Shown: positions 1-64,000 of the stretch, piece after piece
Numbering within the stretch: the first letter of the stretch is position 1
Layout of the letters: every line of letters begins with the position of its first letter
Assembly (NCBI GenBank): GCA_027022365.1
Contig: JALVYU010000026.1
Span: forward strand, 64,001 to 128,000
DNA length: 64,000 bases
Source of the DNA: Desulfurococcales archaeon
GTDB taxonomy: Archaea > Thermoproteota > Thermoprotei_A > Sulfolobales > Desulfurococcaceae
Reading direction: 5' to 3'
The notes under the pieces: generated by a model
The model's input: the letters and a program-made list of their open reading frames with translations, nothing else
Database searches by the model: none
What the model was told of the DNA's origin: nothing
Position numbers and translations under genes: made by a program

Positions 1-35
1 TATTATCGTGTCAGTAATGATTGCATTTATTATTC

Positions 36-746
36 TTATACTTGAAGCTCGCTATCATAGAGAATGAGGGATCTCCTGTGCCTATTTGTCCTTATATCAC
101 TTAATGCTTTAGCTGATAGCTCGAGAGCCTTACGTGAATTCAGTGATACGCCTACACCAGCCTTAAGATATGTTGGTAAGAGCTCCAATAGATCATTGAT
201 GGCATCTGTACTTAATACGGCGATCATATTGTCCCCGCCTAGATAACCCGTAATACCTCCGAGACGAATAGTAGCTCTCGTTATCTCGCTATAAACACTC
301 ATGATCTTGACATATGTTTCGAACACACTAGTCTGAATGGTTGTTCTCGTTATATTATTGAAATCTATGTGTACTACAGCCAGGGGTTCTTCCTCACCAC
401 CAATATACACGAGTTTTTCGTCTTCTTTTTCCGCAATTCTGCTTGCCATTAGCTGTGCTGTGAAGGGCCTCTTATGCACTAGTGATACTACCCTCACACC
501 TTTTGGAGAGAGCGGCTCAATATCTGTCAGTATTTCTTCAAGATCTTTTTCTTTAAAGCCATTACTGAGCGCTATGAAGTAATCGTATCTAACTGGTATG
601 ACAAAGCCTCCTCTCCTAGAAAACATTCTCTGAAGACTTGAGTAGATATTTGATTGTAGCTCCTGTATCTTCCACTCCCTATCATAGCCTAGTGTCTCCG
701 TCCACTCCCTGTACTCCAATAATTTTATGAGCGTTATACGGGGCAA
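36..746 (-). CDS. gch3: GTP cyclohydrolase III (IIa, ArfA family)
   Basis: N-terminal YREWTETLGxDREWKIQ motif and YLGGDN motif; last gene of the rib operon. Confidence 0.85.
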   Translation of the reverse strand: MPRITLIKLLEYREWTETLGYDREWKIQELQSNIYSSLQRMFSRRGGFVIPVRYDYFIALSNGFKEKDLEEILTDIEPLSPKGVRVVSLVHKRPFTAQLMASRIAEKEDEKLVYIGGEEEPLAVVHIDFNNITRTTIQTSVFETYVKIMSVYSEITRATIRLGGITGYLGGDNMIAVLSTDAINDLLELLPTYLKAGVGVSLNSRKALELSAKALSDIRTNRHRRSLILYDSELQV

Positions 747-773
747 AAGACTCTCTACCTATTCTATACTATT

Positions 774-1241
774 TTACTCAACGATGGCGGTCTCGTCAAC
801 GCTTAGCTCTATTTCGCCGAGTTTCTTTGTCCTTAATATCATCTTCACAACGGCTTCTACGGCTCTTCTGGCATAGTCCTCGATTCTCTCCATTGCCTGC
901 ATTCTTGTTGCTCCAGGCCCGATTATACCTAGTCCTACTGGTTTCCCATACTCTATCATTAGATCCATCATTTTCCTAGCTGTCTGGCCCGCCACTAATT
1001 CGTCGTGTTTTGTCTCCCCCTGTATGACTGCACCGAGAGCCACTACTCCGTCAAGCTCTTTTCTTTCTAGTAGTTTTTTCACGGCAAACGGTATCTCGTA
1101 TGTCCCGGGAACTTTCACTACGATGGGAACTTTTACGCCTAGGAATTTTGCATGATTTATTGCTTTCTGGAGCATTAGATAAGTTATATCATAGTTGAAT
1201 TCTGCTACGACAATGCCTATCTTTACATCCATTGTAAACAC
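774..1241 (-). CDS. ribH: 6,7-dimethyl-8-ribityllumazine synthase
   Basis: [15 protein letters not shown] and [12 protein letters not shown] motifs. Confidence 0.95.
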
Positions 1242-1246
1242 ACCAC

Positions 1247-1717
1247 CTACATTTTGAGCGGACCTACATCGGGCCTACCTTGTCTAAGGCCTTGCCCAGC
1301 ATATCTTGTAAGTGCTTCTCGTCCATGTCTAATTAGTTTTACAAGATTTAAAGCATGCTCCATCGCCCTGTTCTTAGCGATCTCGAGGAGCTCGTCCGGG
1401 TTATCAGCCTCATCCTCGTGTACTGTCACGTCAATAATGTGCTTACCGGTCATGATCTGGAGGATTATGAGGCCAGTGCTCATAGCTAAGTAGCTGTACT
1501 TATCAACCTGTTTGGCTCCCACCCAGCCCAAAGTTATGACAGCCTCACATCCTTCGTTCATTATAAGATTCCTAGCAGCCACTGGTATGTCTTTGATGCC
1601 GGGAACAGTGTATCTTATTATCTTTGCCTCGGGCAGATTTTCTTGGATAACTTTAATGGCGTATCTCGCCATATCTACCCTTGAAAATGTCGTGTCGACA
1701 ACGCCTATTTTAATCAT
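1247..1717 (-). CDS. ribC: archaeal riboflavin synthase
   Basis: [16 protein letters not shown] start, [14 protein letters not shown] and GLRQG motifs; start moved to the ATG at 1717, which overlaps the ribB stop. Confidence 0.92.
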
Positions 1718-2396
1718 ATAGGAAGCCCCTCTTCTCAGCCTCCGTAATGATGTCGAAGCCGTTGATGAAGAGCAGGCCGTTCCTCCTCGCAAATTTTCGT
1801 GCGTCTTCGTAGGGCAGGCTTATTCCCTCAGCAAGCATTTCCGCTATAACCACGCTAGGGGTTAAACCAGTGATCAAGGCTAGGGCTGTTGCGAGCTCCG
1901 TATGTCCCCGCCTATTCGCTATTCCTCTCGATGTTAGTAATGGAACATGTCCTGGAGCGTAGAACTCCCGCTTAAATGTTTCGATCGCTTCTGTACTGAA
2001 GCCCTTATACACTAGTTCTGCAACTTTGTGGAGACGCTTAATTGTTAATGCTTTATCGTTATCATTTATTCCCGTCCTAGTATCAACATGGTTTAGCCAT
2101 ATATTGAAGGCTGGAGGATCGCCGTATCTGGGCCTCTTAACACTAATTTCTCGTAGGACGGGGTGCTTCGATAGAAGCTCGTTCATGAACGGTAATTGAA
2201 GTGTTTCCCTGAACTTACTACCGGATACGAAGCATATCAGTCCTCCGGCGTTTTTCCTCAAATAAGTTATTTTCTTAGAGTCTATTACACCAGCATAGAA
2301 TATCATATCAGTCTCAGCTTCTCTCTCAGCACTATCAAACACTAAGACAGGCTTTCCTGAAAGGAGCTCGTTTCTAACAGCTATCCAATCAACCAA
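1710..2396 (-). CDS. ribB: 3,4-dihydroxy-2-butanone-4-phosphate synthase
   Basis: REAETD, GLIC, RTGIND, PGHVP and RRGHTE motifs; start probably the TTG at 2396, because the longer ORF would run over the sRNA and the divergent gene. Confidence 0.9.
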   Translation of the reverse strand: MVDWIAVRNELLSGKPVLVFDSAEREAETDMIFYAGVIDSKKITYLRKNAGGLICFVSGSKFRETLQLPFMNELLSKHPVLREISVKRPRYGDPPAFNIWLNHVDTRTGINDNDKALTIKRLHKVAELVYKGFSTEAIETFKREFYAPGHVPLLTSRGIANRRGHTELATALALITGLTPSVVIAEMLAEGISLPYEDARKFARRNGLLFINGFDIITEAEKRGFLYD

Positions 2397-2478
2397 GTCT
2401 AGTACACCATTAGGATTCTGTTCTATAGTGTGTTTAGGGTACACTAATAATAAGGTATTCCTACCAAGATTACTCTTT

Positions 2479-2541
2479 GGGCGATGAAGATTCCTAGTCC
2501 AGTCCGATGGAGGTGAGGAAGGGATCTCCGGCACAGAGCCC
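2479..2541 (+). ncRNA. C/D-box methylation guide sRNA, predicted target tRNA-Gly(GCC)
   Basis: GGGC/GCCC terminal stem; C ATGAAGA 2484-90, D' CCGA 2504-07, C' GTGAGGA 2513-19, D CAGA 2534-37; both guides exactly complementary to the tRNA-Gly gene at 48043-48144. Confidence 0.8.
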
Positions 2542-3627
2542 TTGATCATAAATCTCGACAAGATACTTATGGGAGAAAACCTGGATGTGATCGAGCATGT
2601 CTATATTCAGATAGAAGACGGTATAATAACGGATATCGAGCAGACATGGTCGCCAGACGGATTAAATATTGGCGGGATCGCTTTACCTCTCCCAGTTAAT
2701 GCACATGTACACTTAAACGACTATGTTGCTCCGGAGTCCTGTATAGGTTATGATCTAGCATCGTTTGTGGGGAGCAAAGGAATAAAGTTACCCATTACAC
2801 GTTTGTTAAGACATAAATTTGTTGATAACCCGCTGGCCAAATCGATCAGTATATACTACGCCTTAGCTGATTTTCAAGAACACAAAGATTATTGTAGAGA
2901 AAACAAGGAGCTCATAGAAAGAAACGGGCCTAGGTACCTCGGGCTTTCCAGACCCTTTAATCCACTTGATACGGTAGAATACGATGATGTAGCAAGGATT
3001 TGCGGTGGTATAGGGATATCGAATCCGCTGAGGATACCTCCATATGTTATGGAAGAAATCTCCCGTCTCTCCCTCATGTATCCAGTCAGTGCGCATGTTA
3101 GCGAAACAAGGCGAATGGAAGATAGGGGTAGTCTTCACTATCTTTTGAATTATAGAGCGAGACTAGTTAGTGTTGTACATGGTATTTTTCTCAAAAAATG
3201 GGAGTTCAGACGGCTGGCAGAAGAAAATATACCGCTCGTGGTCTGCCCACGTAGTAACTTATGGTTTATTGGAAGAACAGCAGACATAGCTACTGCTCTC
3301 AAAGAAGGAGTTACCATAGCTTTGGGTACAGATAATGCAGGCTGTTTCCACCCAGATATCTTTGCCGAGATGGATTTGTTGTTCACAATATATAGAGGGA
3401 ACATCAATGCACGCGAGATTGTCAAGATGGCCTTTACTAATGGTTACAAAGCACTAGGTACATCGCCGAGATTTATAGATGTCAGACAACCAGCTGATAT
3501 GTTAATATTGAGAGAGCCTAGGCTTGCCAAATATTCATGGAACGTGTACGGCTCGATCATTAGAAGAGGTGCTTATTGTGATAAACTCGTTGTACGGGGT
3601 GGGGATATTATAAAGAGTTTTAACTAG
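2542..3627 (+). CDS. amidohydrolase / metal-dependent deaminase
   Basis: NAHVH, AHVSE, VHG, CPRSN and LGTDN metal-binding motifs. Confidence 0.85.
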   Translation: MIINLDKILMGENLDVIEHVYIQIEDGIITDIEQTWSPDGLNIGGIALPLPVNAHVHLNDYVAPESCIGYDLASFVGSKGIKLPITRLLRHKFVDNPLAKSISIYYALADFQEHKDYCRENKELIERNGPRYLGLSRPFNPLDTVEYDDVARICGGIGISNPLRIPPYVMEEISRLSLMYPVSAHVSETRRMEDRGSLHYLLNYRARLVSVVHGIFLKKWEFRRLAEENIPLVVCPRSNLWFIGRTADIATALKEGVTIALGTDNAGCFHPDIFAEMDLLFTIYRGNINAREIVKMAFTNGYKALGTSPRFIDVRQPADMLILREPRLAKYSWNVYGSIIRRGAYCDKLVVRGGDIIKSFN

Positions 3628-3678
3628 ATAAGACAATACCTTTTCCCCGAATAAATCTAGGCAAAGGGTGTATGCTAA

Positions 3679-4785
3679 TTGTCAACGATACTAGACCCAT
3701 GGGGCCACTTTGCCATAGAGAAATACGAGAAACTCTTCAAACAATTCGGTATTCAGCCCATTGATACTGTTCTAGAAAAGCTCCCCGTTAAACACCATTT
3801 CTTCACGAGAAGAATAGTGTTCGGCCATAGAGATTTCGATAAATGGCTCGACGCCCTCAATCGTGGGGAAAAAGTCGCTGTATTGACGGGTTTCATGCCC
3901 AGCGGCCATACCCATCTAGGACACCTAATGGTTTTCGAAGAGCTAAAATATCTTCAGAGCCTTGGTGTACATGTTAAAATTGTAGTCGCAGATGCGGAAG
4001 CATATGCTGTCAGAAAGCTTGATCGTAGAAAAGTGATCGAGTATGGCTTAGAGTATATACGCCACGCCATAGCATGGGGGCTCGACCCTTCTAAGACCGA
4101 ATTCTATTTCCAGACGAACAATACAACCCCATACTATAGGCTAATCCAGATGTTCTCGAGAAAGATAACGAAGGCCGAGTTCGAGGCCATTTACGGTGAG
4201 GCTAGTCCGGGAAAAATCGTCGCAGCGCTGACACAGGCATCGGACATCCTCCATATGCAACTGAGAGCCTATGGTGGTTACAAACATATCCTTGTGCCAG
4301 TAGGCGCTGATCAAGACCCCCATCTCCGCCTAACAAGAGATCTAGCTGATAGATTTGCACAAGAGCTTGGTCTAAGGAGGCCTGCATCATTCTATCATAA
4401 ATTCATACGTGGCCTCGATGGAAACAAGATGAGCAGCAGCAAATCAGATTTCGCGATCCTCCTATTAGACAAACCCGAGGTAATTAAGAAAAAAGTAATG
4501 ATGGCGCTGACGGGCGGTAGGCCCACGGCTGAAGAGCAGAGGCTTCTCGGCGGCGAGCCAGAGAAGTGTACGATCTATGAGCTATATACATACTTTCTGT
4601 TACGAGACGATGAAGAACTAAAGAAACAGTACGAAAGGTGTAGGAAGGGCGAGATCCTCTGTGGTAAGTGCAAGAAGAACGCGCTAAAACTATTATTAGA
4701 GATGATCAAGACTCATCAGGAGAAATACAGAGAGCTCTTGGAGAGTCAGATTGTCGAAAAACACGTGGATATACCTGATTTCTAA
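3679..4785 (+). CDS. trpS: tryptophanyl-tRNA synthetase
   Basis: TGFMPSGHTHLGH (HIGH), GADQDPH and KMSSS motifs. Confidence 0.95.
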   Translation: MSTILDPWGHFAIEKYEKLFKQFGIQPIDTVLEKLPVKHHFFTRRIVFGHRDFDKWLDALNRGEKVAVLTGFMPSGHTHLGHLMVFEELKYLQSLGVHVKIVVADAEAYAVRKLDRRKVIEYGLEYIRHAIAWGLDPSKTEFYFQTNNTTPYYRLIQMFSRKITKAEFEAIYGEASPGKIVAALTQASDILHMQLRAYGGYKHILVPVGADQDPHLRLTRDLADRFAQELGLRRPASFYHKFIRGLDGNKMSSSKSDFAILLLDKPEVIKKKVMMALTGGRPTAEEQRLLGGEPEKCTIYELYTYFLLRDDEELKKQYERCRKGEILCGKCKKNALKLLLEMIKTHQEKYRELLESQIVEKHVDIPDF

Positions 4786-4799
4786 GACGTTATCACCCT

Positions 4800-5447
4800 T
4801 CATCCACTTATTTCCTCAACAAGACGTAATGCGACTGATAATGGATCATCAGCCTTCGTTATAGCGGAGCCCACAATTATTATTTCCGCCCCAGCCTCTA
4901 CGAGGGGCTTTGCCTTACCTGGCTTTATGCCTCCAGCTACGGCTACTGTTGCATTTAGCCGAGCTAGTTTCTTTATCTCGTTAACCATATCAGATGCTGT
5001 TATTCCTCTTCTCCTTTGGACATCTATGCCGAGATGATACAGTATTATATCCGCTCCGAGACTGATTACTTCCTCTGCTCGCTTCACCGGATCGGTACAG
5101 TTAATAAGGTCTACCATGACCTGTCCATTGTATCTGCGGGCTGTTTTTACAGCATCGATGATGGTCGAGTCATCAGCTAGTCCAAGCACGGTTACGATAT
5201 CTGCACCTGCTCTAAACATGATTTCGGATTCAAATCCTCCTACGTCCATTGTCTTTGTATCTGCAACCACTTTTGACTGTGTGATTTCTTTCAATAGTTT
5301 TACACTCAATGTCCCCCAGGATTTTATGAGGGGTGTGCCTGCCTCAATCAATAGTTTTTCTCTGTCAAGCTCGGAGGATAAGATGCTTGCAAGCCTTAGG
5401 GCGAAGGAGATGTTATCCGTGTCGAGGGCTACTTGAAGTAATGCCAT
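4800..5447 (-). CDS. 3-hexulose-6-phosphate synthase (HUMPS/OMPDC fold)
   Basis: LQVALD, EAGTPLIK, ADTKTMDVG and VAGGI motifs. Confidence 0.88.
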   Translation of the reverse strand: MALLQVALDTDNISFALRLASILSSELDREKLLIEAGTPLIKSWGTLSVKLLKEITQSKVVADTKTMDVGGFESEIMFRAGADIVTVLGLADDSTIIDAVKTARRYNGQVMVDLINCTDPVKRAEEVISLGADIILYHLGIDVQRRRGITASDMVNEIKKLARLNATVAVAGGIKPGKAKPLVEAGAEIIIVGSAITKADDPLSVALRLVEEISG

Positions 5448-5503
5448 TTATTCCACCATGCATATCCAATACTATAAAGTGTATTTGAATAGAGCGCCTA
5501 GAA

Positions 5504-6238
5504 GTGATTATCTTGTACAATATCAAGGAGGAAAAGACTAGGCTCCGGCGACTTATATGGGATCTCATGGAGAGAAGGAATATCTCGAGGTTCCCACGAC
5601 CCGTATATGGTAGGATACCTAATTTTGTCGGTGCAGAAGAGGCGGCTAAAAGGGCTTTATCGCTCAGCGAGTGGAGGAGAGCACTGGTTGTAAAGGTTAA
5701 TCCCGATTCTCCTCAGAGGCCGCTCAGAGAACTCGCACTTCAGGAGGGGAAGAAGGTTATAATGGCTACTCCGCGTTTGAGACGGGGATTCATAATGATC
5801 GATCCAGCATTTATCCCAAATTCTATGATCAAGTTTGCATCAACAATTAAGGGTGCATTTAGGCTGGGCAGACTTTTACGCCTAAGAGAGATTCCTCCCA
5901 TTGACCTGATAATTACTGGATGCGTGGCCGTTGATCGGAGAGGAAATAGACTAGGTAAGGGAGGAGGTTATGCAGAAATAGAATATGCCATACTAAGAGA
6001 ACTCGGCGTCATAGATGAAAGCACACCCGTTATTACAACAGTCCACGATATCCAGATAGTTGATCATGTTCCTAGAGAGGAGCATGACTTGACAGTAGAC
6101 ATAATTTTAACGCCAACCAAGACATTGAGAATAGAGCCTAGACCGCCAAAACCAAAGGGGATTTACTGGAACTTATTGGGTGAAAAGAAGGACCTGCCTG
6201 TCATCAAAGAACTGCAACAATTACTCTCTCGGAAATAA
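5504..6238 (+). CDS. 5-formyltetrahydrofolate cyclo-ligase family protein
   Basis: GRIPNFVGA, NPDSPQ, RLGKGGGY and HDLTVD motifs. Confidence 0.88.
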   Translation: MIILYNIKEEKTRLRRLIWDLMERRNISRFPRPVYGRIPNFVGAEEAAKRALSLSEWRRALVVKVNPDSPQRPLRELALQEGKKVIMATPRLRRGFIMIDPAFIPNSMIKFASTIKGAFRLGRLLRLREIPPIDLIITGCVAVDRRGNRLGKGGGYAEIEYAILRELGVIDESTPVITTVHDIQIVDHVPREEHDLTVDIILTPTKTLRIEPRPPKPKGIYWNLLGEKKDLPVIKELQQLLSRK

Positions 6239-6280
6239 AACCCTTATTTTGAAACCATAGTTAAGAAAGTAGATAGGTGC

Positions 6281-7381
6281 GTGGTTGTGGATCCCAAGAA
6301 CCTGCTTGAAACAGCCAGAAATATAACAAATAACACACTGAGAGAAGTGCTTGACGAGGTTCTACGTGAGGCAAGCAGTGTAACGGCTTACGCATCGGAA
6401 CTAATAGACTTTATCAGCGATTACACATTGCGTGGTGGTAAGAGGCTGAGAGCATTCCTTGTACTGATAGGATATTGGGCGGAGAAGTGGGGTAGCGGAA
6501 ACCTTGACACGATACGATATATCATGGCCGCTATAGAGTTTATGCAGAGCTACTTCTTGGCCCATGATGATATAATGGATAGAGACACCATGAGGAGAGG
6601 CGGGCCCACAGTACACGTTATGTTTGAGCAGAGCTGTAGGGATAAATCCTTGCTGACTGATTGCAAACATTATGGTTTAAGTCAGGCTATTCTCGGGGGA
6701 GACTACTTAGAGAGCTTGACAACTTACTCTTTCTATAAATCGGGTGTAACTAGTGAAGATCTACGTAGGCTAATATATTACTATACTCGTGGTCTTCGCC
6801 TAGTATCGTATGGGCAATTCTTGGATGTTCTGATAGCCGGTCTACCTCTTGATAAGGTTACCGAGAAAGACGTGATTACAATCCATAAGTACAAGACGGC
6901 GTCCTACACCATAGAGCTACCATTATACCTGGGAGCAATCGCAGCTGGGTCGAAAAACCATAGGCTTTTCGAAGCCTTTACCGCTTACGCCTACCCCGCT
7001 GGCGTGGCTTTCCAGATACAAGATGATATCTTAGGCCTATACGGCGATCCAAAGGTTACAGGGAAGCCTGTTGGGAGCGATGTTAGGGAGAAAAAGAAGA
7101 CACTACTTGTTGTCAAGGCCTACGAATGGGGTAATGAAGAAGATAAAGAGTTTCTGAGACTAGTATATGATAAAAAGAAGCCTGAAGAGATAGGTGAAGA
7201 TGATATTCTAAGGGTTCAAGAGATCGTGAGGAAGACTGGTAGTCTTGATTATAGTTTGGGTTACATGCAGAGACTGACGAGAGAAGCTAAGGTCGCGCTT
7301 GATAATTGTGAGAATATAAGTTCTGAGGCTAGAGAAGTGCTTGAATGGCTCTTGGAGCTAATAATTAAACGCAAGAAATAG
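6281..7381 (+). CDS. geranylgeranyl diphosphate (polyprenyl) synthase
   Basis: GGKRLR, HDDIMDxxxxRRG, KTA and FQIQDD motifs. Confidence 0.93.
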   Translation: MVVDPKNLLETARNITNNTLREVLDEVLREASSVTAYASELIDFISDYTLRGGKRLRAFLVLIGYWAEKWGSGNLDTIRYIMAAIEFMQSYFLAHDDIMDRDTMRRGGPTVHVMFEQSCRDKSLLTDCKHYGLSQAILGGDYLESLTTYSFYKSGVTSEDLRRLIYYYTRGLRLVSYGQFLDVLIAGLPLDKVTEKDVITIHKYKTASYTIELPLYLGAIAAGSKNHRLFEAFTAYAYPAGVAFQIQDDILGLYGDPKVTGKPVGSDVREKKKTLLVVKAYEWGNEEDKEFLRLVYDKKKPEEIGEDDILRVQEIVRKTGSLDYSLGYMQRLTREAKVALDNCENISSEAREVLEWLLELIIKRKK

Positions 7382-7397
7382 ACTGCAGGAAACTTGA

Positions 7398-7661
7398 TTA
7401 TTTTTGCTCTTCCGCCTCCTCCTTCTCTAGTTCCCTTATCATTTTCTCGACTTCTTCCGGGGGAAGGGACGGCGTAGTTGCTAGTACATAACCTATGTAA
7501 CCTATGATTCCAAATAATATGAGCATACTGAAATATACTGTTAATTTTATCACAATGATCGATATTGTTTCTCCTGCTCCGAAGACCAACCAAGTATAAA
7601 TGATTGCGAAGACCACTGCTAGACATATCAATAGAAAGCCGGCAAGCCTGCTATAACCCAT
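7398..7661 (-). CDS. small two-TM membrane protein
   Basis: Two hydrophobic segments, acidic tail and an upstream RBS-like sequence. Confidence 0.7.
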   Translation of the reverse strand: MGYSRLAGFLLICLAVVFAIIYTWLVFGAGETISIIVIKLTVYFSMLILFGIIGYIGYVLATTPSLPPEEVEKMIRELEKEEAEEQK

Positions 7662-7750
7662 AATTCATCACTCATTAATATGCTATCTATTAATTATCGA
7701 GTCGTCAGCATAAAAACTATGTATGAGAAAAGATTTATGGCTGATCGTCC

Positions 7751-8020
7751 TTGGGCAGAAGACGGGGAGAAATAGAGGAGTGGCTTAGGAAAGTTGTTTT
7801 CTCCGGCGAGAAAAACGAATACATAGTTTTTATTAAGCATCGAACCGATGAAGGCGTAATCTTAAGACCCATTCCAGGCAGGTTCATAGATGATCTTAGG
7901 CGGGGCTATCTATACGTTGGTGAGGAGATGATTCCTTTTCATCGAGTCGTCGAGATAAGAAGAAAAGATGGGACAATAGTTTACAGTAGGAGGATAGGGG
8001 AGAAAAAACAGGGCCTTTAG
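7751..8020 (+). CDS. DUF504/MJ1316-like RNA-repair domain protein
   Basis: IPFHRVVEIR motif. Confidence 0.75.
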   Translation: MGRRRGEIEEWLRKVVFSGEKNEYIVFIKHRTDEGVILRPIPGRFIDDLRRGYLYVGEEMIPFHRVVEIRRKDGTIVYSRRIGEKKQGL

Positions 8021-9294
8021 ATCCAGCCCCTGAGCTTCATCGCTCTTACTACACGGTCTACTGCGATCGCATAGGCAGCAGCTCTCATTGGGTAATCGCT
8101 GTACTTCTTCTGCCATTCATCGAATACTCTGTTGAAGTTCCTGGTCATTATCCTGTCTAGTCTCTCGAGTGCTTCCTCGTCTGTTAGCCAGCAGCCCATA
8201 CGGTTGTGGCTCCACTCGATCCAGCTCATTGTCACGCCGCCAGCATTGGCGAGGATATCGGGCACTATGATTACGCCTTTCTTGTGGAGGATTTCTTCTG
8301 CCTCGGGGGTTGTCGGTCCGTTTGCACCCTCGCTGATAACCTTTGCCTTTATCTTGTCGGCGTTCTTGATGGTTATCACGTTCTCTGTCGCGGCGGGGAT
8401 AAGTATGTCTACATCTAGCTCTAGGAGTTCCTCGTTGCTGATTATCTTGACGTCTCCCTTCTTATAGTTAGTTACCTTTCTTGTCTCGTTCTTTACCTTG
8501 ATTGCTTCTTCAACATCGATTCCGTTGGGGTCATAGATTGCTCCGCTCCTGTCGCTAACTGCTACTACTTTGGCACCCCACTGCTTGAGGTAAAGGGCCG
8601 CGTACTGGCCTACGTTTCCGAATCCCTGGATCGCCACGGTCTTGCCCTCCACTCCACCGATCCAGCGCTTAGCAGCTTCTCTGGCTGTTAGGGCAGTGCC
8701 GTAGCCAGTTGATACTATTCTCGCGTGTAGTCCGCCCAGCTCTACCGGCTTAGCGGTTACTACACCCCAGGCATTGTAACCTACGATCTTGCTGTACTCG
8801 TCGAAATACCAGGCCATTGTCTGTGGGTTGGTGTAGACATCAGGAGCGGGTATGTCGACGTCAGGGCCTACGTCCTTGGCTATCGCTGCAAAGTATTTCC
8901 TGCTTAGCTCTTCTAACTCTCTCTGGCTTAGCTCCTTGGGGTTAACTCTTATTCCTCCCTTGCCACCACCATAGGGTATTCCTGCAAGGCTGTTCTTCCA
9001 GGTCATCCACATTGAGAGAGCCACTACTTCTCCGGGAGTCACGTCCTCACGGTACCTGATACCGCCCTTATAGGGGCCTAGGGCACTGTTGTGCTGGCTT
9101 CTCCAGCCAATATATACTTCGATCTTACCATTGTCTCTCCTTATGGGTATCTTGACCTGTACGAGCTTCTCTGGATGACGTAACACTTCGACGATCTCGT
9201 CAGGAAGACCGAGAAGCTTTGCTGCTTCTCGTAGCTGTTTTACAGCCATTTGGTAAGTAGGATCGTTTTCGTATAAGATAGGTGAGATCTCCAT
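8017..9294 (-). CDS. gdhA: glutamate dehydrogenase
   Basis: GPYKGGIRY, GGGKGG, PAPDV, QGFGNVG and EGANGP motifs. Confidence 0.97.
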   Translation of the reverse strand: MEISPILYENDPTYQMAVKQLREAAKLLGLPDEIVEVLRHPEKLVQVKIPIRRDNGKIEVYIGWRSQHNSALGPYKGGIRYREDVTPGEVVALSMWMTWKNSLAGIPYGGGKGGIRVNPKELSQRELEELSRKYFAAIAKDVGPDVDIPAPDVYTNPQTMAWYFDEYSKIVGYNAWGVVTAKPVELGGLHARIVSTGYGTALTAREAAKRWIGGVEGKTVAIQGFGNVGQYAALYLKQWGAKVVAVSDRSGAIYDPNGIDVEEAIKVKNETRKVTNYKKGDVKIISNEELLELDVDILIPAATENVITIKNADKIKAKVISEGANGPTTPEAEEILHKKGVIIVPDILANAGGVTMSWIEWSHNRMGCWLTDEEALERLDRIMTRNFNRVFDEWQKKYSDYPMRAAAYAIAVDRVVRAMKLRGWI

Positions 9295-9511
9295 TCGGAA
9301 TCACCACTATTGTTTTCTGTACATTAAGAATATACTGTATTGTTAGGTATATATATTCTTCGGTAGAGTACTTATATGTTAATACTACTATGGGTGGGAA
9401 CTAAGTGGGTATATATGTGCATATAAATGGGCTGTAAATACCAAAATAGAATATCATATCATATATATCTACAAGAACAAGAGTTGTATATAGATGTATA
9501 TATAACAAAAC

Positions 9512-10702
9512 CTACTCTTCCCTTATAATCAACGTATCGCTATTCTCCTGAAGTGTTTTGAATAACTTGGATATATCTACATCCTTTATTGAAGGCAAAA
9601 TATGCGGCTTAGGCGGCTCCTCTCCGGGCTTTAGAGCTCCTCTTCTCGCCAGCTCCTCGACTATCCTTTTCTTAATAGTATCATCGGCCAACACACTATG
9701 ATATATCGTCGATAGACTCTTCTTGATCATGTCTGGTATGTGAGATTCATCTCTCTCCTCGTGTATATGGGGATTACGAGGCTCTATCTGGTATATCTCG
9801 ATCGTTTTCTCGAAGACATCTTTATCCACGTTCTTCTTTATCCCTGTGTACTCTTCGAGCATGTAGACTATTTCATAGGGCTCTATACTGAAGCCGCTCG
9901 CATAGGCTAGTTTGTCCACGAGCTCCATGGTCATAGCATGTTCTCCGGCGTTACTCGTCTTTATGATGTCCGTCTCGAACTTTGTCAGCCTTGCAATCAA
10001 CATGTTCATGAACCTATTAGTTATCTCTGATACACGCCCTCTTCTTCTGAAATAGAATCTTCTGCCTACAAACTTCGTCTTATATGGCCATTTTATTCGG
10101 ATCATAGTGTATGGTGATTGCGCCATGTAGAAGCCGGCTGCATAAATGTCAACATACTCGTTGACTGCTCCCGGTATATAGTTATCCGAGTCTATAAAAC
10201 CAACGTATCTTCTCCCAATGATCTTTGATAAGAGCAATCCCAGGACCATGCCTTCCCCCTTTCCATCTCTGATCCTCCCTGTTTCATCAAGAAGATAAGG
10301 ATAACCTGCCTCCACGAGTGCATCGCTAAAAGCCAGGTCTTTCTGGTGTATCATGAGAAAAGGCCGCCTCGTTAAGCGGTAGAACTGATATACTGTATCA
10401 AGCTCGATCCTATATCTGTCGATGGGTTCTCGTCGGCTATTAGAGACAATTATGACAAAAGCCTCATGCGGGATCCCGCTAAGAACTCCTTCAAGGACTT
10501 TTGGATTCTCGTCTTTAACCGGTATTATTATAGTCATATTTGACTCAAGCTCTTCGAGCTCCGCCCTACCAATGTTTATAGTGCCGGCCACATCGCCTAA
10601 TGGCCCGCTCGACTTACCACCTGTTAGCTCAAGCACCCTCTGAACATCGAAAAACTTGACAGCGCCAAATCGCTCCATATACCTGGGCATCTCTAGTCTC
10701 AC
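9512..10702 (-). CDS. mpgS: mannosyl-3-phosphoglycerate synthase
   Basis: MRLEMPRYMERFG, GKGEGM, FIDSDNYIPG and NAGEHAM motifs. Confidence 0.92.
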   Translation of the reverse strand: MRLEMPRYMERFGAVKFFDVQRVLELTGGKSSGPLGDVAGTINIGRAELEELESNMTIIIPVKDENPKVLEGVLSGIPHEAFVIIVSNSRREPIDRYRIELDTVYQFYRLTRRPFLMIHQKDLAFSDALVEAGYPYLLDETGRIRDGKGEGMVLGLLLSKIIGRRYVGFIDSDNYIPGAVNEYVDIYAAGFYMAQSPYTMIRIKWPYKTKFVGRRFYFRRRGRVSEITNRFMNMLIARLTKFETDIIKTSNAGEHAMTMELVDKLAYASGFSIEPYEIVYMLEEYTGIKKNVDKDVFEKTIEIYQIEPRNPHIHEERDESHIPDMIKKSLSTIYHSVLADDTIKKRIVEELARRGALKPGEEPPKPHILPSIKDVDISKLFKTLQENSDTLIIREE

Positions 10703-10777
10703 TAATGCTTCACCCCCAGACTACTATATTTAGTATAGAGAGGAATAAAACATGAGTTGTAGAATCAACACTGTTTC

Positions 10778-11632
10778 GTGGTGTATATAGGGATGCACCT
10801 CGTTATAATGACTGATCTCGACGGATGCGTCCTTGATCCCAAGACATACAAGTATGATAAAGCACTTTCCCTGATACAAAGACTAAGAGAACAAGGCATA
10901 GAAATAATCTTTAACTCTTCAAAGACAAAAGCGGAACAGTTGCTCTACATGGATAGGCTAGGGCTAAAAAATATAGTTTTCATAGTTGAAAATGGTGCGG
11001 CGATCTATATCCCGAAAAAGAAAGGCAGCCTACATATTGTTAATAACACTATATGCAGGGATCACGGGGATTACTACGCTTGTGTTCTCGGTAAAAAGGT
11101 TGATGAGATAAAGAACATGATAAGTGACATTATAGAGAAGTACAGGGATCACATAATATGGATGGATGAGATCACACCAAGGCTATTTAGTGAGCTAACA
11201 GGCCTACCAGAGGACGAGGCCGTGCTCGCACTCAAGCGGGAATACAGCTATCTATTTATACCAAAGACGAAAAACAGGGCAATCATTGATGAAGTGCTAG
11301 AGAAAATAAGAAGGAGAGGTCTAAATATCCAAGTAGGCGGCGTCGGGATTAGCCAGATCAATGGAGACCATGATAAGGGCAAAGCTCTTCTCCTTCTAAG
11401 AGACATTGTGAAAGACTATAGGAATGCACACATAATAGCGGTAGGCGATGCTATGAACGATGCCCCAATGCTCAAGGCGGCAGATACAGGTGTGTTATTA
11501 GGAGTTAATCTTGACGTGATTAAAGCTACTAGACGTGACGATCTGATTGTGGTGAGAAACAAGGGTTCTCTAGCGTGGAGAAACATATTGGCAAGACTAA
11601 CAGGAAACTACGACTTAGTCGTTAGAGGATGA
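10778..11632 (+). CDS. mpgP: mannosyl-3-phosphoglycerate phosphatase (HAD IIB)
   Basis: DLDG, SSKT, ENG, REYS and GDAMND motifs; divergent from mpgS. Confidence 0.88.
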   Translation: MVYIGMHLVIMTDLDGCVLDPKTYKYDKALSLIQRLREQGIEIIFNSSKTKAEQLLYMDRLGLKNIVFIVENGAAIYIPKKKGSLHIVNNTICRDHGDYYACVLGKKVDEIKNMISDIIEKYRDHIIWMDEITPRLFSELTGLPEDEAVLALKREYSYLFIPKTKNRAIIDEVLEKIRRRGLNIQVGGVGISQINGDHDKGKALLLLRDIVKDYRNAHIIAVGDAMNDAPMLKAADTGVLLGVNLDVIKATRRDDLIVVRNKGSLAWRNILARLTGNYDLVVRG

Positions 11633-11636
11633 TGTT

Positions 11637-12801
11637 TTGGATGTAGCCCACACAGTATTGGCACTACTATTCGTTCTAGGTTTCCTTCTAGCCCTACTTG
11701 TTAGAAAGGCAAACCTATCAGGTGCAATCGGCTACCTCCTAGCAGGCCTCATAATAGGCTTAATGCTTCCAATTCCCGGAAAACTGATGTCTATGTTCGA
11801 AATATTATCCGAAGTCAGCATAATCCTCCTCTTCTTCGAGATCGGCTTTGAGATTCATATTGAGAATATAAAGGATATTATAAGACATCCCCTCTACATA
11901 TCACTTGTCGAGCTATTGCTTGCAAACGCTTTCACAATACTAATACTGTATCCCCTCGGAATACCGGTTTCACAAATAGTCATAATAGGTCTCATAGCTT
12001 CCTTCTCCAGCACAGTATTCACATATAAATTGTTAGAGGAACATAATCCATCACCTACTGTTATCAAGACTGTGCTAATGGTTGCCGCCGTTGAAGATAT
12101 AATCATAGTAATATCTCTTAACTTCATCAAAGGATTCGCCGACGGCATAATGTTAATCGTAGTTAAGACTCTCTTGTTCCTCCTCGCGGGAAGTATCGCT
12201 AGTTATTTATTCTCAAAATATGTCCTCTCAAGACTCATCTCCCATGACGAGCGTGGCCTGATACTGATGATATCTTATGGTTTATTCATGGGTGTTGTTG
12301 CAGACTACTTCGATCTAACACCCGCCCTCGGTGCATTCATAGGAGGATTATCGATATCTGCTGTCGAGCACAGCAAGCCCGTTATGAAGATGTTTAAGCC
12401 TGTAAGAGCTGTTTTCATAACAATTTTCCTATTATCTATGGGTGTGAACATCGCATTACTGCCGATTAGTTTTGAAATCCTCCTCGTCGGGATGACCATC
12501 GGTGCCGCTGTAGCGTTCATACATTGTTTCTCAACACTCCTTTCATGCATACTCGTCGGAAAAGGAAGCAAAAGAGAAAGAGTTGAGACAGGCAGCTATT
12601 TATCAACGGTTAGCGAGCTAGCATTAGTAATAGCATATTTCTCAATATATTTACGGCAGGCCTGACAGGATTGTATTCGTCGTGGCGTCAACCGCGATAA
12701 TAACTGGTTCGATCATTGCTTCTTATCTAGTAGAAAATTCTGGTGAGATAGAAAAAGGCTTTGGCAAGTTATGTAATACGATAAGGAGGCTCATAAGCTA
12801 A
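11637..12801 (+). CDS. cation:proton antiporter (CPA2), frameshifted near 12650
   Basis: LFFEIG, SST, ED and LGAF motifs; the final TM helix (PDRIVFVVASTAII...) continues in the +1 frame to the TAA at 12799-12801. Confidence 0.8.
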
Positions 12802-12802
12802 T

Positions 12803-13363
12803 CTAGAACTTTACATATTTTTCGCCGGGACTACCACAGATGGGGCATTTCTCTGGGGGTTCCGAGCCTATATAGGTGTGGCCGCAAACCGGGCACACCC
12901 AAATATATCCATCTATAGGCATGTCTTGTCCTTTCTCAAGGTATTCCAATGCTTTCTTGTATAGCTCACCATGTATTTTCTCTGCCTCAAGCGCCCACTT
13001 GAAGCTCTGGAGAGCTTGTCTATCGCCTTGTAGTTCCGCGATCTTTATATAGGCTGGATACATTTCCTCTACTTCGAAGTTCTCGCCACGTATTGCCTGG
13101 CCAAGGTTCTTCCTGGTGTCACCGGGTCCGAATGCCGAGCCAGCAACTACTTTGAAGTCAGCGTCTAGTCCGCTTAATCGTCTGGAATGATTTCTAGCAT
13201 GTACATACTCGGCGTAAGCAATTGCTCTGAAGAGCCTAGCTATGTTCTTATATCTTTCACGCTCGGCTATTTCGGCATAGATGAGATAACGCATATGAGC
13301 CATAGATTCTCCGCCGAAGGCAGACATTAGAGCATCCCGAGTCATAGGACGGGGAGCATTCAT
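12803..13363 (-). CDS. rubrerythrin
   Basis: AFGGESMA, ExxH motifs and C-terminal CPVC...CPIC rubredoxin domain. Confidence 0.93.
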   Translation of the reverse strand: MNAPRPMTRDALMSAFGGESMAHMRYLIYAEIAERERYKNIARLFRAIAYAEYVHARNHSRRLSGLDADFKVVAGSAFGPGDTRKNLGQAIRGENFEVEEMYPAYIKIAELQGDRQALQSFKWALEAEKIHGELYKKALEYLEKGQDMPIDGYIWVCPVCGHTYIGSEPPEKCPICGSPGEKYVKF

Positions 13364-13474
13364 GCTAACACCGACTTCATAATATGTTTAAAAAGACTAA
13401 AAGGGGTTTTCAGCCCTCACACGGCTTCGAGAAACTGTTTCGGAGCCCTCCCCCATCTATAAGATCATGTTTTT

Positions 13475-14623
13475 ATGGGGGAGGGGCAAGGGATGGTTCA
13501 GCTCCACTATGATATGAATAGTATAAAGGTATTAATAGAAAATGGTTGCAAAGAGTTAGGACCCATTTACTGCCGTGTTCTTGAGGATTTATTTTACGAC
13601 TATATGGGTGATACCAGAGTTTCAAGCCTCTCAACCATAAGGGTGGGGCTTGATAAGGCGTGGGTATTCCTCAGATGGCTCAAGGAGAGAGGTGTGAAGC
13701 CAGATAATATAGATGATAGGATCCTTAAGCGCTTCCTAGTAGAGATCAAGATGACGCGGAAACCAGGAACAGTTTTCAGCTACGTAAAAGCCCTGAAAAG
13801 AATGCTGAGAGTACTGGGCAAAGAAGAATTAGCAAACAAGCTAAAGTATCCCAAACAACCCGAAAAGGTTCCAGATCTCCCAAGCCCCGAACTAGTAGAA
13901 AAGATCATATCAGAGCTGAGGGATCCCTTCAAAACCATAGTAGCAATAATCTACGAGACAGGGGCCCGGGTCTCCGAAATACTAAGCCTAAAATACAAGC
14001 ACATCAAAGAGACACCTCAGGGATACTACAAGATCATAATTGAAGAACCAAAAAACAAGGAGTCAAGAACAATATACGTGATAAAATACGCAATGCTTCT
14101 AAGAAACTACTTACTACTACACCCAGGAAAACCAGACGAAATAGTCTTCAAATCACCAGTACACCCGGAGAAACCCCTAAAGCCGAGAAACGTCGAGCTA
14201 GCCCTCAGAAGGGCATCAAGAAAACACAACACACGGATCTACCCACACCTCCTACGACACCTTAGAGCAACCCTCCTAATCAAACAAGGCATGCCGGAGC
14301 GAATAACAATGAAGCTACTAGGCCACAAAACCGAGAAAATGATGAAAATATACGTAAACCTGGTTCAGAAAGACATTGAAGAAGCAGTACTAAAACACTA
14401 CGGAATACAGCCTCAAGCCCAGAACAACGGAAAAGAAGCAACTAAATGCCCAAGATGCGGAGCAACCAACCCCAAGGAAGCAAACTACTGCTGGAGATGT
14501 GCCTACCCACTACACCAACAAGCCGCATTACAATTAGAAATAAAAGAAAAAGACCTGGAAGAAAGACTAAGGAAATTGTTGGAAATTATAAAGAAACATC
14601 CAGAAATTCTCAAAGAGCTATAA
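13475..14623 (+). CDS. tyrosine recombinase/integrase with C-terminal double Zn-ribbon
   Basis: ETGARVSE, HLLRH, LLGH and catalytic Y; CPRC...CWRC; true start may be the ATG at 13493. Confidence 0.92.
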   Translation: MGEGQGMVQLHYDMNSIKVLIENGCKELGPIYCRVLEDLFYDYMGDTRVSSLSTIRVGLDKAWVFLRWLKERGVKPDNIDDRILKRFLVEIKMTRKPGTVFSYVKALKRMLRVLGKEELANKLKYPKQPEKVPDLPSPELVEKIISELRDPFKTIVAIIYETGARVSEILSLKYKHIKETPQGYYKIIIEEPKNKESRTIYVIKYAMLLRNYLLLHPGKPDEIVFKSPVHPEKPLKPRNVELALRRASRKHNTRIYPHLLRHLRATLLIKQGMPERITMKLLGHKTEKMMKIYVNLVQKDIEEAVLKHYGIQPQAQNNGKEATKCPRCGATNPKEANYCWRCAYPLHQQAALQLEIKEKDLEERLRKLLEIIKKHPEILKEL

Positions 14624-14666
14624 AGTCTATTCTAGAATTTTAGTGTATTTGTAAAGATTAATTTAA

Positions 14667-15719
14667 TTAGTTACTAGTATTTTTCATTTCTATAATTTGC
14701 TTTAATATTTTGTACGTTTTTTCCCAAGAACATGAGTTTCCTAATCCCTCGACATCCTTAATAATTTTATATAGTGCTTGTCTATCTATACATTTATTAA
14801 ATATTACATCTTGCATATCTGTAATGTAATCCCTTATAGTTAAATAAGCCATCCATCCGCAGATTTCTGTGAAGTATTTTAAGTATCTAAATAGTTCTTC
14901 AGGAACAGGTTCTAACTCTAACCAGTCTCTATCCGTTATGATTCTTTTTCCAACTTCGGAGAAAATTGGATGGATACGGTGTACGTATCTGGATAATTCG
15001 ACGTAAAGATTATTTATTTTCCCAAGAATATCCCCATCTATAATGTTCCATTCCTTCAATTGGACCAAGAGTTTAGTGAATTTACTTTCTGGATTAAAAT
15101 CTTTTAATTCATTGTCTATGATGTCAAAAACTTGTATAGAAGTATCCAATCGTTTATCTGCTAGCTCGCTAAGTACTTTAACTAAATCGTTAAATCCTTT
15201 TGAATCACCAAATCCTTTTATTTTTTCAATTTCTTTTGCATTATTACGATATTTTGGTATAGTAATTAGATCAAATATTATGCCTCTAACTATATCTTCT
15301 AAGACACTTCTTAGTTCTACATAAGCTACTGTATAGTAACCCATGAGGGCTGAAATTAATGAATGCTCAAGCAAAATTAATGCATCATAATGGTGAACCA
15401 TGTATGCTGAATGTAAATTCCAGAATTGTGTATGTAAAGATTCCTCACACAAACTCTTTGAGGGAAGCAGATTTATGACGATATTTCTAGATACTATAAA
15501 TGCATTCTGTGCTGTGCTAAGAGCTTCAACAGCATCATATGTTGTAGAAGGTTCTGGCAAGTTGCTAAGATTCTCGGCTATTTTCTCTATATATTTTCCT
15601 ACCTTCTTTATTATGTAGAGTATAAAATCTATAGATATAGCAGCCTTTTTAAACACTTCAGTGTTCTTCGGATCTTCTTGATGATTATGCAGTTTTTGAG
15701 AATCACTTATTTTAGACAA
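14667..15719 (-). CDS. hypothetical helical protein (possible HEPN/DUF5677-like)
   Basis: AT-rich long ORF with LRSVLE...LYVELSRYVH pattern. Confidence 0.6.
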   Translation of the reverse strand: MSKISDSQKLHNHQEDPKNTEVFKKAAISIDFILYIIKKVGKYIEKIAENLSNLPEPSTTYDAVEALSTAQNAFIVSRNIVINLLPSKSLCEESLHTQFWNLHSAYMVHHYDALILLEHSLISALMGYYTVAYVELRSVLEDIVRGIIFDLITIPKYRNNAKEIEKIKGFGDSKGFNDLVKVLSELADKRLDTSIQVFDIIDNELKDFNPESKFTKLLVQLKEWNIIDGDILGKINNLYVELSRYVHRIHPIFSEVGKRIITDRDWLELEPVPEELFRYLKYFTEICGWMAYLTIRDYITDMQDVIFNKCIDRQALYKIIKDVEGLGNSCSWEKTYKILKQIIEMKNTSN

Positions 15720-15884
15720 GATGTACTAATCCCCAATTATATGCTATTATTTATTAAGTTTATGAAAATTTACTTATGTCGGCAATTAAACTCTCAGAAG
15801 CTTCACTTAAATTTGACGAATATTCTAGAAAGCTCTAATGATATAGAATAGAGAGGGATTTGCTGTTTCTAATAAAACTAATAG

Positions 15885-16496
15885 TTATGTTTTGTTTCTT
15901 TTATTTTCTTTCAGTCTTCTCAATAATGTTGAATATGATATATTGAGTAGTCTTGCACAGTCTCTTAGGCTAAGTCCTTTCCTGCGGTATTCTCGGAATT
16001 TCTTCCAGTCGATTTCTTTTCTCGGTCTGCCAATGTGTTTGCCCTGCATCTTCGCCCTCAGCATTCCTTCTCTGGTTCTTTGTCTTAGGAGTTCTCTTTC
16101 CCTCTCCGCGGCCCAAACCAGTACTGCTATGACTAGCTTTCTCACTTGTGGGTCTAGGTTTTGGAGGAACTTCTCCTTATCGCTGACAGTAATAACGGGG
16201 GAGTTCAGCTCCTCTAGCTCCTGGATGGCCCTGAGGGTTTCGTAGAATGTCCTCCCCAATCTGCTCAGCTCATATACTAGGACTGGCCTAGGCTTCTTCC
16301 GTGCATGCTCGATAAGCTCCTTGAAACCCTTCCTCTCCCAGGGAGGAACAGCCCCGCTAACACCAACGTCTTCAAACCACTCTACCACCTTGTAGCCGTT
16401 GGCATCAGCCCACCTCAGTATAGCCAGCCTCTGATTCTCAGGATGCTCCTCCCTCAAACTAACCCTAATATACGCATAGGCCTCGCTCGGCTCCAA
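15885..16496 (-). CDS. serine recombinase (resolvase/invertase)
   Basis: YIRVS, DVGVSG, LSRLGR, ERE..RT..G, GRP motifs and C-terminal HTH. Confidence 0.93.
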   Translation of the reverse strand: MEPSEAYAYIRVSLREEHPENQRLAILRWADANGYKVVEWFEDVGVSGAVPPWERKGFKELIEHARKKPRPVLVYELSRLGRTFYETLRAIQELEELNSPVITVSDKEKFLQNLDPQVRKLVIAVLVWAAERERELLRQRTREGMLRAKMQGKHIGRPRKEIDWKKFREYRRKGLSLRDCARLLNISYSTLLRRLKENKRNKT

Positions 16497-16731
16497 AACC
16501 CATATCCCCTTTTTTACAATAATCTATTGTAAAAACCTAGGCTTTTAAAACTAGGTGCAGAAGGGCCCCCTTTCGAAGCCGAAACGATCATACACTATAT
16601 AAATGAAAAATCTTCTTTGAAAATTCTAAAGAAGTATTATTTACTTGTTTAAATTGCTAGGAATATTTAATTTCTAGTTTTAAAGCTGGATAAATTAATA
16701 TCTTTAATGAAGCTGGCAAAATAAGGGATAT

Positions 16732-17467
16732 GTGATGCTGAGGAAAGCTATCTCGTTTGAAGACCGAGAGGCTATGGTTCTTCTTATCGCTGGTATAATC
16801 TTTATTCTGTTGGTGGGAATAAACTCTGTACTATATTATTATGGCAAGCTAGATGAGCTTTTTGTACATATTTCATTAATGGCTGTATATATTTTCACTG
16901 CGCTAGCGGTTCTATACCAGGCACTCTATACAAAAAGAATGGTTATAGAATCTAAGAGGGTACAAGCATGGCAGATAATAAGTAGTCATCTTTATCATCA
17001 TATAGCTGCATCAATCATGACCTTTAAGCTTGTAGCTAGAGATCTGGATAAATTATCTTCTAAGAAACATGCCGACTGGGAAACTATCAAAAAACTTTTC
17101 AGAACCCCTTTCGTAACCCATAATGCACCCTATATAATACAACCATATATAAAACCTAAACCAGGATTAGGCGCTGGAAGAGGAGCAGAAATATATCGCT
17201 ACAATCCCCGCATTTAATGAAGCCATAGAAGTGCTAGTAAAAGCATGTATAGTTTTAGGCGAGAAGGTGCTCAAAAAAGAATTAGAAAAACTCCGTGAAC
17301 AAATAAAAATGTTAGTAGTCGAAGAACCTAAACCTGAAAATATAAAAAGTATATTAACAACTTTAAAGAGCCATATCAAATCATTATCGGAAAAAGCCGA
17401 AGAAATATTCCATATACCTATAACTGAGCCTTTACTCGAAAGCTTTCAACCAAATATAGACAACTAA
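16732..17467 (+). pseudogene. membrane-anchored hypothetical protein split into two ORFs by an apparent frameshift (~17170-17215)
   Basis: Frame of the second ORF is open upstream of its GTG and overlaps the end of the first ORF. Confidence 0.45.
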
Positions 17468-17901
17468 TTATCATGTATCGAGTTTAATACATTGTAAAAT
17501 AGTAGTGTTGAAACTATTGAAACTATTTTATTCTTAATATTGATCGAGAAACACTGAAATATAAAGTATTTAATCTTTCGTTTAATCTTTCGGTCCCAAA
17601 GGCCAAAATAAAATTAACAAGCATTGTATCGTTTATGAATGCGATGAATTCTAGGCCATAATAATCCATATTCCACGAGTTTGTACGACCTGCCTATAAG
17701 CTTTTTCAGGGTATTAACTAATGCTCCAAATTGTGAAATATCATTAGGTTCAAGCCTACGCTTTGCTGTATTTATTCCACTTATTACTTGTATAGAAAAC
17801 GGAAATGCAGGGATCCCTAAATATATCAGCCGTTAGAAACCGTACAAAATAGAAGTTAATAAATAAATAATTATGCTTAACGAGTATATGGTGATACAAT
17901 A

Positions 17902-18828
17902 ATGGTTTCTGAAAATTTTTCATCATTTTCATTCGATGATCCCTCATTAATTCTTTCCATAATTTCGATCATTATATCAGCAACATCAGTTGCTGTAACC
18001 TTTCTATATAATAAACGCATGTACAAGCTAGCCTACGAACAAGACCTGTTAATAAGGAAGGAAAAACACTTCAATGAACTAAAGAAATACGTGATCGAGC
18101 CCCTTTTATATGAGGATAAGCGTTCAAGCTTTAATCCATACTTCTTCATAGACATGGTAAGATATCATTATCCTGAAGTAGGCGACCAAATAAAGCAACT
18201 AGTAAAGAAGTATAAATTATATGAAAACCTTGAAGAAAACATAGTAAATACTTGTCTTGCAATAATTAATGAAAAGGGAAGAAAGGAATCAATAGAATTT
18301 TCAATTACGAAATATAAATTAAAAGAACATTTGTCATCCATTATTCGTATTTTAATACACAATGAATTACAGTATCAAAAATACATAGACATAAAGCCTC
18401 CGCTAGAATTTCCTGTAGACGCCATACAAAATAAGGACAAACATAAATTAATTCAAATAACAGTTAGATATGAACTACGCTTCCTAGGGAGTACTATATA
18501 TGTGCATGAAGACGCTGATATAGTACTGAAAGCCAAAGAGGTTTTCTTAGAGGCACTTAATGAGATGCGAAACGATAAAAAATTAAGAAAACTAGCTGAG
18601 CAATATCAAAAAATAGGCCTAGAATTACCCAGATTGAACAGTAAAGTACGTAAAGAACTCATTCGCTTGCTCGAACAACCACCCACAGCACTAAAACTAG
18701 TTAACAATGTGCTATGCCCTTATATGAAAGGACAAGAAGATAAAGAATTTAGTAGGGAGGAAAAGACTATGATAGAGAATCTTTTAAAGAATTTCCCGGG
18801 AGAAAAAAGGGGATTTATTGTAGATTAA
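17902..18828 (+). CDS. hypothetical protein with N-terminal TM helix
   Basis: 308-aa ORF, hydrophobic N-terminus and GGTGA RBS. Confidence 0.7.
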   Translation: MVSENFSSFSFDDPSLILSIISIIISATSVAVTFLYNKRMYKLAYEQDLLIRKEKHFNELKKYVIEPLLYEDKRSSFNPYFFIDMVRYHYPEVGDQIKQLVKKYKLYENLEENIVNTCLAIINEKGRKESIEFSITKYKLKEHLSSIIRILIHNELQYQKYIDIKPPLEFPVDAIQNKDKHKLIQITVRYELRFLGSTIYVHEDADIVLKAKEVFLEALNEMRNDKKLRKLAEQYQKIGLELPRLNSKVRKELIRLLEQPPTALKLVNNVLCPYMKGQEDKEFSREEKTMIENLLKNFPGEKRGFIVD

Positions 18829-18963
18829 TTTATTATTAAGTATTGTTCATCACTATCCTGTATCTATAATTAATTTTTGAAAAAGACTCCCACATAAGCT
18901 AATTCCTACCAAAGTCTCCTTTGAAGCCATGAGTTAAAGCTTTAAATTCCTGACCTTATTGAT

Positions 18964-19326
18964 GTGGTTATGAAAAGGTTTATATGGTATGACAAGAATA
19001 CTTTCATCCTAGGTGATAGTATGACCATCGTTAAGAAGACTGTGGCGCTTCATCCTTTAGTTGATAGGGCTGTTAGAAGGCTATGGGCTAGACTGATTGA
19101 GGCTGGACTAGATGCTTCCTATTCTACGGCATTAAACTTATTGGTCATGCTTTCACTTTGCTCCGAGAACCTGGAGGACATAGGACTTGATAAAAAACAA
19201 TGTATGGGCCTCATGCTAGACATACTATTCAGAAACCGTGAAGACATAGAATTCAGCGAACACATGGTCAGAGCAGAAGAAATACTCACGAAGAAGATCA
19301 TACAGTATTTGACAAGAAAACAGTAA
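18964..19326 (+). CDS. hypothetical, possible RHH-like regulator (likely start ATG 19021)
   Basis: GGTGA RBS before 19021; KKTVALHPLVDRAVRR strand-helix pattern. Confidence 0.55.
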   Translation: MVMKRFIWYDKNTFILGDSMTIVKKTVALHPLVDRAVRRLWARLIEAGLDASYSTALNLLVMLSLCSENLEDIGLDKKQCMGLMLDILFRNREDIEFSEHMVRAEEILTKKIIQYLTRKQ

Positions 19327-19329
19327 AAC

Positions 19330-19425
19330 AGGCCGGGGGGATGATGAGCGCTCGGCGGTTTTACCCTCCAGCCCCACATGGAGGGGATAAAGAGCTTTTA
19401 AGGCGCTGACCCATACCCCCGGCCT
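19330..19425. ncRNA. candidate structured RNA / long hairpin
   Basis: 10-bp closing stem AGGCCGGGGG/CCCCCGGCCT, inner CCCTCCA/TGGAGGG stem, ATGATGA...CTGA on the + strand; TATA at 19453-60 positioned for - strand transcription. Confidence 0.5.
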
Positions 19426-19695
19426 CCAATATACTACTATTTTTCAAAGCCTTATATAAAGATATGAATTCAGGAATTTCCGGAGGCCCTACTCCATGAT
19501 CGAGATGAGCATCGAGATTGAAGGTAAGAGAGTTTATTTCTATCCTTTACTCTCGCGGAATGGCCTCAATGATTTTGTCTCATTAATTACTAGCACGGGC
19601 TTTAATACCGTGGTCGCTGGGTTTACACATAGTGTTATAGAGCTTGAGAATATGTTAGTAGATAATATCTCTACTATGAATGAAATCGGGTTTTC

Positions 19696-19881
19696 TATAT
19701 CATGAACAGTAAGAGCCAGGGCCTCACTCAGCCGGCAACCAGTATACACTAAGATCGATACAAGCGCTAGATCGCGTATACCGTATTGCCCCCGCTTATA
19801 AGCTCTATACGCTCTCTTCAAAGCATCAACCAAAGCCTCAAACCGGGGAACATCATCAAGCTTTAGTTTAGGACCACTCAA
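19696..19881 (-). pseudogene. truncated tyrosine recombinase (N-terminal catalytic box only)
   Basis: RDLALVSILVYTGCRLSEALALTVHDI followed by unrelated sequence; no HxxR or Y boxes. Confidence 0.75.
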
Positions 19882-20085
19882 ACATTTCCACCTACTAATA
19901 TTATGATTTAAAAAACGGAAATTAAACTTCGGGATCTAATAACGTCCCATTTCCGAAAAGTATTGAAAACGGAAATAAATTCACTTATTGAATATCGATT
20001 CCTCTATGTGTTCAGAGTTAGGTTTATTGATATTCAAGTATAAATACAATGTATACTTAGAAGGTGAAAAATACCCAAGATCACC

Positions 20086-20732
20086 ATGAGTGTTTCCCAA
20101 GAAATACTAGCCAGACTGGGAATAGACCGTAGAAGAGCAGCTTCTCTCCCCAAAGAACAAATACTAAAACTCAGCAAAACCGTTGAAAGAACCACCTATA
20201 ACGAGAAAGTTCTCATAAAACTATCCCAGAAGCTCTATAATGAGCTCTCAACACCCTTAGATAAAGCAATAAAGGATGAAACAGAGAAGCTCACAATAAT
20301 AGATCTTATCCGCACAATATCAAATCTAGACATTCTCTACGAACTAATCAAAGGAGAAGCAAACACACCAATAGAGGACAAGATCCTAAAATACATAGGA
20401 CTTGAAATAGAACTACTAAAAACTACCCTAGAAAAAAGATACGAGCTATTCAAAAACTCGAACGCGCCAAAGGAGAAATAAGGTTACGTAGAGTCGAAAA
20501 CATTCTCTTATCTATAGAAAAATCTATCGAACATGAAATGCTAACAGATATACTAAAAACCTCTATACATCTCCTAGCCTATGTAACAGGCCTAATACAA
20601 TCAGTAGACATAATAGGAAAGAATCTAAGAGAAGCAAACAAAGAATTATCACAAATGCTAGGCAACCTCCTAAACATATTAGAAGAAATAAATCCTCAGA
20701 AAAGGAACCGATCCTCAGAAATGTATGTATAA
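20086..20732 (+). pseudogene. coiled-coil hypothetical protein split by a +1 frameshift in the A5 run at ~20452
   Basis: KLERAKGEIRLRRVENILL... frame runs without a stop into ORF 20538-20732. Confidence 0.55.
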
Positions 20733-20760
20733 AATTATTCAAAAGGTCAAGGTATCATAA

Positions 20761-21837
20761 TTAGTTGACCCCTTCATATTTAACTATTAGCATATCTGAA
20801 GTAAACGCTATTGGAAAAAGATTAAGTTCTTCAGAAATTTTAACTATTTCTTCTTTTATAGCGTTTAAGATAATATTGTTTAATAGTTTGTCTTTCTTTT
20901 GATGAATATTGATTATATAATTAGCTGTTTCCTGTATAGTATATAAATTAAAGTCAGGAATAATTTCAATTATATTAAATCCCTCATTAAGTATATTTTC
21001 AACAATCTTCCTTTTATCTTTTGAAGCTACGTAGGGATACATTATATAGCCCTTTCTAAGACCATTAATCTTAAGAGCTTCTTTTCCACGTTTTATCCAA
21101 GTTAATAACTCTTTCATTGAATAATACGGATCGCATTCAAAGATATCGAAACGTCCTACGAGATCACGAGGTAAGGGATCAAATAGATCGTGATGTACTG
21201 TTTCTAGTGAAATTCCGTATTTATTTCCAATTTTGTTTAATTTATCTAATAAATCGGAATCCAAATCGATGACATATATTTTTAGATCAATTTCGTATTT
21301 TTTGAATAATATGCCAAGAGCAATGCTAAGACAATCATCATCGCCCAACATTACAGCATTTTTGAGTTCGAAACCATTATCGATTAATATTTTAATAGCT
21401 CTATTTACTATCGAATAAACATGTGCAGGGTATTGATTTAAATGACGTTTCAGTTTTATAGAGTTTCGAACATCATTTATCGCAGTTATTATTTCATAAA
21501 AAGTTTCTGAAGGAATATTTAATAACAATCTATTGTTAAGTGTTATTATTTTTTCTTCTTTAAGTATCTTCAATAAAGTATAAGAAGGTAAAATTCCTAT
21601 TTTTCTGACTATGTCACAAATAGACTTAAAATCAGAATTAGAAATAATAACTCTTGTCATGCATTCATAAAATATCTCATAAGGTATTTTTGAATAAAGA
21701 GCATTCCTTATTTCCTCTATATCTTTATATGTATTCGTATAAAGATATATTCCTATTTTTTCGAAGATCCTTATTATATATTTGGTTAATTGGTTAATGA
21801 ACGCATTATAGAGTTTATAACTCGTATTTGAATCCAT
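20761..21837 (-). CDS. BpsA-like (branched-chain polyamine synthase / DUF43) SAM-dependent transferase
   Basis: MLGDDDCLSIAL, VIDLD, HDLFDPLP, FDIFECDP and FNLY motifs typical of the BpsA C-terminal domain. Confidence 0.75.
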   Translation of the reverse strand: MDSNTSYKLYNAFINQLTKYIIRIFEKIGIYLYTNTYKDIEEIRNALYSKIPYEIFYECMTRVIISNSDFKSICDIVRKIGILPSYTLLKILKEEKIITLNNRLLLNIPSETFYEIITAINDVRNSIKLKRHLNQYPAHVYSIVNRAIKILIDNGFELKNAVMLGDDDCLSIALGILFKKYEIDLKIYVIDLDSDLLDKLNKIGNKYGISLETVHHDLFDPLPRDLVGRFDIFECDPYYSMKELLTWIKRGKEALKINGLRKGYIMYPYVASKDKRKIVENILNEGFNIIEIIPDFNLYTIQETANYIINIHQKKDKLLNNIILNAIKEEIVKISEELNLFPIAFTSDMLIVKYEGVN

Positions 21838-21854
21838 AAACTACACCCTATCTA

Positions 21855-22991
21855 TTATATTATGCCTTGATGAAAAAGTTTGTTTGAAAATGATTTTATA
21901 TAATGATATATATATTTCATAAGCTCACATTTATAGGTTACAGGAATATGTATATTGTTATAAAAATATTTACTCTCCAAGGGGCATTCACCACCACAGA
22001 TATTAATAGCTTTACACTTTAGACACTTAGGAATATTTACTGTTAATCTTTCATTCCATGTTTTAAAAGGATCTAATTTATCTAGTTCATTTAAATCCCT
22101 AATATTATTCACATCAATAAATTCAGAAGTTAAGGCAGCACAAGGACTAATGTACCCTCCCGGTGAATAAATAATATGAATACCACATCCAAAACAATCA
22201 GGAATAGGTGGTTCTTTTTTTAAATAATAGGATAGTGCTTCAGTTAACTTAGAGCTTATATAGGCATGCTTCTGGATGCTAACATTTAGTGCGTCCAGAA
22301 GAGCTTTAAATAACATCTGTGGGTCAAGAACTTCGTTTCTATTTCTTGCTATAGGTATATTTAAGTCTATGTACTTTGTTCGAGTAATATTTAATATATG
22401 AATTAGTGATTCTTTTATATGATTAATATTGTGTTTATGTATAGTACATGCTATTCTAAATCTTATATTAAATTTTCTTAAAAGATTAATAGCACTAACT
22501 ATCTCATGATACGAACCTGATCCGTCAGGTTTAATTCTCATGAGATCATTGATATTTTCTGGTCCGTCCAGGGATATTGCTATGTTTATATTTAATTCTT
22601 TTAAAAGTTTCACGATTTTTTCATCTATAAGTGTCCCGTTAGTTATAATAGAGATCGTATACGGGCCAGTATCATGTCTTAATATTATCTTTAATACTTT
22701 TTTAAACAATTCTTTATAGAGGAGAGGCTCTCCTCCATAAAATCTATATACTCTTCTTTTGTTTAAATTATGCCTTATGAACATTTTTAGAAAATATTCA
22801 AACTTATTAAAGTTAAATGTTTCATTTAAATTAAGTTTATGAACCAGATAACAATATCTACATCTAAGGTTACAGTGCCAAGTTGGTATTATATATAATA
22901 CTGAGTATTTTAATGAATCTCTATATTTTTTTATGCTTTTTATTAATTTTGATGTTTCATCGCTCAAAAAGCCAACACCTAGGATCTCCAT
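21855..22991 (-). CDS. radical SAM/SPASM peptide maturase
   Basis: CNLRCRYC, FYGGEPLL, ISLDG; SPASM C...GYISPC...CLKC.....CGGEC. Confidence 0.9.
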   Translation of the reverse strand: MEILGVGFLSDETSKLIKSIKKYRDSLKYSVLYIIPTWHCNLRCRYCYLVHKLNLNETFNFNKFEYFLKMFIRHNLNKRRVYRFYGGEPLLYKELFKKVLKIILRHDTGPYTISIITNGTLIDEKIVKLLKELNINIAISLDGPENINDLMRIKPDGSGSYHEIVSAINLLRKFNIRFRIACTIHKHNINHIKESLIHILNITRTKYIDLNIPIARNRNEVLDPQMLFKALLDALNVSIQKHAYISSKLTEALSYYLKKEPPIPDCFGCGIHIIYSPGGYISPCAALTSEFIDVNNIRDLNELDKLDPFKTWNERLTVNIPKCLKCKAINICGGECPLESKYFYNNIHIPVTYKCELMKYIYHYIKSFSNKLFHQGII

Positions 22992-24024
22992 GGTTTAAGT
23001 CCATATAATAAATATAAGACATTGCTGGACAACCACCACATATCTTTTGGAATTTACAGAATCGGCATTTACCTATAGATTCCCTTGCTACTTGCCTGTA
23101 ATATATGATCTTTTTCTTTATAAACAATTTAGTATTTAGAATATTGCCTATAGGGTCAGGTATATATAAGCAAGGAAGGATTGTTCCATCAGGCATCATA
23201 TATATCTTAGATATACACATGCCACAATATTTCTCTAAGTTGAACGTTTCTTTTATTCTTGTTGTATTAATTTGTTCTAATTGTTTATTATATTTTTTAA
23301 GGATATATGGAACTATAAAAGGAATGGTAGTTTTTACTTTAAAATCATTACGACCGTTGAACATATATTGAATATTTTTCTTAATAATAATTTCAAATAA
23401 TCTTTCATAATCTTTTTTATTTAGTATAATATCTTTAAGATTCTTGGCGCGACCTACCGGGATCAAATCGGTTAAAACGATGCCTTTAGAACCTATATTA
23501 TAAGCAAAATCGCAAAGACTATCTACATAGTTCAAATTCGTTTTTGTGACAACAGATGCAATACTAAAAGGTATTTCGTGCTTTTTTAATAATTTTAAAG
23601 TTCTTAGAACTTTTTTGAAAGTACCTCTGCCCCTGAACACATCATTTATATATTCTAATGGTGCATCCAGACTTATGATTATATCTATATAATCTTTTTC
23701 TTTAGCTAATAAATTGACAAATTGTTCTTTAATCAAAGTTCCATTAGTATTGATTCCTACCCTTATACCATAATCAATAAGTCTTTTAACTATTTCCGTA
23801 AATTGATTACATAAAAAGGGTTCTCCTCCAGTTATACCTATTTCTTTTATATTTAAATTTGAAAGTTTTTCCACGATTTCTAACTTTATACCATAATTGA
23901 TTTCTTTGAATAATTTACTTAAATAAACATTTGAACAATATGAGCAGTTTAAATTACACCTGAAAGTAACAACCCAAGTTATGTATTTAATATTTTTTAA
24001 AAAATCATATATTTTTTCATGCAT
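22957..24024 (-). CDS. radical SAM/SPASM enzyme
   Basis: CNLNCSYC, TGGEPF; SPASM CGMC...DGTILPC...CRFC.....CGGC...DPRC. Confidence 0.9.
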   Translation of the reverse strand: MHEKIYDFLKNIKYITWVVTFRCNLNCSYCSNVYLSKLFKEINYGIKLEIVEKLSNLNIKEIGITGGEPFLCNQFTEIVKRLIDYGIRVGINTNGTLIKEQFVNLLAKEKDYIDIIISLDAPLEYINDVFRGRGTFKKVLRTLKLLKKHEIPFSIASVVTKTNLNYVDSLCDFAYNIGSKGIVLTDLIPVGRAKNLKDIILNKKDYERLFEIIIKKNIQYMFNGRNDFKVKTTIPFIVPYILKKYNKQLEQINTTRIKETFNLEKYCGMCISKIYMMPDGTILPCLYIPDPIGNILNTKLFIKKKIIYYRQVARESIGKCRFCKFQKICGGCPAMSYIYYMDLNHGDPRCWLFER

Positions 24025-24053
24025 CTGTAGATCACTATTTAATATTATAGATA

Positions 24054-24194
24054 TTATGTTACGCCAGGACTAATTTGACACTTGCATTTAGCACATGCAG
24101 TCAATACATTATTTATTATCAACTTTAATACATCATCTTTATTGATAATAATTTCCTCCTCCGAAATTTTTGGATTAGCTAACTCAGCCAACAT
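24054..24194 (-). CDS. putative RiPP precursor peptide, 46 aa: MLAELANPKISEEEIIINKDDVLKLIINNVLTACAKCKCQISPGVT
   Basis: Hand-translated; GGTGA RBS and TTTATATA box upstream; first gene of the rSAM operon; acidic leader plus C-terminal CxxCxC core. Confidence 0.8.
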   Translation of the reverse strand: MLAELANPKISEEEIIINKDDVLKLIINNVLTACAKCKCQISPGVT

Positions 24195-24196
24195 TG

Positions 24197-24234
24197 TCAC
24201 CTAATTTATTGAAATGTTTCATATTATATATAAA
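24197..24234 (-). promoter_or_regulatory. TATA box (24227-34) and GGTGA RBS (24197-201) of the precursor gene
   Basis: TTTATATA lies 33 nt upstream of the ATG at 24194. Confidence 0.6.
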
Positions 24235-24321
24235 ATTTATTGTTGGTCTTAGTTCAGTGTTATTAAGATAATTTATAAATACCATAATTGAAATATAGAG
24301 AACGAAGTACCAATAATATGG

Positions 24322-25665
24322 TTGCTTGACCAAGAATATTGGATATTAATTGATATACTGATCTTATATGATATTGGTGAAATAATGTTTAGAAGAACGT
24401 ATGTATCATCGCTTTTTCTCGTATTGGTTGTTACTGTTGTTTTGCGGAGTATTGGTGATGTTGTTGAGGAGGTTACTGTTCCTTGGCAGGTGCTTGATTT
24501 TACGAATAGTATTTTTCTTGTTGGTGGTGTTTTTGTGTCGTATTTGTTGCCTTGGGTTTTTATTCCGTTTATTGCTGGTAGAGTTATTGATATTGCTAGG
24601 AATAAGTCCTTTGTTGTTGCTTTTTGTATGATTATGCAGATCTCGTCTGTTTTATTGATTATGTTCATGCTTTCTACTGGTTTAGAGACCTTATGGTTTC
24701 TCGGAATAGTCTATTTATCAATAATTGTTATAAGTACTACTGACTCTATACATAGGTATTTTGTGTTTACCAGCATTCCTGAACTAGTGGGGAAGAATGA
24801 GGCTCTCCTTAACAAGTTCAATAGTATTACAGAGCTTTCATCGGGAATAGGAACTATAGTCATGTATGTTCTCTGCGGATACTTGGTAGCAGTATATGGT
24901 TATAAGACGCTCTGGATAGACGTTTTATGCTTAACCATTATAGCTCTTCTACTAATCGATCTCAGCAGATCATTCAAAAAGAAACGCTTACGCTTCTACA
25001 AGGGTGCGTCTATGAATAAGGGCAAACAAATAAAATTTAAAGATCTGCTCAGTACTATAAAAAGGGATCCATTGGTGTTTTCTTACCTCGTTGTCGCTCT
25101 GGGTTTCAATTTCTTCACAGCACCCGTTTCTTTAGTTCTGATAAATTATCTTTACAATACCGTCGATGAACCCACTAAGTACTATGGCTTTATCATGGCG
25201 ATTTCAACTCTTGGAGCAATAATAGGTTCTGGCATAGTAGCTACGTATTCTAAAAAACTGAAATATATTTCTTGTATCATTATCGGGTTACTTGGTGAAG
25301 CAGTAGCTGTTGCAGGAGTATATTTCATAATAGCATATTCTAACGAATATTATAATTGGATACTTACCTTGTTATTAGTCACGGGTATGTATATGATAAT
25401 GGCTATTATGGGAGCAGTGCTGAATATAGGAGCTGATACATTGTTTCAAATGAGGATCCCAGAAGAAGTTCTAGGAAGTTTCAGGGGATTATTTGATAGT
25501 TTGGCCACTATTCCTATAGCATTATCATATATAGTTGTATCAACAATACTAGAGACGTGGGGATACACTATTATAACAGCATCACTAATGGGAATAGGAT
25601 CCATAATAATAGCCTTACTATACATAATCGCATATTCTATATTAATAAAGAAATTAAATACATAG
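24322..25665 (+). CDS. MFS transporter (MefA/peptide-export like)
   Basis: ~12 TM helices, AGRVIDIARNK loop, FQMRIPEEVLG; likely start 24385. Confidence 0.85.
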   Translation: MLDQEYWILIDILILYDIGEIMFRRTYVSSLFLVLVVTVVLRSIGDVVEEVTVPWQVLDFTNSIFLVGGVFVSYLLPWVFIPFIAGRVIDIARNKSFVVAFCMIMQISSVLLIMFMLSTGLETLWFLGIVYLSIIVISTTDSIHRYFVFTSIPELVGKNEALLNKFNSITELSSGIGTIVMYVLCGYLVAVYGYKTLWIDVLCLTIIALLLIDLSRSFKKKRLRFYKGASMNKGKQIKFKDLLSTIKRDPLVFSYLVVALGFNFFTAPVSLVLINYLYNTVDEPTKYYGFIMAISTLGAIIGSGIVATYSKKLKYISCIIIGLLGEAVAVAGVYFIIAYSNEYYNWILTLLLVTGMYMIMAIMGAVLNIGADTLFQMRIPEEVLGSFRGLFDSLATIPIALSYIVVSTILETWGYTIITASLMGIGSIIIALLYIIAYSILIKKLNT

Positions 25666-25669
25666 CAGG

Positions 25670-26851
25670 ATGATTATGATGCAAAAGTCTCGTTTAAAAC
25701 ATTTACAGATATTACCAACATTATCGTGTAATATGAACTGTGATTACTGTTACATAAAATTTGCTCCTATGACACAAATTAATTATAAAATGAGTAATGA
25801 TACAGTTGATCTGATAGTTGAATCTATACGCCAAAAAAAGCTTCAATTATCTGATAATGCTACAATTACATTTCTGGGTGGGGAAGTAACTCTTTGTCCA
25901 GAAATTATAGATAGATTTTTTATAAAGCTTCACGACAATCTAAAGAAGAATAAATATATTATCAATATCCAAACTAATGGTTTAGAAATAAGTTCCCTCA
26001 TAGAGATATTACGAAAATTCAAAGATATTTTACCGCAAATAAACATAACGATTAGCATAGATGGTTTTGAAAAAATTCATGACTTTTATAGAAAGGACAA
26101 AAATGGCAACGGGACATTCAAGAGGATCCAAAAGAATTTAATAATGTTATTGAGATTATTGCATCCTAGCAAGATAACTATTCAGTCAACATTAACAAAT
26201 AAAACAAAAAATATTCATAATTTTATAAAAACCTTTCACTCATATGGTATAACAAAATTTCAACTAGTACCTGTAATCACTCCTCCAAGTCTTAGTCATA
26301 TGAGAATTAAACCAACGAATTACCTTGATGAATATATCAAAGTCATCGATTACTATTTTGAGTGCTTAAAAAAAGAAAATCCATTTACAGAAGATTTAAT
26401 ATCTCATTATTTATACAGAATATTGTCTTTAACTAATATCTTGACTAATCCAACTAATTTTCCTGAAAATATATGTCCTATAGGGGTTTCTGTTCTTGCA
26501 ATCGATCCTAAAGGATATGTATATCCCTGTTCAATGTTTGTAGGTTTTAAAGACTATTGTCTCGGAAGGATTGATAATATAGATAAGACTAAAGTAGAAA
26601 ATATAGTTCGGAAAGTAATACAGGGAAGAAGGAAATATTGTAGAAATTGTAAATTAATTAATATCTGTGATCATGGATGCGTAGCAAGAAACCTTATAGA
26701 AAAAAGTGATATAGCTATATTCCCTAAAGAATATTGTAGTATTAAAAGAAATATAATATTATATATTATCAAAAAGCTTTCTAGTATATTACCGAATCTC
26801 AATCCATATTTTCAACATATAGAAAAAGAATTAAGTTTACAGTATTTATGA
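25670..26851 (+). CDS. radical SAM/SPASM peptide maturase (anSME/ranthipeptide-like)
   Basis: CNMNCDYC, FLGGE, ISIDG; SPASM CPIG...GYVYPC...CRNC.....CDHGC...YC. Confidence 0.9.
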   Translation: MIMMQKSRLKHLQILPTLSCNMNCDYCYIKFAPMTQINYKMSNDTVDLIVESIRQKKLQLSDNATITFLGGEVTLCPEIIDRFFIKLHDNLKKNKYIINIQTNGLEISSLIEILRKFKDILPQINITISIDGFEKIHDFYRKDKNGNGTFKRIQKNLIMLLRLLHPSKITIQSTLTNKTKNIHNFIKTFHSYGITKFQLVPVITPPSLSHMRIKPTNYLDEYIKVIDYYFECLKKENPFTEDLISHYLYRILSLTNILTNPTNFPENICPIGVSVLAIDPKGYVYPCSMFVGFKDYCLGRIDNIDKTKVENIVRKVIQGRRKYCRNCKLINICDHGCVARNLIEKSDIAIFPKEYCSIKRNIILYIIKKLSSILPNLNPYFQHIEKELSLQYL

Positions 26852-27321
26852 ATATAATTTTTAAATATCTTTGATAATCTAAGCAAATATTTTTTACCAA
26901 GCAGAGTTCTTTAGAAAATCTATAGCAACTATGTTGCTATAAATAACATCGTATTATATCCTTACAGCTTGACTACGAGAACGTATTCCATAATGTGTCG
27001 TTCAAAATTTACAATGGTCACGATGATTATACCGATTATCAATAAAAAATACTAATAATATAGATATTAACTCTCATATGAATTGACTGATTAATCTTAT
27101 CATAACTACGAAGGACATTGATCTAGCCCTATAGTTTGAGCGTATCGAATAGCCTTAGAAGAATAATGGTCCCGGTTAATATATGCATATACTAGAAGTC
27201 CAAGAATTCTATCTACTAAATTTTCTTGTCGCACCGCTTCCCCTCATTAATATTATAGACCTATATAAGCTGTCAAAACTTCTTCTAACAGGGTATTAAA
27301 TAATAATATACGGATTTGCGT

Positions 27322-29175
27322 CTAATAGGAGTGGGTAATTATATCAAGGGCTTTTTCTAGATCTATTTTTCCACCATACATTTGTATCGTTAATAGTAGT
27401 TTCACTGCCCATTCGCCGTGATGATCTCTTATTTGTGTTAAGAGTCTCTTGTCCAGTCCACGCATCGTGCCTGCAGGTGTTCGTGTTCTAATGTATTTCC
27501 ACAGGTCCGGGCTGTAATAGACCATGCCTTTCTCCAGGTCTACGGATATTAGTCCTACTTCTATTAGCTCGTATAGCTTTTTCCAGCCTGGATGTCTGGT
27601 GTAGTCTTCATATTTGGTCTCCTTGTCTAGTACTAGCTTGTTCTTCTTGAGGGCTTTGATGAGCTCTGGTATTATTTTCTTGATGACTATTTCGCCGCAC
27701 TGTATCACGGCCTGCTTGTAGAGGGGCTCGATAACGTTGACTAGGCCGGCTTCCCATAGTTGTCTTAGTTGTTGCTTGAGTCCTGGGCCTAGGCCTCTCC
27801 ACGCGGCCTCAACGATCTTTTCATAATCCTTCTCGGACAAAGTACATACTACTGGCTGCTTATTGAACACCGTCTCCACTAGAACCCGTTTCAGCCCCGC
27901 CTTAACCTCTGCTATCTCCCGGTGTAACTTGGCTATTGAGCCAGCAACATCTACGTGGGCCTGGAAGAGATTCAATAAGTCCTCAACACTCATCTCATTC
28001 TTTCTCCTACGGATCCTCCTCTCAATTCTCAGCGGTCCATCACCGTCGACACCACCCTTTAGGTAGGCAACCAAGTCCCCGGCCGTGAACTGGCCGGCCC
28101 GGAACTGGAGGCTACCCCTCCACAAATCACAGTGCAGGTCGACACGTAGAACAGATAAATCAACAACCCCAACCTCTACACCAAGAACCCCGGAAAGCTC
28201 CCCAACCAAAGCCTCCAGAAACCCCTCAAGCTCCCCGGGACCACTAAAAGACCCAGAAACAATAACCTCACAACCACCACTATATCCACACAAAACCCTA
28301 ACCCTACGACCCAAAACCTCAAACACAAACCCAAGCTTACCACCCATACCACTACCAACAACCCGAAAACCCCTCCTCGACAAACACACAAAACCACAAT
28401 GCCCCGGAACATACAAAACCAAACCATTAACACCACAAGAACCATCCTCACCACTAACACCGCCAAACCCAGCCGCAGGCGGGGCCCCTCCCCCAGCCTC
28501 CCCGATCACATTTTGCCCGGTATCAGAACCCTTGCTGGCGTCGGGGGCTTTACTACTACATATTAATGGTAATAGTGAACAAATCCTATTGGAAACCCTG
28601 TAGAGTCCCCGCTTAATCCTCTCGACATAGCCTGTTCTACGGAGCCTCCACAGATACTTCTTAACAAGATGGGGATCCAGTTTCAGGTAGAAGGCTAGAG
28701 TAGAAGGAGTAAACACCCGGAGCCTAGCTGCAGCCTCCAGGATCCTGCGGGAGACCATGCCTAGGAGACTAGGTCTAGGATGCCTTGAGACACTACTTGA
28801 GACACCCGGACCAGGAGTCACATCAACTCCATGAGACAAAGGACTAGAAGTCACTTCAAGACCATGAGACACCCTAGCAGAAGTCTCTTCACAACATGAG
28901 ACAACTCCATGAGACACCTGGTTGCTGGAGCACTTCTTCCTAGAGACAGGTAATAAGCCAGCAGCTGTCTCATTATAGGCTATATGAGACATTTGATTAG
29001 ACCTAGACCTCTTCGGAACATAGACTCCCAGAGCGATAAGCTTCCTACGAACCCAATCCTTAGAGATATAGAGGTTAAACCTAGAGGAAACCATACGGGC
29101 TATCTTACGGAGACTAAACCCTTGACGGTAGAGCTCTACGGTATACAAGAGAACAGGATCCAGGGACTGGGCCAA
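27322..29175 (-). CDS. multi-HTH protein, candidate replication initiator/relaxase
   Basis: N-terminal HTH, repeat-rich linker, wHTH (LWRLRRTGYVERIKRGLY), RVDLHCD...YLK...LRIE segment and coiled coil. Confidence 0.55.
   Translation of the reverse strand: MAQSLDPVLLYTVELYRQGFSLRKIARMVSSRFNLYISKDWVRRKLIALGVYVPKRSRSNQMSHIAYNETAAGLLPVSRKKCSSNQVSHGVVSCCEETSARVSHGLEVTSSPLSHGVDVTPGPGVSSSVSRHPRPSLLGMVSRRILEAAARLRVFTPSTLAFYLKLDPHLVKKYLWRLRRTGYVERIKRGLYRVSNRICSLLPLICSSKAPDASKGSDTGQNVIGEAGGGAPPAAGFGGVSGEDGSCGVNGLVLYVPGHCGFVCLSRRGFRVVGSGMGGKLGFVFEVLGRRVRVLCGYSGGCEVIVSGSFSGPGELEGFLEALVGELSGVLGVEVGVVDLSVLRVDLHCDLWRGSLQFRAGQFTAGDLVAYLKGGVDGDGPLRIERRIRRRKNEMSVEDLLNLFQAHVDVAGSIAKLHREIAEVKAGLKRVLVETVFNKQPVVCTLSEKDYEKIVEAAWRGLGPGLKQQLRQLWEAGLVNVIEPLYKQAVIQCGEIVIKKIIPELIKALKKNKLVLDKETKYEDYTRHPGWKKLYELIEVGLISVDLEKGMVYYSPDLWKYIRTRTPAGTMRGLDKRLLTQIRDHHGEWAVKLLLTIQMYGGKIDLEKALDIITHSY
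28786..28991. repeat. iteron-like TGAGACA repeat cluster inside the 617-aa gene
   Basis: TGAGACA at 28786, 28798, 28832, 28865, 28897, 28910 and 28985; AGAGACA at 28942; inverted TGTCTCA at 28966. Confidence 0.75.
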
Positions 29176-29418
29176 AGCAATTACCCCTCGTGACGAGAGA
29201 TGACTATGTAGGCGGAATCACTGTATTTCTTCACGAGTCCTAACCAGCGGGTAACTGGTATGTGCCAAGCCTTGATAATACCTCCACGCCTACGTAGCAC
29301 AACAAGAACCAGCACACCGCGGAAAATGATTTTGACTAAACGCCTCCGAATCAATGCCTTAACCCTCAGGAAACACTTGTACGGCTACGTTTTCCGGGCA
29401 ATATTCTCGAGTAAAGTG

Positions 29419-29574
29419 CTAGGCGTAGGCCTTCGCCCTCCTCTTAGCGAGCAGGTATTTCACCAGGTAGGCTTCAGGACCGAGTCTAGAAAGAACCCTC
29501 TCCACGATAGCCGGATCCTCCTTCTGGATCTCCTCAATAAGTCTCCGGGCCTCCTCGAGGGCCCGCTTATTCAT
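29419..29574 (-). CDS. small helical hypothetical protein, 51 aa (MNKRALEEARRLIEEIQKKDP...)
   Basis: Hand-translated; start overlaps the stop of the upstream gene in the same operon. Confidence 0.5.
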   Translation of the reverse strand: MNKRALEEARRLIEEIQKEDPAIVERVLSRLGPEAYLVKYLLAKRRAKAYA

Positions 29575-30190
29575 TCCCCACAGCCTCTTCGAGGAGGGTC
29601 TTATGCTTGTTAATGATGGAGCGGGCTATGCGGAGGAGCCGATTAAACGTTGTTTCGCTGACGAGGGGTTTCAGCCCATCCAAGTCTCTATAGGAGAAAG
29701 TATAGCGGCCTCGGAGAAGCTCGTAGACGATATAGGATAGCAGGTATCTGCCGCGAATACTCCTATTAATAGCCAGAGGCTCGACTTCCCCGAGAACACC
29801 GATGATCCTGTCAAGGACCGGGCGTAGCCCCCTTTTCTCAAACCAGTCGAGAACCTCGATGCTCTTCCGAGAATACACAGTAAGCACAAACCTGCCCTGC
29901 CTAAGCAGCCTCTCCTCATCCACCATGTACCCCCGACTCGTAATAGACCTGGCGAGCCTGAGTAACCTGTAGTGTTTACGGAGCCTATGCTCAAGCCTCC
30001 TAAGCTCCCTATCGGCCCGGTAACCGTAGCGTCTAAGACGTTTACGCTACTCGATCCTAGCCCATTCCCTGGCCTCCTCCCCTACGTGAACCGGGCCGTA
30101 GTCGTAGATCCTGTCGACAACCTCCCCGGTATCCATGCATACTACTTCTCCACGCGTATAATCCCATATGAGCTGTCTACACTCATCCAT
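29567..30190 (-). pseudogene. TFIIB-type Zn-ribbon protein interrupted by one in-frame TAG (30047-49)
   Basis: MDECRQLIWDYTRGEVVCMDTGEVVDRIYDYG; frame continues past the TAG into ORF 29567-29926. Confidence 0.7.
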
Positions 30191-30422
30191 AGCTATCACC
30201 CAGCTCCTCCACGCACTCCTCCAACAGCTCCCTCTCCAGCCTGCACTCCCTATCCCACTCGAGACTGTGGACCCAGCACTCCAGGAGAGAATCAATAAAT
30301 CCCCTGCACCGAGCCCTGACAACACTGTAAGGCAACCCATACCTATCCGCAAGCTCCAAAACAAGATCCTCAACACGATGCACTAACACGGTTAATGGCT
30401 CGATATACATAAAAGAGATCAC
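30183..30422 (-). CDS. small hypothetical protein
   Basis: Translationally coupled between the wHTH gene and the TFIIB-like gene. Confidence 0.55.
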   Translation of the reverse strand: MISFMYIEPLTVLVHRVEDLVLELADRYGLPYSVVRARCRGFIDSLLECWVHSLEWDRECRLERELLEECVEELGDSYG

Positions 30423-30685
30423 CTTGTTGAGCTCTGGGTTACTGTTTGAAGCTCTTTAGTAATTCTGTGAAGAACTTCAAGCCCCTTCTTTGTAATGGAG
30501 TATTTTCCTTTAGAAACTTTAATTACGAATCCATGGATTATCAGCTCCTTGATATTATAATATATTGTTCCGACTGAAAGACCCGTTATTGATAGTAGCT
30601 CACTCAGCGATTTTGGCCCATCGCTTAACGCATATAATATCTTGCCCTGTGAAGATAACATTTTAATTACTTTGACGTCCTGCAT
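30419..30685 (-). CDS. winged-HTH transcription regulator
   Basis: GPKSLSELLSITGLSVGTIYYNIKEL...GKYSITKKG; GAGGT RBS. Confidence 0.82.
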   Translation of the reverse strand: MQDVKVIKMLSSQGKILYALSDGPKSLSELLSITGLSVGTIYYNIKELIIHGFVIKVSKGKYSITKKGLEVLHRITKELQTVTQSSTR

Positions 30686-30711
30686 GTTTCTTACCTCACT
30701 TTTTAAACAGA

Positions 30712-30942
30712 GTGCTTAAGGAACTAGAAAAGAGAGAACACCTGCTGATTTCAGAAGCTATAGCCATAGCGGGCTCAACAGTATTCTATCAGAGATACCT
30801 TCCATATCTCGAAGAAAAAGGATATGTTGTAAGCGAGAAAAAAAGAGAAGGGAGAAGAACAATAAGACTAATCAAGCTCACTGAGAAGGGCAAAAAGCTT
30901 CTCGAGCTCCTTGAGGAAATTAATAAGCTTGACAGGGAGTGA
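30712..30942 (+). CDS. winged-HTH transcription regulator
   Basis: LEEKGYVVSE...LIKLTEKGK wing motif. Confidence 0.75.
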   Translation: MLKELEKREHLLISEAIAIAGSTVFYQRYLPYLEEKGYVVSEKKREGRRTIRLIKLTEKGKKLLELLEEINKLDRE

Positions 30943-30990
30943 GTATAGTGTAGGCTTCGATGAGTTAATGGTAGTGTTCGGGGATATTAG

Positions 30991-31704
30991 GTGCTTATAA
31001 CGGATAGGGAGTTTCTTCGCAAACGGGATAGAGTTGTTCGTGATTTAATGAGATTATTTGATTCTTTAGGTATTGATAAGGGGTTCTTGAATGAACTTTA
31101 TAGTTGTAAGAGGGTTTCAGAGTTCAAGGATTGTTTAACGAAAGTGCTGAATAGTATAGATGCCCGAGGATTGATAGAGGATAGGGATTCATTTGCCAGT
31201 GATCTTAACAAGATTCTTACCAGGATACTGTTGAAGGCTGTCTTCATTAATGATAAATGGATTATATTCTACAGGGGACGTGGAAAAGGTAGCCGTGCCT
31301 ATGGGAGAATACGTATAGTAGTAAGTGTTATAAGTGGGGGTATAGCGGGTTTCTTCTACCTAGGCCTCTTCCTCCTATTTTTAGAGGTATATGATTTTCC
31401 AGGATTCATAAAGTACTGTACGTGGATAGCATTCGCTTACAATTCTTTTTGGACCATAGGCTACTTTATCGGGCTAAGAGAATGGACTACGGGAAAATAT
31501 AGTGTTAAACAATATATTGTAAACACCCTCTATATCCTAGCCCTCAACATTGTATTAGCGATGGTGTTTAGCCTTTTATACAGGGGAAATCCCTCATATC
31601 TCCTATATGCAGTAATATACCTGGGTTTAGCTATACTTCCATTTAAACCTAGACAAGAACGAGGAGAAGCCCCACCACCAATCTTCATACCAATACCTGT
31701 ATAG
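30991..31704 (+). CDS. membrane protein (~4 C-terminal TM helices)
   Basis: Hydrophobic C-terminal half. Confidence 0.65.
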   Translation: MLITDREFLRKRDRVVRDLMRLFDSLGIDKGFLNELYSCKRVSEFKDCLTKVLNSIDARGLIEDRDSFASDLNKILTRILLKAVFINDKWIIFYRGRGKGSRAYGRIRIVVSVISGGIAGFFYLGLFLLFLEVYDFPGFIKYCTWIAFAYNSFWTIGYFIGLREWTTGKYSVKQYIVNTLYILALNIVLAMVFSLLYRGNPSYLLYAVIYLGLAILPFKPRQERGEAPPPIFIPIPV

Positions 31705-31748
31705 CTTCGCTGGCTACCCCGTGGAAAGCTCTTCTACTAGCTTCTCTA

Positions 31749-32564
31749 CTATATTATATTATTGACTATATCTATGAATTTTCTGAAGTCATGGTTTTTC
31801 TCGGTCTCCTGCTTTATTACCGCGAAATAATCGGCAATAGTTTTCACGTTTTTCTGGGAGAGCAGTTTATTTATTCTATTTATGGATTCCAGCACGTTTT
31901 CGGCTGTTAATTCCCGGTTCATAAGGGCTTTGTATATTTCTTGTTTTAGCATTCTCCTTGCGGCTGGATAGACCCTTCTATACATGTTTATGTCAACTGT
32001 GTAGCCGCGTTTTCCTCTATAACCTTTCAGAAACAGTTCTCTCCTTACCAGCTCACTCAGCAACTCCGAGGAGGCATTGACGAGAACATCCACAGATAAC
32101 ATTCTTTCATTAAGCCATTCCTCCACGATCTTTATTACCTGGTCGATTTTGCCGAAGAACTTCTCCCTAACACTCTCGAAGACCTCTTCATAGTAAGGAC
32201 AGGATTCTTCGATAGCACGACATCTATCCATATACATTGAAAACAATGACTCGATATCTCTTCTAACATTGTCCCGATCCATGCCTTTTCTAAGATCATT
32301 CTCTATCCGGTTAAGGATGAAGTGGGCCAGTAAACACTTAGCTCCATGTATCCCGTAGTTCTTTACTATATAGCTGTACATGAGTGGGAACTCGTTCTTC
32401 TTAAACCCGAAATGAACCGGGGCCTTCTCCTCCAAATCCTGGTATGGGAGAACATCTTTAACCCGCGGAGGCTCTTCATCAATAACCCTATCTATAACCC
32501 TACACAGAACATCGTCTAATCCAAGGATCCTATAAACCTTGGAGTGAATCTCCCAGCCCGGCAT
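31749..32564 (-). CDS. MPxWxxH-type hypothetical protein (possible metal-dependent hydrolase)
   Basis: MPGWEIH...ID...H...HFILN; paralog of 39646-40407. Confidence 0.6.
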   Translation of the reverse strand: MPGWEIHSKVYRILGLDDVLCRVIDRVIDEEPPRVKDVLPYQDLEEKAPVHFGFKKNEFPLMYSYIVKNYGIHGAKCLLAHFILNRIENDLRKGMDRDNVRRDIESLFSMYMDRCRAIEESCPYYEEVFESVREKFFGKIDQVIKIVEEWLNERMLSVDVLVNASSELLSELVRRELFLKGYRGKRGYTVDINMYRRVYPAARRMLKQEIYKALMNRELTAENVLESINRINKLLSQKNVKTIADYFAVIKQETEKNHDFRKFIDIVNNII

Positions 32565-32720
32565 AGGATATCAGCCTAATATTAGTTTATGAGGTCTTCT
32601 CCATAAAAAGGGTACATGGAGTATCTTGGAAGATAAGGTACTTGGGGATTATGATATGCCGAAAAACCTGTGGCTTCAGGCGACGGGTGGGCAGGGAACG
32701 CTTTTCTAGCTCTTTCTGGG

Positions 32721-32888
32721 CTACTTGTGTATTCCTAGCCTGGCTATTACTCCGGCTACGTGTTCTTGTTCTAGGGTATCAATTATATCGTCAATGATCT
32801 CAAGTGCTTCATCTATGCTTGGGGCTGTAGCTACCCGGTCTCGGATATACTTTATGATTGCTATGCATTCGGAGCATGGGTTGTTCAC
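32721..32888 (-). CDS. small hypothetical protein, 55 aa (MNNPCSECIAIIKYIRDRV...)
   Basis: Hand-translated; GGAGGTGG RBS upstream of the GTG. Confidence 0.5.
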   Translation of the reverse strand: MNNPCSECIAIIKYIRDRVATAPSIDEALEIIDDIIDTLEQEHVAGVIARLGIHK

Positions 32889-33051
32889 CCGGCTCCCACC
32901 TCCCCCGCGGTTGTTCCCCGCTAGGCTCTCGGTAGCCGTATTTAAAACACTGGGGCACCGGCAAAACTATTTGGGGATGAAAAGGATCTCCTGAGTACTT
33001 CAAGGCTCTGCTTTATAAGGATGAAAGTATTCAATACAGGGGTACAGCGTC

Positions 33052-33675
33052 ATGCTTGTCTATGATAAATCCAGGGCCGAAGTAGTGGATGCGGAGACCG
33101 GCCTAGTGGTTGAGGATAGACTTATTGATCCGGGGCCCGAGTGGAGGAGCTACAGGCCGGAGAGCCGTAGATGCCACATAATGCACCGCCGGGAACCCGA
33201 GGAACTGAGGTTCTTCCGGGGCCTAGTACCCAGATACGTGTATGAGGACGCTGGCCATATTATGAGGAAGCTGAGGCTCGGAGGCCGTGCAGGGGCCCTA
33301 GCAGCCCTTATGTATTCCGCCAAGAGGTACGGCGTACCCCTACCAGCCGAGGTATTCTACTTCATCGATTATGAGAAGAGGAGCGTCTACAGGGTCTATA
33401 GGAGGATCGTGGAGGAGCTGGGGCCGCCCGGTAGGATGGAGGATGCGGCTGTAGCCCAGGTGGCCGGGCTGGCGGTTAGACTCGGCAAACCGCACCTAGC
33501 TCCATTAGTGGTTAAACTATATAGGAGGCTCAGGGAGAGGAACCAAGGCTATAGATCCACTACCCTAGCCGCCGTAGCCCTCGTCAAAGCCGGGCTCCCC
33601 GCCCGGGAAGTCTCCAAGTATCTTGGAGTAGCCCCCTCTACGCTCTCCAAGGCATTGAAACGGGTGGAGGCCTGA
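33052..33675 (+). CDS. divergent, shortened transcription factor B (TFB/TFIIB) homolog
   Basis: YDKSRAEVVDAETGLVVEDRLIDPGPEWRSY (Cys-less ribbon plus B-reader), cyclin-like AALMYSAKRYGVP and TLAAVAL, C-terminal HTH AREVSKYLGVAPSTL. Confidence 0.82.
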   Translation: MLVYDKSRAEVVDAETGLVVEDRLIDPGPEWRSYRPESRRCHIMHRREPEELRFFRGLVPRYVYEDAGHIMRKLRLGGRAGALAALMYSAKRYGVPLPAEVFYFIDYEKRSVYRVYRRIVEELGPPGRMEDAAVAQVAGLAVRLGKPHLAPLVVKLYRRLRERNQGYRSTTLAAVALVKAGLPAREVSKYLGVAPSTLSKALKRVEA

Positions 33676-33679
33676 GACG

Positions 33680-34186
33680 TTGGAGCCCCGCGTAGAAATA
33701 GTAAACATCGTCGCAACGATCAAGCTAGAGCCGATGCCAGATCCTGGAGAAGTACTGGGGAAGATACCGGGCTCCAGGCCAGTTAAGAGGTTCCGGGGAG
33801 CAATGCTGAGGATCGGTAAAACCCCTGTGCTGTTCTACAAGAAGAAAATCATAGTAACCGGGGCGAAGAATACCGAGGAGCTCAGAGACACTATAAGGAA
33901 ACTAGTAAGTGTGCTTCATAGGTACGGTATGGAAGCAAAGCCTAGGGGATACGAGATAGTCAATGTAACTGCTAAGGTGGATTTAGGTAGAAGGATAAAC
34001 CTCGTAGAAGCCGCGGAGAGGCTTGGCGGCATCTATGACCCGGACTACAGGCCATACATGGTGGCAAGGATAAACGATACAGTGATAATGCTATCACACA
34101 ACGGAAAACTAGTAATGCTGGGAGCAAAGTCCATTAAAAAATGCTATATGATTTCCGAACATGTTGTTAACAATATATTTCCGTAA
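33680..34186 (+). CDS. divergent TATA-binding protein homolog
   Basis: Two TBP repeats: IVNIVAT...TGAK and IVNVTA.VDLG..INL...YDP...GKLVMLGAKS. Confidence 0.88.
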   Translation: MEPRVEIVNIVATIKLEPMPDPGEVLGKIPGSRPVKRFRGAMLRIGKTPVLFYKKKIIVTGAKNTEELRDTIRKLVSVLHRYGMEAKPRGYEIVNVTAKVDLGRRINLVEAAERLGGIYDPDYRPYMVARINDTVIMLSHNGKLVMLGAKSIKKCYMISEHVVNNIFP

Positions 34187-34340
34187 TACATTCTAGCCAG
34201 TAATATATTTGAGCCAAAGTGTGCTCTGCATTCTCAGACTAAGCACTGTTGCTGAAAATGTTCTATGAAATATATCCCATAAATTATCCGGAAACAGTAA
34301 CTATAAGTGATAGAATATTACATGATTTATATAGAAAAAG

Positions 34341-34823
34341 ATGGTGATGTTTTTAATGAGCTTCCATATAGTTTTATCTGAGGAGGAGACATTTAATAGA
34401 CTAGTGAAGTATTTTGTAGGAAGGAGATTAAAGATACTATCTCTACATAAACCTTCACACATTAAAGTGGAAATCGGCAAATTGTTCTCACTATGGTTTG
34501 GAGAAGCGTTAGGGGTTGTGGATATCAATATTATGAAGCTGGGCAATCATAGTTTAGTCAATCTATACTTTAACTTTCTTAGGGAATATATCTCCGGATT
34601 AATATTGTCTATACTGCTATCGTTTATTCTCACTATATATGGACTACTCATAGACGCGCCCTGGGATGCTGTACTTCTTTTAGCGATTACTGTATTCGCA
34701 ATAGTTATGCTCCTAGAGGGATACAATGTGGCCGTAACAAGGAAGAAGTTCGTAGAGGAGCTATCTTTATTCGTTCAATCAATAAACTCAAACAAGGTGA
34801 ATATAAATGGCAGGCATGATTGA
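34341..34823 (+). CDS. two-TM membrane protein
   Basis: Hydrophobic hairpin near the C-terminus; overlaps the next gene. Confidence 0.6.
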   Translation: MVMFLMSFHIVLSEEETFNRLVKYFVGRRLKILSLHKPSHIKVEIGKLFSLWFGEALGVVDINIMKLGNHSLVNLYFNFLREYISGLILSILLSFILTIYGLLIDAPWDAVLLLAITVFAIVMLLEGYNVAVTRKKFVEELSLFVQSINSNKVNINGRHD

Positions 34824-35877
34824 TCGTGGAGAAAGAAAAGCTGGGGTACCAGTTGTAGCTCTCATTATTACACTAGTATTCATTGCCTTATTGACTATTC
34901 TTTCACCCAAAGTCGACATCTTTACCACATCATCAACGAATAACACCGGAGGAGCTTCCGCGGACCTTGAAAAGCTTATATTAAGCAAGGTCGACCCGTT
35001 AGCCGTCAGAGAATTCGCCGTTAAACTAACAACTGATCCTCTCAATGCTTTTCCTAATCTATGGAGTAAGTATACTTTAATAGATGAGGAAAGATTCCTC
35101 GAGAAAGGCTATTACTGGTATATAAAGATTAGATTGAGTACGCTCGAAGGAATAAATGGAAGTATAGAGTCAAATACACCAGTAGATTTCTATGTTGTTG
35201 ATGAAGAAGACTTTCTACATTTCAAAGAAGGAGAATCATTCTATTACTACACAAAGCCTTCACGTATAAACATATACAGATCAAGCTTTGAGTGGAATGC
35301 ACCACGTGATGGAACATATTATCTAATAGTATATGCAAAATATGGGAATGCAAGGGTAAAACTAAGAGTCGATACATTCACGAAACCCTTCCTAAGCGGG
35401 TTCCCATATAATATAGAAGACAGAGAAGCATGGTATATATGGATAATAAACGTATGGGTCGCAAAGAACATACACTACATCCCGGATCCAAATTTTGAAC
35501 TAGTACAAGATCCTAAACAAACATTAAGGCTAAGAGCTGGAGACTGTGATGATGTAGCAGTACTAATGGCGTCTATGTATCAAGCAGTAGGGCTAAAAAC
35601 CAAATTCGCAGAAGTAGATACAGATGGAGACGGAAAAATAGACCATATAACAGTCCTAGTGTACTACCATGGAACACCTAAAGAATTCCTAGACAGCGAA
35701 GAAACAATAGCATTCATGGCAGGACTAATATCAAGACTGCCAGATGAATACTCGGTAAGATACATAAAAGGCAATAACGGCATATGGATCATAGCTGACC
35801 CATTATTCTCGGAAAGCAACTACTGTGTAGGAATGATAGAACACGAACCATACAAAATAAAAAATATATTCCCATAA
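34807..35877 (+). CDS. membrane-anchored transglutaminase-like cysteine protease domain protein
   Basis: N-terminal TM; GDCDD, DH and ADP triad residues. Confidence 0.78.
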   Translation: MAGMIDRGERKAGVPVVALIITLVFIALLTILSPKVDIFTTSSTNNTGGASADLEKLILSKVDPLAVREFAVKLTTDPLNAFPNLWSKYTLIDEERFLEKGYYWYIKIRLSTLEGINGSIESNTPVDFYVVDEEDFLHFKEGESFYYYTKPSRINIYRSSFEWNAPRDGTYYLIVYAKYGNARVKLRVDTFTKPFLSGFPYNIEDREAWYIWIINVWVAKNIHYIPDPNFELVQDPKQTLRLRAGDCDDVAVLMASMYQAVGLKTKFAEVDTDGDGKIDHITVLVYYHGTPKEFLDSEETIAFMAGLISRLPDEYSVRYIKGNNGIWIIADPLFSESNYCVGMIEHEPYKIKNIFP

Positions 35878-36238
35878 ATAGCAATGTATGGGCTGGATCC
35901 TCGCGGTTTGATGATGAAGTGTTAATTGGAACGTATTTTAGCGTCGCTTAAATCATATTACACTATATATAATTACATAATGATGTTAATAATTATTATA
36001 TGTTGTTCAGATGCTTAAACAGTTGTTGTAAATTACACTGTACATGGTACTTATACGGTGTCCGGTGCTTTATTCTCGCTTTATTTATCTATACAATTCC
36101 CCATGTAGTTTCGATACACTGGGGAGTACACTCCAGTTTGTACTTGTGTTTATACTCCAGTTTGTACTCTGGGAGCGAGACACGAGTGTATCGGTGTACT
36201 ATGCGGAGCATGTCACTCTACGTTATCAATAAGTAACT

Positions 36239-36532
36239 ATGGACTACGCTGGTGGATTGTTAATGGTGGCTGTATTGAAGGTTGTCCAGTGTATTCTCGG
36301 CTACCTGGCGGAGAAGGAGATAGCGATGCCCATACAGGTGGAGCGTGACCTGAAAATATCGAGGTACCTGGTGTTCGGCTCCCTGATAATCATGGAGGAG
36401 CTCGGCCTCGTCGAAGCGATTGCCAAGAGGGCTAACTGGAAGCTCTACAGGATAACCGATAAAGGCAGAGAATTATTGGAGAAGGGAAAAACAGTTATAG
36501 AGTTGGAGGCTACCGGCCGAGAACCCTCTTAA
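36239..36532 (+). CDS. winged-HTH protein
   Basis: MEELGLVE...KLYRITDKGR. Confidence 0.7.
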   Translation: MDYAGGLLMVAVLKVVQCILGYLAEKEIAMPIQVERDLKISRYLVFGSLIIMEELGLVEAIAKRANWKLYRITDKGRELLEKGKTVIELEATGREPS

Positions 36533-38465
36533 CGGCATCTACAACGTTGTCGGGGATAGCCGCTTCAGCCCCGAAACCCCTAATGTAATCCAGGTATTTT
36601 TCACCCACCACGAACAGTATTCTAGCCCCGCTTTTCCCGGCCCTCTCAATGTATTTCCTTATCTTCCCGGGATCCCTGCTGGGACGGGTCTCCACCTCGA
36701 TGAACAAGACATTACCAGTATCCCATGAATTGGCGTCTCGGTATGGTATGGCGATTACATCTGGGATCTCCCGGAGAGGCTCTTCGCCGGTATCGATCCA
36801 TGTCCATACTCCGAGGTTAAGCCTCAGCTCCTCCACGATCCTCCTGATAGCTTCCTGGTGCTCGGGTCCTCCAGCCCTCTCACCGCTAAACACCATCTCT
36901 ACAAGCCTCCTACCCTTATCCGTAAGTTTGTAGAGCCTAGGCCTCCTACCCCTACCACGGGTTCCTGCCTCATAGACCTCTACAAGGCCGAGCTCAGCCA
37001 GCCCGCGGAAAACGCCATACACAGAACTACCCGATATACCGAAGAACCCGGCAACACGCTTCTCCAAAACCTTAGTAGGCATATCGCCCTCATAGTACAA
37101 CACATACAATACATAAGCCTCTATAGGCCTGACCGGGGGCTCTTTAACCTGGATAGTACCGGGCTCCTCCTTTTCTCCAGCCTCCTCGGCTACTTTAGCT
37201 TCGGCTTTCTCCTCTACCGGGGCCCCGTAGAGTTCCAGGCTCCTTGCTATCCTTTTACTGATCTCCGGGTCATCCTCAAACATAGATCCCTGGACATCAA
37301 CGGGAATATATACTGTATTGAGGGTGAAGGGTCTAACAGGCTTACCGTGGACCTCGGTTTTAACCGCGAACCAGTAGAGAGGCAAATTGATCAAGTCTTT
37401 CTCGGAGAATATAGGCTCGTAGAGCTTGGCCAGTAGCTTAGCCGATTTAAGCCCAACCCTGAACGTTATAAAGGTTCTGCAGTTGCCTAGTATGGCGTCC
37501 AGTATCTCCCGCGGGTACTGCTCGGGATATTGAGTAGCCAGTGTAAGATATAGCTTGTACTTACGGGCCTCGGCAAGAATATCGATAAGGGTTGGAACGG
37601 TGAAGTTGTGGGCCTCGTCGATGTATAGGTAGTGTGGGATCCTCATCCTAGGAGCAACATCGATTCTGGACATGGCCGCCGAGAAAATCTTGCCGATGAT
37701 CAATGTGCCGAGGAAGTGTGAAACCTCTTCGGTGAGCCTACCCTTACTGAGATTAATGACTATGAAAGCCCTCGAATCCATGAGCTTCCTGAAGTCAATA
37801 GTGGACCTTCTAGCAGAGAATATAGGGCGGAGTATCCTGGAGCCAACGAGCTTGCTTATCTTGTTCACAACGCTGATAATAGCGTCTTTTGGTAGGCGGG
37901 GCCATTCCTCCTCCCAGAACTTAGCCACCAGGGGATCCTCGACATTAGCTACGAGCTCGTTTCTCCTATCCTCGTCGACAAGCAGATAGTAGAGATCCAG
38001 GAGACTAGTAGACCCAGGCGGCTGCTCTAGGAGGGTGTTTACACAGTTCCTCAATATATGCTCCAGCCTAGGACCCCAGAAGTCCTTGAAAAGCTTCTGC
38101 AACGCAGAAATAAACGCCTCACCCACACGCTCCCTATCCCATTCATCACGATACTCGAGGAAGTTTATCCTCACGGTCTTGCCGAATACCTTAATCGTTG
38201 TGGGGTCTATGTAGACAAGCCTATCAACTCTATCCTCGGGTATCAGCTTAACGATTTCAAGGGCAAGGTCTCCATGCGGGTCCAGCAGGCTGAATCCCTC
38301 GCCGAGGTCTATGTGTTGCTTGATAAGGAACTTGAGCAACGTCGACTTGCCTGTGCCGGATTTACCGAAAACCGCTATGTGGAGGCGATCCACCTTATAG
38401 ATCCCGTACTTCTTCTCCTTAAAGGATCCAAGGTACACTACCTCGTCTAGACGCTTAAGCTCCAC
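36510..38465 (-). CDS. VirD4/TraG-HerA-like ATPase fused to wHTH and PD-(D/E)xK-like domains
   Basis: GKSGTGKS Walker A, LDPHGD, YIDEAHNF Walker B, EARKY..LATQ; C-terminal PDVI...FIEVET. Confidence 0.85.
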   Translation of the reverse strand: MELKRLDEVVYLGSFKEKKYGIYKVDRLHIAVFGKSGTGKSTLLKFLIKQHIDLGEGFSLLDPHGDLALEIVKLIPEDRVDRLVYIDPTTIKVFGKTVRINFLEYRDEWDRERVGEAFISALQKLFKDFWGPRLEHILRNCVNTLLEQPPGSTSLLDLYYLLVDEDRRNELVANVEDPLVAKFWEEEWPRLPKDAIISVVNKISKLVGSRILRPIFSARRSTIDFRKLMDSRAFIVINLSKGRLTEEVSHFLGTLIIGKIFSAAMSRIDVAPRMRIPHYLYIDEAHNFTVPTLIDILAEARKYKLYLTLATQYPEQYPREILDAILGNCRTFITFRVGLKSAKLLAKLYEPIFSEKDLINLPLYWFAVKTEVHGKPVRPFTLNTVYIPVDVQGSMFEDDPEISKRIARSLELYGAPVEEKAEAKVAEEAGEKEEPGTIQVKEPPVRPIEAYVLYVLYYEGDMPTKVLEKRVAGFFGISGSSVYGVFRGLAELGLVEVYEAGTRGRGRRPRLYKLTDKGRRLVEMVFSGERAGGPEHQEAIRRIVEELRLNLGVWTWIDTGEEPLREIPDVIAIPYRDANSWDTGNVLFIEVETRPSRDPGKIRKYIERAGKSGARILFVVGEKYLDYIRGFGAEAAIPDNVVDAVKRVLGR

Positions 38466-38639
38466 TACCCTCTCACCATCGGGAAAATGATTACGGGAGA
38501 CACGTAGTTGCAGGTTAATGGATAAGTGTGGTGTACCGACCCCTTACAAGCTAGTCATGGAGGCCTCCAAGGGATTACGGGTTAGTATTCTCCCGCAACT
38601 ATGCTTAACCGTTCCACTCTATAACGTGGTGTATGAACC

Positions 38640-39578
38640 GTGTGGTCTTACCTCGAGATAATCCCTCACCCGGAGACCAGGATTGAACCCCTACAATTAG
38701 AGGATTTCATAGCGGCACTTTACGGTACAAGGGCTACCTGGGCATACATTATAGTATATGACGGCGGCCATCTAGGCTTCTACTACATAGTGCCTCGGCA
38801 ACTAACGAATAGTACGGTTAAGAGCCTTGAGTCAAGGTTCAACAAGATCATTATAGAGGAATCCAAGCCCCCTAGATTGATCGATTATAAATATTATACG
38901 GAGCTTAGACTGCTCAAAAGCTTCTACTACCCATTATTCCACCTAACAAGACAGAAAGAGATAGAATCCAACCCCGTAGACGTGATTGCCTCAAGCATGC
39001 TCGGAGGGGAGAGCATGGTATTAATAATAGCTACGCCAGAGCCCCGCGGAGCAGGAGTAATAGCTGGATTCGTCTACGAGAAGAAAACAGGTAAACCAGC
39101 AAGCACTGGGAAAATAATACTAAAAGAAGCCCTAAGCCTAGGAGACGCATTCTTCGGCTCAACAAGCTCTACCACGTCAAAACAACAATACGTGTATAAG
39201 CCCGAGCTAACCGAGGAGGAGAAAAGAATCCTACGTGAAGCCCAGTACAAGATGCACCACCAACTATACGCAACGAGGATAATAGTCCTAGCAAAGGAGG
39301 AAGACCTAGTCTACGATATAGCCAGTAGCTTCAATCAATTCCCATTAAATGGTTTCACCTTTAAAGTAAAAGAGGTGAACGAGAAGATCCTCCGAGAGAT
39401 AAAAGAGCTTAAACCAAGAAGACTGGGCCTGTTATTTAAGGATAAGAAAATACCGGTCCTGAGCCCTAGAGAACTAGCGGCATATGTGAACCTGCCTACG
39501 GCACTGGATACTTTGCCGGTGAAAACTGCTTCAATAATACTTAATCCCCCGCCTGAAATCCCGGAGGAAGCGGATTAA
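38640..39578 (+). CDS. hypothetical protein resembling the N-terminal domain of large T4CP-like ATPases
   Basis: Ends VLSPRELAAYVNLP...PPPEIP; divergent from the ATPase. Confidence 0.55.
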   Translation: MWSYLEIIPHPETRIEPLQLEDFIAALYGTRATWAYIIVYDGGHLGFYYIVPRQLTNSTVKSLESRFNKIIIEESKPPRLIDYKYYTELRLLKSFYYPLFHLTRQKEIESNPVDVIASSMLGGESMVLIIATPEPRGAGVIAGFVYEKKTGKPASTGKIILKEALSLGDAFFGSTSSTTSKQQYVYKPELTEEEKRILREAQYKMHHQLYATRIIVLAKEEDLVYDIASSFNQFPLNGFTFKVKEVNEKILREIKELKPRRLGLLFKDKKIPVLSPRELAAYVNLPTALDTLPVKTASIILNPPPEIPEEAD

Positions 39579-39645
39579 GCATTACATGCTCTTTCACTTG
39601 GCTTATTAGTGAATAGCATTACATTGATTTATCTAGGGGTATAGG

Positions 39646-40407
39646 TTGCCGGATTGGAATACTCATGTTAAATGGGCTAGTAGGCTCGGCATAGATAGGG
39701 AGATTGCAGAGTTTATCAATAAATTGATTGATGACCCTGAGGAAGTATTGAAGGATGACCCTACAGAGCTGGGTGAACTGTATAGGAGGGATCCGGAGGG
39801 CGTTAAAGCCGCCCTAATAGGACATGATTGGGGTAGGAAGGGTAAGGCTAGGCTTGACATTTTGAAGACTTACTGCCGTATACGGTTTGGGGAGAAGGGA
39901 GTAATGGCTACCGAACTACACCATGTCCTCGACTATTTAACACATATAAGAAGCCCGGAGAACCTGGCCAGAATAATTGTTAGCTCATCAATATTTCACG
40001 CGACAAGCGGTAAACCATTAAGCGAGAGGATGAAACTCGTAAAAGAATTCTACTGGAATAGAAGAAAATATTCTGAATCTCTGGAAAGGCTTACGGAAGA
40101 AATAGCGAAGCTGGACTATGAATCCTATAAGAACATAATAATCGAGCTCCTAAAGAATAAGGCACAAGAATGGGAGTTGCACAGAGAAGTCTATGACTTT
40201 GTGATCAATAACCTAGACGAGATACTGAAGGACATCGACAAGTATCTTGCAAAGAAAAGAAAACGAATAGCACGCTCACTATCGATTAACACACTAGACA
40301 AATGGACTGAAAAATTAACCGCTCTTCTCATAGGTATTATACAAGTCCTTATCCCAGTGTCTCTCGAACTGATAGCTCTCGTATCTTGTCCGTATTATTC
40401 GTGGTAG
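39646..40407 (+). CDS. MPxWxxH-type putative metal-dependent hydrolase
   Basis: MPDWNTH...ID...HDWG...HHVLD; 3' end overlaps the convergent gene by 93 nt. Confidence 0.6.
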   Translation: MPDWNTHVKWASRLGIDREIAEFINKLIDDPEEVLKDDPTELGELYRRDPEGVKAALIGHDWGRKGKARLDILKTYCRIRFGEKGVMATELHHVLDYLTHIRSPENLARIIVSSSIFHATSGKPLSERMKLVKEFYWNRRKYSESLERLTEEIAKLDYESYKNIIIELLKNKAQEWELHREVYDFVINNLDEILKDIDKYLAKKRKRIARSLSINTLDKWTEKLTALLIGIIQVLIPVSLELIALVSCPYYSW

Positions 40408-41532
40408 TCTTGGCAGGGCTGTTGCTCCGCGGTAAATGTATCTCCCCAGCTTGATTCCTGCTTTTACTCCATAGCCGGGGCCTAGACCCGTTGCCCCACT
40501 ACCAGCGGCACTAGCTAGGATGTATCCCCTGAATACCCTCACGGCAGGGTAGACCGTGTACCCTAGTAGTGCTGAAGCGGCAAAGCTCGCGAAACCGCTG
40601 CGGCCGACGAACATTGGTGCTATGAGTGGTATTGTTAGGCTCGCGATAGCTATCATTACTTTGACGATTGCATCCTCGAGGCTTGAGCCCGGAATACCCA
40701 TTGCTATTGCAGAGGCCACAGCGATCATTGAACCGGCTACGAGCTGAACCAGTGTTAGGGCTATCAGGGTCTCGATAAGCATAGCGGCTATCCTGTTTAT
40801 CTTGGGGATGAGGCTTAGGACGAGGAGTATCGGGAGAATAGCCGCCAGGGTAGCTACCGCCAGTATCCTCACGGCCCCGGCTACGGCTACCACGAGTATG
40901 AAGAGGAGTATCAACGGGTCAATGATGATGGCCAGCCCGCCTATGCTCCCGAAGCCTATACCGAGATACCATGACAACGTATCGGGCGGGCATAGATAAT
41001 ACGTTATGGCTGACAACAAGTGGACGGAGTACTCGTAGAGAAGCATGGATAGGGGTATGAGTACGGCTATCCAGAGACTCTTCTTAACCATGAGCATGCC
41101 CTCGCCCTCCCTGATCAACCCGAAGCTCTCCAGCCCAATAGATAATGCACCGAGGACTATGGGCAGAGATAGAAGGACATAGGCTACGAGCTTAGTCTTC
41201 TCATACAACATCAGCATCTCCGGTACACGGACCTCGTACCAGGAAACATTCTTTACCGGGCCCCAATCCGCATACTCCGGAATAGGGTTCCCTGGGACAG
41301 GCTTAGACGGAGCCCTCAGCAACGGGCCGACGGCTCCCCAGAAAGCACTGTTAAGCTGGCCTGCGAGCCACTTGAAAGCGGATAGTATGGCCTCCTTAAT
41401 CTTGTTGATGATGTCCTCGATAGGGTTCCCTGAGGGCTGAGACTCAAACCCGTACCCATAAACGCCTCCGGCGGGTCCAAGAACGATCAGCAGGGCTAAA
41501 AGGACCGCGAAACCCCTCATAATACGCCCCAA
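40315..41532 (-). CDS. VirB6/TrbL(CedA)-like multipass membrane protein
   Basis: Signal peptide, ~6-8 TM helices, Gly/Ala-rich tail; T4SS context. Confidence 0.65.
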   Translation of the reverse strand: MGRIMRGFAVLLALLIVLGPAGGVYGYGFESQPSGNPIEDIINKIKEAILSAFKWLAGQLNSAFWGAVGPLLRAPSKPVPGNPIPEYADWGPVKNVSWYEVRVPEMLMLYEKTKLVAYVLLSLPIVLGALSIGLESFGLIREGEGMLMVKKSLWIAVLIPLSMLLYEYSVHLLSAITYYLCPPDTLSWYLGIGFGSIGGLAIIIDPLILLFILVVAVAGAVRILAVATLAAILPILLVLSLIPKINRIAAMLIETLIALTLVQLVAGSMIAVASAIAMGIPGSSLEDAIVKVMIAIASLTIPLIAPMFVGRSGFASFAASALLGYTVYPAVRVFRGYILASAAGSGATGLGPGYGVKAGIKLGRYIYRGATALPRLPRIIRTRYESYQFERHWDKDLYNTYEKSG

Positions 41533-41583
41533 AAAGAAACAGCTTGGAGAAAGGATATAGTAACAGAACGGTAAAAAACCGTG

Positions 41584-41991
41584 TCAGTTCAGGCTATAAA
41601 GGAAAACATTTGAACCCGTAACAACGACTACTCTGTCAGGAAATCCATATTTTTCGGGAACATACAGCGTTATCTCCCTAACCATCCCCGGCTCCACGGT
41701 TACGGATACTGCCACGGAGTACCCCGGCACACCGAGCTTAACTATCCTGGCCTCCTCCCACCCGGCATTGTATATCCAGAGCTTGACAACATAGTGTCTA
41801 TTCTCGTAAGCTACACTATAGTCCGCCAAGACGAGCCTGACAGTTTTAGCGTGTGCTTCAAGGCCTATAAGGGAGCCGATGCCCGAAAACCCTCTCGCCT
41901 TCGAGAAGAGTATAGGGTAGGCTAGAGCGAATCCAGCAATGGTTATCCCTATGAGAACGATTGCCGCCACAACGTTTGATACGGCCTTCAA
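41584..41991 (-). CDS. archaeal type IV pilin
   Basis: Class III signal KA/VSNVVAAIVLIGITI. Confidence 0.8.
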   Translation of the reverse strand: MKAVSNVVAAIVLIGITIAGFALAYPILFSKARGFSGIGSLIGLEAHAKTVRLVLADYSVAYENRHYVVKLWIYNAGWEEARIVKLGVPGYSVAVSVTVEPGMVREITLYVPEKYGFPDRVVVVTGSNVFLYSLN

Positions 41992-41994
41992 GGC

Positions 41995-42519
41995 TCACCC
42001 TACTCCTCTCCTGCACATAATGTTGACGGACACAGTCTTCGTGTTGCCGTAGGGATCCGAGTAGGTTATCTTGACAACATATGTTTTCCCTACACCTATG
42101 TCCTGCTTGTCCAGGGTGAAGGTCCATGTATCACTGTATGTCTCGCCGGGAAGTATCTGCTTCCCCACGTTGATCGTGTACCTGGTCCCCCACTGCCCCT
42201 GGCTATCCGTCCCAATGATCTCTATCTTCGTTATGGTGGCGGGATCCGTGCCCGAGTTAGCCAGCTTAACGCTCACCATGTAGTCGTACTCGGTCTTCCA
42301 CTGCCACCCCTGCTTAACCCTGCTGGTGCCCAGATAGTATAGCTCGACGCCGCTGACCGCTATGGCTGCTCCCTTAGGGTTGCTACTCTTTATCGTCGTG
42401 GTCATGTAGTAGCCCAGCAGCAATGCACCCGCTATAGCCACACCTATCAAGACCACGGCCGCTATGACGGGGCTTATAGCCTTCATCCTCTTCCTACCCA
42501 TAGAGGGCACCCGGTACAA
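41995..42519 (-). CDS. archaeal type IV pilin
   Basis: Class III signal RKRMKA/ISPVIAAVVLIGVAI. Confidence 0.85.
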   Translation of the reverse strand: MYRVPSMGRKRMKAISPVIAAVVLIGVAIAGALLLGYYMTTTIKSSNPKGAAIAVSGVELYYLGTSRVKQGWQWKTEYDYMVSVKLANSGTDPATITKIEIIGTDSQGQWGTRYTINVGKQILPGETYSDTWTFTLDKQDIGVGKTYVVKITYSDPYGNTKTVSVNIMCRRGVG

Positions 42520-42524
42520 GATAC

Positions 42525-43100
42525 GTGGTAAAAGACATAGTTACGTATCATGAATGCTCCGTAACTATTCCTCGCCACAACGCTCATAGCGGGAGAGAAG
42601 GTATGGCCAAGCTACTAGCACACCAGATCCTGGGACTAGCGGTAGCCTACTATGTCCTAAGACCAGGAGACCTCGTGCAGGCATTCATATATGGAGGCCT
42701 AGCCCTATTAGGCTCCGTGACTCCTGATCTGGACGGGTTGCGTAAACACCGGGCAACCCTCCACAACATATTCGCCCTCATCCTGGCCGGACTAACGATA
42801 TATATGGTTCTTAATACTGTTGAAGCCCTGAACATGGCTCCGGTAAACCTGTATCCGGCCAGTTCAGCTGTAGCCTACATACTAGCCTATCTAAGCCACC
42901 TACTAGCCGATATACCGACTGGATCCGGAGTAGCAATTCTCTATCCACTATCTAATAAGAAGATCGGAATACTAGGCCTCAAATACGACAATATGGTGTA
43001 CAACGGTTTACTGGTAGCCCTAGCTACTCTGCTCCTCTACTCGTTCTTCACCAATGCACTGACCCCTTATTATACTATAAGGGATTGGTTTATCCCCTGA
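42525..43100 (+). CDS. YdjM/DUF457-type membrane metal-dependent hydrolase (likely start 42603)
   Basis: H...PDLD...HRATLH...HLLAD...G...LYP motifs. Confidence 0.8.
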   Translation: MVKDIVTYHECSVTIPRHNAHSGREGMAKLLAHQILGLAVAYYVLRPGDLVQAFIYGGLALLGSVTPDLDGLRKHRATLHNIFALILAGLTIYMVLNTVEALNMAPVNLYPASSAVAYILAYLSHLLADIPTGSGVAILYPLSNKKIGILGLKYDNMVYNGLLVALATLLLYSFFTNALTPYYTIRDWFIP

Positions 43101-43210
43101 ACCAAGCATTCATGGTATGTACCCCAACGGCTACCGAGAAAAGCTTGAGGCCTAGTTGTTGAAGCAACTATGTATCCAGGATTCCTAGGTCATGAAAGGG
43201 GTGAAAAGAT

Positions 43211-43438
43211 ATGGGCTTGGTCGTGGTCAGGACCTCTCTAGACCTTGAAAAGCTGGCCAGGCGACTGAAAAAACTCGGGTACGAGGAGATAACGCCAGGA
43301 GACCTCGCAGAGCTCTTCGGCACAAACAGGATTTGGGCGGGGAAGATACTCGCCAGGATGGAGGAGCTCGGTCTGGTGGAGAGGCTGAACTCCCGTAAGG
43401 CCAGGCCGGCAAAGTACAGGATCATTGTAAACCAGTAA
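43211..43438 (+). CDS. small winged-HTH protein
   Basis: ITPGDLAELFG...LARMEELGLVE. Confidence 0.7.
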   Translation: MGLVVVRTSLDLEKLARRLKKLGYEEITPGDLAELFGTNRIWAGKILARMEELGLVERLNSRKARPAKYRIIVNQ

Positions 43439-43480
43439 CTATGCAGGAAGTAGCCCGGGAAGTATTAACGGTGCACGGGC

Positions 43481-43813
43481 TTGAGGCTGTGGGTAAAATT
43501 TAAGAAGATATCCCGGCTCATACCGCTGTGGCTGGCCACTGGTTTATCGGCGGTGGCCTACGCCCAGGGAGGGGAGGCCCCGCCCGAGGAACTCACGGAA
43601 ATGGTCGACAAGATCCTGAGCCTGCTACAGTACATAGGGGTAGCAGTGCTTATAGGAGGAATGATCTATGCGGGGATTCAGCTCGCGGCGGCAGACACAC
43701 CGGAGGAGCAGGCCCGGGCAAAGAAGAGGATAGCAGCAATACTCCTAGCAGGAGCCATAATGGCTTTAGCCAAGCCTATAGTGAGCTGGCTCACCGGATT
43801 GAATCCGCCCTAA
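43481..43813 (+). CDS. VirB2/TrbC-like conjugative pilin
   Basis: Signal peptide ending AYA, then two hydrophobic helices joined by a basic loop (EQARAKKRI). Confidence 0.72.
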   Translation: MRLWVKFKKISRLIPLWLATGLSAVAYAQGGEAPPEELTEMVDKILSLLQYIGVAVLIGGMIYAGIQLAAADTPEEQARAKKRIAAILLAGAIMALAKPIVSWLTGLNPP

Positions 43814-43989
43814 CTCCCTTTATTTTTCTCCGACTCTATAATTTACTTTTATGTCATTAGAGTAAACCATAATATATTCTCAGCAATATATCATATCAGG
43901 GGAGGGGAGTAGCCCTGAGAGAGCCTACGGGAGATGTTAAGGTTAAGAAGCTGGGGAGACAGCTTCTAATCAATATTCCTAGAGACGTA

Positions 43990-44358
43990 GTGGCTCATCT
44001 TGGCATGAAGCCGGGCTCCTTGGAAATAGTGTTGATGACCAGTGATAAGATTGTGCTTAGACGGGGCATGGGCCCGGTCAGGGTAGTGGATGTGGGGAGG
44101 GGGAAGCTGAGACTGTATATTGGTGAGGATAAAGCCCCCTTCAAAGAAGGAGAGCGGGTCCTGGTAACGGTCCAGGACGATAAGCTGGTGGTCAAGCGTA
44201 TAGACTACTACGTCGTGAAGCCGACCAAAGGGCGGGGACAGTACAGGGTAAACATACCCTGGGAACTAGCAGAGAAAACCGGCCTGGATAAGTATCGATT
44301 AGTCAAAATATATAGTGATGGAAAAAGGGTAGTGCTGGAGCCTTTCGCCGAGATATAA
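43990..44358 (+). CDS. tandem AbrB/SpoVT-like DNA-binding protein
   Basis: Repeated GQYRVNIP/LLINIP/LRLYIG motifs; frame is open upstream to ~43909 without a canonical start. Confidence 0.6.
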   Translation: MAHLGMKPGSLEIVLMTSDKIVLRRGMGPVRVVDVGRGKLRLYIGEDKAPFKEGERVLVTVQDDKLVVKRIDYYVVKPTKGRGQYRVNIPWELAEKTGLDKYRLVKIYSDGKRVVLEPFAEI

Positions 44359-44363
44359 TAAAT

Positions 44364-44416
44364 ATTATGTGTTAAGGGCATAATATTTAAATAATATTAT
44401 GTCCTAAACACATAAT
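44364..44416. promoter_or_regulatory. inverted-repeat operator pair flanking the TATA box of the HEPN-MNT operon
   Basis: ATTATGTGTTAAGGGCATAAT and its near-perfect reverse complement flank TTTAAATA. Confidence 0.65.
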
Positions 44417-44418
44417 GG

Positions 44419-44808
44419 TTGAGAATATTGGAACAGTGGAGAAAATACTTGGAAGCCGCTAAGAGATTCTTAAGATCAGCCGAGAAAATCCTAGATGAAT
44501 CACCAGAAGCAGTACCGCTATTAGCTCATAGAGCATTAGAACACATGATCATGGCTCTCTCATACTACTATACCCCAGAAGAAGCAAACTTACTCAACAC
44601 CCACGGCCGTAGGAGGAGCTGGATAACACGAATGATCCACCAGGGAAAAATACCATACAGACTCCTATCAATATTCGATGAGCTAACGAGGATCTATAAG
44701 AGGAGCACATATTTATTAGAGAACGGAGAACTAGCAAGGAGATCCCTAGAACTCGCCAAAGAGGCTTTGGAGAATATAAAGGAATCATTAAAGGGCGGCA
44801 CAGAATGA
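44419..44808 (+). CDS. HEPN domain protein
   Basis: A.RFL.SA, AHRALEH...THG pattern; coupled to MNT. Confidence 0.75.
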   Translation: MRILEQWRKYLEAAKRFLRSAEKILDESPEAVPLLAHRALEHMIMALSYYYTPEEANLLNTHGRRRSWITRMIHQGKIPYRLLSIFDELTRIYKRSTYLLENGELARRSLELAKEALENIKESLKGGTE

Positions 44809-45413
44809 GTCTCCCCACCAACATATTGATAGGGATCCTCCGAGAGATAACCAAGGAAATAATCCGAGAATGCAGAAACGTATACCAGGTCATACTCTAC
44901 GGTAGCTACGCCCGCGGAGATGCAGGTCCTAAGAGCGATGTAGACCTCCTAATAGTATCGGAGGACCCGAGAATATGCGAGGAAAAAACTATGAGAATAG
45001 GGGCTGAAAAAGGACTATCAATACTTCAACCAGTAGCTATCTCACCAGACGAACTAACTGAGCCCGAGAAGAAGAAACTATATCTTAATGCCCTACTAGA
45101 AGGCCTACTACTCTACCAGTCCCCAGCATCAGAACCAGTCAAGACAGCACCCCCAAAATACAAACCATACCTAATCATAAAATATAGAGCACCACCAGAA
45201 CACCGGAGAAAACTCACTGGCACAACAGTCGTTCAAAGAGGCCACAAGATGAGAGCACGAGGACTCATAGAAAAAATGGGAGGAATAAGATTAGGGCCCG
45301 GAGTATTCATGATAGAATACACGAAATGGCCACCACTAGAACTAATCATGCAAAAACTAAGAGTAGAATACAAGATAAAACACATAATACTAGCCAAAAC
45401 AGATTTCATATAA
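44805..45413 (+). CDS. minimal nucleotidyltransferase (MNT) with C-terminal extension
   Basis: LYGSYARG...SDVDLL. Confidence 0.85.
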   Translation: MSLPTNILIGILREITKEIIRECRNVYQVILYGSYARGDAGPKSDVDLLIVSEDPRICEEKTMRIGAEKGLSILQPVAISPDELTEPEKKKLYLNALLEGLLLYQSPASEPVKTAPPKYKPYLIIKYRAPPEHRRKLTGTTVVQRGHKMRARGLIEKMGGIRLGPGVFMIEYTKWPPLELIMQKLRVEYKIKHIILAKTDFI

Positions 45414-45465
45414 AAGTATATGATTTAAATGTGAAGCAAACGGCTTTTCCACGGATCACGAGTAT

Positions 45466-45796
45466 GTAGCCATAGCTACAGCGTGGAAAGGCGGAGCACG
45501 AAGGGAAAACCGTGACTGGAGCAGGTTCACCTATGGGATAAGGATAGGAAGGCGCGGTAGAGACGCCCTATTCAGCAGAGCCTGGAGCTACGTCGAGCTA
45601 ATCATTGAGGATAAGTACCGTATAAGCGTGGAGATAACGGATTCATTCTGGAGAAAATGCTCAGAGCTCAGGCACGAGTTCTTTAAACACTACTTCAGAG
45701 AAAAAGAATATAATCCATGGCCCAAAAGGAAACCCACCAAAATTCATGCTCGTACATGTAAGGGATAACGTGTTTAAGCTATACCCACTAGACTAG
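45466..45796 (+). pseudogene. decayed hypothetical gene (ATAW...YGIRI...SFWRKCSELR...PWPKGNPP)
   Basis: Long protein-like open frame with no start codon; +1 shift in the A4 run at ~45724. Confidence 0.5.
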
Positions 45797-45902
45797 TATC
45801 AATGATCTCAATAGCTGGAAGATCACTACGCATTTTGGACACCGTTGATACGGAGATATAATGAAACATAGTTATATGTAATTCATTACCGTTGAACATA
45901 AT

Positions 45903-46553
45903 TTGTTACTCGACAATAATACAGTATATAGAGGCTTCCAGAGGCGTAGAAGAATTGAAGACAAAATATCTCGAAGCATGATTGAATCAAAGCTTATCCA
46001 ACTAGGTCTTGATAAGATAACATTTAAGAATACTAATCAATTTAAACGATCTAGAAATATCAGAGCAAAGATCTCAAAATTGAAGAAAGAACTCCGTCGG
46101 AAAGGCTTATCAAAAGAAGAAATTGAAAAACATGTTGAAGAGCTAAAAGATAAAGAGGAGGAAAAACTCCGGAGAAGAGTAGTCGGATTAATAGCTGATA
46201 TAGTATACAAACTTATCCGTGGAGGAACAACCAGTAAGCGGCTTACAAGGATCCCTTATTATAAGAAATGGTATTTAGAGAAATACCTAGACTTCCTAAT
46301 ACACCAAGGCATGATTAAAGCCATATACAGAGGGCCGCGGCCCAAAGAATTCGAAGATGAGAGATGCAGAAGGGTGCGTTCTATACCTGGGGATCCTTGG
46401 GATAAAGACCCTTATAGAAGCGGAGAGCTGAAGATATGGCTCTTTTACACGACAGGTAATAAGACTCTTAGAGAGAAGAGACTGAAATGCTGGGCACCAT
46501 ATATAGTGATTGATTTCTCTCCGCTAATAGATAGAGTTTCCGGTGATAAATAG
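45903..46553 (+). CDS. basic hypothetical protein
   Basis: 216-aa K/R-rich ORF. Confidence 0.55.
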   Translation: MLLDNNTVYRGFQRRRRIEDKISRSMIESKLIQLGLDKITFKNTNQFKRSRNIRAKISKLKKELRRKGLSKEEIEKHVEELKDKEEEKLRRRVVGLIADIVYKLIRGGTTSKRLTRIPYYKKWYLEKYLDFLIHQGMIKAIYRGPRPKEFEDERCRRVRSIPGDPWDKDPYRSGELKIWLFYTTGNKTLREKRLKCWAPYIVIDFSPLIDRVSGDK

Positions 46554-46556
46554 GTT

Positions 46557-46991
46557 TCAGAGAAAGCTTCTGATTATTTCTTCGGCTAGAGGCTGGATGG
46601 TGTAGAACGCTATAATAGATACTACTATGACTATAATTGCTCTTAGAGTATTTCTCACTGTAAAATCTATTGTTTTACTGGTAAGGACAGCTAGTGCTAT
46701 GGAGGAGAGTAGCATAGACGATTTTATCTCGTTCAACAGATCGGATTCGATGCTTACCGAACCTATGGGAACTAGATCGGTGAGTTCACTGCTAACATTG
46801 ACTCCCGAAGCGAAGCTGGTGCTCAGCCCTGTTACTAGTGAAACTGTTAATACCAGCATTACCGGGGTGGTGTAGGCTAGGAGCTGCAATACCTGACGGA
46901 CACCGAGATCCCCTATAAACGGAAAGCTGAACAGTGGTTGCATCCACCAAGGTTCGTCATCAACTGCTGGAACTCTAACTTCTCTAGGCAT
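46557..46991 (-). CDS. membrane protein with PrgI/VirB3-like N-terminus
   Basis: VRVP...FIGDLGVRQ followed by TM helices. Confidence 0.45.
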   Translation of the reverse strand: MPREVRVPAVDDEPWWMQPLFSFPFIGDLGVRQVLQLLAYTTPVMLVLTVSLVTGLSTSFASGVNVSSELTDLVPIGSVSIESDLLNEIKSSMLLSSIALAVLTSKTIDFTVRNTLRAIIVIVVSIIAFYTIQPLAEEIIRSFL

Positions 46992-47134
46992 TAACTATAC
47001 CAATATAGGTGAGAACGCCAAGAGTATAGTAGCAGATCATAAATAAAGCGTTATAGCCGTCAACAGATCAATAATAATCTGTAAATTCCTGAGAGGCGAG
47101 AAAGCTTGAGGGGAGAGACCCGAACTAAAATATA

Positions 47135-47292
47135 TGGTCCCGCGGGGGGGACTTGAACCCCCGACCACCCGGTATCTGCGAGCCACGCCGCCCCGCCTTC
47201 ATCCAGGCCCGATCATTCACGGGCCGGTATGGCGGGTGGGGGGCTCGGCTTCCCCACTACAGCCGGGCGCTCTGCCGCTGAGCTACCGCGGG
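47135..47292 (-). tRNA. tRNA-Tyr(GTA) with 83-nt intron (47174-47256)
   Basis: Cloverleaf, CT-GTA-G anticodon loop, GTTCAAGTC T-loop, encoded CCA. Confidence 0.93.
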
Positions 47293-47356
47293 ACCACCCA
47301 TTACTGTTCTAGTCTTATGGTGGGATTTATATTTTTGTGGTCTATTCTATTGTATC

Positions 47357-48028
47357 GTGTTGGTGTCTATTATGGGGTCCATGATTTCGGAGAATATCGA
47401 CCGTGTTTTGCCCCGTGATATTGAGGAAATAGATAATGCTTTATCCGTGAAGGATGAGGTTCGCGAGGAAACCATCAGGATTACTCGGGATATTCTCCGG
47501 CTCAGTACCGAGGCTGTCAGAATGATTCATCTTAGAAGGTATGATGATGCACGTAAGAATATTGAGGCGGCCTCGCACCTAGTGTCTACATTAAAGGATT
47601 TGCTGCGGGAACACCCGGATCTCTACTATAGCGGGCTCGTCTATAATAGTGTATCAGAATATGCTGAGGCGAGGATATCGTATAGCTTGATCGTCGAGAA
47701 GAACATGCCGAGCTACAAGGAGCTAGATATACACTATGTACCGTATCTGCAGGGACTCGGAGACGTGATTGGGGAGCTGAGGAGACACGTCATAATGCTC
47801 CTTAATGAAGCAAGAATAGATGAGGCCAACGAATACGTCAATGTTATGGAGACTATATACTTGTGGCTACGAAAGCTGAACTATCCCGACGCCCTAGTGC
47901 CTGGGCTAAGACACAAAGTAGACGTCGCTAGGAGGCTGATCGAGGACACACGAGTATTACTATTGAACACTAGGAATGCACTCAAAGTATCACAGACTAT
48001 CGAGAAAATATTGGAGAACACAGGATAA
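47357..48028 (+). CDS. translin/TRAX family protein
   Basis: REE..R, EYAEA, YLQGLGDVIGELRR and LRHKVD motifs. Confidence 0.85.
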   Translation: MLVSIMGSMISENIDRVLPRDIEEIDNALSVKDEVREETIRITRDILRLSTEAVRMIHLRRYDDARKNIEAASHLVSTLKDLLREHPDLYYSGLVYNSVSEYAEARISYSLIVEKNMPSYKELDIHYVPYLQGLGDVIGELRRHVIMLLNEARIDEANEYVNVMETIYLWLRKLNYPDALVPGLRHKVDVARRLIEDTRVLLLNTRNALKVSQTIEKILENTG

Positions 48029-48042
48029 AACATGATGAGAAG

Positions 48043-48144
48043 TGGTGCGGCGGCCGGGATTTGAACCCGGGATCTCCGGCGCTCAACGGCAAGGACTACT
48101 GCCTTGGCAGGCCGGCGTCCTAGTCCAGGCTAGACGACCGCCGC
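48043..48144 (-). tRNA. tRNA-Gly(GCC) with 23-nt intron (48082-48104)
   Basis: Cloverleaf, CT-GCC-A anticodon loop, encoded CCA. Confidence 0.93.
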
Positions 48145-48209
48145 GTATCCAGTGTATCCATGATTGTTCCAGGGGATATAAAATTGTTTTCGGGGTATCC
48201 CTAGAAAAA

Positions 48210-50072
48210 TCATTTGGCTTCGACTTTTTCCTCTCTTACTGCTTTTTCCGCTACTAGTTTCTTGGCCCTTCTCGCCAGTTCTCTGAGTATGTCGTTCTTT
48301 GTTATTATGCTCACAATGTCGCGTTCCTCGCTAAGGACTGGTATTCCGTTGAGGTTTGCTTCTTTCATCATGTCGATTGCCTTAGTTATCAGTGTATTCG
48401 GCGGTATATAGTTCTTGTACGGCACCATTACATCCATCGCTAGTAGTGGTGTTATCTTAACGTATCTTCCCTTCCTCGCTGCTCCTCTGACTAGTTTTCG
48501 TACCCAGATCAACCTCCTGCTCTTTACTCCCCTAACCGCGTCTTCGAACGCTACGAATGGCAGTCTATTAGCGGAAACTACTCCGACAACCTGTGACCCA
48601 TCGTATACTGTAAGTGCATCGATGTAGAGCGCTTTCATCTTGTTGACAGTATGGTAGAGGCTGTGGAATGGATGTACAGAGGCTATCTTGCCTGGCAGGA
48701 TAATGTTCTCTACGAGCAGGTCTCCCATTAGCTTCTTAGCAGCATCGATGACCTGGTCCTTGGTGATGAAGCCTACTATGTCACCCCGCTCATTGACGAC
48801 AAACACAACCTCGGATTCGCTGTTCACCATATCCAACGCTATATCCTCGATAGGCGTGTCGGGCTTGACCCGGGGCACATTCTTAGACATTATATAGTCT
48901 ATGAAGTACCTGTCCTTAGTCCTGCGCCTCCATAGAGGACCCTTAATTCCTAGGGCATAAAGCATGTTCCACTTGGTGACTACGCCAACGATCTCTCCAT
49001 TCTCGTCAACAACGATAAGGTAGTCCGTGCGCCTCCTAAGCATCTCCTTCCTAGCATGTTCAACGGTGTCATTGATTGTGATCGCGGGGAGCTCGTCAAC
49101 CATAATATCGGAGGCCTTGATCCCCGCCCTCTCAGCAATAGTCGGCTTCTCGACAAGCACCTGTGCAAGCATCTTTTCACGGGTGACATAGGAGAACCTC
49201 TCTTCTGTTGCGACAGGTATCGGCATGGGTGCCCGTACTGGTACTGGTGCTCTGCCTGGCTTTGCTCCCTCAAGGTATGCCTGTACCACGTCCTCATAGG
49301 TGAGTATACCGACTACATATCCACTCTTATCAACAACTGGTACTAGGGGCAGGTCTAGCCGGGCCATAGCCTCCGCTACAGGCTCGATGGGCATGTCGCT
49401 CGTGGCAACCATGACTCCTCTTAGCATTATCCGCTTAACCTTAGCTGGGCTCGTAATGTGTTGCTCACTCTCTCGGTGGAAATACCACCTACCAGTCCTC
49501 AAGAGCTCCTTATATGTGAGGATACCTTGCGGTATTGGCTCCTCCTTACTCCTAACTACAACAACGCCCTCCTGGCCATGAAATACTATTCTGCTCCAAA
49601 CACGGTTGACGCGATCGTCGGGTAGCACTGTGTATTTATCAATATCTTTTACCTTCATGATTTCTCCAACACTCTTGGCTAGAGGCTTATAGCCAGTCTT
49701 AATCAAGTAGTTAAGCATATCATTATAGGTGACTACACCGACAAGCCTCTTCTTCTCGAGATCACTGACAATTGGAGCCCCTATGCTCTTAAATCTGCGG
49801 AGCTCATTAAACACCTCGCCCAGCATCATATTCTGGTCGAGGAGCGGGTGTTCTCGGATGGCATCACGTACACGAATAGTACCGTGGTGACTGGTAACCA
49901 TCAACAACTCTATTGGTGTCAAGAACCCTATTACACGGTCCTCAATAGGATCAGATGTTACTGGTACTATGGTCTCCTCTACCCTTCTAGCTCTGCTTCT
50001 AACAACGGATACGGGTAGTCCTAGATCCCTCACTATTAGTCTTGGCTTCCTGGCAATCTCCCAGATCCTCAT
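48210..50072 (-). CDS. multi-CBS domain protein
   Basis: Repeated PVVD..G.VVGILT..D CBS motifs. Confidence 0.88.
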   Translation of the reverse strand: MRIWEIARKPRLIVRDLGLPVSVVRSRARRVEETIVPVTSDPIEDRVIGFLTPIELLMVTSHHGTIRVRDAIREHPLLDQNMMLGEVFNELRRFKSIGAPIVSDLEKKRLVGVVTYNDMLNYLIKTGYKPLAKSVGEIMKVKDIDKYTVLPDDRVNRVWSRIVFHGQEGVVVVRSKEEPIPQGILTYKELLRTGRWYFHRESEQHITSPAKVKRIMLRGVMVATSDMPIEPVAEAMARLDLPLVPVVDKSGYVVGILTYEDVVQAYLEGAKPGRAPVPVRAPMPIPVATEERFSYVTREKMLAQVLVEKPTIAERAGIKASDIMVDELPAITINDTVEHARKEMLRRRTDYLIVVDENGEIVGVVTKWNMLYALGIKGPLWRRRTKDRYFIDYIMSKNVPRVKPDTPIEDIALDMVNSESEVVFVVNERGDIVGFITKDQVIDAAKKLMGDLLVENIILPGKIASVHPFHSLYHTVNKMKALYIDALTVYDGSQVVGVVSANRLPFVAFEDAVRGVKSRRLIWVRKLVRGAARKGRYVKITPLLAMDVMVPYKNYIPPNTLITKAIDMMKEANLNGIPVLSEERDIVSIITKNDILRELARRAKKLVAEKAVREEKVEAK

Positions 50073-50245
50073 ATTTAATCACCCATAGAATACTATGATA
50101 CAGAGCACTTACACTGATCCAATATGGATTATCCCGTAGAGCCAATATAAAACTGTGGTTTAATAAAATAGAGAATTAATAATGTAAAACAGAAAGCCCT
50201 GGATAACCTATAAAAACTCCTCTCGATAATCCATTATGTCTGGAT

Positions 50246-50348
50246 GCCGCCGTAGTATAGCCCGGCCAAGTATGCGGGCCTTTCGAGCAGAAAAATAATA
50301 GTACTGCGGAGAAAGCCCGTGACCCGGGTTCAAATCCCGGCGGCGGCA
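50246..50348 (+). tRNA. tRNA-Glu(TTC) with 28-nt intron (50286-50313)
   Basis: Cloverleaf, CT-TTC-G anticodon loop; CCA not encoded. Confidence 0.92.
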
Positions 50349-50453
50349 CTCTGTTTCATTCTATCATTGGTGACTATTATATATGATCACTATTGCGCAG
50401 AATGGGTAAAAAATTATTTACCCGGATAACTAAATATTTACCAGTGATGCATT

Positions 50454-50696
50454 ATGCCTATACCTCCAGACATAGCTGGATTATTCGATATAATCGTATG
50501 GGTACTCCTACTATTCTCGACAATCATCGTAGGTGTAATCGTGGCAGAACACCTATTAACAAGCCTGAGAAAAACGACGGTATCAACGAGCACCACCAAT
50601 ACCGATGGAAGAGATGAAATATTCAGGGAGCTCTTACAAAAGATACGCGACCTCAAACGAGAAATCAGATGGTTGAGAGAAGAATTAAGGGATTAA
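50454..50696 (+). CDS. small TM + coiled-coil protein
   Basis: One TM helix and a charged C-terminal helix. Confidence 0.6.
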   Translation: MPIPPDIAGLFDIIVWVLLLFSTIIVGVIVAEHLLTSLRKTTVSTSTTNTDGRDEIFRELLQKIRDLKREIRWLREELRD

Positions 50697-50708
50697 ACCA
50701 TAAAATAG

Positions 50709-51074
50709 GTGCTTCGTCCGCCATATAATTATTGTTCGATGAGGTCAGAGCCTATGGCCGATGAAGACAATAATATGGATAATTACATTTATTTATTCAA
50801 GGCACTATCAAATCCTATAAGGCTCAAGATCCTTGCTCTTTGCTCGCAGAAGCCCATGACCAGCAAAGAGCTACGTGTAGCCCTAGGTATATCTAAGCCT
50901 CTACTATTAGCACACCTAAAGATATTGATTAAAGCAGGCCTCATACAGTATGATATAGAGATAGATAGTGAGAGAGGGCTGATTAGGAAAAGATACCGTG
51001 CCGCAAAGATCAGGTTCTATATCGATAACGATGTTATCCAGAAGATCGTGGGTTTTAATAAGACAAATACATAG
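50709..51074 (+). CDS. ArsR-family regulator
   Basis: FKALSNPIRLKIL...HLKIL.KAGLI. Confidence 0.85.
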   Translation: MLRPPYNYCSMRSEPMADEDNNMDNYIYLFKALSNPIRLKILALCSQKPMTSKELRVALGISKPLLLAHLKILIKAGLIQYDIEIDSERGLIRKRYRAAKIRFYIDNDVIQKIVGFNKTNT

Positions 51075-51105
51075 GCGTAAACAAGATATTATTTAATGGG
51101 TGTAG

Positions 51106-51618
<513 letters not shown>

Positions 51619-51621
51619 CCC

Positions 51622-52194
51622 CTAAACAGGAAAACTATTTTTATTGAGAAGCCCTCTTCTCAGAATTTCCTCGACCAGATCCTTATCTTCACCTACGCTA
51701 TCCCTTATATCGACACCGTCTCTGATAGTCTCAATATATTCCCAGGGAAATAGAACCCACTGGCTAGTCTCCTCGTAGTAGTAGTCCGGCGAAATAGTTC
51801 GCTGGGGCTTAACAAACAATGTGAGACTCCTTATTTCTTTAGCCTCATATCTTGACAGCTCCTCTATTACTAGCTGAAGAGTCCTACCACTTTCGACAAC
51901 ATCGTCCACTACAAGAACATTTAGCCCGGCTATCATATGTGTGGGCGGCAATGTCAGATGTGGTTTAGCCATCCTTGTCCCGACAGCTTTGTAGAACTTC
52001 ACACCGATAAATCCGATCTCATCTACTTGCACCAGATCCGATAGTATTCTTGCAGGTATTAATCCTCCCTTAAGAACAGCAAAGATTATGTCGGGGATGA
52101 AGCCATCTCTGTACAGTCTTTTAGCCAACATTATTAGAGCTCTATGAAGCTCTTTCCAGGACATATATCTTATGGATATATTCTCGCTCGCCAT
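51622..52194 (-). CDS. type I phosphoribosyltransferase (purine salvage-like)
   Basis: LKGG, VLVVDDVVESGRT and FPWE motifs. Confidence 0.88.
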   Translation of the reverse strand: MASENISIRYMSWKELHRALIMLAKRLYRDGFIPDIIFAVLKGGLIPARILSDLVQVDEIGFIGVKFYKAVGTRMAKPHLTLPPTHMIAGLNVLVVDDVVESGRTLQLVIEELSRYEAKEIRSLTLFVKPQRTISPDYYYEETSQWVLFPWEYIETIRDGVDIRDSVGEDKDLVEEILRRGLLNKNSFPV

Positions 52195-52292
52195 ATTCTA
52201 CGTTATTCAAGTACGTGTTTTTAAACCATTATACTTCCTTGATCAGGGTAGAATTTAATAGATATGAACCAATAAAATCTTGGAGTGGGCAC

Positions 52293-53900
52293 GTGGCAAA
52301 GACAAAATACGTGTTTATCACCGGAGGCGTTCTCTCAGGGCTGGGAAAAGGAATAGTCACAGCATCTACAGGTCTCCTGATAAAAAGCATGGGCTATAGC
52401 GTTACGGCAATCAAGATCGATCCTTATGTCAACGTCGATGCTGGCACCATGAATCCATTTATGCATGGCGAGGTCTTCGTAACAGAAGATGGTGGCGAGA
52501 CCGACCTAGACCTAGGCCACTACGAGAGATTTCTAGGAATCAACCTAAGCAAGGAAAACAATATCACGACAGGACAAGTCTACCTATCAGTGATCACAAA
52601 GGAGAGAAAGGGCGAATATCTAGGCAAATGCGTACAAATAATACCTCACATCACCGATGAGATAAAAAACCGTATACGGAGAATCGCCAGGGATAATGAA
52701 GCCGACGTAGTTCTGGTAGAGATTGGTGGAACTGTCGGAGATATAGAAAGCCTTCCCTTCCTCGAGGCAATAAGACAGATGCGCATAGAAGAAGGCAGAA
52801 ACAATACGGTCTCCATACACGTGGCACTAGCACCCATCCTATCCGTCACTGGAGAACAGAAGACAAAGCCTGTTCAACACAGCATACAAGAGCTGAGAAG
52901 AATAGGTATAATGCCAGACATAGTGGTTGTACGATCCCAGAGAGACCTGGAACCCGAGGCTCGAAGGAAAATAGTGTTATATTCTAATCTCCCAGTCGAT
53001 GCCGTGTTCGGCGATCCTGATGTTGATACAATATATGAGGTACCATTACTGCTTCACTCAAAGGGCTACACCCGATACATTGCAAGACTACTAGATCTAG
53101 AATACAGAGAACCCGATATCTCCAAGTGGGAAGAGTTCGTTAACCGGGTCAAGAACACTGGTAAGAAAGTAAGGGTAGCAATGATAGGAAAATACACAAA
53201 GCTCCACGACAGCTACATAAGCATAATCGAGGCACTCCGACACTCAGGGGCATGGAACAACGTCGGCATAGAGCTCAAATGGTATGAGTCGACAGAGATA
53301 GAGAGAGGAATGATCAAACCCGAGAAAATAGTTGAAGAGACAGATGCCGCTATCATACTCCCAGGCTTCGGGAAAAGAGGTGCAGAGGGAAAAATACACG
53401 CGATCAAAACGCTTAGAGAAAACAATAAACCGGTACTAGGGATATGTTTTGGAATGCAGTTAATGGTTATAGAGATATTCAGGAATGTTATTGGCTGGGA
53501 GAAAGCAAATAGCACTGAGCTTAACCCCAATACTCCTTACCCGGTAGTGGATCTCCTGCCAAGCCAATACAATGTAAAACATCTCGGAGGATCAATGAGG
53601 CTCGGAGCACATCCAATTAGAATTGTTCGAGACACAATAGCGTATAAGATGTATAATAAAGAATTGATCTACGAACGCCATAGACATAGATACGAAGTAA
53701 ACCCAAAGTATCTCGACAAACTAGAATCTGTGGGAGTACGTATTAGTGGATGGAGTATAGAGGAATACCCGGAATTCATAGAGATGAAACAGTATAAGAC
53801 AATATTCTTCGGGAGCCAGCCTCATCCCGAGTTCAAGAGCAGACCATTAGAACCGTCCCCTGTGTACACGTATTTTGTAAAAATCATTAAAAGGCAGTGA
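52293..53900 (+). CDS. pyrG: CTP synthase
   Basis: TGGVLSGLGKG, KTKPVQH, GICFG and QPHPEF motifs; start moved to the GTG at 52293. Confidence 0.97.
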   Translation: MAKTKYVFITGGVLSGLGKGIVTASTGLLIKSMGYSVTAIKIDPYVNVDAGTMNPFMHGEVFVTEDGGETDLDLGHYERFLGINLSKENNITTGQVYLSVITKERKGEYLGKCVQIIPHITDEIKNRIRRIARDNEADVVLVEIGGTVGDIESLPFLEAIRQMRIEEGRNNTVSIHVALAPILSVTGEQKTKPVQHSIQELRRIGIMPDIVVVRSQRDLEPEARRKIVLYSNLPVDAVFGDPDVDTIYEVPLLLHSKGYTRYIARLLDLEYREPDISKWEEFVNRVKNTGKKVRVAMIGKYTKLHDSYISIIEALRHSGAWNNVGIELKWYESTEIERGMIKPEKIVEETDAAIILPGFGKRGAEGKIHAIKTLRENNKPVLGICFGMQLMVIEIFRNVIGWEKANSTELNPNTPYPVVDLLPSQYNVKHLGGSMRLGAHPIRIVRDTIAYKMYNKELIYERHRHRYEVNPKYLDKLESVGVRISGWSIEEYPEFIEMKQYKTIFFGSQPHPEFKSRPLEPSPVYTYFVKIIKRQ

Positions 53901-53901
53901 T

Positions 53902-54330
53902 GACTTTTCAAGAATAATTCTTGCGTTCGATCCATATAAGAACGCGGAGATCGGAGAATTTATTGCTAAGCTTGTTCGGGCCAAAAAGTATATTGAAGGT
54001 ATAAAGGTAGGGCTATCATTCCTAATATGATAAGGGTTGCCGGGAGTTAGGGGTATTGTCGAAGAAGTATGTGACGTGTAACATATAGTGTTGGATACAA
54101 GCTAGCAGACATAGCACTCGTAATGATCCCCCATGTAGAGCCTTTCGGGATCAACCAGGGTTATCGATCTATCGCTGGCTACGATGATTAGAGAAAACTA
54201 TCATCCAAAGAGATAACTGTCAAAATATACTCGCTCCGGCATAGGTGGTCAAGGCATTGAGCCAGGCTCCGCATTGAAGGCTAGTGCAGACTACGAGATC
54301 ATAGGTGTTAGTGGTGTTGCGACTCTGAGG
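53902..54330 (+). pseudogene. pyrF: degraded orotidine-5'-phosphate decarboxylase
   Basis: Fragments RIILAFDP, GIKVG, KLADIA and IGGQGIEPGSALKASADYEIIG with stops, frameshifts and deletions. Confidence 0.75.
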
Positions 54331-54424
54331 GCCGTTGTAGAATTCATACTTGCACGAGCTTGTTGACATAGCACATAGAAGGTGACATATATAATATTAA
54401 ACGTGTAGATTAGAAATACTGGTT

Positions 54425-54493
54425 GCCCGATGACAGCCCGTCGGGTGTCGCCCGCATCGTCTGAGTGGTGACGAGTCCCTCGGCTAGGAGGGC
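54425..54493 (+). ncRNA. candidate C/D-box sRNA
   Basis: GCCC/GGGC terminal stem, D' CTGA 54461-64, C' GTGACGA 54468-74; C and D boxes degenerate. Confidence 0.55.
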
Positions 54494-56140
54494 TTAAGTA
54501 TTAATTATCGGTAGCCTATTAATGATCCATAGTACATCGAAGGGATATAGAACAGATAGATCAGGAGTAACTATTCTTGATACAGCGATGAAGCCTCTAT
54601 GTATAATATTATCTATGCGTTGTAGAAGAGAGGTTGTGTCAAGACATATACTTTCATGCATTAGCTTCTCAATTATCTTTGCCGCATAGTTGATTTGTCC
54701 TTTCTCTACTATCCTCGGATTGTCTACTAGTAAGTCGTAGTTTTGATTATTGAATTTTATCACGATCTTATCGTTTTTGGCCTTGATGCGTGTTTTTCTA
54801 GTTAGGCAGATCCTTCGGGTACGTGGTTTTTTGAAGCAGGCGGGTTTCTTAGGGTAGAGATCATTGTCTATGCGTATTTTCTGTGAAGGGATAATAGTCG
54901 GTCTATATTTACGCATGACTATGACTGTATCAGAGTGGGGTAGCATAGCTGAGGAGGCGCTCATTACTCCTACAATACTTATACCTTTATTCTTCATATC
55001 TGTGCATAGGCTTGTTAGGGGTGTTATAGGTTCTTCAATGATTATCTCATCCATGAACTTGTCCTTATATAGCAGATTTGTTGCTGCTGTGTCTTCGTCG
55101 AACAATACAATGTTCATGCCCGCCTCTATAGCCTCTGAAATACCTGCAGCCATACTTGTAGAGCCGCTTGCATTAAGCGTATGGAATTTCTGCGTGTCTA
55201 TTTGTGAAGGCAGGTTATTGATGAAAACCGATATGTCTACGCCATTAATTATTCTACCGTCCTCAGCCTTAACATACACGGCTTCGGGCAATGTTACAAC
55301 GTATTCTCGCCCATCACCGGGTATGTGGGGATAAATCCCTTCTATAATAGAATTGAGCAGCGTTGATTTGCCGTGAAAACCGCCACCAGTTATGACTGTT
55401 ATCCCAGCCTTTATCGCTAGGCCCTTCAGAACCTTGCCGTCCGGAAGCTCTATCTCTTCTGAGCAAGGTTTATCCACTATAAATGGTATGGCGTTTGGTA
55501 AGGGCTTATCACTTCTACTGGTTTTTCTCGGAAGTATGCTTCCATTAGCAATAAATGATATAAACTCGTTTTCTCTCAGCCATTTCCTAATGAAGAAATA
55601 ATCGTCATAGACCGTTACGTGCTTCTTGAGCTTTGCTCGGTATTTATTCGGAAAATCACCTATTTTGGAGAGTATTCCTACTAGGTATTCACGAAGCATC
55701 CTGGCGGCTATTCTACCTAGTACTCTCCTTCCTCTAGCAGGTAAGCCCACATATAGTCTAACCACAAGGCTTGAGCCGCGTGCTTCAGCACTAGATCTAT
55801 ATATGACGCATGGGCTGAGCCTGGGTATACCTATATAACCACTATTGCCTGTCCCCCGTTTGGCCGAGTATGTTCTTGAAGCTGAATGTATTATTCGTGA
55901 AACAAAATCTAAAATAGGCGTTCTTAGCTCCTTGATCTTATGTACCTTATATGGTATCTCAACCTCTAATACTGATGGAGGAGCATAAGGATCGCTCTGT
56001 ATCTTCGTGAACGTAGCTATACAGCCGCTTATCGAGAACTTTATACTCGATAACCTCTTGTAACTCTTATAGCCTCTACCATCTATCCTATAGAGCATCT
56101 CGATTACTTCTGCCAGGGGCACTATCCCCAATTTGTACAC
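54494..56140 (-). CDS. predicted ABC-class ATPase (COG3044-like)
   Basis: QSDPYAPPS, GGGFHGKST, AEDGR, NASGSTS and DEDTAATN motifs. Confidence 0.85.
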   Translation of the reverse strand: MYKLGIVPLAEVIEMLYRIDGRGYKSYKRLSSIKFSISGCIATFTKIQSDPYAPPSVLEVEIPYKVHKIKELRTPILDFVSRIIHSASRTYSAKRGTGNSGYIGIPRLSPCVIYRSSAEARGSSLVVRLYVGLPARGRRVLGRIAARMLREYLVGILSKIGDFPNKYRAKLKKHVTVYDDYFFIRKWLRENEFISFIANGSILPRKTSRSDKPLPNAIPFIVDKPCSEEIELPDGKVLKGLAIKAGITVITGGGFHGKSTLLNSIIEGIYPHIPGDGREYVVTLPEAVYVKAEDGRIINGVDISVFINNLPSQIDTQKFHTLNASGSTSMAAGISEAIEAGMNIVLFDEDTAATNLLYKDKFMDEIIIEEPITPLTSLCTDMKNKGISIVGVMSASSAMLPHSDTVIVMRKYRPTIIPSQKIRIDNDLYPKKPACFKKPRTRRICLTRKTRIKAKNDKIVIKFNNQNYDLLVDNPRIVEKGQINYAAKIIEKLMHESICLDTTSLLQRIDNIIHRGFIAVSRIVTPDLSVLYPFDVLWIINRLPIINT

Positions 56141-57085
56141 CTACCAGTACTCAGTGAACATCCACATATTTGCTGGCGTAGGCTTATCCATTATAGATGG
56201 AACGGTTTTTCCCTCATCTATCCTTTTAAGCGCCTGTCTTAAGGGAACCGCGTCTAGAGCAATGGTCGTCGCCAGTGCAGCGAGACCCTGGTATTTTCCC
56301 CAGCGTCTTCGATAGATTTTCGGGGCGTCTCTATCGCTGACGCGATATACATGTGCAATTATTCTTTTGAGCCAACGATCAATCGGTGCTCTCCAATATT
56401 CTCTCCTCGCGAGGATCATGGCTAGAGACGCAGTGTATTCGCCGATCCCCTTAATTGATACCAGATCATAAAATTCGATCTCACTACTAGGCTTCCCTAC
56501 GAATAGCTTGCCTACACGCATAATTGTTTCTGCACGATATCCTGTTTTAGCTTGGACAAGTAATTCGGGGTGCTTGAGAATATCATTGGGTGTAGGTGGA
56601 ACTAGCAACTCCTTATTTTCTACAAGTATTCTTCGTCCATAAAGCTTGATTATCGACGCCAGCATTTTCCATCCTTGAAGAAAACTAGCGTTCTGTTGAC
56701 AGACACCAATAACCGTTGCCCACCATAGATCTGATTGTCTGGGTCTCCATCCATAATATTTCTTAGCAAATTCGAAGAGAAGGGGATCTTTTAATGCTTT
56801 CTCGTAAAACTCCCTATAGCTGTTCCTGAGATCGAAAAATGAGACGATGATCCTTTCATCTATGTCGGCGCAGACGTTTTTTAAACTATAAACACACACC
56901 TCCACTTGATCCTTGTTGGTCTCCGCAACTAATACTGTATCACCTACCGCGAAACGCCCAGTTACCCCATCGTACTCCCACGGAAAACTGTATGCGCCAA
57001 GCACCAGTCTCCACGTTAGTTTCTCTGTAATCTTAAACGTTAAGCAGGGGACAACCAATCCATGCACCATACAAGAATCTGGCAA
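56141..57085 (-). CDS. HhH-GPD DNA glycosylase (AlkA/Ogg-like)
   Basis: CQQN, TGYRA, IKGIGEYTA and PID motifs. Confidence 0.8.
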   Translation of the reverse strand: MPDSCMVHGLVVPCLTFKITEKLTWRLVLGAYSFPWEYDGVTGRFAVGDTVLVAETNKDQVEVCVYSLKNVCADIDERIIVSFFDLRNSYREFYEKALKDPLLFEFAKKYYGWRPRQSDLWWATVIGVCQQNASFLQGWKMLASIIKLYGRRILVENKELLVPPTPNDILKHPELLVQAKTGYRAETIMRVGKLFVGKPSSEIEFYDLVSIKGIGEYTASLAMILARREYWRAPIDRWLKRIIAHVYRVSDRDAPKIYRRRWGKYQGLAALATTIALDAVPLRQALKRIDEGKTVPSIMDKPTPANMWMFTEYW

Positions 57086-57102
57086 GGAAAAGATATTATT
57101 AG

Positions 57103-57220
57103 TGGCGCCGGGGGCGGGATTCGAACCCGCGCGCCCCCCGAGGGGGCAGTGGGTCTCTCAGCTCGGGAAAGCCGGAAAAGGTCTCGAGCCCACCCCCTTA
57201 GGCCGCTCGGGCACCCCGGC
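57103..57220 (-). tRNA. tRNA-Ser(CGA) with 28-nt intron (57155-57182)
   Basis: Cloverleaf, long variable arm, CT-CGA-G anticodon loop, encoded CCA. Confidence 0.92.
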
Positions 57221-57336
57221 GTCTAGTCTAGAAATAAGTTTAGCGTGTCCCTTATTTATTTATATCAATTACAAGCTGGTGTTTTCCGTTATGAATATAA
57301 ACACTAGTTGCAAAATTACTTTTACCTAGGATATGC

Positions 57337-57424
57337 GCGGGGGTGCCCGAGCTAGGCCAAAGGGGCCGGGTTGAGGACCCGGTGGCGTAGGCCTGCGTGG
57401 GTTCAAATCCCACCCCCCGCACCA
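57337..57424 (+). tRNA. tRNA-Leu(GAG)
   Basis: Cloverleaf, TT-GAG-GA anticodon loop, variable arm, encoded CCA. Confidence 0.94.
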
Positions 57425-57449
57425 CAATTCTATGGCTTGGTGTTGATGG

Positions 57450-57731
57450 TTGCGTCACTTAATGGTGGAAATCAAGCAAAGGATTAGTAATTTTGACGAG
57501 TTCTCCGATAAGCTCCTCGAAAAGCTTAAGCCGAGGAGGTATTTAAAGACTAATGGTTTTGTTTCAACGCTTTTCCTCGTACTGGATGATTCTATTCTTC
57601 TTGTAAGCTATAATGGTGACAAAATCTACATAGATATCCATGCTTACGGCGATACTGACCCCGTTGAGCTGTTCTCTAAAATAGGAACGTTTGATAAGCG
57701 GCTGATAGTAGTACATTATATCGAGCGCTAA
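57450..57731 (+). CDS. small protein with degenerate AdoMet-decarboxylase-like fold
   Basis: RHLMVE...DS...YIDIHAYGDTDP...IER. Confidence 0.45.
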   Translation: MRHLMVEIKQRISNFDEFSDKLLEKLKPRRYLKTNGFVSTLFLVLDDSILLVSYNGDKIYIDIHAYGDTDPVELFSKIGTFDKRLIVVHYIER

Positions 57732-57991
57732 TAGATCATTATTCCGGCTTTCCCACTGAAATTCATAATCATAATAGATACTACGCGTCCATCCTTTATC
57801 CTCACTATTATGTCTTCATCCTTACTTAGGAACTCCTCGTCCGCCTCTTCTATGTCGTATCCGAAGTTGATGTACAGTATGTCGTTCTGCTTATCGTACT
57901 CGATCCATATCTTGTCCAGGTCTTTGATCGAATACATTTTTGCCTCGGGTTTATTCTCAGAATGCTCGGACAATCTAGAGCACCTTTCCAT
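57728..57991 (-). CDS. DUF2283 family protein
   Basis: YDKQNDILYI...G.VVSI.I. Confidence 0.75.
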   Translation of the reverse strand: MERCSRLSEHSENKPEAKMYSIKDLDKIWIEYDKQNDILYINFGYDIEEADEEFLSKDEDIIVRIKDGRVVSIMIMNFSGKAGIMIY

Positions 57992-58057
57992 GTGTTATCT
58001 CATTTTCTTGATTGGGGAATAATTGTTAGAGTGGTTATTTAAACATGTTTAAAAAAC

Positions 58058-58375
58058 TCAGAATGGAGCAATAACGATGTCGGCAAAGTCCACTGGTAAT
58101 GGGAGATTCCTAGATTTGTAGTACTCGTACTTTTCTTCGAGGAATTTGAGGAATCTTGGGCAATTATCATATCTACCGTCACGGTCGCATTTCTCGCCTA
58201 GCGCTATGAAGCACATACCTGTTTTCTTGTCATAGTACGGGCATATCTTGTGGTGGTGCTTGGCGCTTCTCAGCATACGCTGTATCCAGCGCTGTTTCTC
58301 ACTCGTGTTTTTCTCGGATTTTTTCTCGAGGGCTTTCTGGAGCTCGTCGTCTGAAACATATGAGCCTGCACACAT
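58058..58375 (-). CDS. conserved Cys-rich hypothetical protein
   Basis: CPYYD...C....C......C pattern; GGAGG RBS. Confidence 0.7.
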   Translation of the reverse strand: MCAGSYVSDDELQKALEKKSEKNTSEKQRWIQRMLRSAKHHHKICPYYDKKTGMCFIALGEKCDRDGRYDNCPRFLKFLEEKYEYYKSRNLPLPVDFADIVIAPF

Positions 58376-58470
58376 AGTTTATCGCCTCCTCCGATAAAAT
58401 CGTAGAGATTATTGGCAACACTGTATTGCCTAATATAAGCTAGATGTATTCAAAAACTTATAAGAATATC

Positions 58471-59733
58471 TTATGGTATTTTTTCCCCATATTTCTCGAG
58501 TAGATCGTCAGGGATGCCCCTGTTCTTGATTATCTCCTTGTATGCGTAGAAGCTTTTCCTGGGCTTACGTTTGAATGTGGTATAATCGACTTCCACTAGG
58601 CCGAATCTTTTATCGTAACCTTTATCCCATTCGAAGTTGTCGAGAATACTCCAGTAGAAGTAGCCATTAACATCGACGCCCTCGCTCAATGCTTTATGTG
58701 TGTATTGTAGATGCCTTACAATCGATAATATTCTATCCTCATCGTTTTCCATAGCCACCCCGTTCTCCGTTATTATAATCTGTAAACCATACCTGTTCCA
58801 CGTCTTCTTAAGGACTTCGTATAGCCCTCTGGGATAGATACAGTAGCCCATGAGTGTGCATTTGTCTGTCTGTATAGGCTCTACGTCGAGATGAAGTTTC
58901 AGTGGGTTCAGAGTATATTTCACCTTCATACCAGTGTAGTAGTTTAGCCCTATGAAGTCAAGTTTTGACTCCGGTATATCGTATTCCTTCCTTATTATCT
59001 TGAGTTTGCCGGAGAGTATCCCGTCGATGAAGCTCCAGTTAAACATTTGTTCAGCCTTCAGACAAGCTTGTACATCTTTTTCTTTATCACTATATGGCTC
59101 AAAGTAAATCATGTTCTTGGCTATGCTTACCTTGCCTATATCGTGTAGTATTTCATAGGCTCTCGCGTATGCGTAAGCCATATTAGCGGCTACTTGTTCT
59201 GCTATGAAGAGGTTTTTCTTCATAGGAGGCCAGTGCCCCTCGATATAGCTCTCCACCATATACACTATCGGCTCGTTAAAGACAAGCCAGTAATTAACGT
59301 CTGAGAATTCGTTGGCAATGGTCTCTACGTAGTTAATGAAGTAATCTATGTTCTCCCGTTTCTCCCAACCACCTAGTTTGTAGAACCAGATAGGATTAGT
59401 AAAGTGGTGGAGCGTTAACATAGGCTCTATTCCATGGTCTCTCAGTAGATCAACTATTTCCCTGTATCGGGATAAAGCCTCATAGTTAACGTAGTCTTTC
59501 TCTGGATAGATCCGGCTCCACTCTATCGAGAACCTATACATATCCACTCCAAGATCCGCCAGTAGCTCTATGTCTTCCTGGTATCTATTCCAATGATCGG
59601 TTGCTTTGCCGGATTTATATGGTAGTTTGCCCATTTCTTCGAAGAGCCACCAGTCAGAATATTTGTTGTCTCCTTCTATCTGATATGCTGAAGCGGAGAC
59701 TCCAAATATGAAGCTCTCTGGAAATTTTAGCAA
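58471..59733 (-). CDS. glycoside hydrolase family 1 beta-glycosidase
   Basis: YQIEG, RFSIEWSRI, NEP, TENG and DNFEW motifs. Confidence 0.95.
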   Translation of the reverse strand: MLKFPESFIFGVSASAYQIEGDNKYSDWWLFEEMGKLPYKSGKATDHWNRYQEDIELLADLGVDMYRFSIEWSRIYPEKDYVNYEALSRYREIVDLLRDHGIEPMLTLHHFTNPIWFYKLGGWEKRENIDYFINYVETIANEFSDVNYWLVFNEPIVYMVESYIEGHWPPMKKNLFIAEQVAANMAYAYARAYEILHDIGKVSIAKNMIYFEPYSDKEKDVQACLKAEQMFNWSFIDGILSGKLKIIRKEYDIPESKLDFIGLNYYTGMKVKYTLNPLKLHLDVEPIQTDKCTLMGYCIYPRGLYEVLKKTWNRYGLQIIITENGVAMENDEDRILSIVRHLQYTHKALSEGVDVNGYFYWSILDNFEWDKGYDKRFGLVEVDYTTFKRKPRKSFYAYKEIIKNRGIPDDLLEKYGEKIP

Positions 59734-59820
59734 GAACTAGCACCTGTAATAACTATGTCTTAATGAAATAAATGGTTTTAGAACAACGTGCCAATAATAC
59801 TAGGGCTGTGTAATCGTTGT

Positions 59821-60120
59821 TTAGTAGAGAAATAATTCTTCCCGTAATCCCCTAATATCTCGACGGCCTGTCTCGATGACTTTGACCCCGTTTTCCTCTA
59901 TCTTGAACCGCGTCTCATCGTCTACGTCTGATATAAATATTAGCGAGGGATCATATTCGTCGAAAAGCTCCTCGAGAAAATCTATTCCCTTGTCAGAATA
60001 TCTGTTATCTATGGTAGTAGATTCACCATTGTCTATGTTCAGCACGAGTATCTCTCTCGAATCCTTGAGGCCACCGACATTATCTCCTTTCTTAAGTATC
60101 AATACTATGTATCCCTTCAA
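59821..60120 (-). CDS. small hypothetical protein (NifB/NifX-like fold possible)
   Basis: 99-aa ORF with GGTGA RBS; weak motif resemblance only. Confidence 0.5.
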   Translation of the reverse strand: MKGYIVLILKKGDNVGGLKDSREILVLNIDNGESTTIDNRYSDKGIDFLEELFDEYDPSLIFISDVDDETRFKIEENGVKVIETGRRDIRGLREELFLY

Positions 60121-60196
60121 CTACGTATCACCTGTAGCTTGGTACTTCAATTAGTATTTTAAACGGTTAATATATTATCTTGAATGATGACCAAGA

Positions 60197-61099
60197 ATGT
60201 ACAGGATAGATATCAAAAGATGTAGAGAAATAGGTGTATTTCTTAAGTCTCTTCCCGAGATCCTTGAAATAATTGATTTGATCGAGGAACATGATAGGCA
60301 GTATATAGCTCTAAGAGAACTATCAAGGAAGATCCCAGCAAATATCGCTACCAATATGGTTATAGCTAATGCGCTCATAAGTTATTTCTTGACCGGTAAA
60401 GGCGAAGACTATTGGAGCGAATTCGCCAATTTCTTACTGGCCAAGAGATCATTGTTGTCGGAGAAGCTTAAATGCAGTGATCTATTAGCTCTTCATAGGG
60501 AATTCCTAGGTTTCTCTAGGTTCAATAAATTATCGTTACGCAACAAGTATGCTAGGTTAGAGAAGTACTATCGCTCAAACATATGTGTTAAGATAATGGT
60601 CGATCCGTTCCGGTATACCAATGATATAGCTAGGCTGGCCAGAGATTTAGCCAAGATTACTGGTTCAAGAGAAACCAGCAAGACAATAGTTTTTGCATCC
60701 AAGATGTACTGGTATATCTGTAGGGCTCTCGGAAGAAAGGTTTCCGGAGATATAGGCATGCCCATTGATAGGAGGAACGCATTCATATCCCTTAGCTCGG
60801 GACTCGTAAAAGGATGTAATTCCAGCATAGAAGAATGTGTCTCGGAACTAATATCTGTAAAATACTCAAAGCTACTTGTCAGAGCATGGGAGACTGTCAA
60901 ACATCATTCAGGAATACCCCTTTATAGGCTCGATGCACTGACCTGGAATATAGCCCCTCATATCAGGTATGCTGAGAGCCCTACATCAGCAGTAGGCAGT
61001 TTCTGCCGATGCTTTCCTAGAATCTGTGGCAAGTATCCTGAGCAGATCAAAGCACTAATATGGGAGCTCGGCAGGCAAATACTTGGGGCCAGAACATAA
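60197..61099 (+). CDS. archaeal 8-oxoguanine N-glycosylase/DNA lyase (AGOG)
   Basis: D.QY, NALISY.L.GKGE.YW, KTIVFASKM, PID.R and LDAL.W motifs. Confidence 0.85.
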   Translation: MYRIDIKRCREIGVFLKSLPEILEIIDLIEEHDRQYIALRELSRKIPANIATNMVIANALISYFLTGKGEDYWSEFANFLLAKRSLLSEKLKCSDLLALHREFLGFSRFNKLSLRNKYARLEKYYRSNICVKIMVDPFRYTNDIARLARDLAKITGSRETSKTIVFASKMYWYICRALGRKVSGDIGMPIDRRNAFISLSSGLVKGCNSSIEECVSELISVKYSKLLVRAWETVKHHSGIPLYRLDALTWNIAPHIRYAESPTSAVGSFCRCFPRICGKYPEQIKALIWELGRQILGART

Positions 61100-61129
61100 T
61101 AGTATGATGATACTATACGGTGTCCATGC

Positions 61130-61831
61130 ATGGATGCGATTGATCTGTCCTCAGCAACAATGGTTGATGAAAAACATGAATATATAGTAGTGCTGCCTCT
61201 CGGAAGCACAGAGTATCATTTTAACAAGTTACCGTTTGGCGTCGATACTTTTATCGCTGATAAGTTAGCCAAACTACTGATACACAGTATTGACGGAGAA
61301 CAGGATAAATACAAGGTGCTCCTTTTACCAGTACTTCCTTACGGTTCGTCGATAGAGTGGCTGGAATGGCCTGGAACAATATCAATAAAGCCCCAAACAT
61401 ATTACGAGCTTATATCAGATATTATCGAATCGCTGGAACAAAGACTCCGGATAAAAGGATATATCATTGTCAATGGGCACGGCGGAAACTATAGCATAGT
61501 CGAGAGATATGCACAGCGGTTTTGGAATAAGTATCATAAGCCCTTCATAGTCATCGACATATGGAGAGCAGCCGGCGATCTCGGCCTAAAATATTGTCAT
61601 GCTTGCTGTACCGAGATAAAACTCTACAACGCATTAAACGATATAGCATCTGATGATAAATGCGTCGACAATCCGATAGAACACGGGGGTCTAAGGGGAA
61701 GGTATTCGCCATTATCCGCTGGAGCTGAGGGGTATGTTGAGCCGCATGATCTAGTTGAATATCTAAAACAATTGTTCGCGAAAGCAATTGAAATCATAAC
61801 TGATTCTACGTATTCTTTAGATAATCATTAA
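61130..61831 (+). CDS. creatininase family amidohydrolase
   Basis: LPLGSTEYH, LP.GVD, PGTIS, NGHGGN and HA...E motifs. Confidence 0.85.
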   Translation: MDAIDLSSATMVDEKHEYIVVLPLGSTEYHFNKLPFGVDTFIADKLAKLLIHSIDGEQDKYKVLLLPVLPYGSSIEWLEWPGTISIKPQTYYELISDIIESLEQRLRIKGYIIVNGHGGNYSIVERYAQRFWNKYHKPFIVIDIWRAAGDLGLKYCHACCTEIKLYNALNDIASDDKCVDNPIEHGGLRGRYSPLSAGAEGYVEPHDLVEYLKQLFAKAIEIITDSTYSLDNH

Positions 61832-61888
61832 TATTCTTCAAATAGAATTTTTCAATGTAATACAGTTGTTACGAGGTAATATCAGGCC

Positions 61889-63841
61889 TTGGACTCTCAC
61901 CTTGTCGAAAAAGGAATAGTGGTGGAGACAACCGTATCGATAGACCCGTTTAGACTGATGAGTAGGCGTGGCTACAAGTGGTTCGGCATAATACCTGTTA
62001 GAATAAAGAATGAGACAGTAAATCTGTGGACAACCGGTGTTATAGCTCAATGGTTCAGTAGAGGCGAGAAGGTAAAGATAATCATAAAGGATGAGCCTAA
62101 AAAGATAGGGAGCACATGGATCCTTGGTCCGCAGGATTACGTTCTCTATAGAATATATAACGGTGAAGAAGTACCTATCTGGCCTCCTTGGAGCAAGGAT
62201 TACGTTCTCGAGAGAAAAGACCCTCTCAACACCAAGAAAGTCTACGAGTACCGGATAACTGCAAGGGAAGCCGTATCCGAAGAAGATTATATGGATATCG
62301 TGAACCTCGAGCAACACCACTATGCAAGCAAAGAAGAGATCGTAGCCATATGGAGGTGCCCCAGATGCGGCGAGTACATGGAGGCAAACATACAACCCAG
62401 ATGTCCGCGGTGCAGAATACCGATGAAGCTTCAAGAAATACGTGGAAGTATACCTAGTAGCAGGTTCTTGGTCCTCGAGCTAAGATCAAGAAAGCCTTAT
62501 GAGCCAAGAATAGTTGGTTACGTAAGAGTAGATACACCAATACCATTGATGAACAGGAGGCTTCCCGACGGCAGAATACAGAAGATGATTCGTGAAAAAG
62601 TATTTCCCAAAGACTGGTTCCACCCGACCTTCTGGCCCACAGCACTCAACGAGAGAATGAACATTATTTCACGATACAAGGACCTTAGAGAGCTGTACGG
62701 GAGCCGTAGGTTAGCGAGAGCCATAGTCGGCGAAGAAGTAAGCGAGAGAGCACTCAAGATCGCGAACTCTGCCGCTGCGAGAATAGCGAGAGTAGTTGTT
62801 CATCCAGACTATAGAGGCGACGGACTCGGCATACTTGCAGTGAAAGCAGCGATTGAGTGGATTAGGGCTAGAAGAATCCCGGAGATGAAGAAGAGGAAAC
62901 ACATTGTAGAGACAATAGCGATGATGGCAAAGTACAACCCGTTTTTCGAGAAGGCAGGATTCTACTACATGTGGGACACTGGGAGCGGTAGACCAGTACT
63001 AATGTATCCCCTGACCGAGGAGGCAAGAAAATACATAGAGAGATTCCTTGAGACAGACCCATATGCCAGAAAGCACGGGGGAAAACTATACAGGCCAAGA
63101 TATAGTGGTGTAGATGTTTTAGCGGATAACATAGTATTGAGGGGGCTGGCCAAGATATATCGCAGCGTCCTGGATGTCTCGCGCTTGCCACCTAGCCTTA
63201 GAGAAGTCCTACTCGCATTCGGTGTTGAGAGGAGAATAGTTGAGAAATATGTCCTAAGAAATGTGGACATCGAGATCAAGCCACGAGAAGTAGTTGTAGT
63301 CGTAGGTGCCAGCGGGGCGGGCAAGACAACCTTGCTAAGAATGATCATAGGAGCCGCTAAACCCGAGCTTCGCACAAATGAGAATTATCGTCCAAGCCAA
63401 GGAGAAGTCAGAGTTCCGCCCAACACCAAGCTAGCATACCTCCTCCCCGGCGAGGCGGAACCCTCATTTGGTTCAGAGACATTGCTCGAACACATAACGA
63501 TGAAGGTAGGAGATCCTGCAGAAGCCGTTGAAATACTGAATATGGTCGGCCTAAGCGACGCAGTATTCTACCGTGCCAAGTTCGTTGAGCTATCAACTGG
63601 TCAGAAAGAAAGAGCTAAACTAGCGAGCCTGCTGGCTGAAAAACCTAATCTTCTCATAATCGACGAGTTCGCTGCTCATCTAGACTCTCTAACGGCTCAG
63701 AGGGTTGCTAGAAAGCTCGGTAAACTAGCTAGGCAGGCCGGGATAACCCTTATCGTTGCGACTAACAGGCCCGACATTATTGAAGCACTGAATCCAGATA
63801 AGATCATATATGTAGGGTATGGGAGGGCACAACTAGGCTGA
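61889..63841 (+). CDS. GNAT acetyltransferase-ABC ATPase fusion
   Basis: RVVVHPDYRGDGLG, GASGAGKT, LSTGQ and IDEF motifs, plus a Zn ribbon. Confidence 0.88.
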   Translation: MDSHLVEKGIVVETTVSIDPFRLMSRRGYKWFGIIPVRIKNETVNLWTTGVIAQWFSRGEKVKIIIKDEPKKIGSTWILGPQDYVLYRIYNGEEVPIWPPWSKDYVLERKDPLNTKKVYEYRITAREAVSEEDYMDIVNLEQHHYASKEEIVAIWRCPRCGEYMEANIQPRCPRCRIPMKLQEIRGSIPSSRFLVLELRSRKPYEPRIVGYVRVDTPIPLMNRRLPDGRIQKMIREKVFPKDWFHPTFWPTALNERMNIISRYKDLRELYGSRRLARAIVGEEVSERALKIANSAAARIARVVVHPDYRGDGLGILAVKAAIEWIRARRIPEMKKRKHIVETIAMMAKYNPFFEKAGFYYMWDTGSGRPVLMYPLTEEARKYIERFLETDPYARKHGGKLYRPRYSGVDVLADNIVLRGLAKIYRSVLDVSRLPPSLREVLLAFGVERRIVEKYVLRNVDIEIKPREVVVVVGASGAGKTTLLRMIIGAAKPELRTNENYRPSQGEVRVPPNTKLAYLLPGEAEPSFGSETLLEHITMKVGDPAEAVEILNMVGLSDAVFYRAKFVELSTGQKERAKLASLLAEKPNLLIIDEFAAHLDSLTAQRVARKLGKLARQAGITLIVATNRPDIIEALNPDKIIYVGYGRAQLG

Positions 63842-63892
63842 TAAGCAATCTATGTAACCCTGTTTTACACCCTACTATACCGGGGAGTATCC

Positions 63893-64000
63893 TTGGAGAA
63901 AATATTAGTGTTAGCCTCATCCAGTCCTCGAAGGGCTGAACTACTTAGAAAATATGTTTCGAGGCTAGTCATATTAAAGCCGAAGATAGTTGAGAAAATA
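63893..64000 (+). CDS. Maf-family nucleotide pyrophosphatase (partial, runs off the window)
   Basis: TTG start, LVLASSSPRR motif. Confidence 0.75.
   Translation, partial: MEKILVLASSSPRRAELLRKYVSRLVILKPKIVEKI

Follow-up and report, generated by a model that had tools for sequence, protein, structure and literature searches.

We analyzed a 64,000-nucleotide stretch of DNA from a Desulfurococcales archaeon, referred to here as the window. It contains a module of about 7 kb made up of two divergent operons, with the following features.

20761 to 21837, minus strand: BpsA_C-domain protein (PF01861) of 358 aa, a putative aminopropyltransferase dependent on decarboxylated SAM (dcSAM); last gene of the minus-strand operon
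21855 to 22991, minus strand: rSAM-A, a radical SAM/SPASM protein of 378 aa (Pfam Radical_SAM, 75.6 bits)
22957 to 24024, minus strand: rSAM-B, a radical SAM/SPASM protein of 355 aa (Pfam Radical_SAM, 85.6 bits); first enzyme gene after the peptide
24054 to 24194, minus strand: candidate precursor peptide of 46 aa, by ORF translation
24195 to 24384, no strand: divergent control region between the peptide ORF and the MFS gene (intergenic sequence)
24322 to 25665, plus strand: MFS transporter of 447 aa from TTG 24322 (MFS_1, 61.7 bits; MFS_3, 29.6 bits)
25670 to 26851, plus strand: rSAM-C, a radical SAM/SPASM protein of 393 aa (Pfam Radical_SAM, 61.9 bits; SPASM, 23.7 bits)

All six ORFs were confirmed at the coordinates given in the original prediction, and its description of the genes and their arrangement in operons holds. 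The minus-strand operon runs from the small ORF through rSAM-B and rSAM-A to the BpsA_C-domain gene. A 29-nt gap separates the small ORF from rSAM-B, rSAM-B and rSAM-A overlap by 35 nt, and 17 nt lie between rSAM-A and the BpsA-like gene. On the plus strand, the MFS gene is followed by rSAM-C after 4 nt. The module had also been described as an AT-rich block, and this is borne out by a GC content of 29.5% for positions 20001-27100, compared with 44% in the conserved flanks and 44-47% in the host genome. The individual module genes are uniform in GC (27-35%). This uniformity and the tight gene spacing indicate that the genes form one co-inherited unit.

The module lies inside a strain-specific integrated element that is absent from congeners, in agreement with the predicted mobile context. 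A family search of the ORFs of this element identified the genes listed after it here.

13425 to 43900, no strand: strain-specific integrated element carrying the module, defined by a break in synteny with congeners; the right end is approximate (about 43.9-47.1 kb)
13475 to 14623: Tyr integrase
15885 to 16496: resolvase
19540 to 19881: integrase fragment (truncated)
27322 to 29175: AbiEi-like ORF
36510 to 38465: HerA/TrwB/TraG-like ATPase

Synteny with congeners (92-94% identity) ends at 13424 and restarts at 43922 in one of them (G004) or at 47128 in another (G005). The element is a mosaic of roughly 30-34 kb, and its left end is at the integrase gene. The host genome encodes two reverse gyrases, which supports the claim that the host is a hyperthermophile.

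We examined the three radical SAM proteins for cluster-binding motifs. Each contains CX3CX2C together with CXnGX4C, CX2CX5CX2-3C and a final Cys, which make up the seven-Cys SPASM signature for two auxiliary clusters. CX3CX2C lies at residue 23 in rSAM-B, residue 40 in rSAM-A and residue 20 in rSAM-C. The SPASM cysteines fall at 267-285 and 320-332 plus C350 in rSAM-B, at 266-284 and 323-336 plus C355 in rSAM-A, and at 269-287 and 324-337 plus C356 in rSAM-C. The Pfam cut-offs are 29.5 bits for PF04055 and 21.5 bits for SPASM, and only rSAM-C exceeds the latter. rSAM-A is 29% identical to rSAM-B and 25% identical to rSAM-C.

Classification of these proteins with HMMs, the check proposed in the original prediction, gave a divided result. 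The SPASM signature held in all three proteins, and none of them reached an NCBIfam cut-off. The best matches (score/cut-off) were PapB (128/340), DynA (125/450) and anSME (120/349) for rSAM-A; PapB (162/340), DynA (109/450) and HxsB (108/370) for rSAM-C; and AhbD (151/500), NirJ2 (136/500), ScmE (124/400) and MftC (123/265) for rSAM-B. rSAM-B also scored 97.5 against NirJ (cut-off 515) and 75 bits against PqqE. Almost every top NCBIfam neighbor of the three enzymes is a maturase of peptides or proteins (PapB, DynA, anSME, CbpB, HxsB, QhpD, SCIFF maturase, ScmE and MftC). The exception is the pair of tetrapyrrole/cofactor enzymes AhbD and NirJ2, which rank first for rSAM-B with scores below a third of their cut-offs. 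A separate paralogue with about 29% identity lies elsewhere in the host genome (C31:37845-38870).

Structural comparisons followed the same trend. The closest solved structures for the three enzymes together were anSME, CteB, SkfB and PqqE. rSAM-B is closest to SkfB (6efn) and anSME (4k37), and rSAM-A to anSME (4k37) and CteB (5wgg). For rSAM-C, CteB ranks first and anSME second, and residues 4-361 align with CteB 91-440. The assignment of three radical SAM/SPASM enzymes is sustained by the motifs in all three proteins, and their nearest named families and structures are mainly peptide or protein maturases. The best non-self relative of rSAM-B is 31% identical, and the database proteins nearest to it carry the name MftC or ScmE in their sources. 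rSAM-C had no match at E<=1e-25 across 400 other genomes of the phylum. No relative of any module protein above about 39% identity, and no homologous or syntenic cluster, was found in any collection searched.

The suggested search for an RRE was negative. Pfam and NCBIfam revealed no RRE or PqqD-like domain, fused or stand-alone, in any module protein, and residues 1-150 of the BpsA-like protein gave no RRE match at E<=10. Neither a peptidase nor an ABC-type exporter was found among the module genes in the ORF list or with Pfam.

The product of the last minus-strand gene matches PF01861 with 87.7 bits (cut-off 27) over residues 151-307, and with 88.2 bits in the genome search. An alignment of 30 sequences showed that the invariant residues Q135, GDDD165-168, D193, P237 and Y299 are all kept. 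The GDDD motif is described as indispensable in Tk-BpsA in a review (PMC12979288), which also places a tight Glu/Asp cluster at residues 339-345 of the Tk-BpsA C-terminal tail. The acidic tail residues of the module protein are only E329, E330, E336, E337, D348 and E355. Among solved structures it is closest to 2qm3 and to 5xnc, an entry for BpsA, and its best non-self relative is 39% identical. In 41 related genomes, it is the sole PF01861 member above the cut-off. BpsA-family genes elsewhere are not linked to radical SAM genes, with a weak radical SAM match in the flanks of 1 of 68 loci. The host has two AdoMet decarboxylase (AdoMet_dc) genes and can therefore make decarboxylated SAM.

We next considered whether the small ORF is a gene. 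Its 46-aa translation is exactly the sequence quoted in the original prediction and was already recorded as a called protein (P0123); starting at GTG 24200 would give 48 aa. The peptide shows a charge split between leader and core with Cys near its C-terminus. Residues 1-31 form an acidic putative leader (pI 4.4), and the C-terminal putative core, TACAKCKCQISPGVT, is basic (pI 8.7) and contains Cys34, Cys37 and Cys39 along with Lys36 and Lys38. It ends in ...PGVT and has no C-terminal Tyr. An ORF of at least 46 aa occurred anywhere in the 297-nt spacer in 13-18% of shuffles, and one that was also co-directional and ended within 60 nt of rSAM-B occurred in 2.4-3.0% (p = 0.024-0.030). The codon log-likelihood of the small ORF is 0.198 bits/codon, a value that lies within the range of the module's five large genes (0.18-0.26) and is attained by 3-4% of stop-free random ORFs (p = 0.03-0.04); several spurious stop-free stretches in the module score comparably (0.21-0.30 per codon).

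The upstream signals that had been claimed for this ORF were a TATA box and a GGTGA ribosome-binding site of its own. GGTGA does lie 2 nt before ATG 24194. GGTG(A) is likewise found ahead of the BpsA-like gene and of the ATG start of the MFS gene, and GTGAT ahead of rSAM-B, so that a Shine-Dalgarno sequence of the GGTGA type is common to the small ORF and three neighboring genes. A TATA-like string is present 31-46 nt upstream of the ATG and carries no weight because the surrounding DNA has 26% GC. We found no family match for the peptide in NCBIfam or Pfam at E<=0.01 or in Pfam at E<=10, and no homologue among 5.8 billion proteins. For this 46-aa ORF beside rSAM-B, no related cluster was found in which conservation could be compared. 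The ORF is more gene-like than chance by placement, codon usage and Shine-Dalgarno sequence, as had been claimed, and these sequence features lend modest support to its being a real gene.

Across the divergent control region from the peptide ORF, the MFS gene has an alternative start at ATG 24385, with GGTGA 4 nt upstream, that would yield 426 aa. The transporter scored 95.5 bits against TIGR00900, below the cut-off of 319.6. The control region itself (24195 to 24384) had no Rfam match and folded no better than shuffles (z = 0.24).

We compared the module to known systems that modify peptides. PapB/SCIFF-type maturases (CteB, PDB 5wgg/5why) likewise have a complete SPASM domain in addition to the radical SAM core, and the gene for a short precursor (about 45 aa), which has Cys toward its C-terminus, lies beside that of the enzyme. 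PapB is the best NCBIfam neighbor of both rSAM-A and rSAM-C, and among solved structures rSAM-C matches CteB best. In contrast to these systems, the module enzymes score 128 and 162 against the cut-off of 340 for PapB (NF047865), and 74 and 100 against the cut-off of 425 for the SCIFF maturase (TIGR03974). The module peptide has three Cys where SCIFF has six, and it matches no NCBIfam precursor family at E<=0.01 in a library that presumably includes the SCIFF precursor model. rSAM-C lacks a counterpart of CteB residues 1-90, which we take to be the RRE of that protein. Finally, where these systems usually have a single enzyme, the module encodes three distinct maturases together with a BpsA-family protein and an MFS transporter.

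The anSMEs (PDB 4k36-4k39) provide the best solved structure for rSAM-A and the second best for rSAM-C. They are SPASM enzymes without an RRE that act directly on a substrate Cys or Ser. Unlike anSMEs, the module enzymes stay below the cut-off of 349 (scores of 120 and 100), no sulfatase family match was found in the module or the scanned flanking ORFs, and the peptide lacks a Cys-X-Pro-X-Arg-type motif, the anSME-type substrate motif. The MftC/ScmE/AhbD-NirJ group contains the families and database sequences nearest to rSAM-B, and MftC and ScmE come from small-peptide systems. rSAM-B differs from this group in its scores (123/265 for MftC, 124/400 for ScmE and 151/500 for AhbD) and in that the closest sequence is only 31% identical. 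Unlike mycofactocin loci, the module has no PqqD/RRE (MftB-type) family match, and its peptide ends in GVT.

Radical SAM RiPP clusters have already been predicted across archaea by genome mining (PMC12144867). A second report describes CrpABC of Methanococcus voltae, in which an archaeal SPASM enzyme was shown to install thioether (ranthionine) links on an adjacently encoded Cys-rich substrate (PMC13692751). CrpC is described there as a TIGR04463 member with a predicted RRE that acts on a large repeat protein. The module enzymes, by contrast, score 70-80 against the TIGR04463 cut-off of 525, the RRE search was negative, and the candidate substrate has only 46 residues.

The BpsA-like protein resembles N4-bis(aminopropyl)spermidine synthase (BpsA; PDB 5xnc, 6j27; EC 2.5.1.128) in its BpsA_C domain above cut-off, its GDDD and other invariant residues and its family-typical N-terminal region. 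It differs in having a PDB match of only 42 bits, an apparently weak acidic C-terminal cluster and no NCBIfam model match. Its gene shares an operon with two SPASM enzymes, which is the case for at most 1 of 68 related loci, and the host lineage is otherwise without the PF01861 family. A precedent for the kind of product that may be made here is microcin C, a ribosomal peptide product that carries a SAM-derived aminopropyl group. Its enzymes MccD/MccE are not known to be related to BpsA, and in microcin C the aminopropyl group is on a phosphoramidate and not on a side-chain amine.

The reading we favor, with a probability of about one half, is that the locus is an orphan module for the biosynthesis of a RiPP-like product, and that it travels as cargo on an integrated conjugative-plasmid-like element in a hyperthermophilic vent archaeon. 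In this pathway, translation of the 46-aa ORF would yield a precursor whose acidic leader spans about 30 residues and whose core (TACAKCKCQISPGVT) is basic. Each of the three different radical SAM/SPASM enzymes would split SAM at its CX3CX2C cluster and take an H atom from the peptide. With its two auxiliary Fe-S clusters, it would introduce cross-links or oxidations on or close to the three Cys, most probably thioether bridges like those of sacti- or ranthipeptides. We propose that the peptide is recognized directly by these enzymes because none of them has room for an N-terminal RRE domain. The BpsA-family enzyme would use decarboxylated SAM to aminopropylate an amine, either on the peptide (Lys36, Lys38 or the new N-terminus) or on a polyamine. 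The MFS protein could export the product or protect the producer, and the product might have the archaeocin activity originally suggested.

The core contains only three Cys and no Cys-X3-Asp-type motif of the kind typical of PapB substrates. The argument that three Cys imply three maturases, which formed part of the original prediction, we judge to be numerology. Points against the favored reading are the peptide without a homologue, the lack of a syntenic cluster, of an RRE, of a peptidase and of an ABC-type exporter in the searches above, enzyme scores that all stay below the curated family cut-offs, and the AhbD/NirJ2 top scores of rSAM-B. The codon scores of the spurious stop-free stretches, the 13-18% of shuffled spacers with an ORF of this size and the 1 in 68 BpsA-family loci with a radical SAM match also count against it.

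The alternative that survives best, and that we would still call unlikely, is a real pathway in which the small ORF is not the substrate. The enzymes would then tailor a non-ribosomal small molecule, for example a modified or branched polyamine or a cofactor resembling a tetrapyrrole, or else a protein whose gene lies at another locus. The product would be moved by the MFS protein, and the 46-aa ORF would have arisen by chance within the promoter region of the two divergent operons. Polyamines are the substrates of the BpsA family according to the review cited above (PMC12979288). AhbD and NirJ2 give the top scores for rSAM-B, and the transporter matches MFS_3 and DHA-type families, which carry small molecules. 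This alternative also fits the lack of an RRE or protease in the module, a peptide found conserved nowhere and the frequency with which shuffled spacers yield an ORF of such length. It is at odds with the nearest families and structures of all three enzymes, which are mostly peptide or protein modifiers, and with the placement, codon usage and Shine-Dalgarno sequence of the small ORF, each of which favors a gene. rSAM-B does not reach one third of the cut-off for either AhbD or NirJ2, our search of the literature for BpsA together with radical SAM enzymes and peptides returned nothing relevant, and we know of no precedent for three SPASM enzymes working on a polyamine.

It is very unlikely, in our view, that the peptide instead serves as the scaffold from which a redox cofactor is derived, on the model of PQQ or mycofactocin, and is not a secreted bioactive peptide. 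rSAM-B does resemble MftC (123 bits) and PqqE (75 bits), its nearest database proteins include some source-named MftC, and the ...PGVT end of the peptide loosely recalls the C-terminus of MftA, which is Gly-Val-Tyr. However, rSAM-B falls short of the MftC cut-off of 265, the peptide lacks the C-terminal Tyr, and none of the six module proteins matches PqqD/RRE or another accessory family in Pfam or NCBIfam. The module also includes a transporter and sits on a mobile element absent from congeners, unlike a core cofactor pathway.

We assign a similarly small probability to the module being non-functional or decaying cargo whose ORFs are intact merely through recent acquisition. Its foreign composition is extreme (29.5% GC in a 44% GC host), and the surrounding element is mosaic with a truncated integrase. 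Nonetheless, all five large ORFs are intact and keep every catalytic and cluster-binding motif, and short contigs identical to the module are present in runs from three further studies. No RNA run was among those listed as containing the module, which speaks neither for nor against its expression. An anti-virus role for viperin-like radical SAM enzymes making chain-terminating nucleotides is highly improbable: PADLOC pVip models match the radical SAM cores (53-83 bits) and the module shares its mobile element with an AbiEi-like ORF, but those matches span only the generic core, all three proteins carry the SPASM signature whereas viperins, to our knowledge, lack SPASM domains, the prokaryotic viperin model NF038283 scores 54-78 bits against a cut-off of 180, and no other module protein was matched in PADLOC.

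Within the favored reading of an orphan RiPP-like module, a more specific proposal, itself rather improbable, is that the locus makes a new class of ribosomal peptide. Three different RRE-less SPASM enzymes would each cross-link one Cys of the CAKCKC core, and the BpsA-family enzyme would then use dcSAM to aminopropylate either the two Lys that lie between these Cys or the new N-terminus. The resulting peptide would be polycationic and stable to heat, and a conjugative element would spread it among hyperthermophilic vent archaea. If this is true, a polyamine-synthase fold would for the first time be seen to act on a peptide.

The module, an AT-rich group of genes at 20761-26851, lies in a 1.74-Mb host genome of 44 contigs that is 99.97% complete. 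Its genes form two divergent operons, and every ORF named in the original prediction was found at its window coordinates:

24194 to 24054, minus strand: small ORF, the 46-aa candidate precursor peptide (48 aa if started at the GTG at 24200)
24024 to 22957, minus strand: rSAM-B, radical SAM/SPASM protein, 355 aa, 29 nt after the small ORF
22991 to 21855, minus strand: rSAM-A, radical SAM/SPASM protein, 378 aa, overlapping rSAM-B by 35 nt
21837 to 20761, minus strand: BpsA-like protein with a BpsA_C domain, 358 aa, 17 nt after rSAM-A
24322 or 24385 to 25665, plus strand: MFS transporter, divergent from the minus-strand operon
25670 to 26851, plus strand: rSAM-C, radical SAM/SPASM protein, 393 aa, 4 nt after the MFS gene

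The GC content of the module is 29.5% (27-35% for individual genes), compared with 44% in the conserved flanks and 37-47% in the rest of the strain-specific element around it. We favor a RiPP-like pathway as the best reading of this module, at about even confidence. In this pathway, three SPASM enzymes that lack a RiPP recognition element (RRE) would act on the peptide, at its cysteines or close to them, the BpsA-family enzyme might aminopropylate it, and the MFS protein would handle the product. We looked for a second Cys-rich small ORF downstream of rSAM-C and found none. Two further AT-rich ORFs on the plus strand, at 20086-20481 (131 aa) and 20538-20732 (64 aa), converge on the end of the BpsA-like gene. 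Neither has a convincing family match, and with their module-like composition they could be members of the module, such as immunity or regulatory genes.

Several lines bear on whether the small ORF is a gene. When the 297-nt spacer that holds it was shuffled, 13-18% of shuffles gave an ORF of 46 aa or more anywhere in the spacer, and 2.4-3.0% gave such an ORF in the direction of the operon and ending at most 60 nt from rSAM-B. Under a codon-usage model trained on the five large module genes, the small ORF scored 0.198 bits per codon. The real module genes scored 0.18-0.26. Among random stop-free ORFs matched in length, 3.0-3.8% reached the small ORF's value, but a few spurious stop-free stretches within the module gave 0.21-0.30. 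A GGTGA motif stands 2 nt ahead of its ATG. Other module genes have similar motifs upstream: GGTG(A) 6 nt before the BpsA-like gene and 4 nt before the MFS ATG, and GTGAT before rSAM-B. The TATA box originally proposed for the small ORF is a TATA-like string that carries no weight in DNA of 26% GC. Residues 1-31 of the peptide are acidic (pI 4.4), and the tail, with Cys34, Cys37 and Cys39 and with Lys36 and Lys38, is basic (pI 8.7). The spacer matched no Rfam family and folded no better than its shuffles, and the 46-aa product is already recorded as a called protein. Taken together, these sequence features give moderate support to the small ORF as a gene.

We compared the three radical SAM proteins with characterized families. 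Pfam called Radical_SAM in all three and SPASM only in rSAM-C. Each contains CX3CX2C, CXnGX4C, CX2CX5CX2-3C and a last Cys, which make up the full SPASM cysteine set. Their pairwise identity is 25-29%, which indicates that they are distinct enzymes and did not arise by recent duplication. None reached an NCBIfam cut-off:

NCBIfam matches of the radical SAM proteins (bits/cut-off)
rSAM-A: PapB 128/340, DynA 125/450, anSME 120/349
rSAM-B: AhbD 151/500, NirJ2 136/500, ScmE 124/400, MftC 123/265
rSAM-C: PapB 162/340, DynA 109/450, HxsB 108/370, QhpD 104/453, SCIFF maturase 100/425

The closest solved structures were anSME and CteB for rSAM-A, CteB and anSME for rSAM-C, and SkfB and anSME for rSAM-B. 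Of the three maturases originally proposed, two fall among peptide and protein maturases, and rSAM-B falls between tetrapyrrole and peptide enzymes. The closest actual sequences to rSAM-B are named MftC or ScmE by their sources. Residues 4-361 of rSAM-C align with residues 91-440 of CteB, whose first ~90 residues we take to be its RRE. The radical SAM motifs begin at residues 20-40 in all three proteins; together with the CteB alignment, this leaves no room for an N-terminal recognition domain in any of them. A pairing of three cysteines with three enzymes was also considered and rejected as having no basis.

The BpsA-like protein, a putative aminopropyltransferase, matches PF01861 at 87.7 bits (cut-off 27). 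In an alignment with 29 of its best 150 representatives it keeps eight of eight invariant positions, including GDDD165-168. The available text of a 2026 review describes GDDD as indispensable in Thermococcus BpsA and an acidic C-terminal cluster of that enzyme as the carrier of the aminopropyl group (PMC12979288). In the tail of the BpsA-like protein, Glu and Asp are only scattered. The host can supply decarboxylated SAM, as its genome contains two genes for AdoMet decarboxylase. Of 41 genomes from the host's order, only this one had PF01861 above cut-off, and branched polyamines are described as mostly absent from crenarchaeal hyperthermophiles (available text of PMC12979288); both points mark the gene as foreign to the lineage. 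Its nearest relatives in representative genomes share 28-35% identity and are scattered over Bathyarchaeia, Promethearchaeota, Desulfurobacteriaceae, candidate-phyla bacteria and Xenorhabdus. Loci L058-L084 of our BpsA-family scan encode ~500-aa proteins with a BpsA_C-like domain, which are conserved over ~20 Xenorhabdus species and are found in Pediococcus pentosaceus as well. These proteins share 24-31% identity with the module's BpsA-like protein, and the flanks of their genes contain no relative of the module's rSAM or MFS proteins.

No cluster related to the module was found in any collection searched. Among 5.8 billion proteins the peptide matched only itself, the best non-self match of rSAM-B reached 31% identity, and the BpsA-like protein had a single match, 30% identical and covering 51% of the query. 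A search of 1.84 billion representatives gave 775 matches to the BpsA-like protein at E<=0.001, the best non-self match at 39%. Scanning genome contigs with a BpsA-family alignment yielded 68 loci, many on short contigs. Their stop-to-stop ORFs, where 70 aa or longer, were compared by phmmer with the products of the five large module genes. A single locus (L054) had a weak rSAM match ~3.5 kb away, and none of the 68 had an MFS match in its flanks. Metagenome contigs gave no match to rSAM-B alone; with an rSAM-B alignment, we retained 80 of 491 relatives, none of them above 38% identity. A second rSAM match accompanied seven of these 80 loci, and a BpsA-like or MFS match none. The best match of rSAM-B in 40 related genomes had 30% identity over its full length, and all matches there were paralogue-like. 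A search for rSAM-C in another 400 genomes from the phylum found nothing at E<=1e-25. Four scans of viral contigs found nothing closer than 30%, and the ten matches listed for plasmids (189 records) were all below 30% identity. Contigs identical to the module, short and of low depth, occur in vent-metagenome runs (X3-X6) from three studies other than the likely source study, and one of them spans 23921-24192 with no difference. Being identical, they offer no variation for testing selection on the small ORF. No RNA run was among the listed runs that hold the module, and 21-letter "joints" in the run table were discounted as cross-matches.

The module was predicted to ride on a mobile element of a hyperthermophile, and both parts of this claim are supported. 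Same-genus genomes match the left flank at 92-94% identity from 1 to exactly 13424, and a tyrosine integrase gene starts at 13475. Four of five congeners, one of them 99% complete, have no match to 20001-40000; the fifth has only weak matches of 71-74%, to 30.7-37.1 kb. Matches resume at 43922 (G004, 97%) and 47128 (G005, 94%). The strain-specific stretch also contains a serine resolvase, a truncated integrase, an AbiEi-like ORF and two further genes:

34807-35877, plus strand: transglutaminase-like protein, near the ATPase
36510-38465, minus strand: HerA/TrwB/TraG-like ATPase, 651 aa, with HerA/DUF87, TrwB, TraG-D_C and PadR-like winged helix matches

The integrase, the synteny break, the resolvase and the ATPase identify an integrated, conjugative-plasmid-like element. 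The module, which is far richer in AT, is a nested acquisition inside it. We found no direct repeats at the ends of the element. In G005, compared over 13425-47128, the left flank ends at C5:65979 (plus strand) and the right flank starts at C5:197808 (minus strand). A distance of ~132 kb therefore separates the two flanks there, their relative orientation is inverted compared with this genome, and the element appears to lie at a rearrangement breakpoint and not to be a simple insertion. The ATPase and the transglutaminase-like protein are typical of conjugative cargo. A 617-aa ORF of ~51% GC at 27322-29175 (minus strand) abuts the module; it has an AbiEi_4-like winged-helix match of 23.8 bits, just under the cut-off of 25, and a long low-complexity middle rich in Gly, Ser and Val. 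Stretches of ~50-150 nt at 48033-48157 and 50200-50360 recur at 70-100% identity on many different contigs of each of the five same-genus genomes and are probably a dispersed small repeat or small RNA gene family; a similar multi-copy match at 57336-57428 is a tRNA-Leu gene. Besides an archaeal SSU rRNA, the host genome has two genes that score above cut-off for reverse gyrase, an established mark of hyperthermophily; these findings support the description of the host as a hyperthermophilic archaeon. The SSU rRNA match (G000:C7:10-1907), at the start of a contig, is broken into six pieces, and gaps separate the model segments, which suggests insertions, introns or partial assembly of the rRNA gene.

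We weighed the RiPP-like reading against other explanations. Counted against it were the lack of any conservation, RRE or protease in our searches, the scores below cut-off, and the leaning of rSAM-B to AhbD and NirJ. The main rival, a tentative one, accepts a real pathway and assigns it a small molecule or a distant protein as substrate; the small ORF would then be a chance ORF. A peptide-derived cofactor seems unlikely, and so, to the same degree, does decaying cargo, given the intact SPASM cysteines and BpsA positions. A viperin-like defense system is very improbable, as PADLOC gave only generic radical SAM core matches on the module. Within the RiPP-like reading, the boldest version, an aminopropylated, thioether-locked peptide, is doubtful.

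Radical SAM RiPP clusters (ranthipeptides and sactipeptides) have been predicted over archaea, the TACK group included (PMC12144867), expressed ranthipeptide clusters have been reported from vent archaea (PMC13635244), and a methanogen SPASM enzyme was shown to make thioethers (PMC13692751). The general kind is thus already known. Prediction is wide and very few products have been identified, and the available text of both surveys mentions no characterized rSAM-modified peptide from the host's phylum (PMC12144867, PMC13635244). Our literature searches returned nothing relevant on BpsA with radical SAM and a peptide, and no RiPP link among the matches listed for PF01861, DUF43 or branched-chain polyamine synthase. 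The module is unusual in its three highly divergent SPASM enzymes with a single small candidate precursor for all of them, in having a BpsA-family gene in the operon, an arrangement for which our literature searches gave no precedent, in the complete absence of relatives from the collections searched, and in its carriage on a mobile element.

If the module works as proposed, three very divergent SPASM enzymes would recognize their substrate without an RRE, the BpsA-like protein would possibly be the first BpsA-type aminopropyltransferase in a peptide pathway, and an archaeal conjugative element would be spreading secondary-metabolite cargo at high temperature. Because the host has two reverse gyrases, the enzymes may be heat-stable and may serve as tools to cross-link peptides. 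Should the substrate be something other than the product of the small ORF, the module would still point to unknown SPASM chemistry tied to polyamine metabolism.

Follow-up and report, generated by a model that had tools for sequence, protein, structure and literature searches.

What might a TFB and a TBP gene that lie side by side among transfer-type genes do, and do they belong to a mobile element or to its host? This question is raised by a 64,000-nucleotide stretch of DNA from a Desulfurococcales archaeon (hereafter the window). According to its ORF list, two adjacent co-oriented genes on the forward strand, one for a compact TFB homologue of 207 aa with an ATG start (33052–33675) and one for a divergent TBP of 168 aa with a TTG start (33680–34186), are separated by a 4-nt gap (33676–33679), as a preliminary description of this DNA had claimed. 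An SD-like sequence, GGTGGAGG, lies inside the 3′ end of the tfb-like gene, ahead of the tbp-like ORF. A 616-aa protein neighbouring the pair has a weak Atlas resemblance to DUF7845 clusters (0.81), which is a lead only.

The two genes have a promoter of their own. A canonical TATA box, TTTATAAG (33012–33019, forward strand), precedes the start codon of the tfb-like gene by 33–40 nt. It is of the TTTATAA type, and a TATA-type box occupies the equivalent position in five other loci (L037, L035, L010, L036, and L038). Divergent from the pair is a conserved 55-aa ORF with a CxxC motif (32721–32888, reverse strand), which has no Pfam match and has a 53–76% identical counterpart at the equivalent place in five distinct other loci (L010, L035, L036, L037, and L038). 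Between the two divergent TATA boxes there is a conserved intergenic box, GCAAAACTATTTG (32961–32973, forward strand), with relatives, GCRWAACTRTT, in L010, L035, L036, and L038; this box is possibly an operator.

The 207-aa protein is a true TFB homologue. When aligned with 12 cellular TFBs by hhalign it matched at 99.7% (E = 2.6e-25, residues 2–206 against 25–302 of 323). The alignment covers both cyclin repeats, in line with the compressed repeats described before; in a library search, cellular TFBs matched the query from residue 58 or 59 to 204, and the Pfam TFIIB cyclin model (PF00382) was not detected in the protein at E ≤ 1. Residues 2–40 correspond to the TFIIB ribbon plus PEWR segment (NCBIfam, 6.5e-10; PDB 1pft, 1.4e-7), with IDPGPEWRSY aligned to IDxGPEWRAF. 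Few parts of the family are as well conserved as the first 40 residues, in which I25, D26, E30, and W31 are invariant. At the C-terminus, HTH_23 (residues 172–205) was found above the Pfam cut-off and aligns to the TFB HTH by hhalign; the recognition helix reads PSTLSKALK, compared with TEVTVRNRYK in cellular TFBs. The PEWR segment and the C-terminal HTH, both pointed out in the preliminary description, are therefore borne out. In the AF2 model (pLDDT 74) there are 5 + 4 helices, the linker region is reduced to one short helix at residues 50–55, and pLDDT is below 50 at residues 23–34 and 43–47. All 21 Foldseek hits of this model at E ≤ 1e-3 are TFIIB, TFB, or Brf chains, with TM scores of only 0.29–0.36.

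Other parts of a TFB are missing. The protein begins within the ribbon and thereby lacks its first knuckle; residues 1–40 are Cys-free and the sole Cys is C41, and the Pfam model Zn_Ribbon_TF gives 23.2 bits against a cut-off of 29, instead of the four-Cys N-terminal Zn ribbon. The loss of the ribbon Cys had been noted before, and none is present in residues 1–40, but the loss is less aberrant in this lineage than had been implied, because the ribbon of the host TFB1 itself has only two of the four Cys. After PEWR, about 55 residues are missing where the B-reader loop and B-linker lie, with the hhalign gaps falling between query residues 41 and 60.

The 168-aa protein is a true two-repeat TBP homologue. 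The Pfam TBP model (PF00352) matched it in two stretches (E = 1.1e-18, 67.3 bits against a cut-off of 22.9), and NCBIfam TBP models matched at E-values down to 2.5e-21, the best at 76 bits, which is far below their cut-offs of 181–347. In the AF2 model (pLDDT 93.3) the order S1-H1-S2-S5-H2 occurs twice, forming a saddle of two tandem repeats. By Foldseek it aligned with the Sulfolobus TBP 1mp9 (TM 0.90, rmsd 1.9 Å), and 44 of the 44 top hits were TBPs.

Two pairs of DNA-intercalating Phe, one per repeat, are an established feature of TBPs. In the window protein only the repeat 1 pair is present. Alignments to the host TBP and 1mp9 show that repeat 1 is canonical and retains both Phe (F38 and F52), while in repeat 2 YDPDYRPY...IMLS stands in place of the host's YEPEQFPG...LLIF, and Phe is thereby replaced by R124 and by S139; the substitutions YDPDYRPY and IMLSH, and the presence of both repeats, had been read correctly from the start. 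All 15 rows of the TBP-like family have YDPD-RPY and R124, the position of S139 is Ser or Thr across the family, F38, F52, and N95 are also invariant, and N9 is nearly so (at least 90% of rows). N9 and N95 are the central minor-groove Asn of S1, kept in both repeats, and they align to the NIVA motifs of the host TBP. The acidic residues of the stirrup are altered only conservatively (YEPE to YDPD). A complex prediction for the TBP-like protein and residues 48–207 of the TFB-like protein, run without controls, scored 0.01 and bears neither way.

Identity between the TBP-like protein and the host TBP is 31–34%. The host TBP was matched in all 61 genomes of the phylum at E ≤ 1e-10, and in 59 of them the best match was 46–86% identical to it, the other two being partial matches (G370, 37%; G398, 49%). 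In a phylogeny against cellular TBPs, which the preliminary description had proposed as a check, the TBP-like family came out as one clade, distinct from 30 cellular TBPs taken from the phylum (SH-aLRT 100; a branch of length 4.2). The family is not orthologous to cellular TBPs and forms a long-branch group of its own.

Elsewhere in its genome the host encodes a canonical TBP and two full TFBs. The pair is thus extra to the host set, as had been implied; with the host set complete and the clade separate, the two genes are neither the host's only copies nor its orthologous ones. Among 351 genomes of the class, the full-length TFB-like family was found in three and the TBP-like family in the same three. 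Adjacency was counted over loci whose sequence runs past the TFB-like stop, and the two genes are adjacent in four of the four other distinct loci (L037, L009, L010, and L036). dN/dS was 0.10–0.18 for the TFB-like gene (five of six pairs computable) and 0.15–0.26 for the TBP-like gene (5 of 10 pairs computable), values of about 0.1–0.26 that do not indicate relaxed selection. These results support a conserved linked pair under purifying selection. The TFB-like frame of L009 has an internal TAA, and the stated coverage of that contig is 1.4×. The pair in L036 is flanked by different genes, and no ATPase homologue was found within the 11 kb examined. No relative of either protein was found in IMG/VR viral contigs, and the phage collection and Thermoproteota plasmids gave no TBP-like match. 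The TBP-like protein matched 14 plasmid records, all haloarchaeal, at 25–33% identity. The N-terminal 39 residues of the TFB-like protein matched annotated TFBs of six distinct Sulfolobales viruses at 43–56% identity (12 records, each virus being under two accessions), and the same residues also matched phrog_20431.

The pair is part of a conserved 14.5-kb module (29419–43813) that is collinear with the 30-kb metagenome contig L037, with 52–97% amino acid identity in gene-by-gene BLASTP. T4SS-type transfer genes are present in this module, namely a pilin, an ATPase, and a membrane protein with 8 hydrophobic segments. The pilin, of TrbC/VirB2 type, has 110 aa and two hydrophobic segments by hydropathy (43481–43813, forward strand), and both T4SS_pilin (PF18895, E = 6.6e-11) and TrbC (PF04956, E = 1.7e-9) are above their Pfam cut-offs. 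The T4SS coupling-type or HerA-like ATPase has a C-terminal PadR wHTH (36510–38465, reverse strand; DUF87, 1e-9; TrwB_AAD_bind, 4.3e-7; TraG-D_C). It is 84% identical in L037, and by tblastn it matches annotated T4SS coupling proteins, including one of a Sulfolobus islandicus plasmid. The polytopic membrane protein (40315–41532, reverse strand), with about 8 hydrophobic segments in a hydropathy scan, is 65% identical in L037 and has no Pfam match; it is a candidate VirB6/CedA-like channel. A conserved 312-aa protein with one hydrophobic segment (38640–39578, forward strand) is 81% identical in L037 and has no Pfam or PHROG match, and a conserved protein of 174 aa whose hydrophobic segment is N-terminal (41995–42519, reverse strand) is 97% identical in L037 and 89% in G122. 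The YdjM-like membrane hydrolase (42525–43100, forward strand; Pfam YdjM, E = 6.4e-15) probably starts about 27 codons downstream, judging from the tblastn alignment with G122, which begins at residue 27.

Regulators are numerous in the same region. An ArsR/HTH_5-like wHTH gene (30419–30685, reverse strand; Pfam HTH_5, E = 6.1e-7) and a second wHTH gene divergent from it (30712–30942, forward strand; Pfam HTH_45, E = 1.2e-5) are both conserved in L010 and L037. An EarA/PadR-like wHTH protein assigned by Pfam (36239–36532, forward strand) is conserved in L009, L010, and L037, and a MarR-like wHTH of 75 aa (43211–43438, forward strand; Pfam MarR_2, E = 3.8e-5, below the cut-off) in L037 and G122. 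A second gene derived from TFB (29567–30190, reverse strand) has just the ribbon-like N-terminus and is TFB-like over residues 5–44 alone (hhalign, 91.7%). It is broken by an in-frame TAG at 30047–30049; its L037 counterpart is an intact 214-aa ORF (tblastn, 61% identity in one frame).

A short directional motif, the GYAACTAT box, recurs ahead of genes of this module. As GCAACTAC (38504–38511, reverse strand) it precedes the ATPase gene, with 37 nt between the 9-mer and the start codon, and AACCTGCAACTA at this promoter is retained in L037 amid diverging flanks. As GCAACTAT it occurs 36 nt before the 312-aa gene at 38640 (38595–38602, forward strand) and 38 nt before the MarR-like gene (43164–43171, forward strand), where 14 invariant columns, GTTGAAGCAACTAT, are shared by three elements and the flanks have diverged. 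As GTAACTAT it occurs 37 nt before the pilin gene (43435–43442, forward strand), 36 nt upstream of an ORF at 34341 (34297–34304, forward strand), and upstream of the 174-aa gene (42537–42544, reverse strand), with a 27-nt block conserved in three elements. An inverted GTAACTAT (42561–42568, forward strand) points at the YdjM-like gene, and the box is also found upstream of the YdjM homologue of G122. The orientation is always with the gene. The box is 36–38 nt ahead of the ATPase, 312-aa, MarR-like, and pilin starts, each of which has an SD-like GGTG at −9 to −14, and this geometry equals that of the TATA box in the tfb-tbp operon. In L037 and in G122, a more distant element, the orthologous sites retain the box while their flanks diverge.

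Counts agree with this arrangement, and they are post hoc because the motif was first noticed in the same genes: the genome as a whole has 103 copies of [GC][CT]AACTA[TC]G (0.059 per kb), of which six fall in 29–44 kb of the window (0.40 per kb); an ORF of at least 60 aa starts 28–47 nt past the box in 6/6 cases there versus 11/97 elsewhere; and, where genes were called automatically, a box beginning between −52 and −38 was present in 3 of 21 genes of the module versus 3 of 1727 others (Fisher p = 2.9e-5), which makes it almost absent from host genes at this position. An unbiased 7-mer enrichment in the intergenic DNA of the module did not single out the box (best p = 1e-4 among 1559 words; TGCAACT ranked 13th with two copies), a scan of low power because the automatic gene calls swallowed several intergenic sites. 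One GTAACTATG (36233–36241) overlaps the start codon of the EarA/PadR-like wHTH gene and fits ill with a promoter role. The ATG within GYAACTATG was considered as a start codon, which holds only for this gene at 36239; elsewhere it is absent in orthologues (ACG, ATA, AAG) or opens just seven codons.

The best explanation, to which we give an even chance, is that the pair encodes alternative initiation factors of an integrated plasmid-like element in this Desulfurococcales-related archaeon, serving its transfer genes. Host TBP and TFB would drive the tfb-tbp operon through the ordinary TATA box in front of it, a promoter that is seen and whose use by the host factors is presumed. The compact TFB and the asymmetric TBP would then assemble at promoters in which the directional GYAACTAT(G) box replaces TATA. 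Repeat 1 of the TBP, with both Phe wedges kept, might take the T/A-like 3′ half (CTAT), and the Phe-less repeat 2 with its invariant Arg might read the G/C-containing 5′ half beside the HTH of the TFB-like protein. Host RNAP may be recruited through the half ribbon together with the conserved PEWR segment, and since the B-linker is missing, promoter opening may need the host TFE. The pilin, ATPase, membrane channel, and accessory genes would thereby be switched on. Such a pair would be an archaeal counterpart of phage or plasmid sigma factors, controlled upstream by the many wHTH repressors of the element. A tentative and rather doubtful extension is an orthogonal code, in which the Phe/Arg-asymmetric TBP and the Zn-free mini-TFB read the TATA-less box and load host RNAP on pilus and transfer genes, while the RNAP-dock contact that is missing may come in trans from the second, ribbon-only TFB fragment.

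Against activation stands what the TFB-like protein has lost, namely the first knuckle, all Zn ligands, and the approximately 55 residues of the B-reader loop and B-linker. RNAP recruitment and DNA opening are the tasks of these parts, and an inactive or inhibitory TFB would be expected to lack them. The pair might be a repressor or decoy, whose complex with DNA could not recruit RNAP or open the promoter; it would hold the transfer promoters silent until relief comes, or shut off the host as a dominant negative by occupying host promoters or titrating host partners. Retention of the DNA-binding core and the TBP saddle fits this, and archaeal viruses do encode RNAP repressors, as in the account of ATV ORF145/RIP (PMC5123050). 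However, the N-terminal 40 residues are highly conserved, suggesting that they still contact something, most simply RNAP, and the host TFB1 also lacks half of its Zn ligands. A global inhibitor has no need for a private TBP whose DNA-reading repeat is altered, and the pair would then lie upstream of genes needing permanent silencing by it, in synteny that is conserved. We therefore regard repression as unlikely.

A dedicated partnership is not the only way in which two such initiation factors could work. Each protein might pair with a host factor, the TBP-like one with TFB1 or TFB2 and the TFB-like one with the host TBP, and widen the repertoire, and the GYAACTAT box might be a wHTH operator. 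Multiple TBP/TFB combinations are the established model in haloarchaea, where they are thought to define promoter classes (as set out in PMC2121645 and PMC3261711), and there too extra TBP and TFB genes occur, some on megaplasmids. The haloarchaeal plasmid TBPs differ in being annotated as ordinary and in lying on large non-mobilizable replicons, a comparison made by annotation and identity alone. The merely conservative stirrup change, YEPE to YDPD, is compatible with a host partner, and the box could be bound by any one of the element's five or more wHTH proteins. Nevertheless, the strict co-occurrence in 3 of 351 genomes and the operon arrangement in every assessable locus argue for a dedicated TBP–TFB partnership. 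As for an operator, the MarR-like and pilin genes each have a single, directional copy of the box, and inverted boxes vary in spacing (16 nt, about 10 nt, and about 85 nt), so that divergent promoters fit better than a dimer operator. Host partners and a wHTH operator thus make a quite improbable explanation.

The claim that the pair is carried by a mobile element is supported by its location in a strain-specific island of about 30 kb (approximately 13425–43900) with T4SS-like transfer genes. The same-genus genomes G123 and G126 (92–94% identity) match the window from 1 to 13424, where the match breaks off; it is taken up again at 43922 for G126 and at 47128 for G123. A tyrosine integrase of 382 aa (13475–14623, forward strand; Pfam Phage_integrase, E = 1e-22) lies at the left edge of this insertion, and L009, from another genus, has a 54% identical integrase, in pieces, 1–2 kb upstream of its pair. 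The att search found no direct repeat of at least 25 nt, and none of at least 18 nt except a tRNA-Leu paralogue; the two island edges share only 9 nt, and no partial copy of the tRNA at 47138–47292 was present. Contigs of four DNA runs on 27000–46500, which were fragmentary, held no circular joint. In some DNA runs, segments 34136–35904 and 41505–44100 are replaced by other sequence, and other metagenomes have variable cargo cassettes. No relaxase, VirB4, or replication gene was identified on the element. Without these genes and att sites, the autonomy of the element is only putative. Of the preliminary interpretation as a whole, the extra copies, the strain-specific transfer island, the conserved and selected linked pair, and the separate TBP clade hold, and the activity and orthogonality are putative.

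Could the locus instead be a variable but domesticated chromosomal exchange locus of Ced/Ted type, with the pair as a cellular regulator in the role of TFB3? TFB3 is a chromosomal factor that retains the Zn ribbon, has no core for binding DNA and TBP, and acts together with TFB1 and TBP. Like the window protein, it is a non-canonical paralogue of TFB with a link to DNA-exchange genes, in its case through co-regulation of Ced, Ups, and HerA (PMC9905601, PMC6101594, and PMC6101591, as far as these accounts go). The architecture is the reverse, however, because in the window protein the core is kept and the ribbon degraded; the TFB3 comparison drawn earlier is only an analogy. It is the ribbon-only gene at 29567–30190 whose architecture resembles TFB3. 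Ced is reported to be domesticated on chromosomes of hyperthermophilic Thermoproteota and to be co-regulated with Ups and HerA by TFB3 (PMC9905601), and the missing att repeat, replication gene, and circular joint are in keeping with domestication. Speaking against it, window positions 20001–40000 are unmatched in four of five same-genus genomes, including some at 92–94% DNA identity, the integrase is at the island edge and a related one beside the pair in another genus, only 3 of 351 genomes have the pair, and cargo cassettes vary in other metagenomes. Domestication is therefore very unlikely. Finally, TBP-fold replication initiators have recently been described in archaeal viruses and plasmids (in the portion of PMC13107129 concerned), and the 616-aa neighbour has its Atlas resemblance to DUF7845 clusters, but it is highly improbable that the 168-aa protein is an enzyme, for example a rolling-circle replication initiator of the Rep_trans or Rep-Arvir kind, given its Pfam TBP match (1.1e-18), end-to-end alignment with cellular TBPs, retained saddle Asn and repeat 1 Phe pair, and 44 of 44 best structural matches to TBPs, on which a Rep-Arvir/DUF7845 identity was rejected, and given that the DUF7845 model PF25227 matches nothing in the genome at E ≤ 1.

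Sigma factors of phages and plasmids are private promoter-recognition subunits that redirect the host polymerase to element genes, and element-encoded initiation factors would act likewise, although the proteins are unrelated to a TBP/TFB pair. The metazoan TBP relative TRF2/TLF has lost its intercalating Phe and serves TATA-less promoters; TRF2 lacks Phe in both repeats, whereas the window protein lacks them only in repeat 2. A similar logic is seen in eukaryotic viruses, where a divergent TBP or a TBP–TFIIB-like heterodimer (poxviral VITF-3 and KSHV ORF24 being examples of such factors) reads the virus's own non-canonical promoters, as outlined in PMC12917281 and PMC12529657. This is an analogy of logic with no sequence-level relation, and the poxviral factor uses a viral RNAP.

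Closer relatives are the TFB-derived, element-borne proteins of archaea. Such proteins are encoded by mobile elements (PMC6563490; preprint 10.1101/2021.07.29.453957) that include thaumarchaeal ICEs, with VirB4, VirD4, and VirB6 genes as neighbours, Asgard mobile elements and viruses, and Sulfolobales rod-shaped viruses. The known ones have a Zn finger and one or more cyclin domains (as described in PMC4858521), whereas the window protein has no Zn ligands. The main accounts in PMC6563490, 10.1101/2021.07.29.453957, and PMC4858521, gene tables in the supplements aside, make no mention of a TBP, whereas here the TFB-like gene is always TBP-linked. In the literature on archaeal mobile elements we found no report of a linked TBP–TFB operon, and the supplementary gene tables could include TBPs.

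According to one review (PMC5569661), the general view is that archaeal viruses and plasmids depend on the host TBP and TFB, and only TFB homologues had been noted on archaeal mobile elements in the accounts cited (PMC6563490; 10.1101/2021.07.29.453957). Beltran et al., in the passage concerned, describe archaeal conjugative plasmids as having no recognisable pilins; in contrast to that statement, a VirB2-type pilin is present here on a putatively mobile Thermoproteota element. The locus would offer a natural minimal TFB with neither Zn ribbon nor B-linker, and a natural experiment on how TBP asymmetry relates to promoter orientation and sequence choice. The pair may also provide an orthogonal expression switch for hyperthermophiles. 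If the proposed reading is true, archaeal mobile elements can bring a whole promoter-recognition module, consisting of a TBP–TFB operon and a distinct box at the TATA position, and this would be the first archaeal sigma-factor-like takeover module built of TBP and TFB.

The two genes lie on the plus strand with a spacer of 4 nt, a TFB-like open reading frame of 207 aa with an ATG start (33052..33675) followed by a TBP-like one of 168 aa with a TTG start (33680..34186), and the ORF listing agreed with the positions and spacing of the preliminary description. An SD-like GGTGGAGG is within the 3' end of the TFB-like gene. The 168-aa protein is a true TBP. It matched the Pfam TBP model in two stretches (E 1.1e-18) and the Sulfolobus acidocaldarius TBP 1mp9 in a PDB profile search (7.7e-23). 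Its AF2 model (pLDDT 93.3) superposed on 1mp9 with a TM of 0.90 and 1.9 A, and all of the best 44 structural matches were TBPs. The protein is 31% identical to host TBP in the alignment. Both Phe are present in repeat 1 (F38 and F52), while in repeat 2 the host YEPEQFPG...LLIF has become YDPDYRPY...IMLS, with R124 and S139 occupying the places of both Phe. Across 15 aligned family members, these features vary little or not at all. Thus, the two-repeat TBP with an altered second repeat, proposed earlier from the sequence, was confirmed by Pfam, the alignment to host TBP, and the AF2 model.

In family libraries, the TFB match of the TFB-like protein was confined to residues 2-40, plus a C-terminal HTH (HTH_23). 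Compared profile to profile with 12 cellular TFBs, it aligned end to end (99.7%, E 2.6e-25), with small deletions in both cyclin repeats and no counterpart of about 55 template residues after PEWR. The AF2 model (pLDDT 74) had three short N-terminal strands and core helices 5+4, and all 21 structural matches at E <= 1e-3 were TFIIB, TFB, or Brf chains. The PEWR motif and C-terminal HTH of the preliminary description were found again by the profile-profile alignment and HTH_23, and the deletions agree with its compressed cyclin repeats. Its further claim of missing Zn-ribbon Cys also held: the N-terminus begins within the ribbon and no Cys precedes residue 41. Such loss is less aberrant than had been suggested, since host TFB1 (C26:586723-587667, locus L005) itself lacks two of the four ribbon Cys (SxxC...CxxT). 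The set is complete in host TFB2.

One canonical TBP and two full-length TFBs are encoded elsewhere in the 1.74-Mb genome, and thus the pair does not represent the host's only copies. Database searches found 16 homologues of the TBP-like protein (48-78% identity; 17 matches including the window's own, from 115 candidates) and 14 of the TFB-like protein (62-91% identity, 3553 candidates), with five contigs of matching size in both lists. Fragments were left out of the TBP-like (A1: P0014, P0017) and TFB-like (A2: P0030, P0031) family alignments. An exhaustive library search with the TFB-like profile gave 136 proteins at E <= 1e-3, and the two clusters at E <= 1e-30 were the family itself and a Cys-less 217-aa cousin. 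The other matches were mostly cellular TFBs of about 300 aa, aligned at 2-40 and/or 58-204; the few that remained were short fragments, plus longer proteins aligned over the C-terminal part only. Full-length TFB-like genes were present in three of 351 class genomes at E <= 1e-115 (G000, G122 of the same genus, and G171 of another genus), and the TBP-like family was found in the same three. After these three, the best TFB-like match in the 351 genomes came from G341, a remnant of 75 aa that contains a TGA.

The two genes are adjacent in all four other distinct loci that reach past the TFB-like stop (L037, L009, L010, and L036), a count that leaves out L034, L035, and L038, which end too early. 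The TFB-like frame of L009 has an internal TAA, and its contig title gives 1.4x coverage. Relaxed selection was not seen: by the Nei-Gojobori method, dN/dS was 0.10-0.18 in five of six TFB-like gene pairs and 0.15-0.26 in five of ten TBP-like gene pairs, the remaining pairs being saturated, or 0.10-0.26 over both, and these values are rough because dS was at least 0.77 in every pair. A TBP tree was built from 15 family rows plus 30 cellular TBPs of the phylum; it has no outgroup and is open to long-branch effects. In it, a branch of length 4.2 (SH-aLRT 100) sets the family apart from all of the cellular TBPs. Taken together, the pair is rare, additional to the host set, linked, and under selection. 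Besides its full pair, G122 has a partial second TBP-like copy (G122:C17:1662-1967, L042; residues 65-166, a 108-aa open frame) about 2 kb away.

The pair is in an island. The match to G123 and G126, two close relatives with 92-94% DNA identity, runs from window position 1 and ends at 13424, and synteny restarts at 43922 in G126 and, in inverted order, at 47128 in G123. Window positions 20001-40000 had no match in four of five same-genus genomes, and the fifth, G122, has its own copy of the pair (71-74% DNA identity). Positions 47128-60000 match contig C5 of G123 inverted, about 120-130 kb away from the left-flank match, and this rearrangement breakpoint coincides with the island. Rfam identified a 155-nt, apparently intron-containing tRNA at 47138-47292 on the minus strand that ARAGORN missed. 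It is a candidate integration target because it is 10 nt from the G123 synteny restart; no partial copy of it was found elsewhere.

A tyrosine integrase (13475-14623) is at the start of the island, followed by a serine recombinase (15885-16496, minus strand; Resolvase, E 3.4e-32) and by a partial second tyrosine integrase (19540-19881, minus strand), and the island is probably composite. In L009, an integrase in pieces, 54% identical to that of the window, is just upstream of the pair. A low-GC block of the island (20761-26851, GC 0.28-0.34) encodes an MFS transporter, a BpsA_C-like protein, and three radical-SAM enzymes, of which one has SPASM; these genes may form a small cargo for biosynthesis.

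The region 29419-43813 is collinear gene by gene with the 30-kb metagenome contig L037. This module contains several wHTH regulators, the pair, a variable cassette, small membrane-anchored proteins, a membrane protein of 8 segments, a YdjM-like hydrolase, and a TrbC/VirB2-type pilin (the pilin above Pfam cut-offs). Its 651-aa ATPase has DUF87, TrwB, and TraG-D_C domains and matches annotated T4SS coupling proteins, one of them on a Sulfolobus islandicus plasmid. Several metagenome runs on hydrothermal vents, from two studies or more, yielded contigs with module DNA. In contigs from other vent runs, about 1 kb of other sequence replaces 34136-35904, with the membrane ORF and the transglutaminase-like gene, and 41505-44100, which spans part of the transfer module; these segments look like variable cassettes. 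The description as an integrated plasmid-like transfer element is well supported. Its autonomy is more tentative: no att repeats were found at the island, no circular joint in contigs of metagenome runs, and no relaxase or replication gene in the element.

A second TFB-derived gene in the module (29567-30190, minus strand) has a ribbon-like N-terminus only, in which each knuckle has one Cys as in host TFB1, and then a basic helical region, an architecture that recalls TFB3. It is broken by a GAG-to-TAG change at 30047-30049, and the L037 copy is intact (214-aa ORF). A spore-photoproduct-lyase-like radical-SAM gene is directly after the pair in L036 (1594-2652) and near it in L037 (6587-7654). 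By analogy with TFB3, Ced, and Ups in Sulfolobales, there are hints that the pair might be linked to DNA damage. Outside the window, the genome of the window has a second, remnant locus (C26:261000-268500) with paralogues of three window genes (29%, 60%, and 89% identical), of which only the first belongs to the conserved module. GYAACTATG boxes occur four times in this locus, in two cases just upstream of an ORF, and it has no TBP-like or TFB-like gene.

The TFB-like gene has a canonical TTTATAAG at -40 to -33 and an SD-like GGGGT at -14, and five other loci have a TATA-type box in the corresponding position. The transfer genes have G(C/T)AACTA(T/C)G in place of the TATA box, always oriented with the gene. 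Its distance to the start codon is 36-38 nt in the ATPase, 312-aa, MarR-like, and pilin genes, each with GGTG at -9 to -14, and thus, for an SD-led transcript, the box is where a TATA box would be expected. More copies precede the genes of the 174-aa and YdjM-like proteins and the ORF at 34341, and one overlaps the start codon of a wHTH gene at 36239. Orthologous sites in L037 and in the element of G122, which is more distant, keep the box while the intergenic flanks have diverged. Upstream of the MarR-like gene, the invariant blocks of three elements are the 14 columns GTTGAAGCAACTAT and the SD; upstream of the 174-aa gene, a 27-nt block is common.

Genome-wide there are 103 occurrences of the 9-mer pattern (0.059 per kb), of which six are in 29-44 kb. 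In post hoc comparisons, an ORF of at least 60 aa began 28-47 nt after it in 6/6 cases in 29-44 kb versus 11/97 elsewhere, and a box started at -52 to -38 in 3/21 module genes versus 3/1727 others (p 2.9e-5, automatic gene calls). The box did not stand out in an unbiased 7-mer scan of module intergenic DNA. A further sequence, GCAAAACTATTTG (32961-32973), is flanked by the divergent TATA boxes of a 55-aa ORF and the pair, with related versions in four other loci and a resemblance to the AACTAT core of the transfer-gene box; it may be an operator or feedback site.

Alternative basal-factor paralogues and TFBs on mobile elements are already known. TFB homologues have been reported on thaumarchaeal ICEs (PMC6563490), in Asgard mobile elements and viruses and crenarchaeal rod-shaped viruses (10.1101/2021.07.29.453957), and near type IV pilus loci (PMC4858521); TBP is not mentioned in any of these texts. 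Database matches of the TFB-like protein also point to the rod-shaped virus TFBs. Plasmid records show extra TBPs on haloarchaeal megaplasmids, and according to a 2017 review, archaeal viruses probably rely on the TBP and TFB of the host (PMC5569661). Searches of the open literature, supplements aside, gave no account of TBP and TFB genes linked in an operon on a mobile element of Thermoproteota.

The pair might be a non-productive decoy or repressor, for which the missing ribbon knuckle and B-linker of the TFB-like protein speak. Alternatively, its members might mix with host partners and a wHTH protein might bind the box, or the region might be a domesticated Ced-like locus instead of a mobile element. 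A TBP-fold replication enzyme was rejected from the structural matches, all to TBPs, and because the Pfam DUF7845/Rep-Arvir model had no match anywhere in the genome. A 616-aa protein (27322-29175, minus strand; wHTH at 142-193), not conserved in L037, has a weak language-model likeness (0.81) to DUF7845/Rep-Arvir clusters.

The best-supported reading is a two-step cascade in which the pair reads the GYAACTAT promoters, with every binding step inferred by us. In the TBP-TFB-DNA complex, the C-terminal TBP repeat is on the upstream half of the box, adjoining TFB. We take 1d3u and 1ais to represent this established geometry, and both were among the matches of the TBP-like PDB profile search and the TFB-like structural search. 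The C-terminal repeat of the TBP-like protein, which has lost the Phe wedge and gained an invariant Arg, would then face GYAA, the non-TATA half, and thus its anatomy fits the cascade. The recognition helix of the TFB-like protein, unlike that of cellular TFBs in the profile-profile alignment, also fits. Host factors would first make the pair from a normal promoter, and the pair would then read the GYAACTAT promoters and bring host RNAP to the transfer genes.
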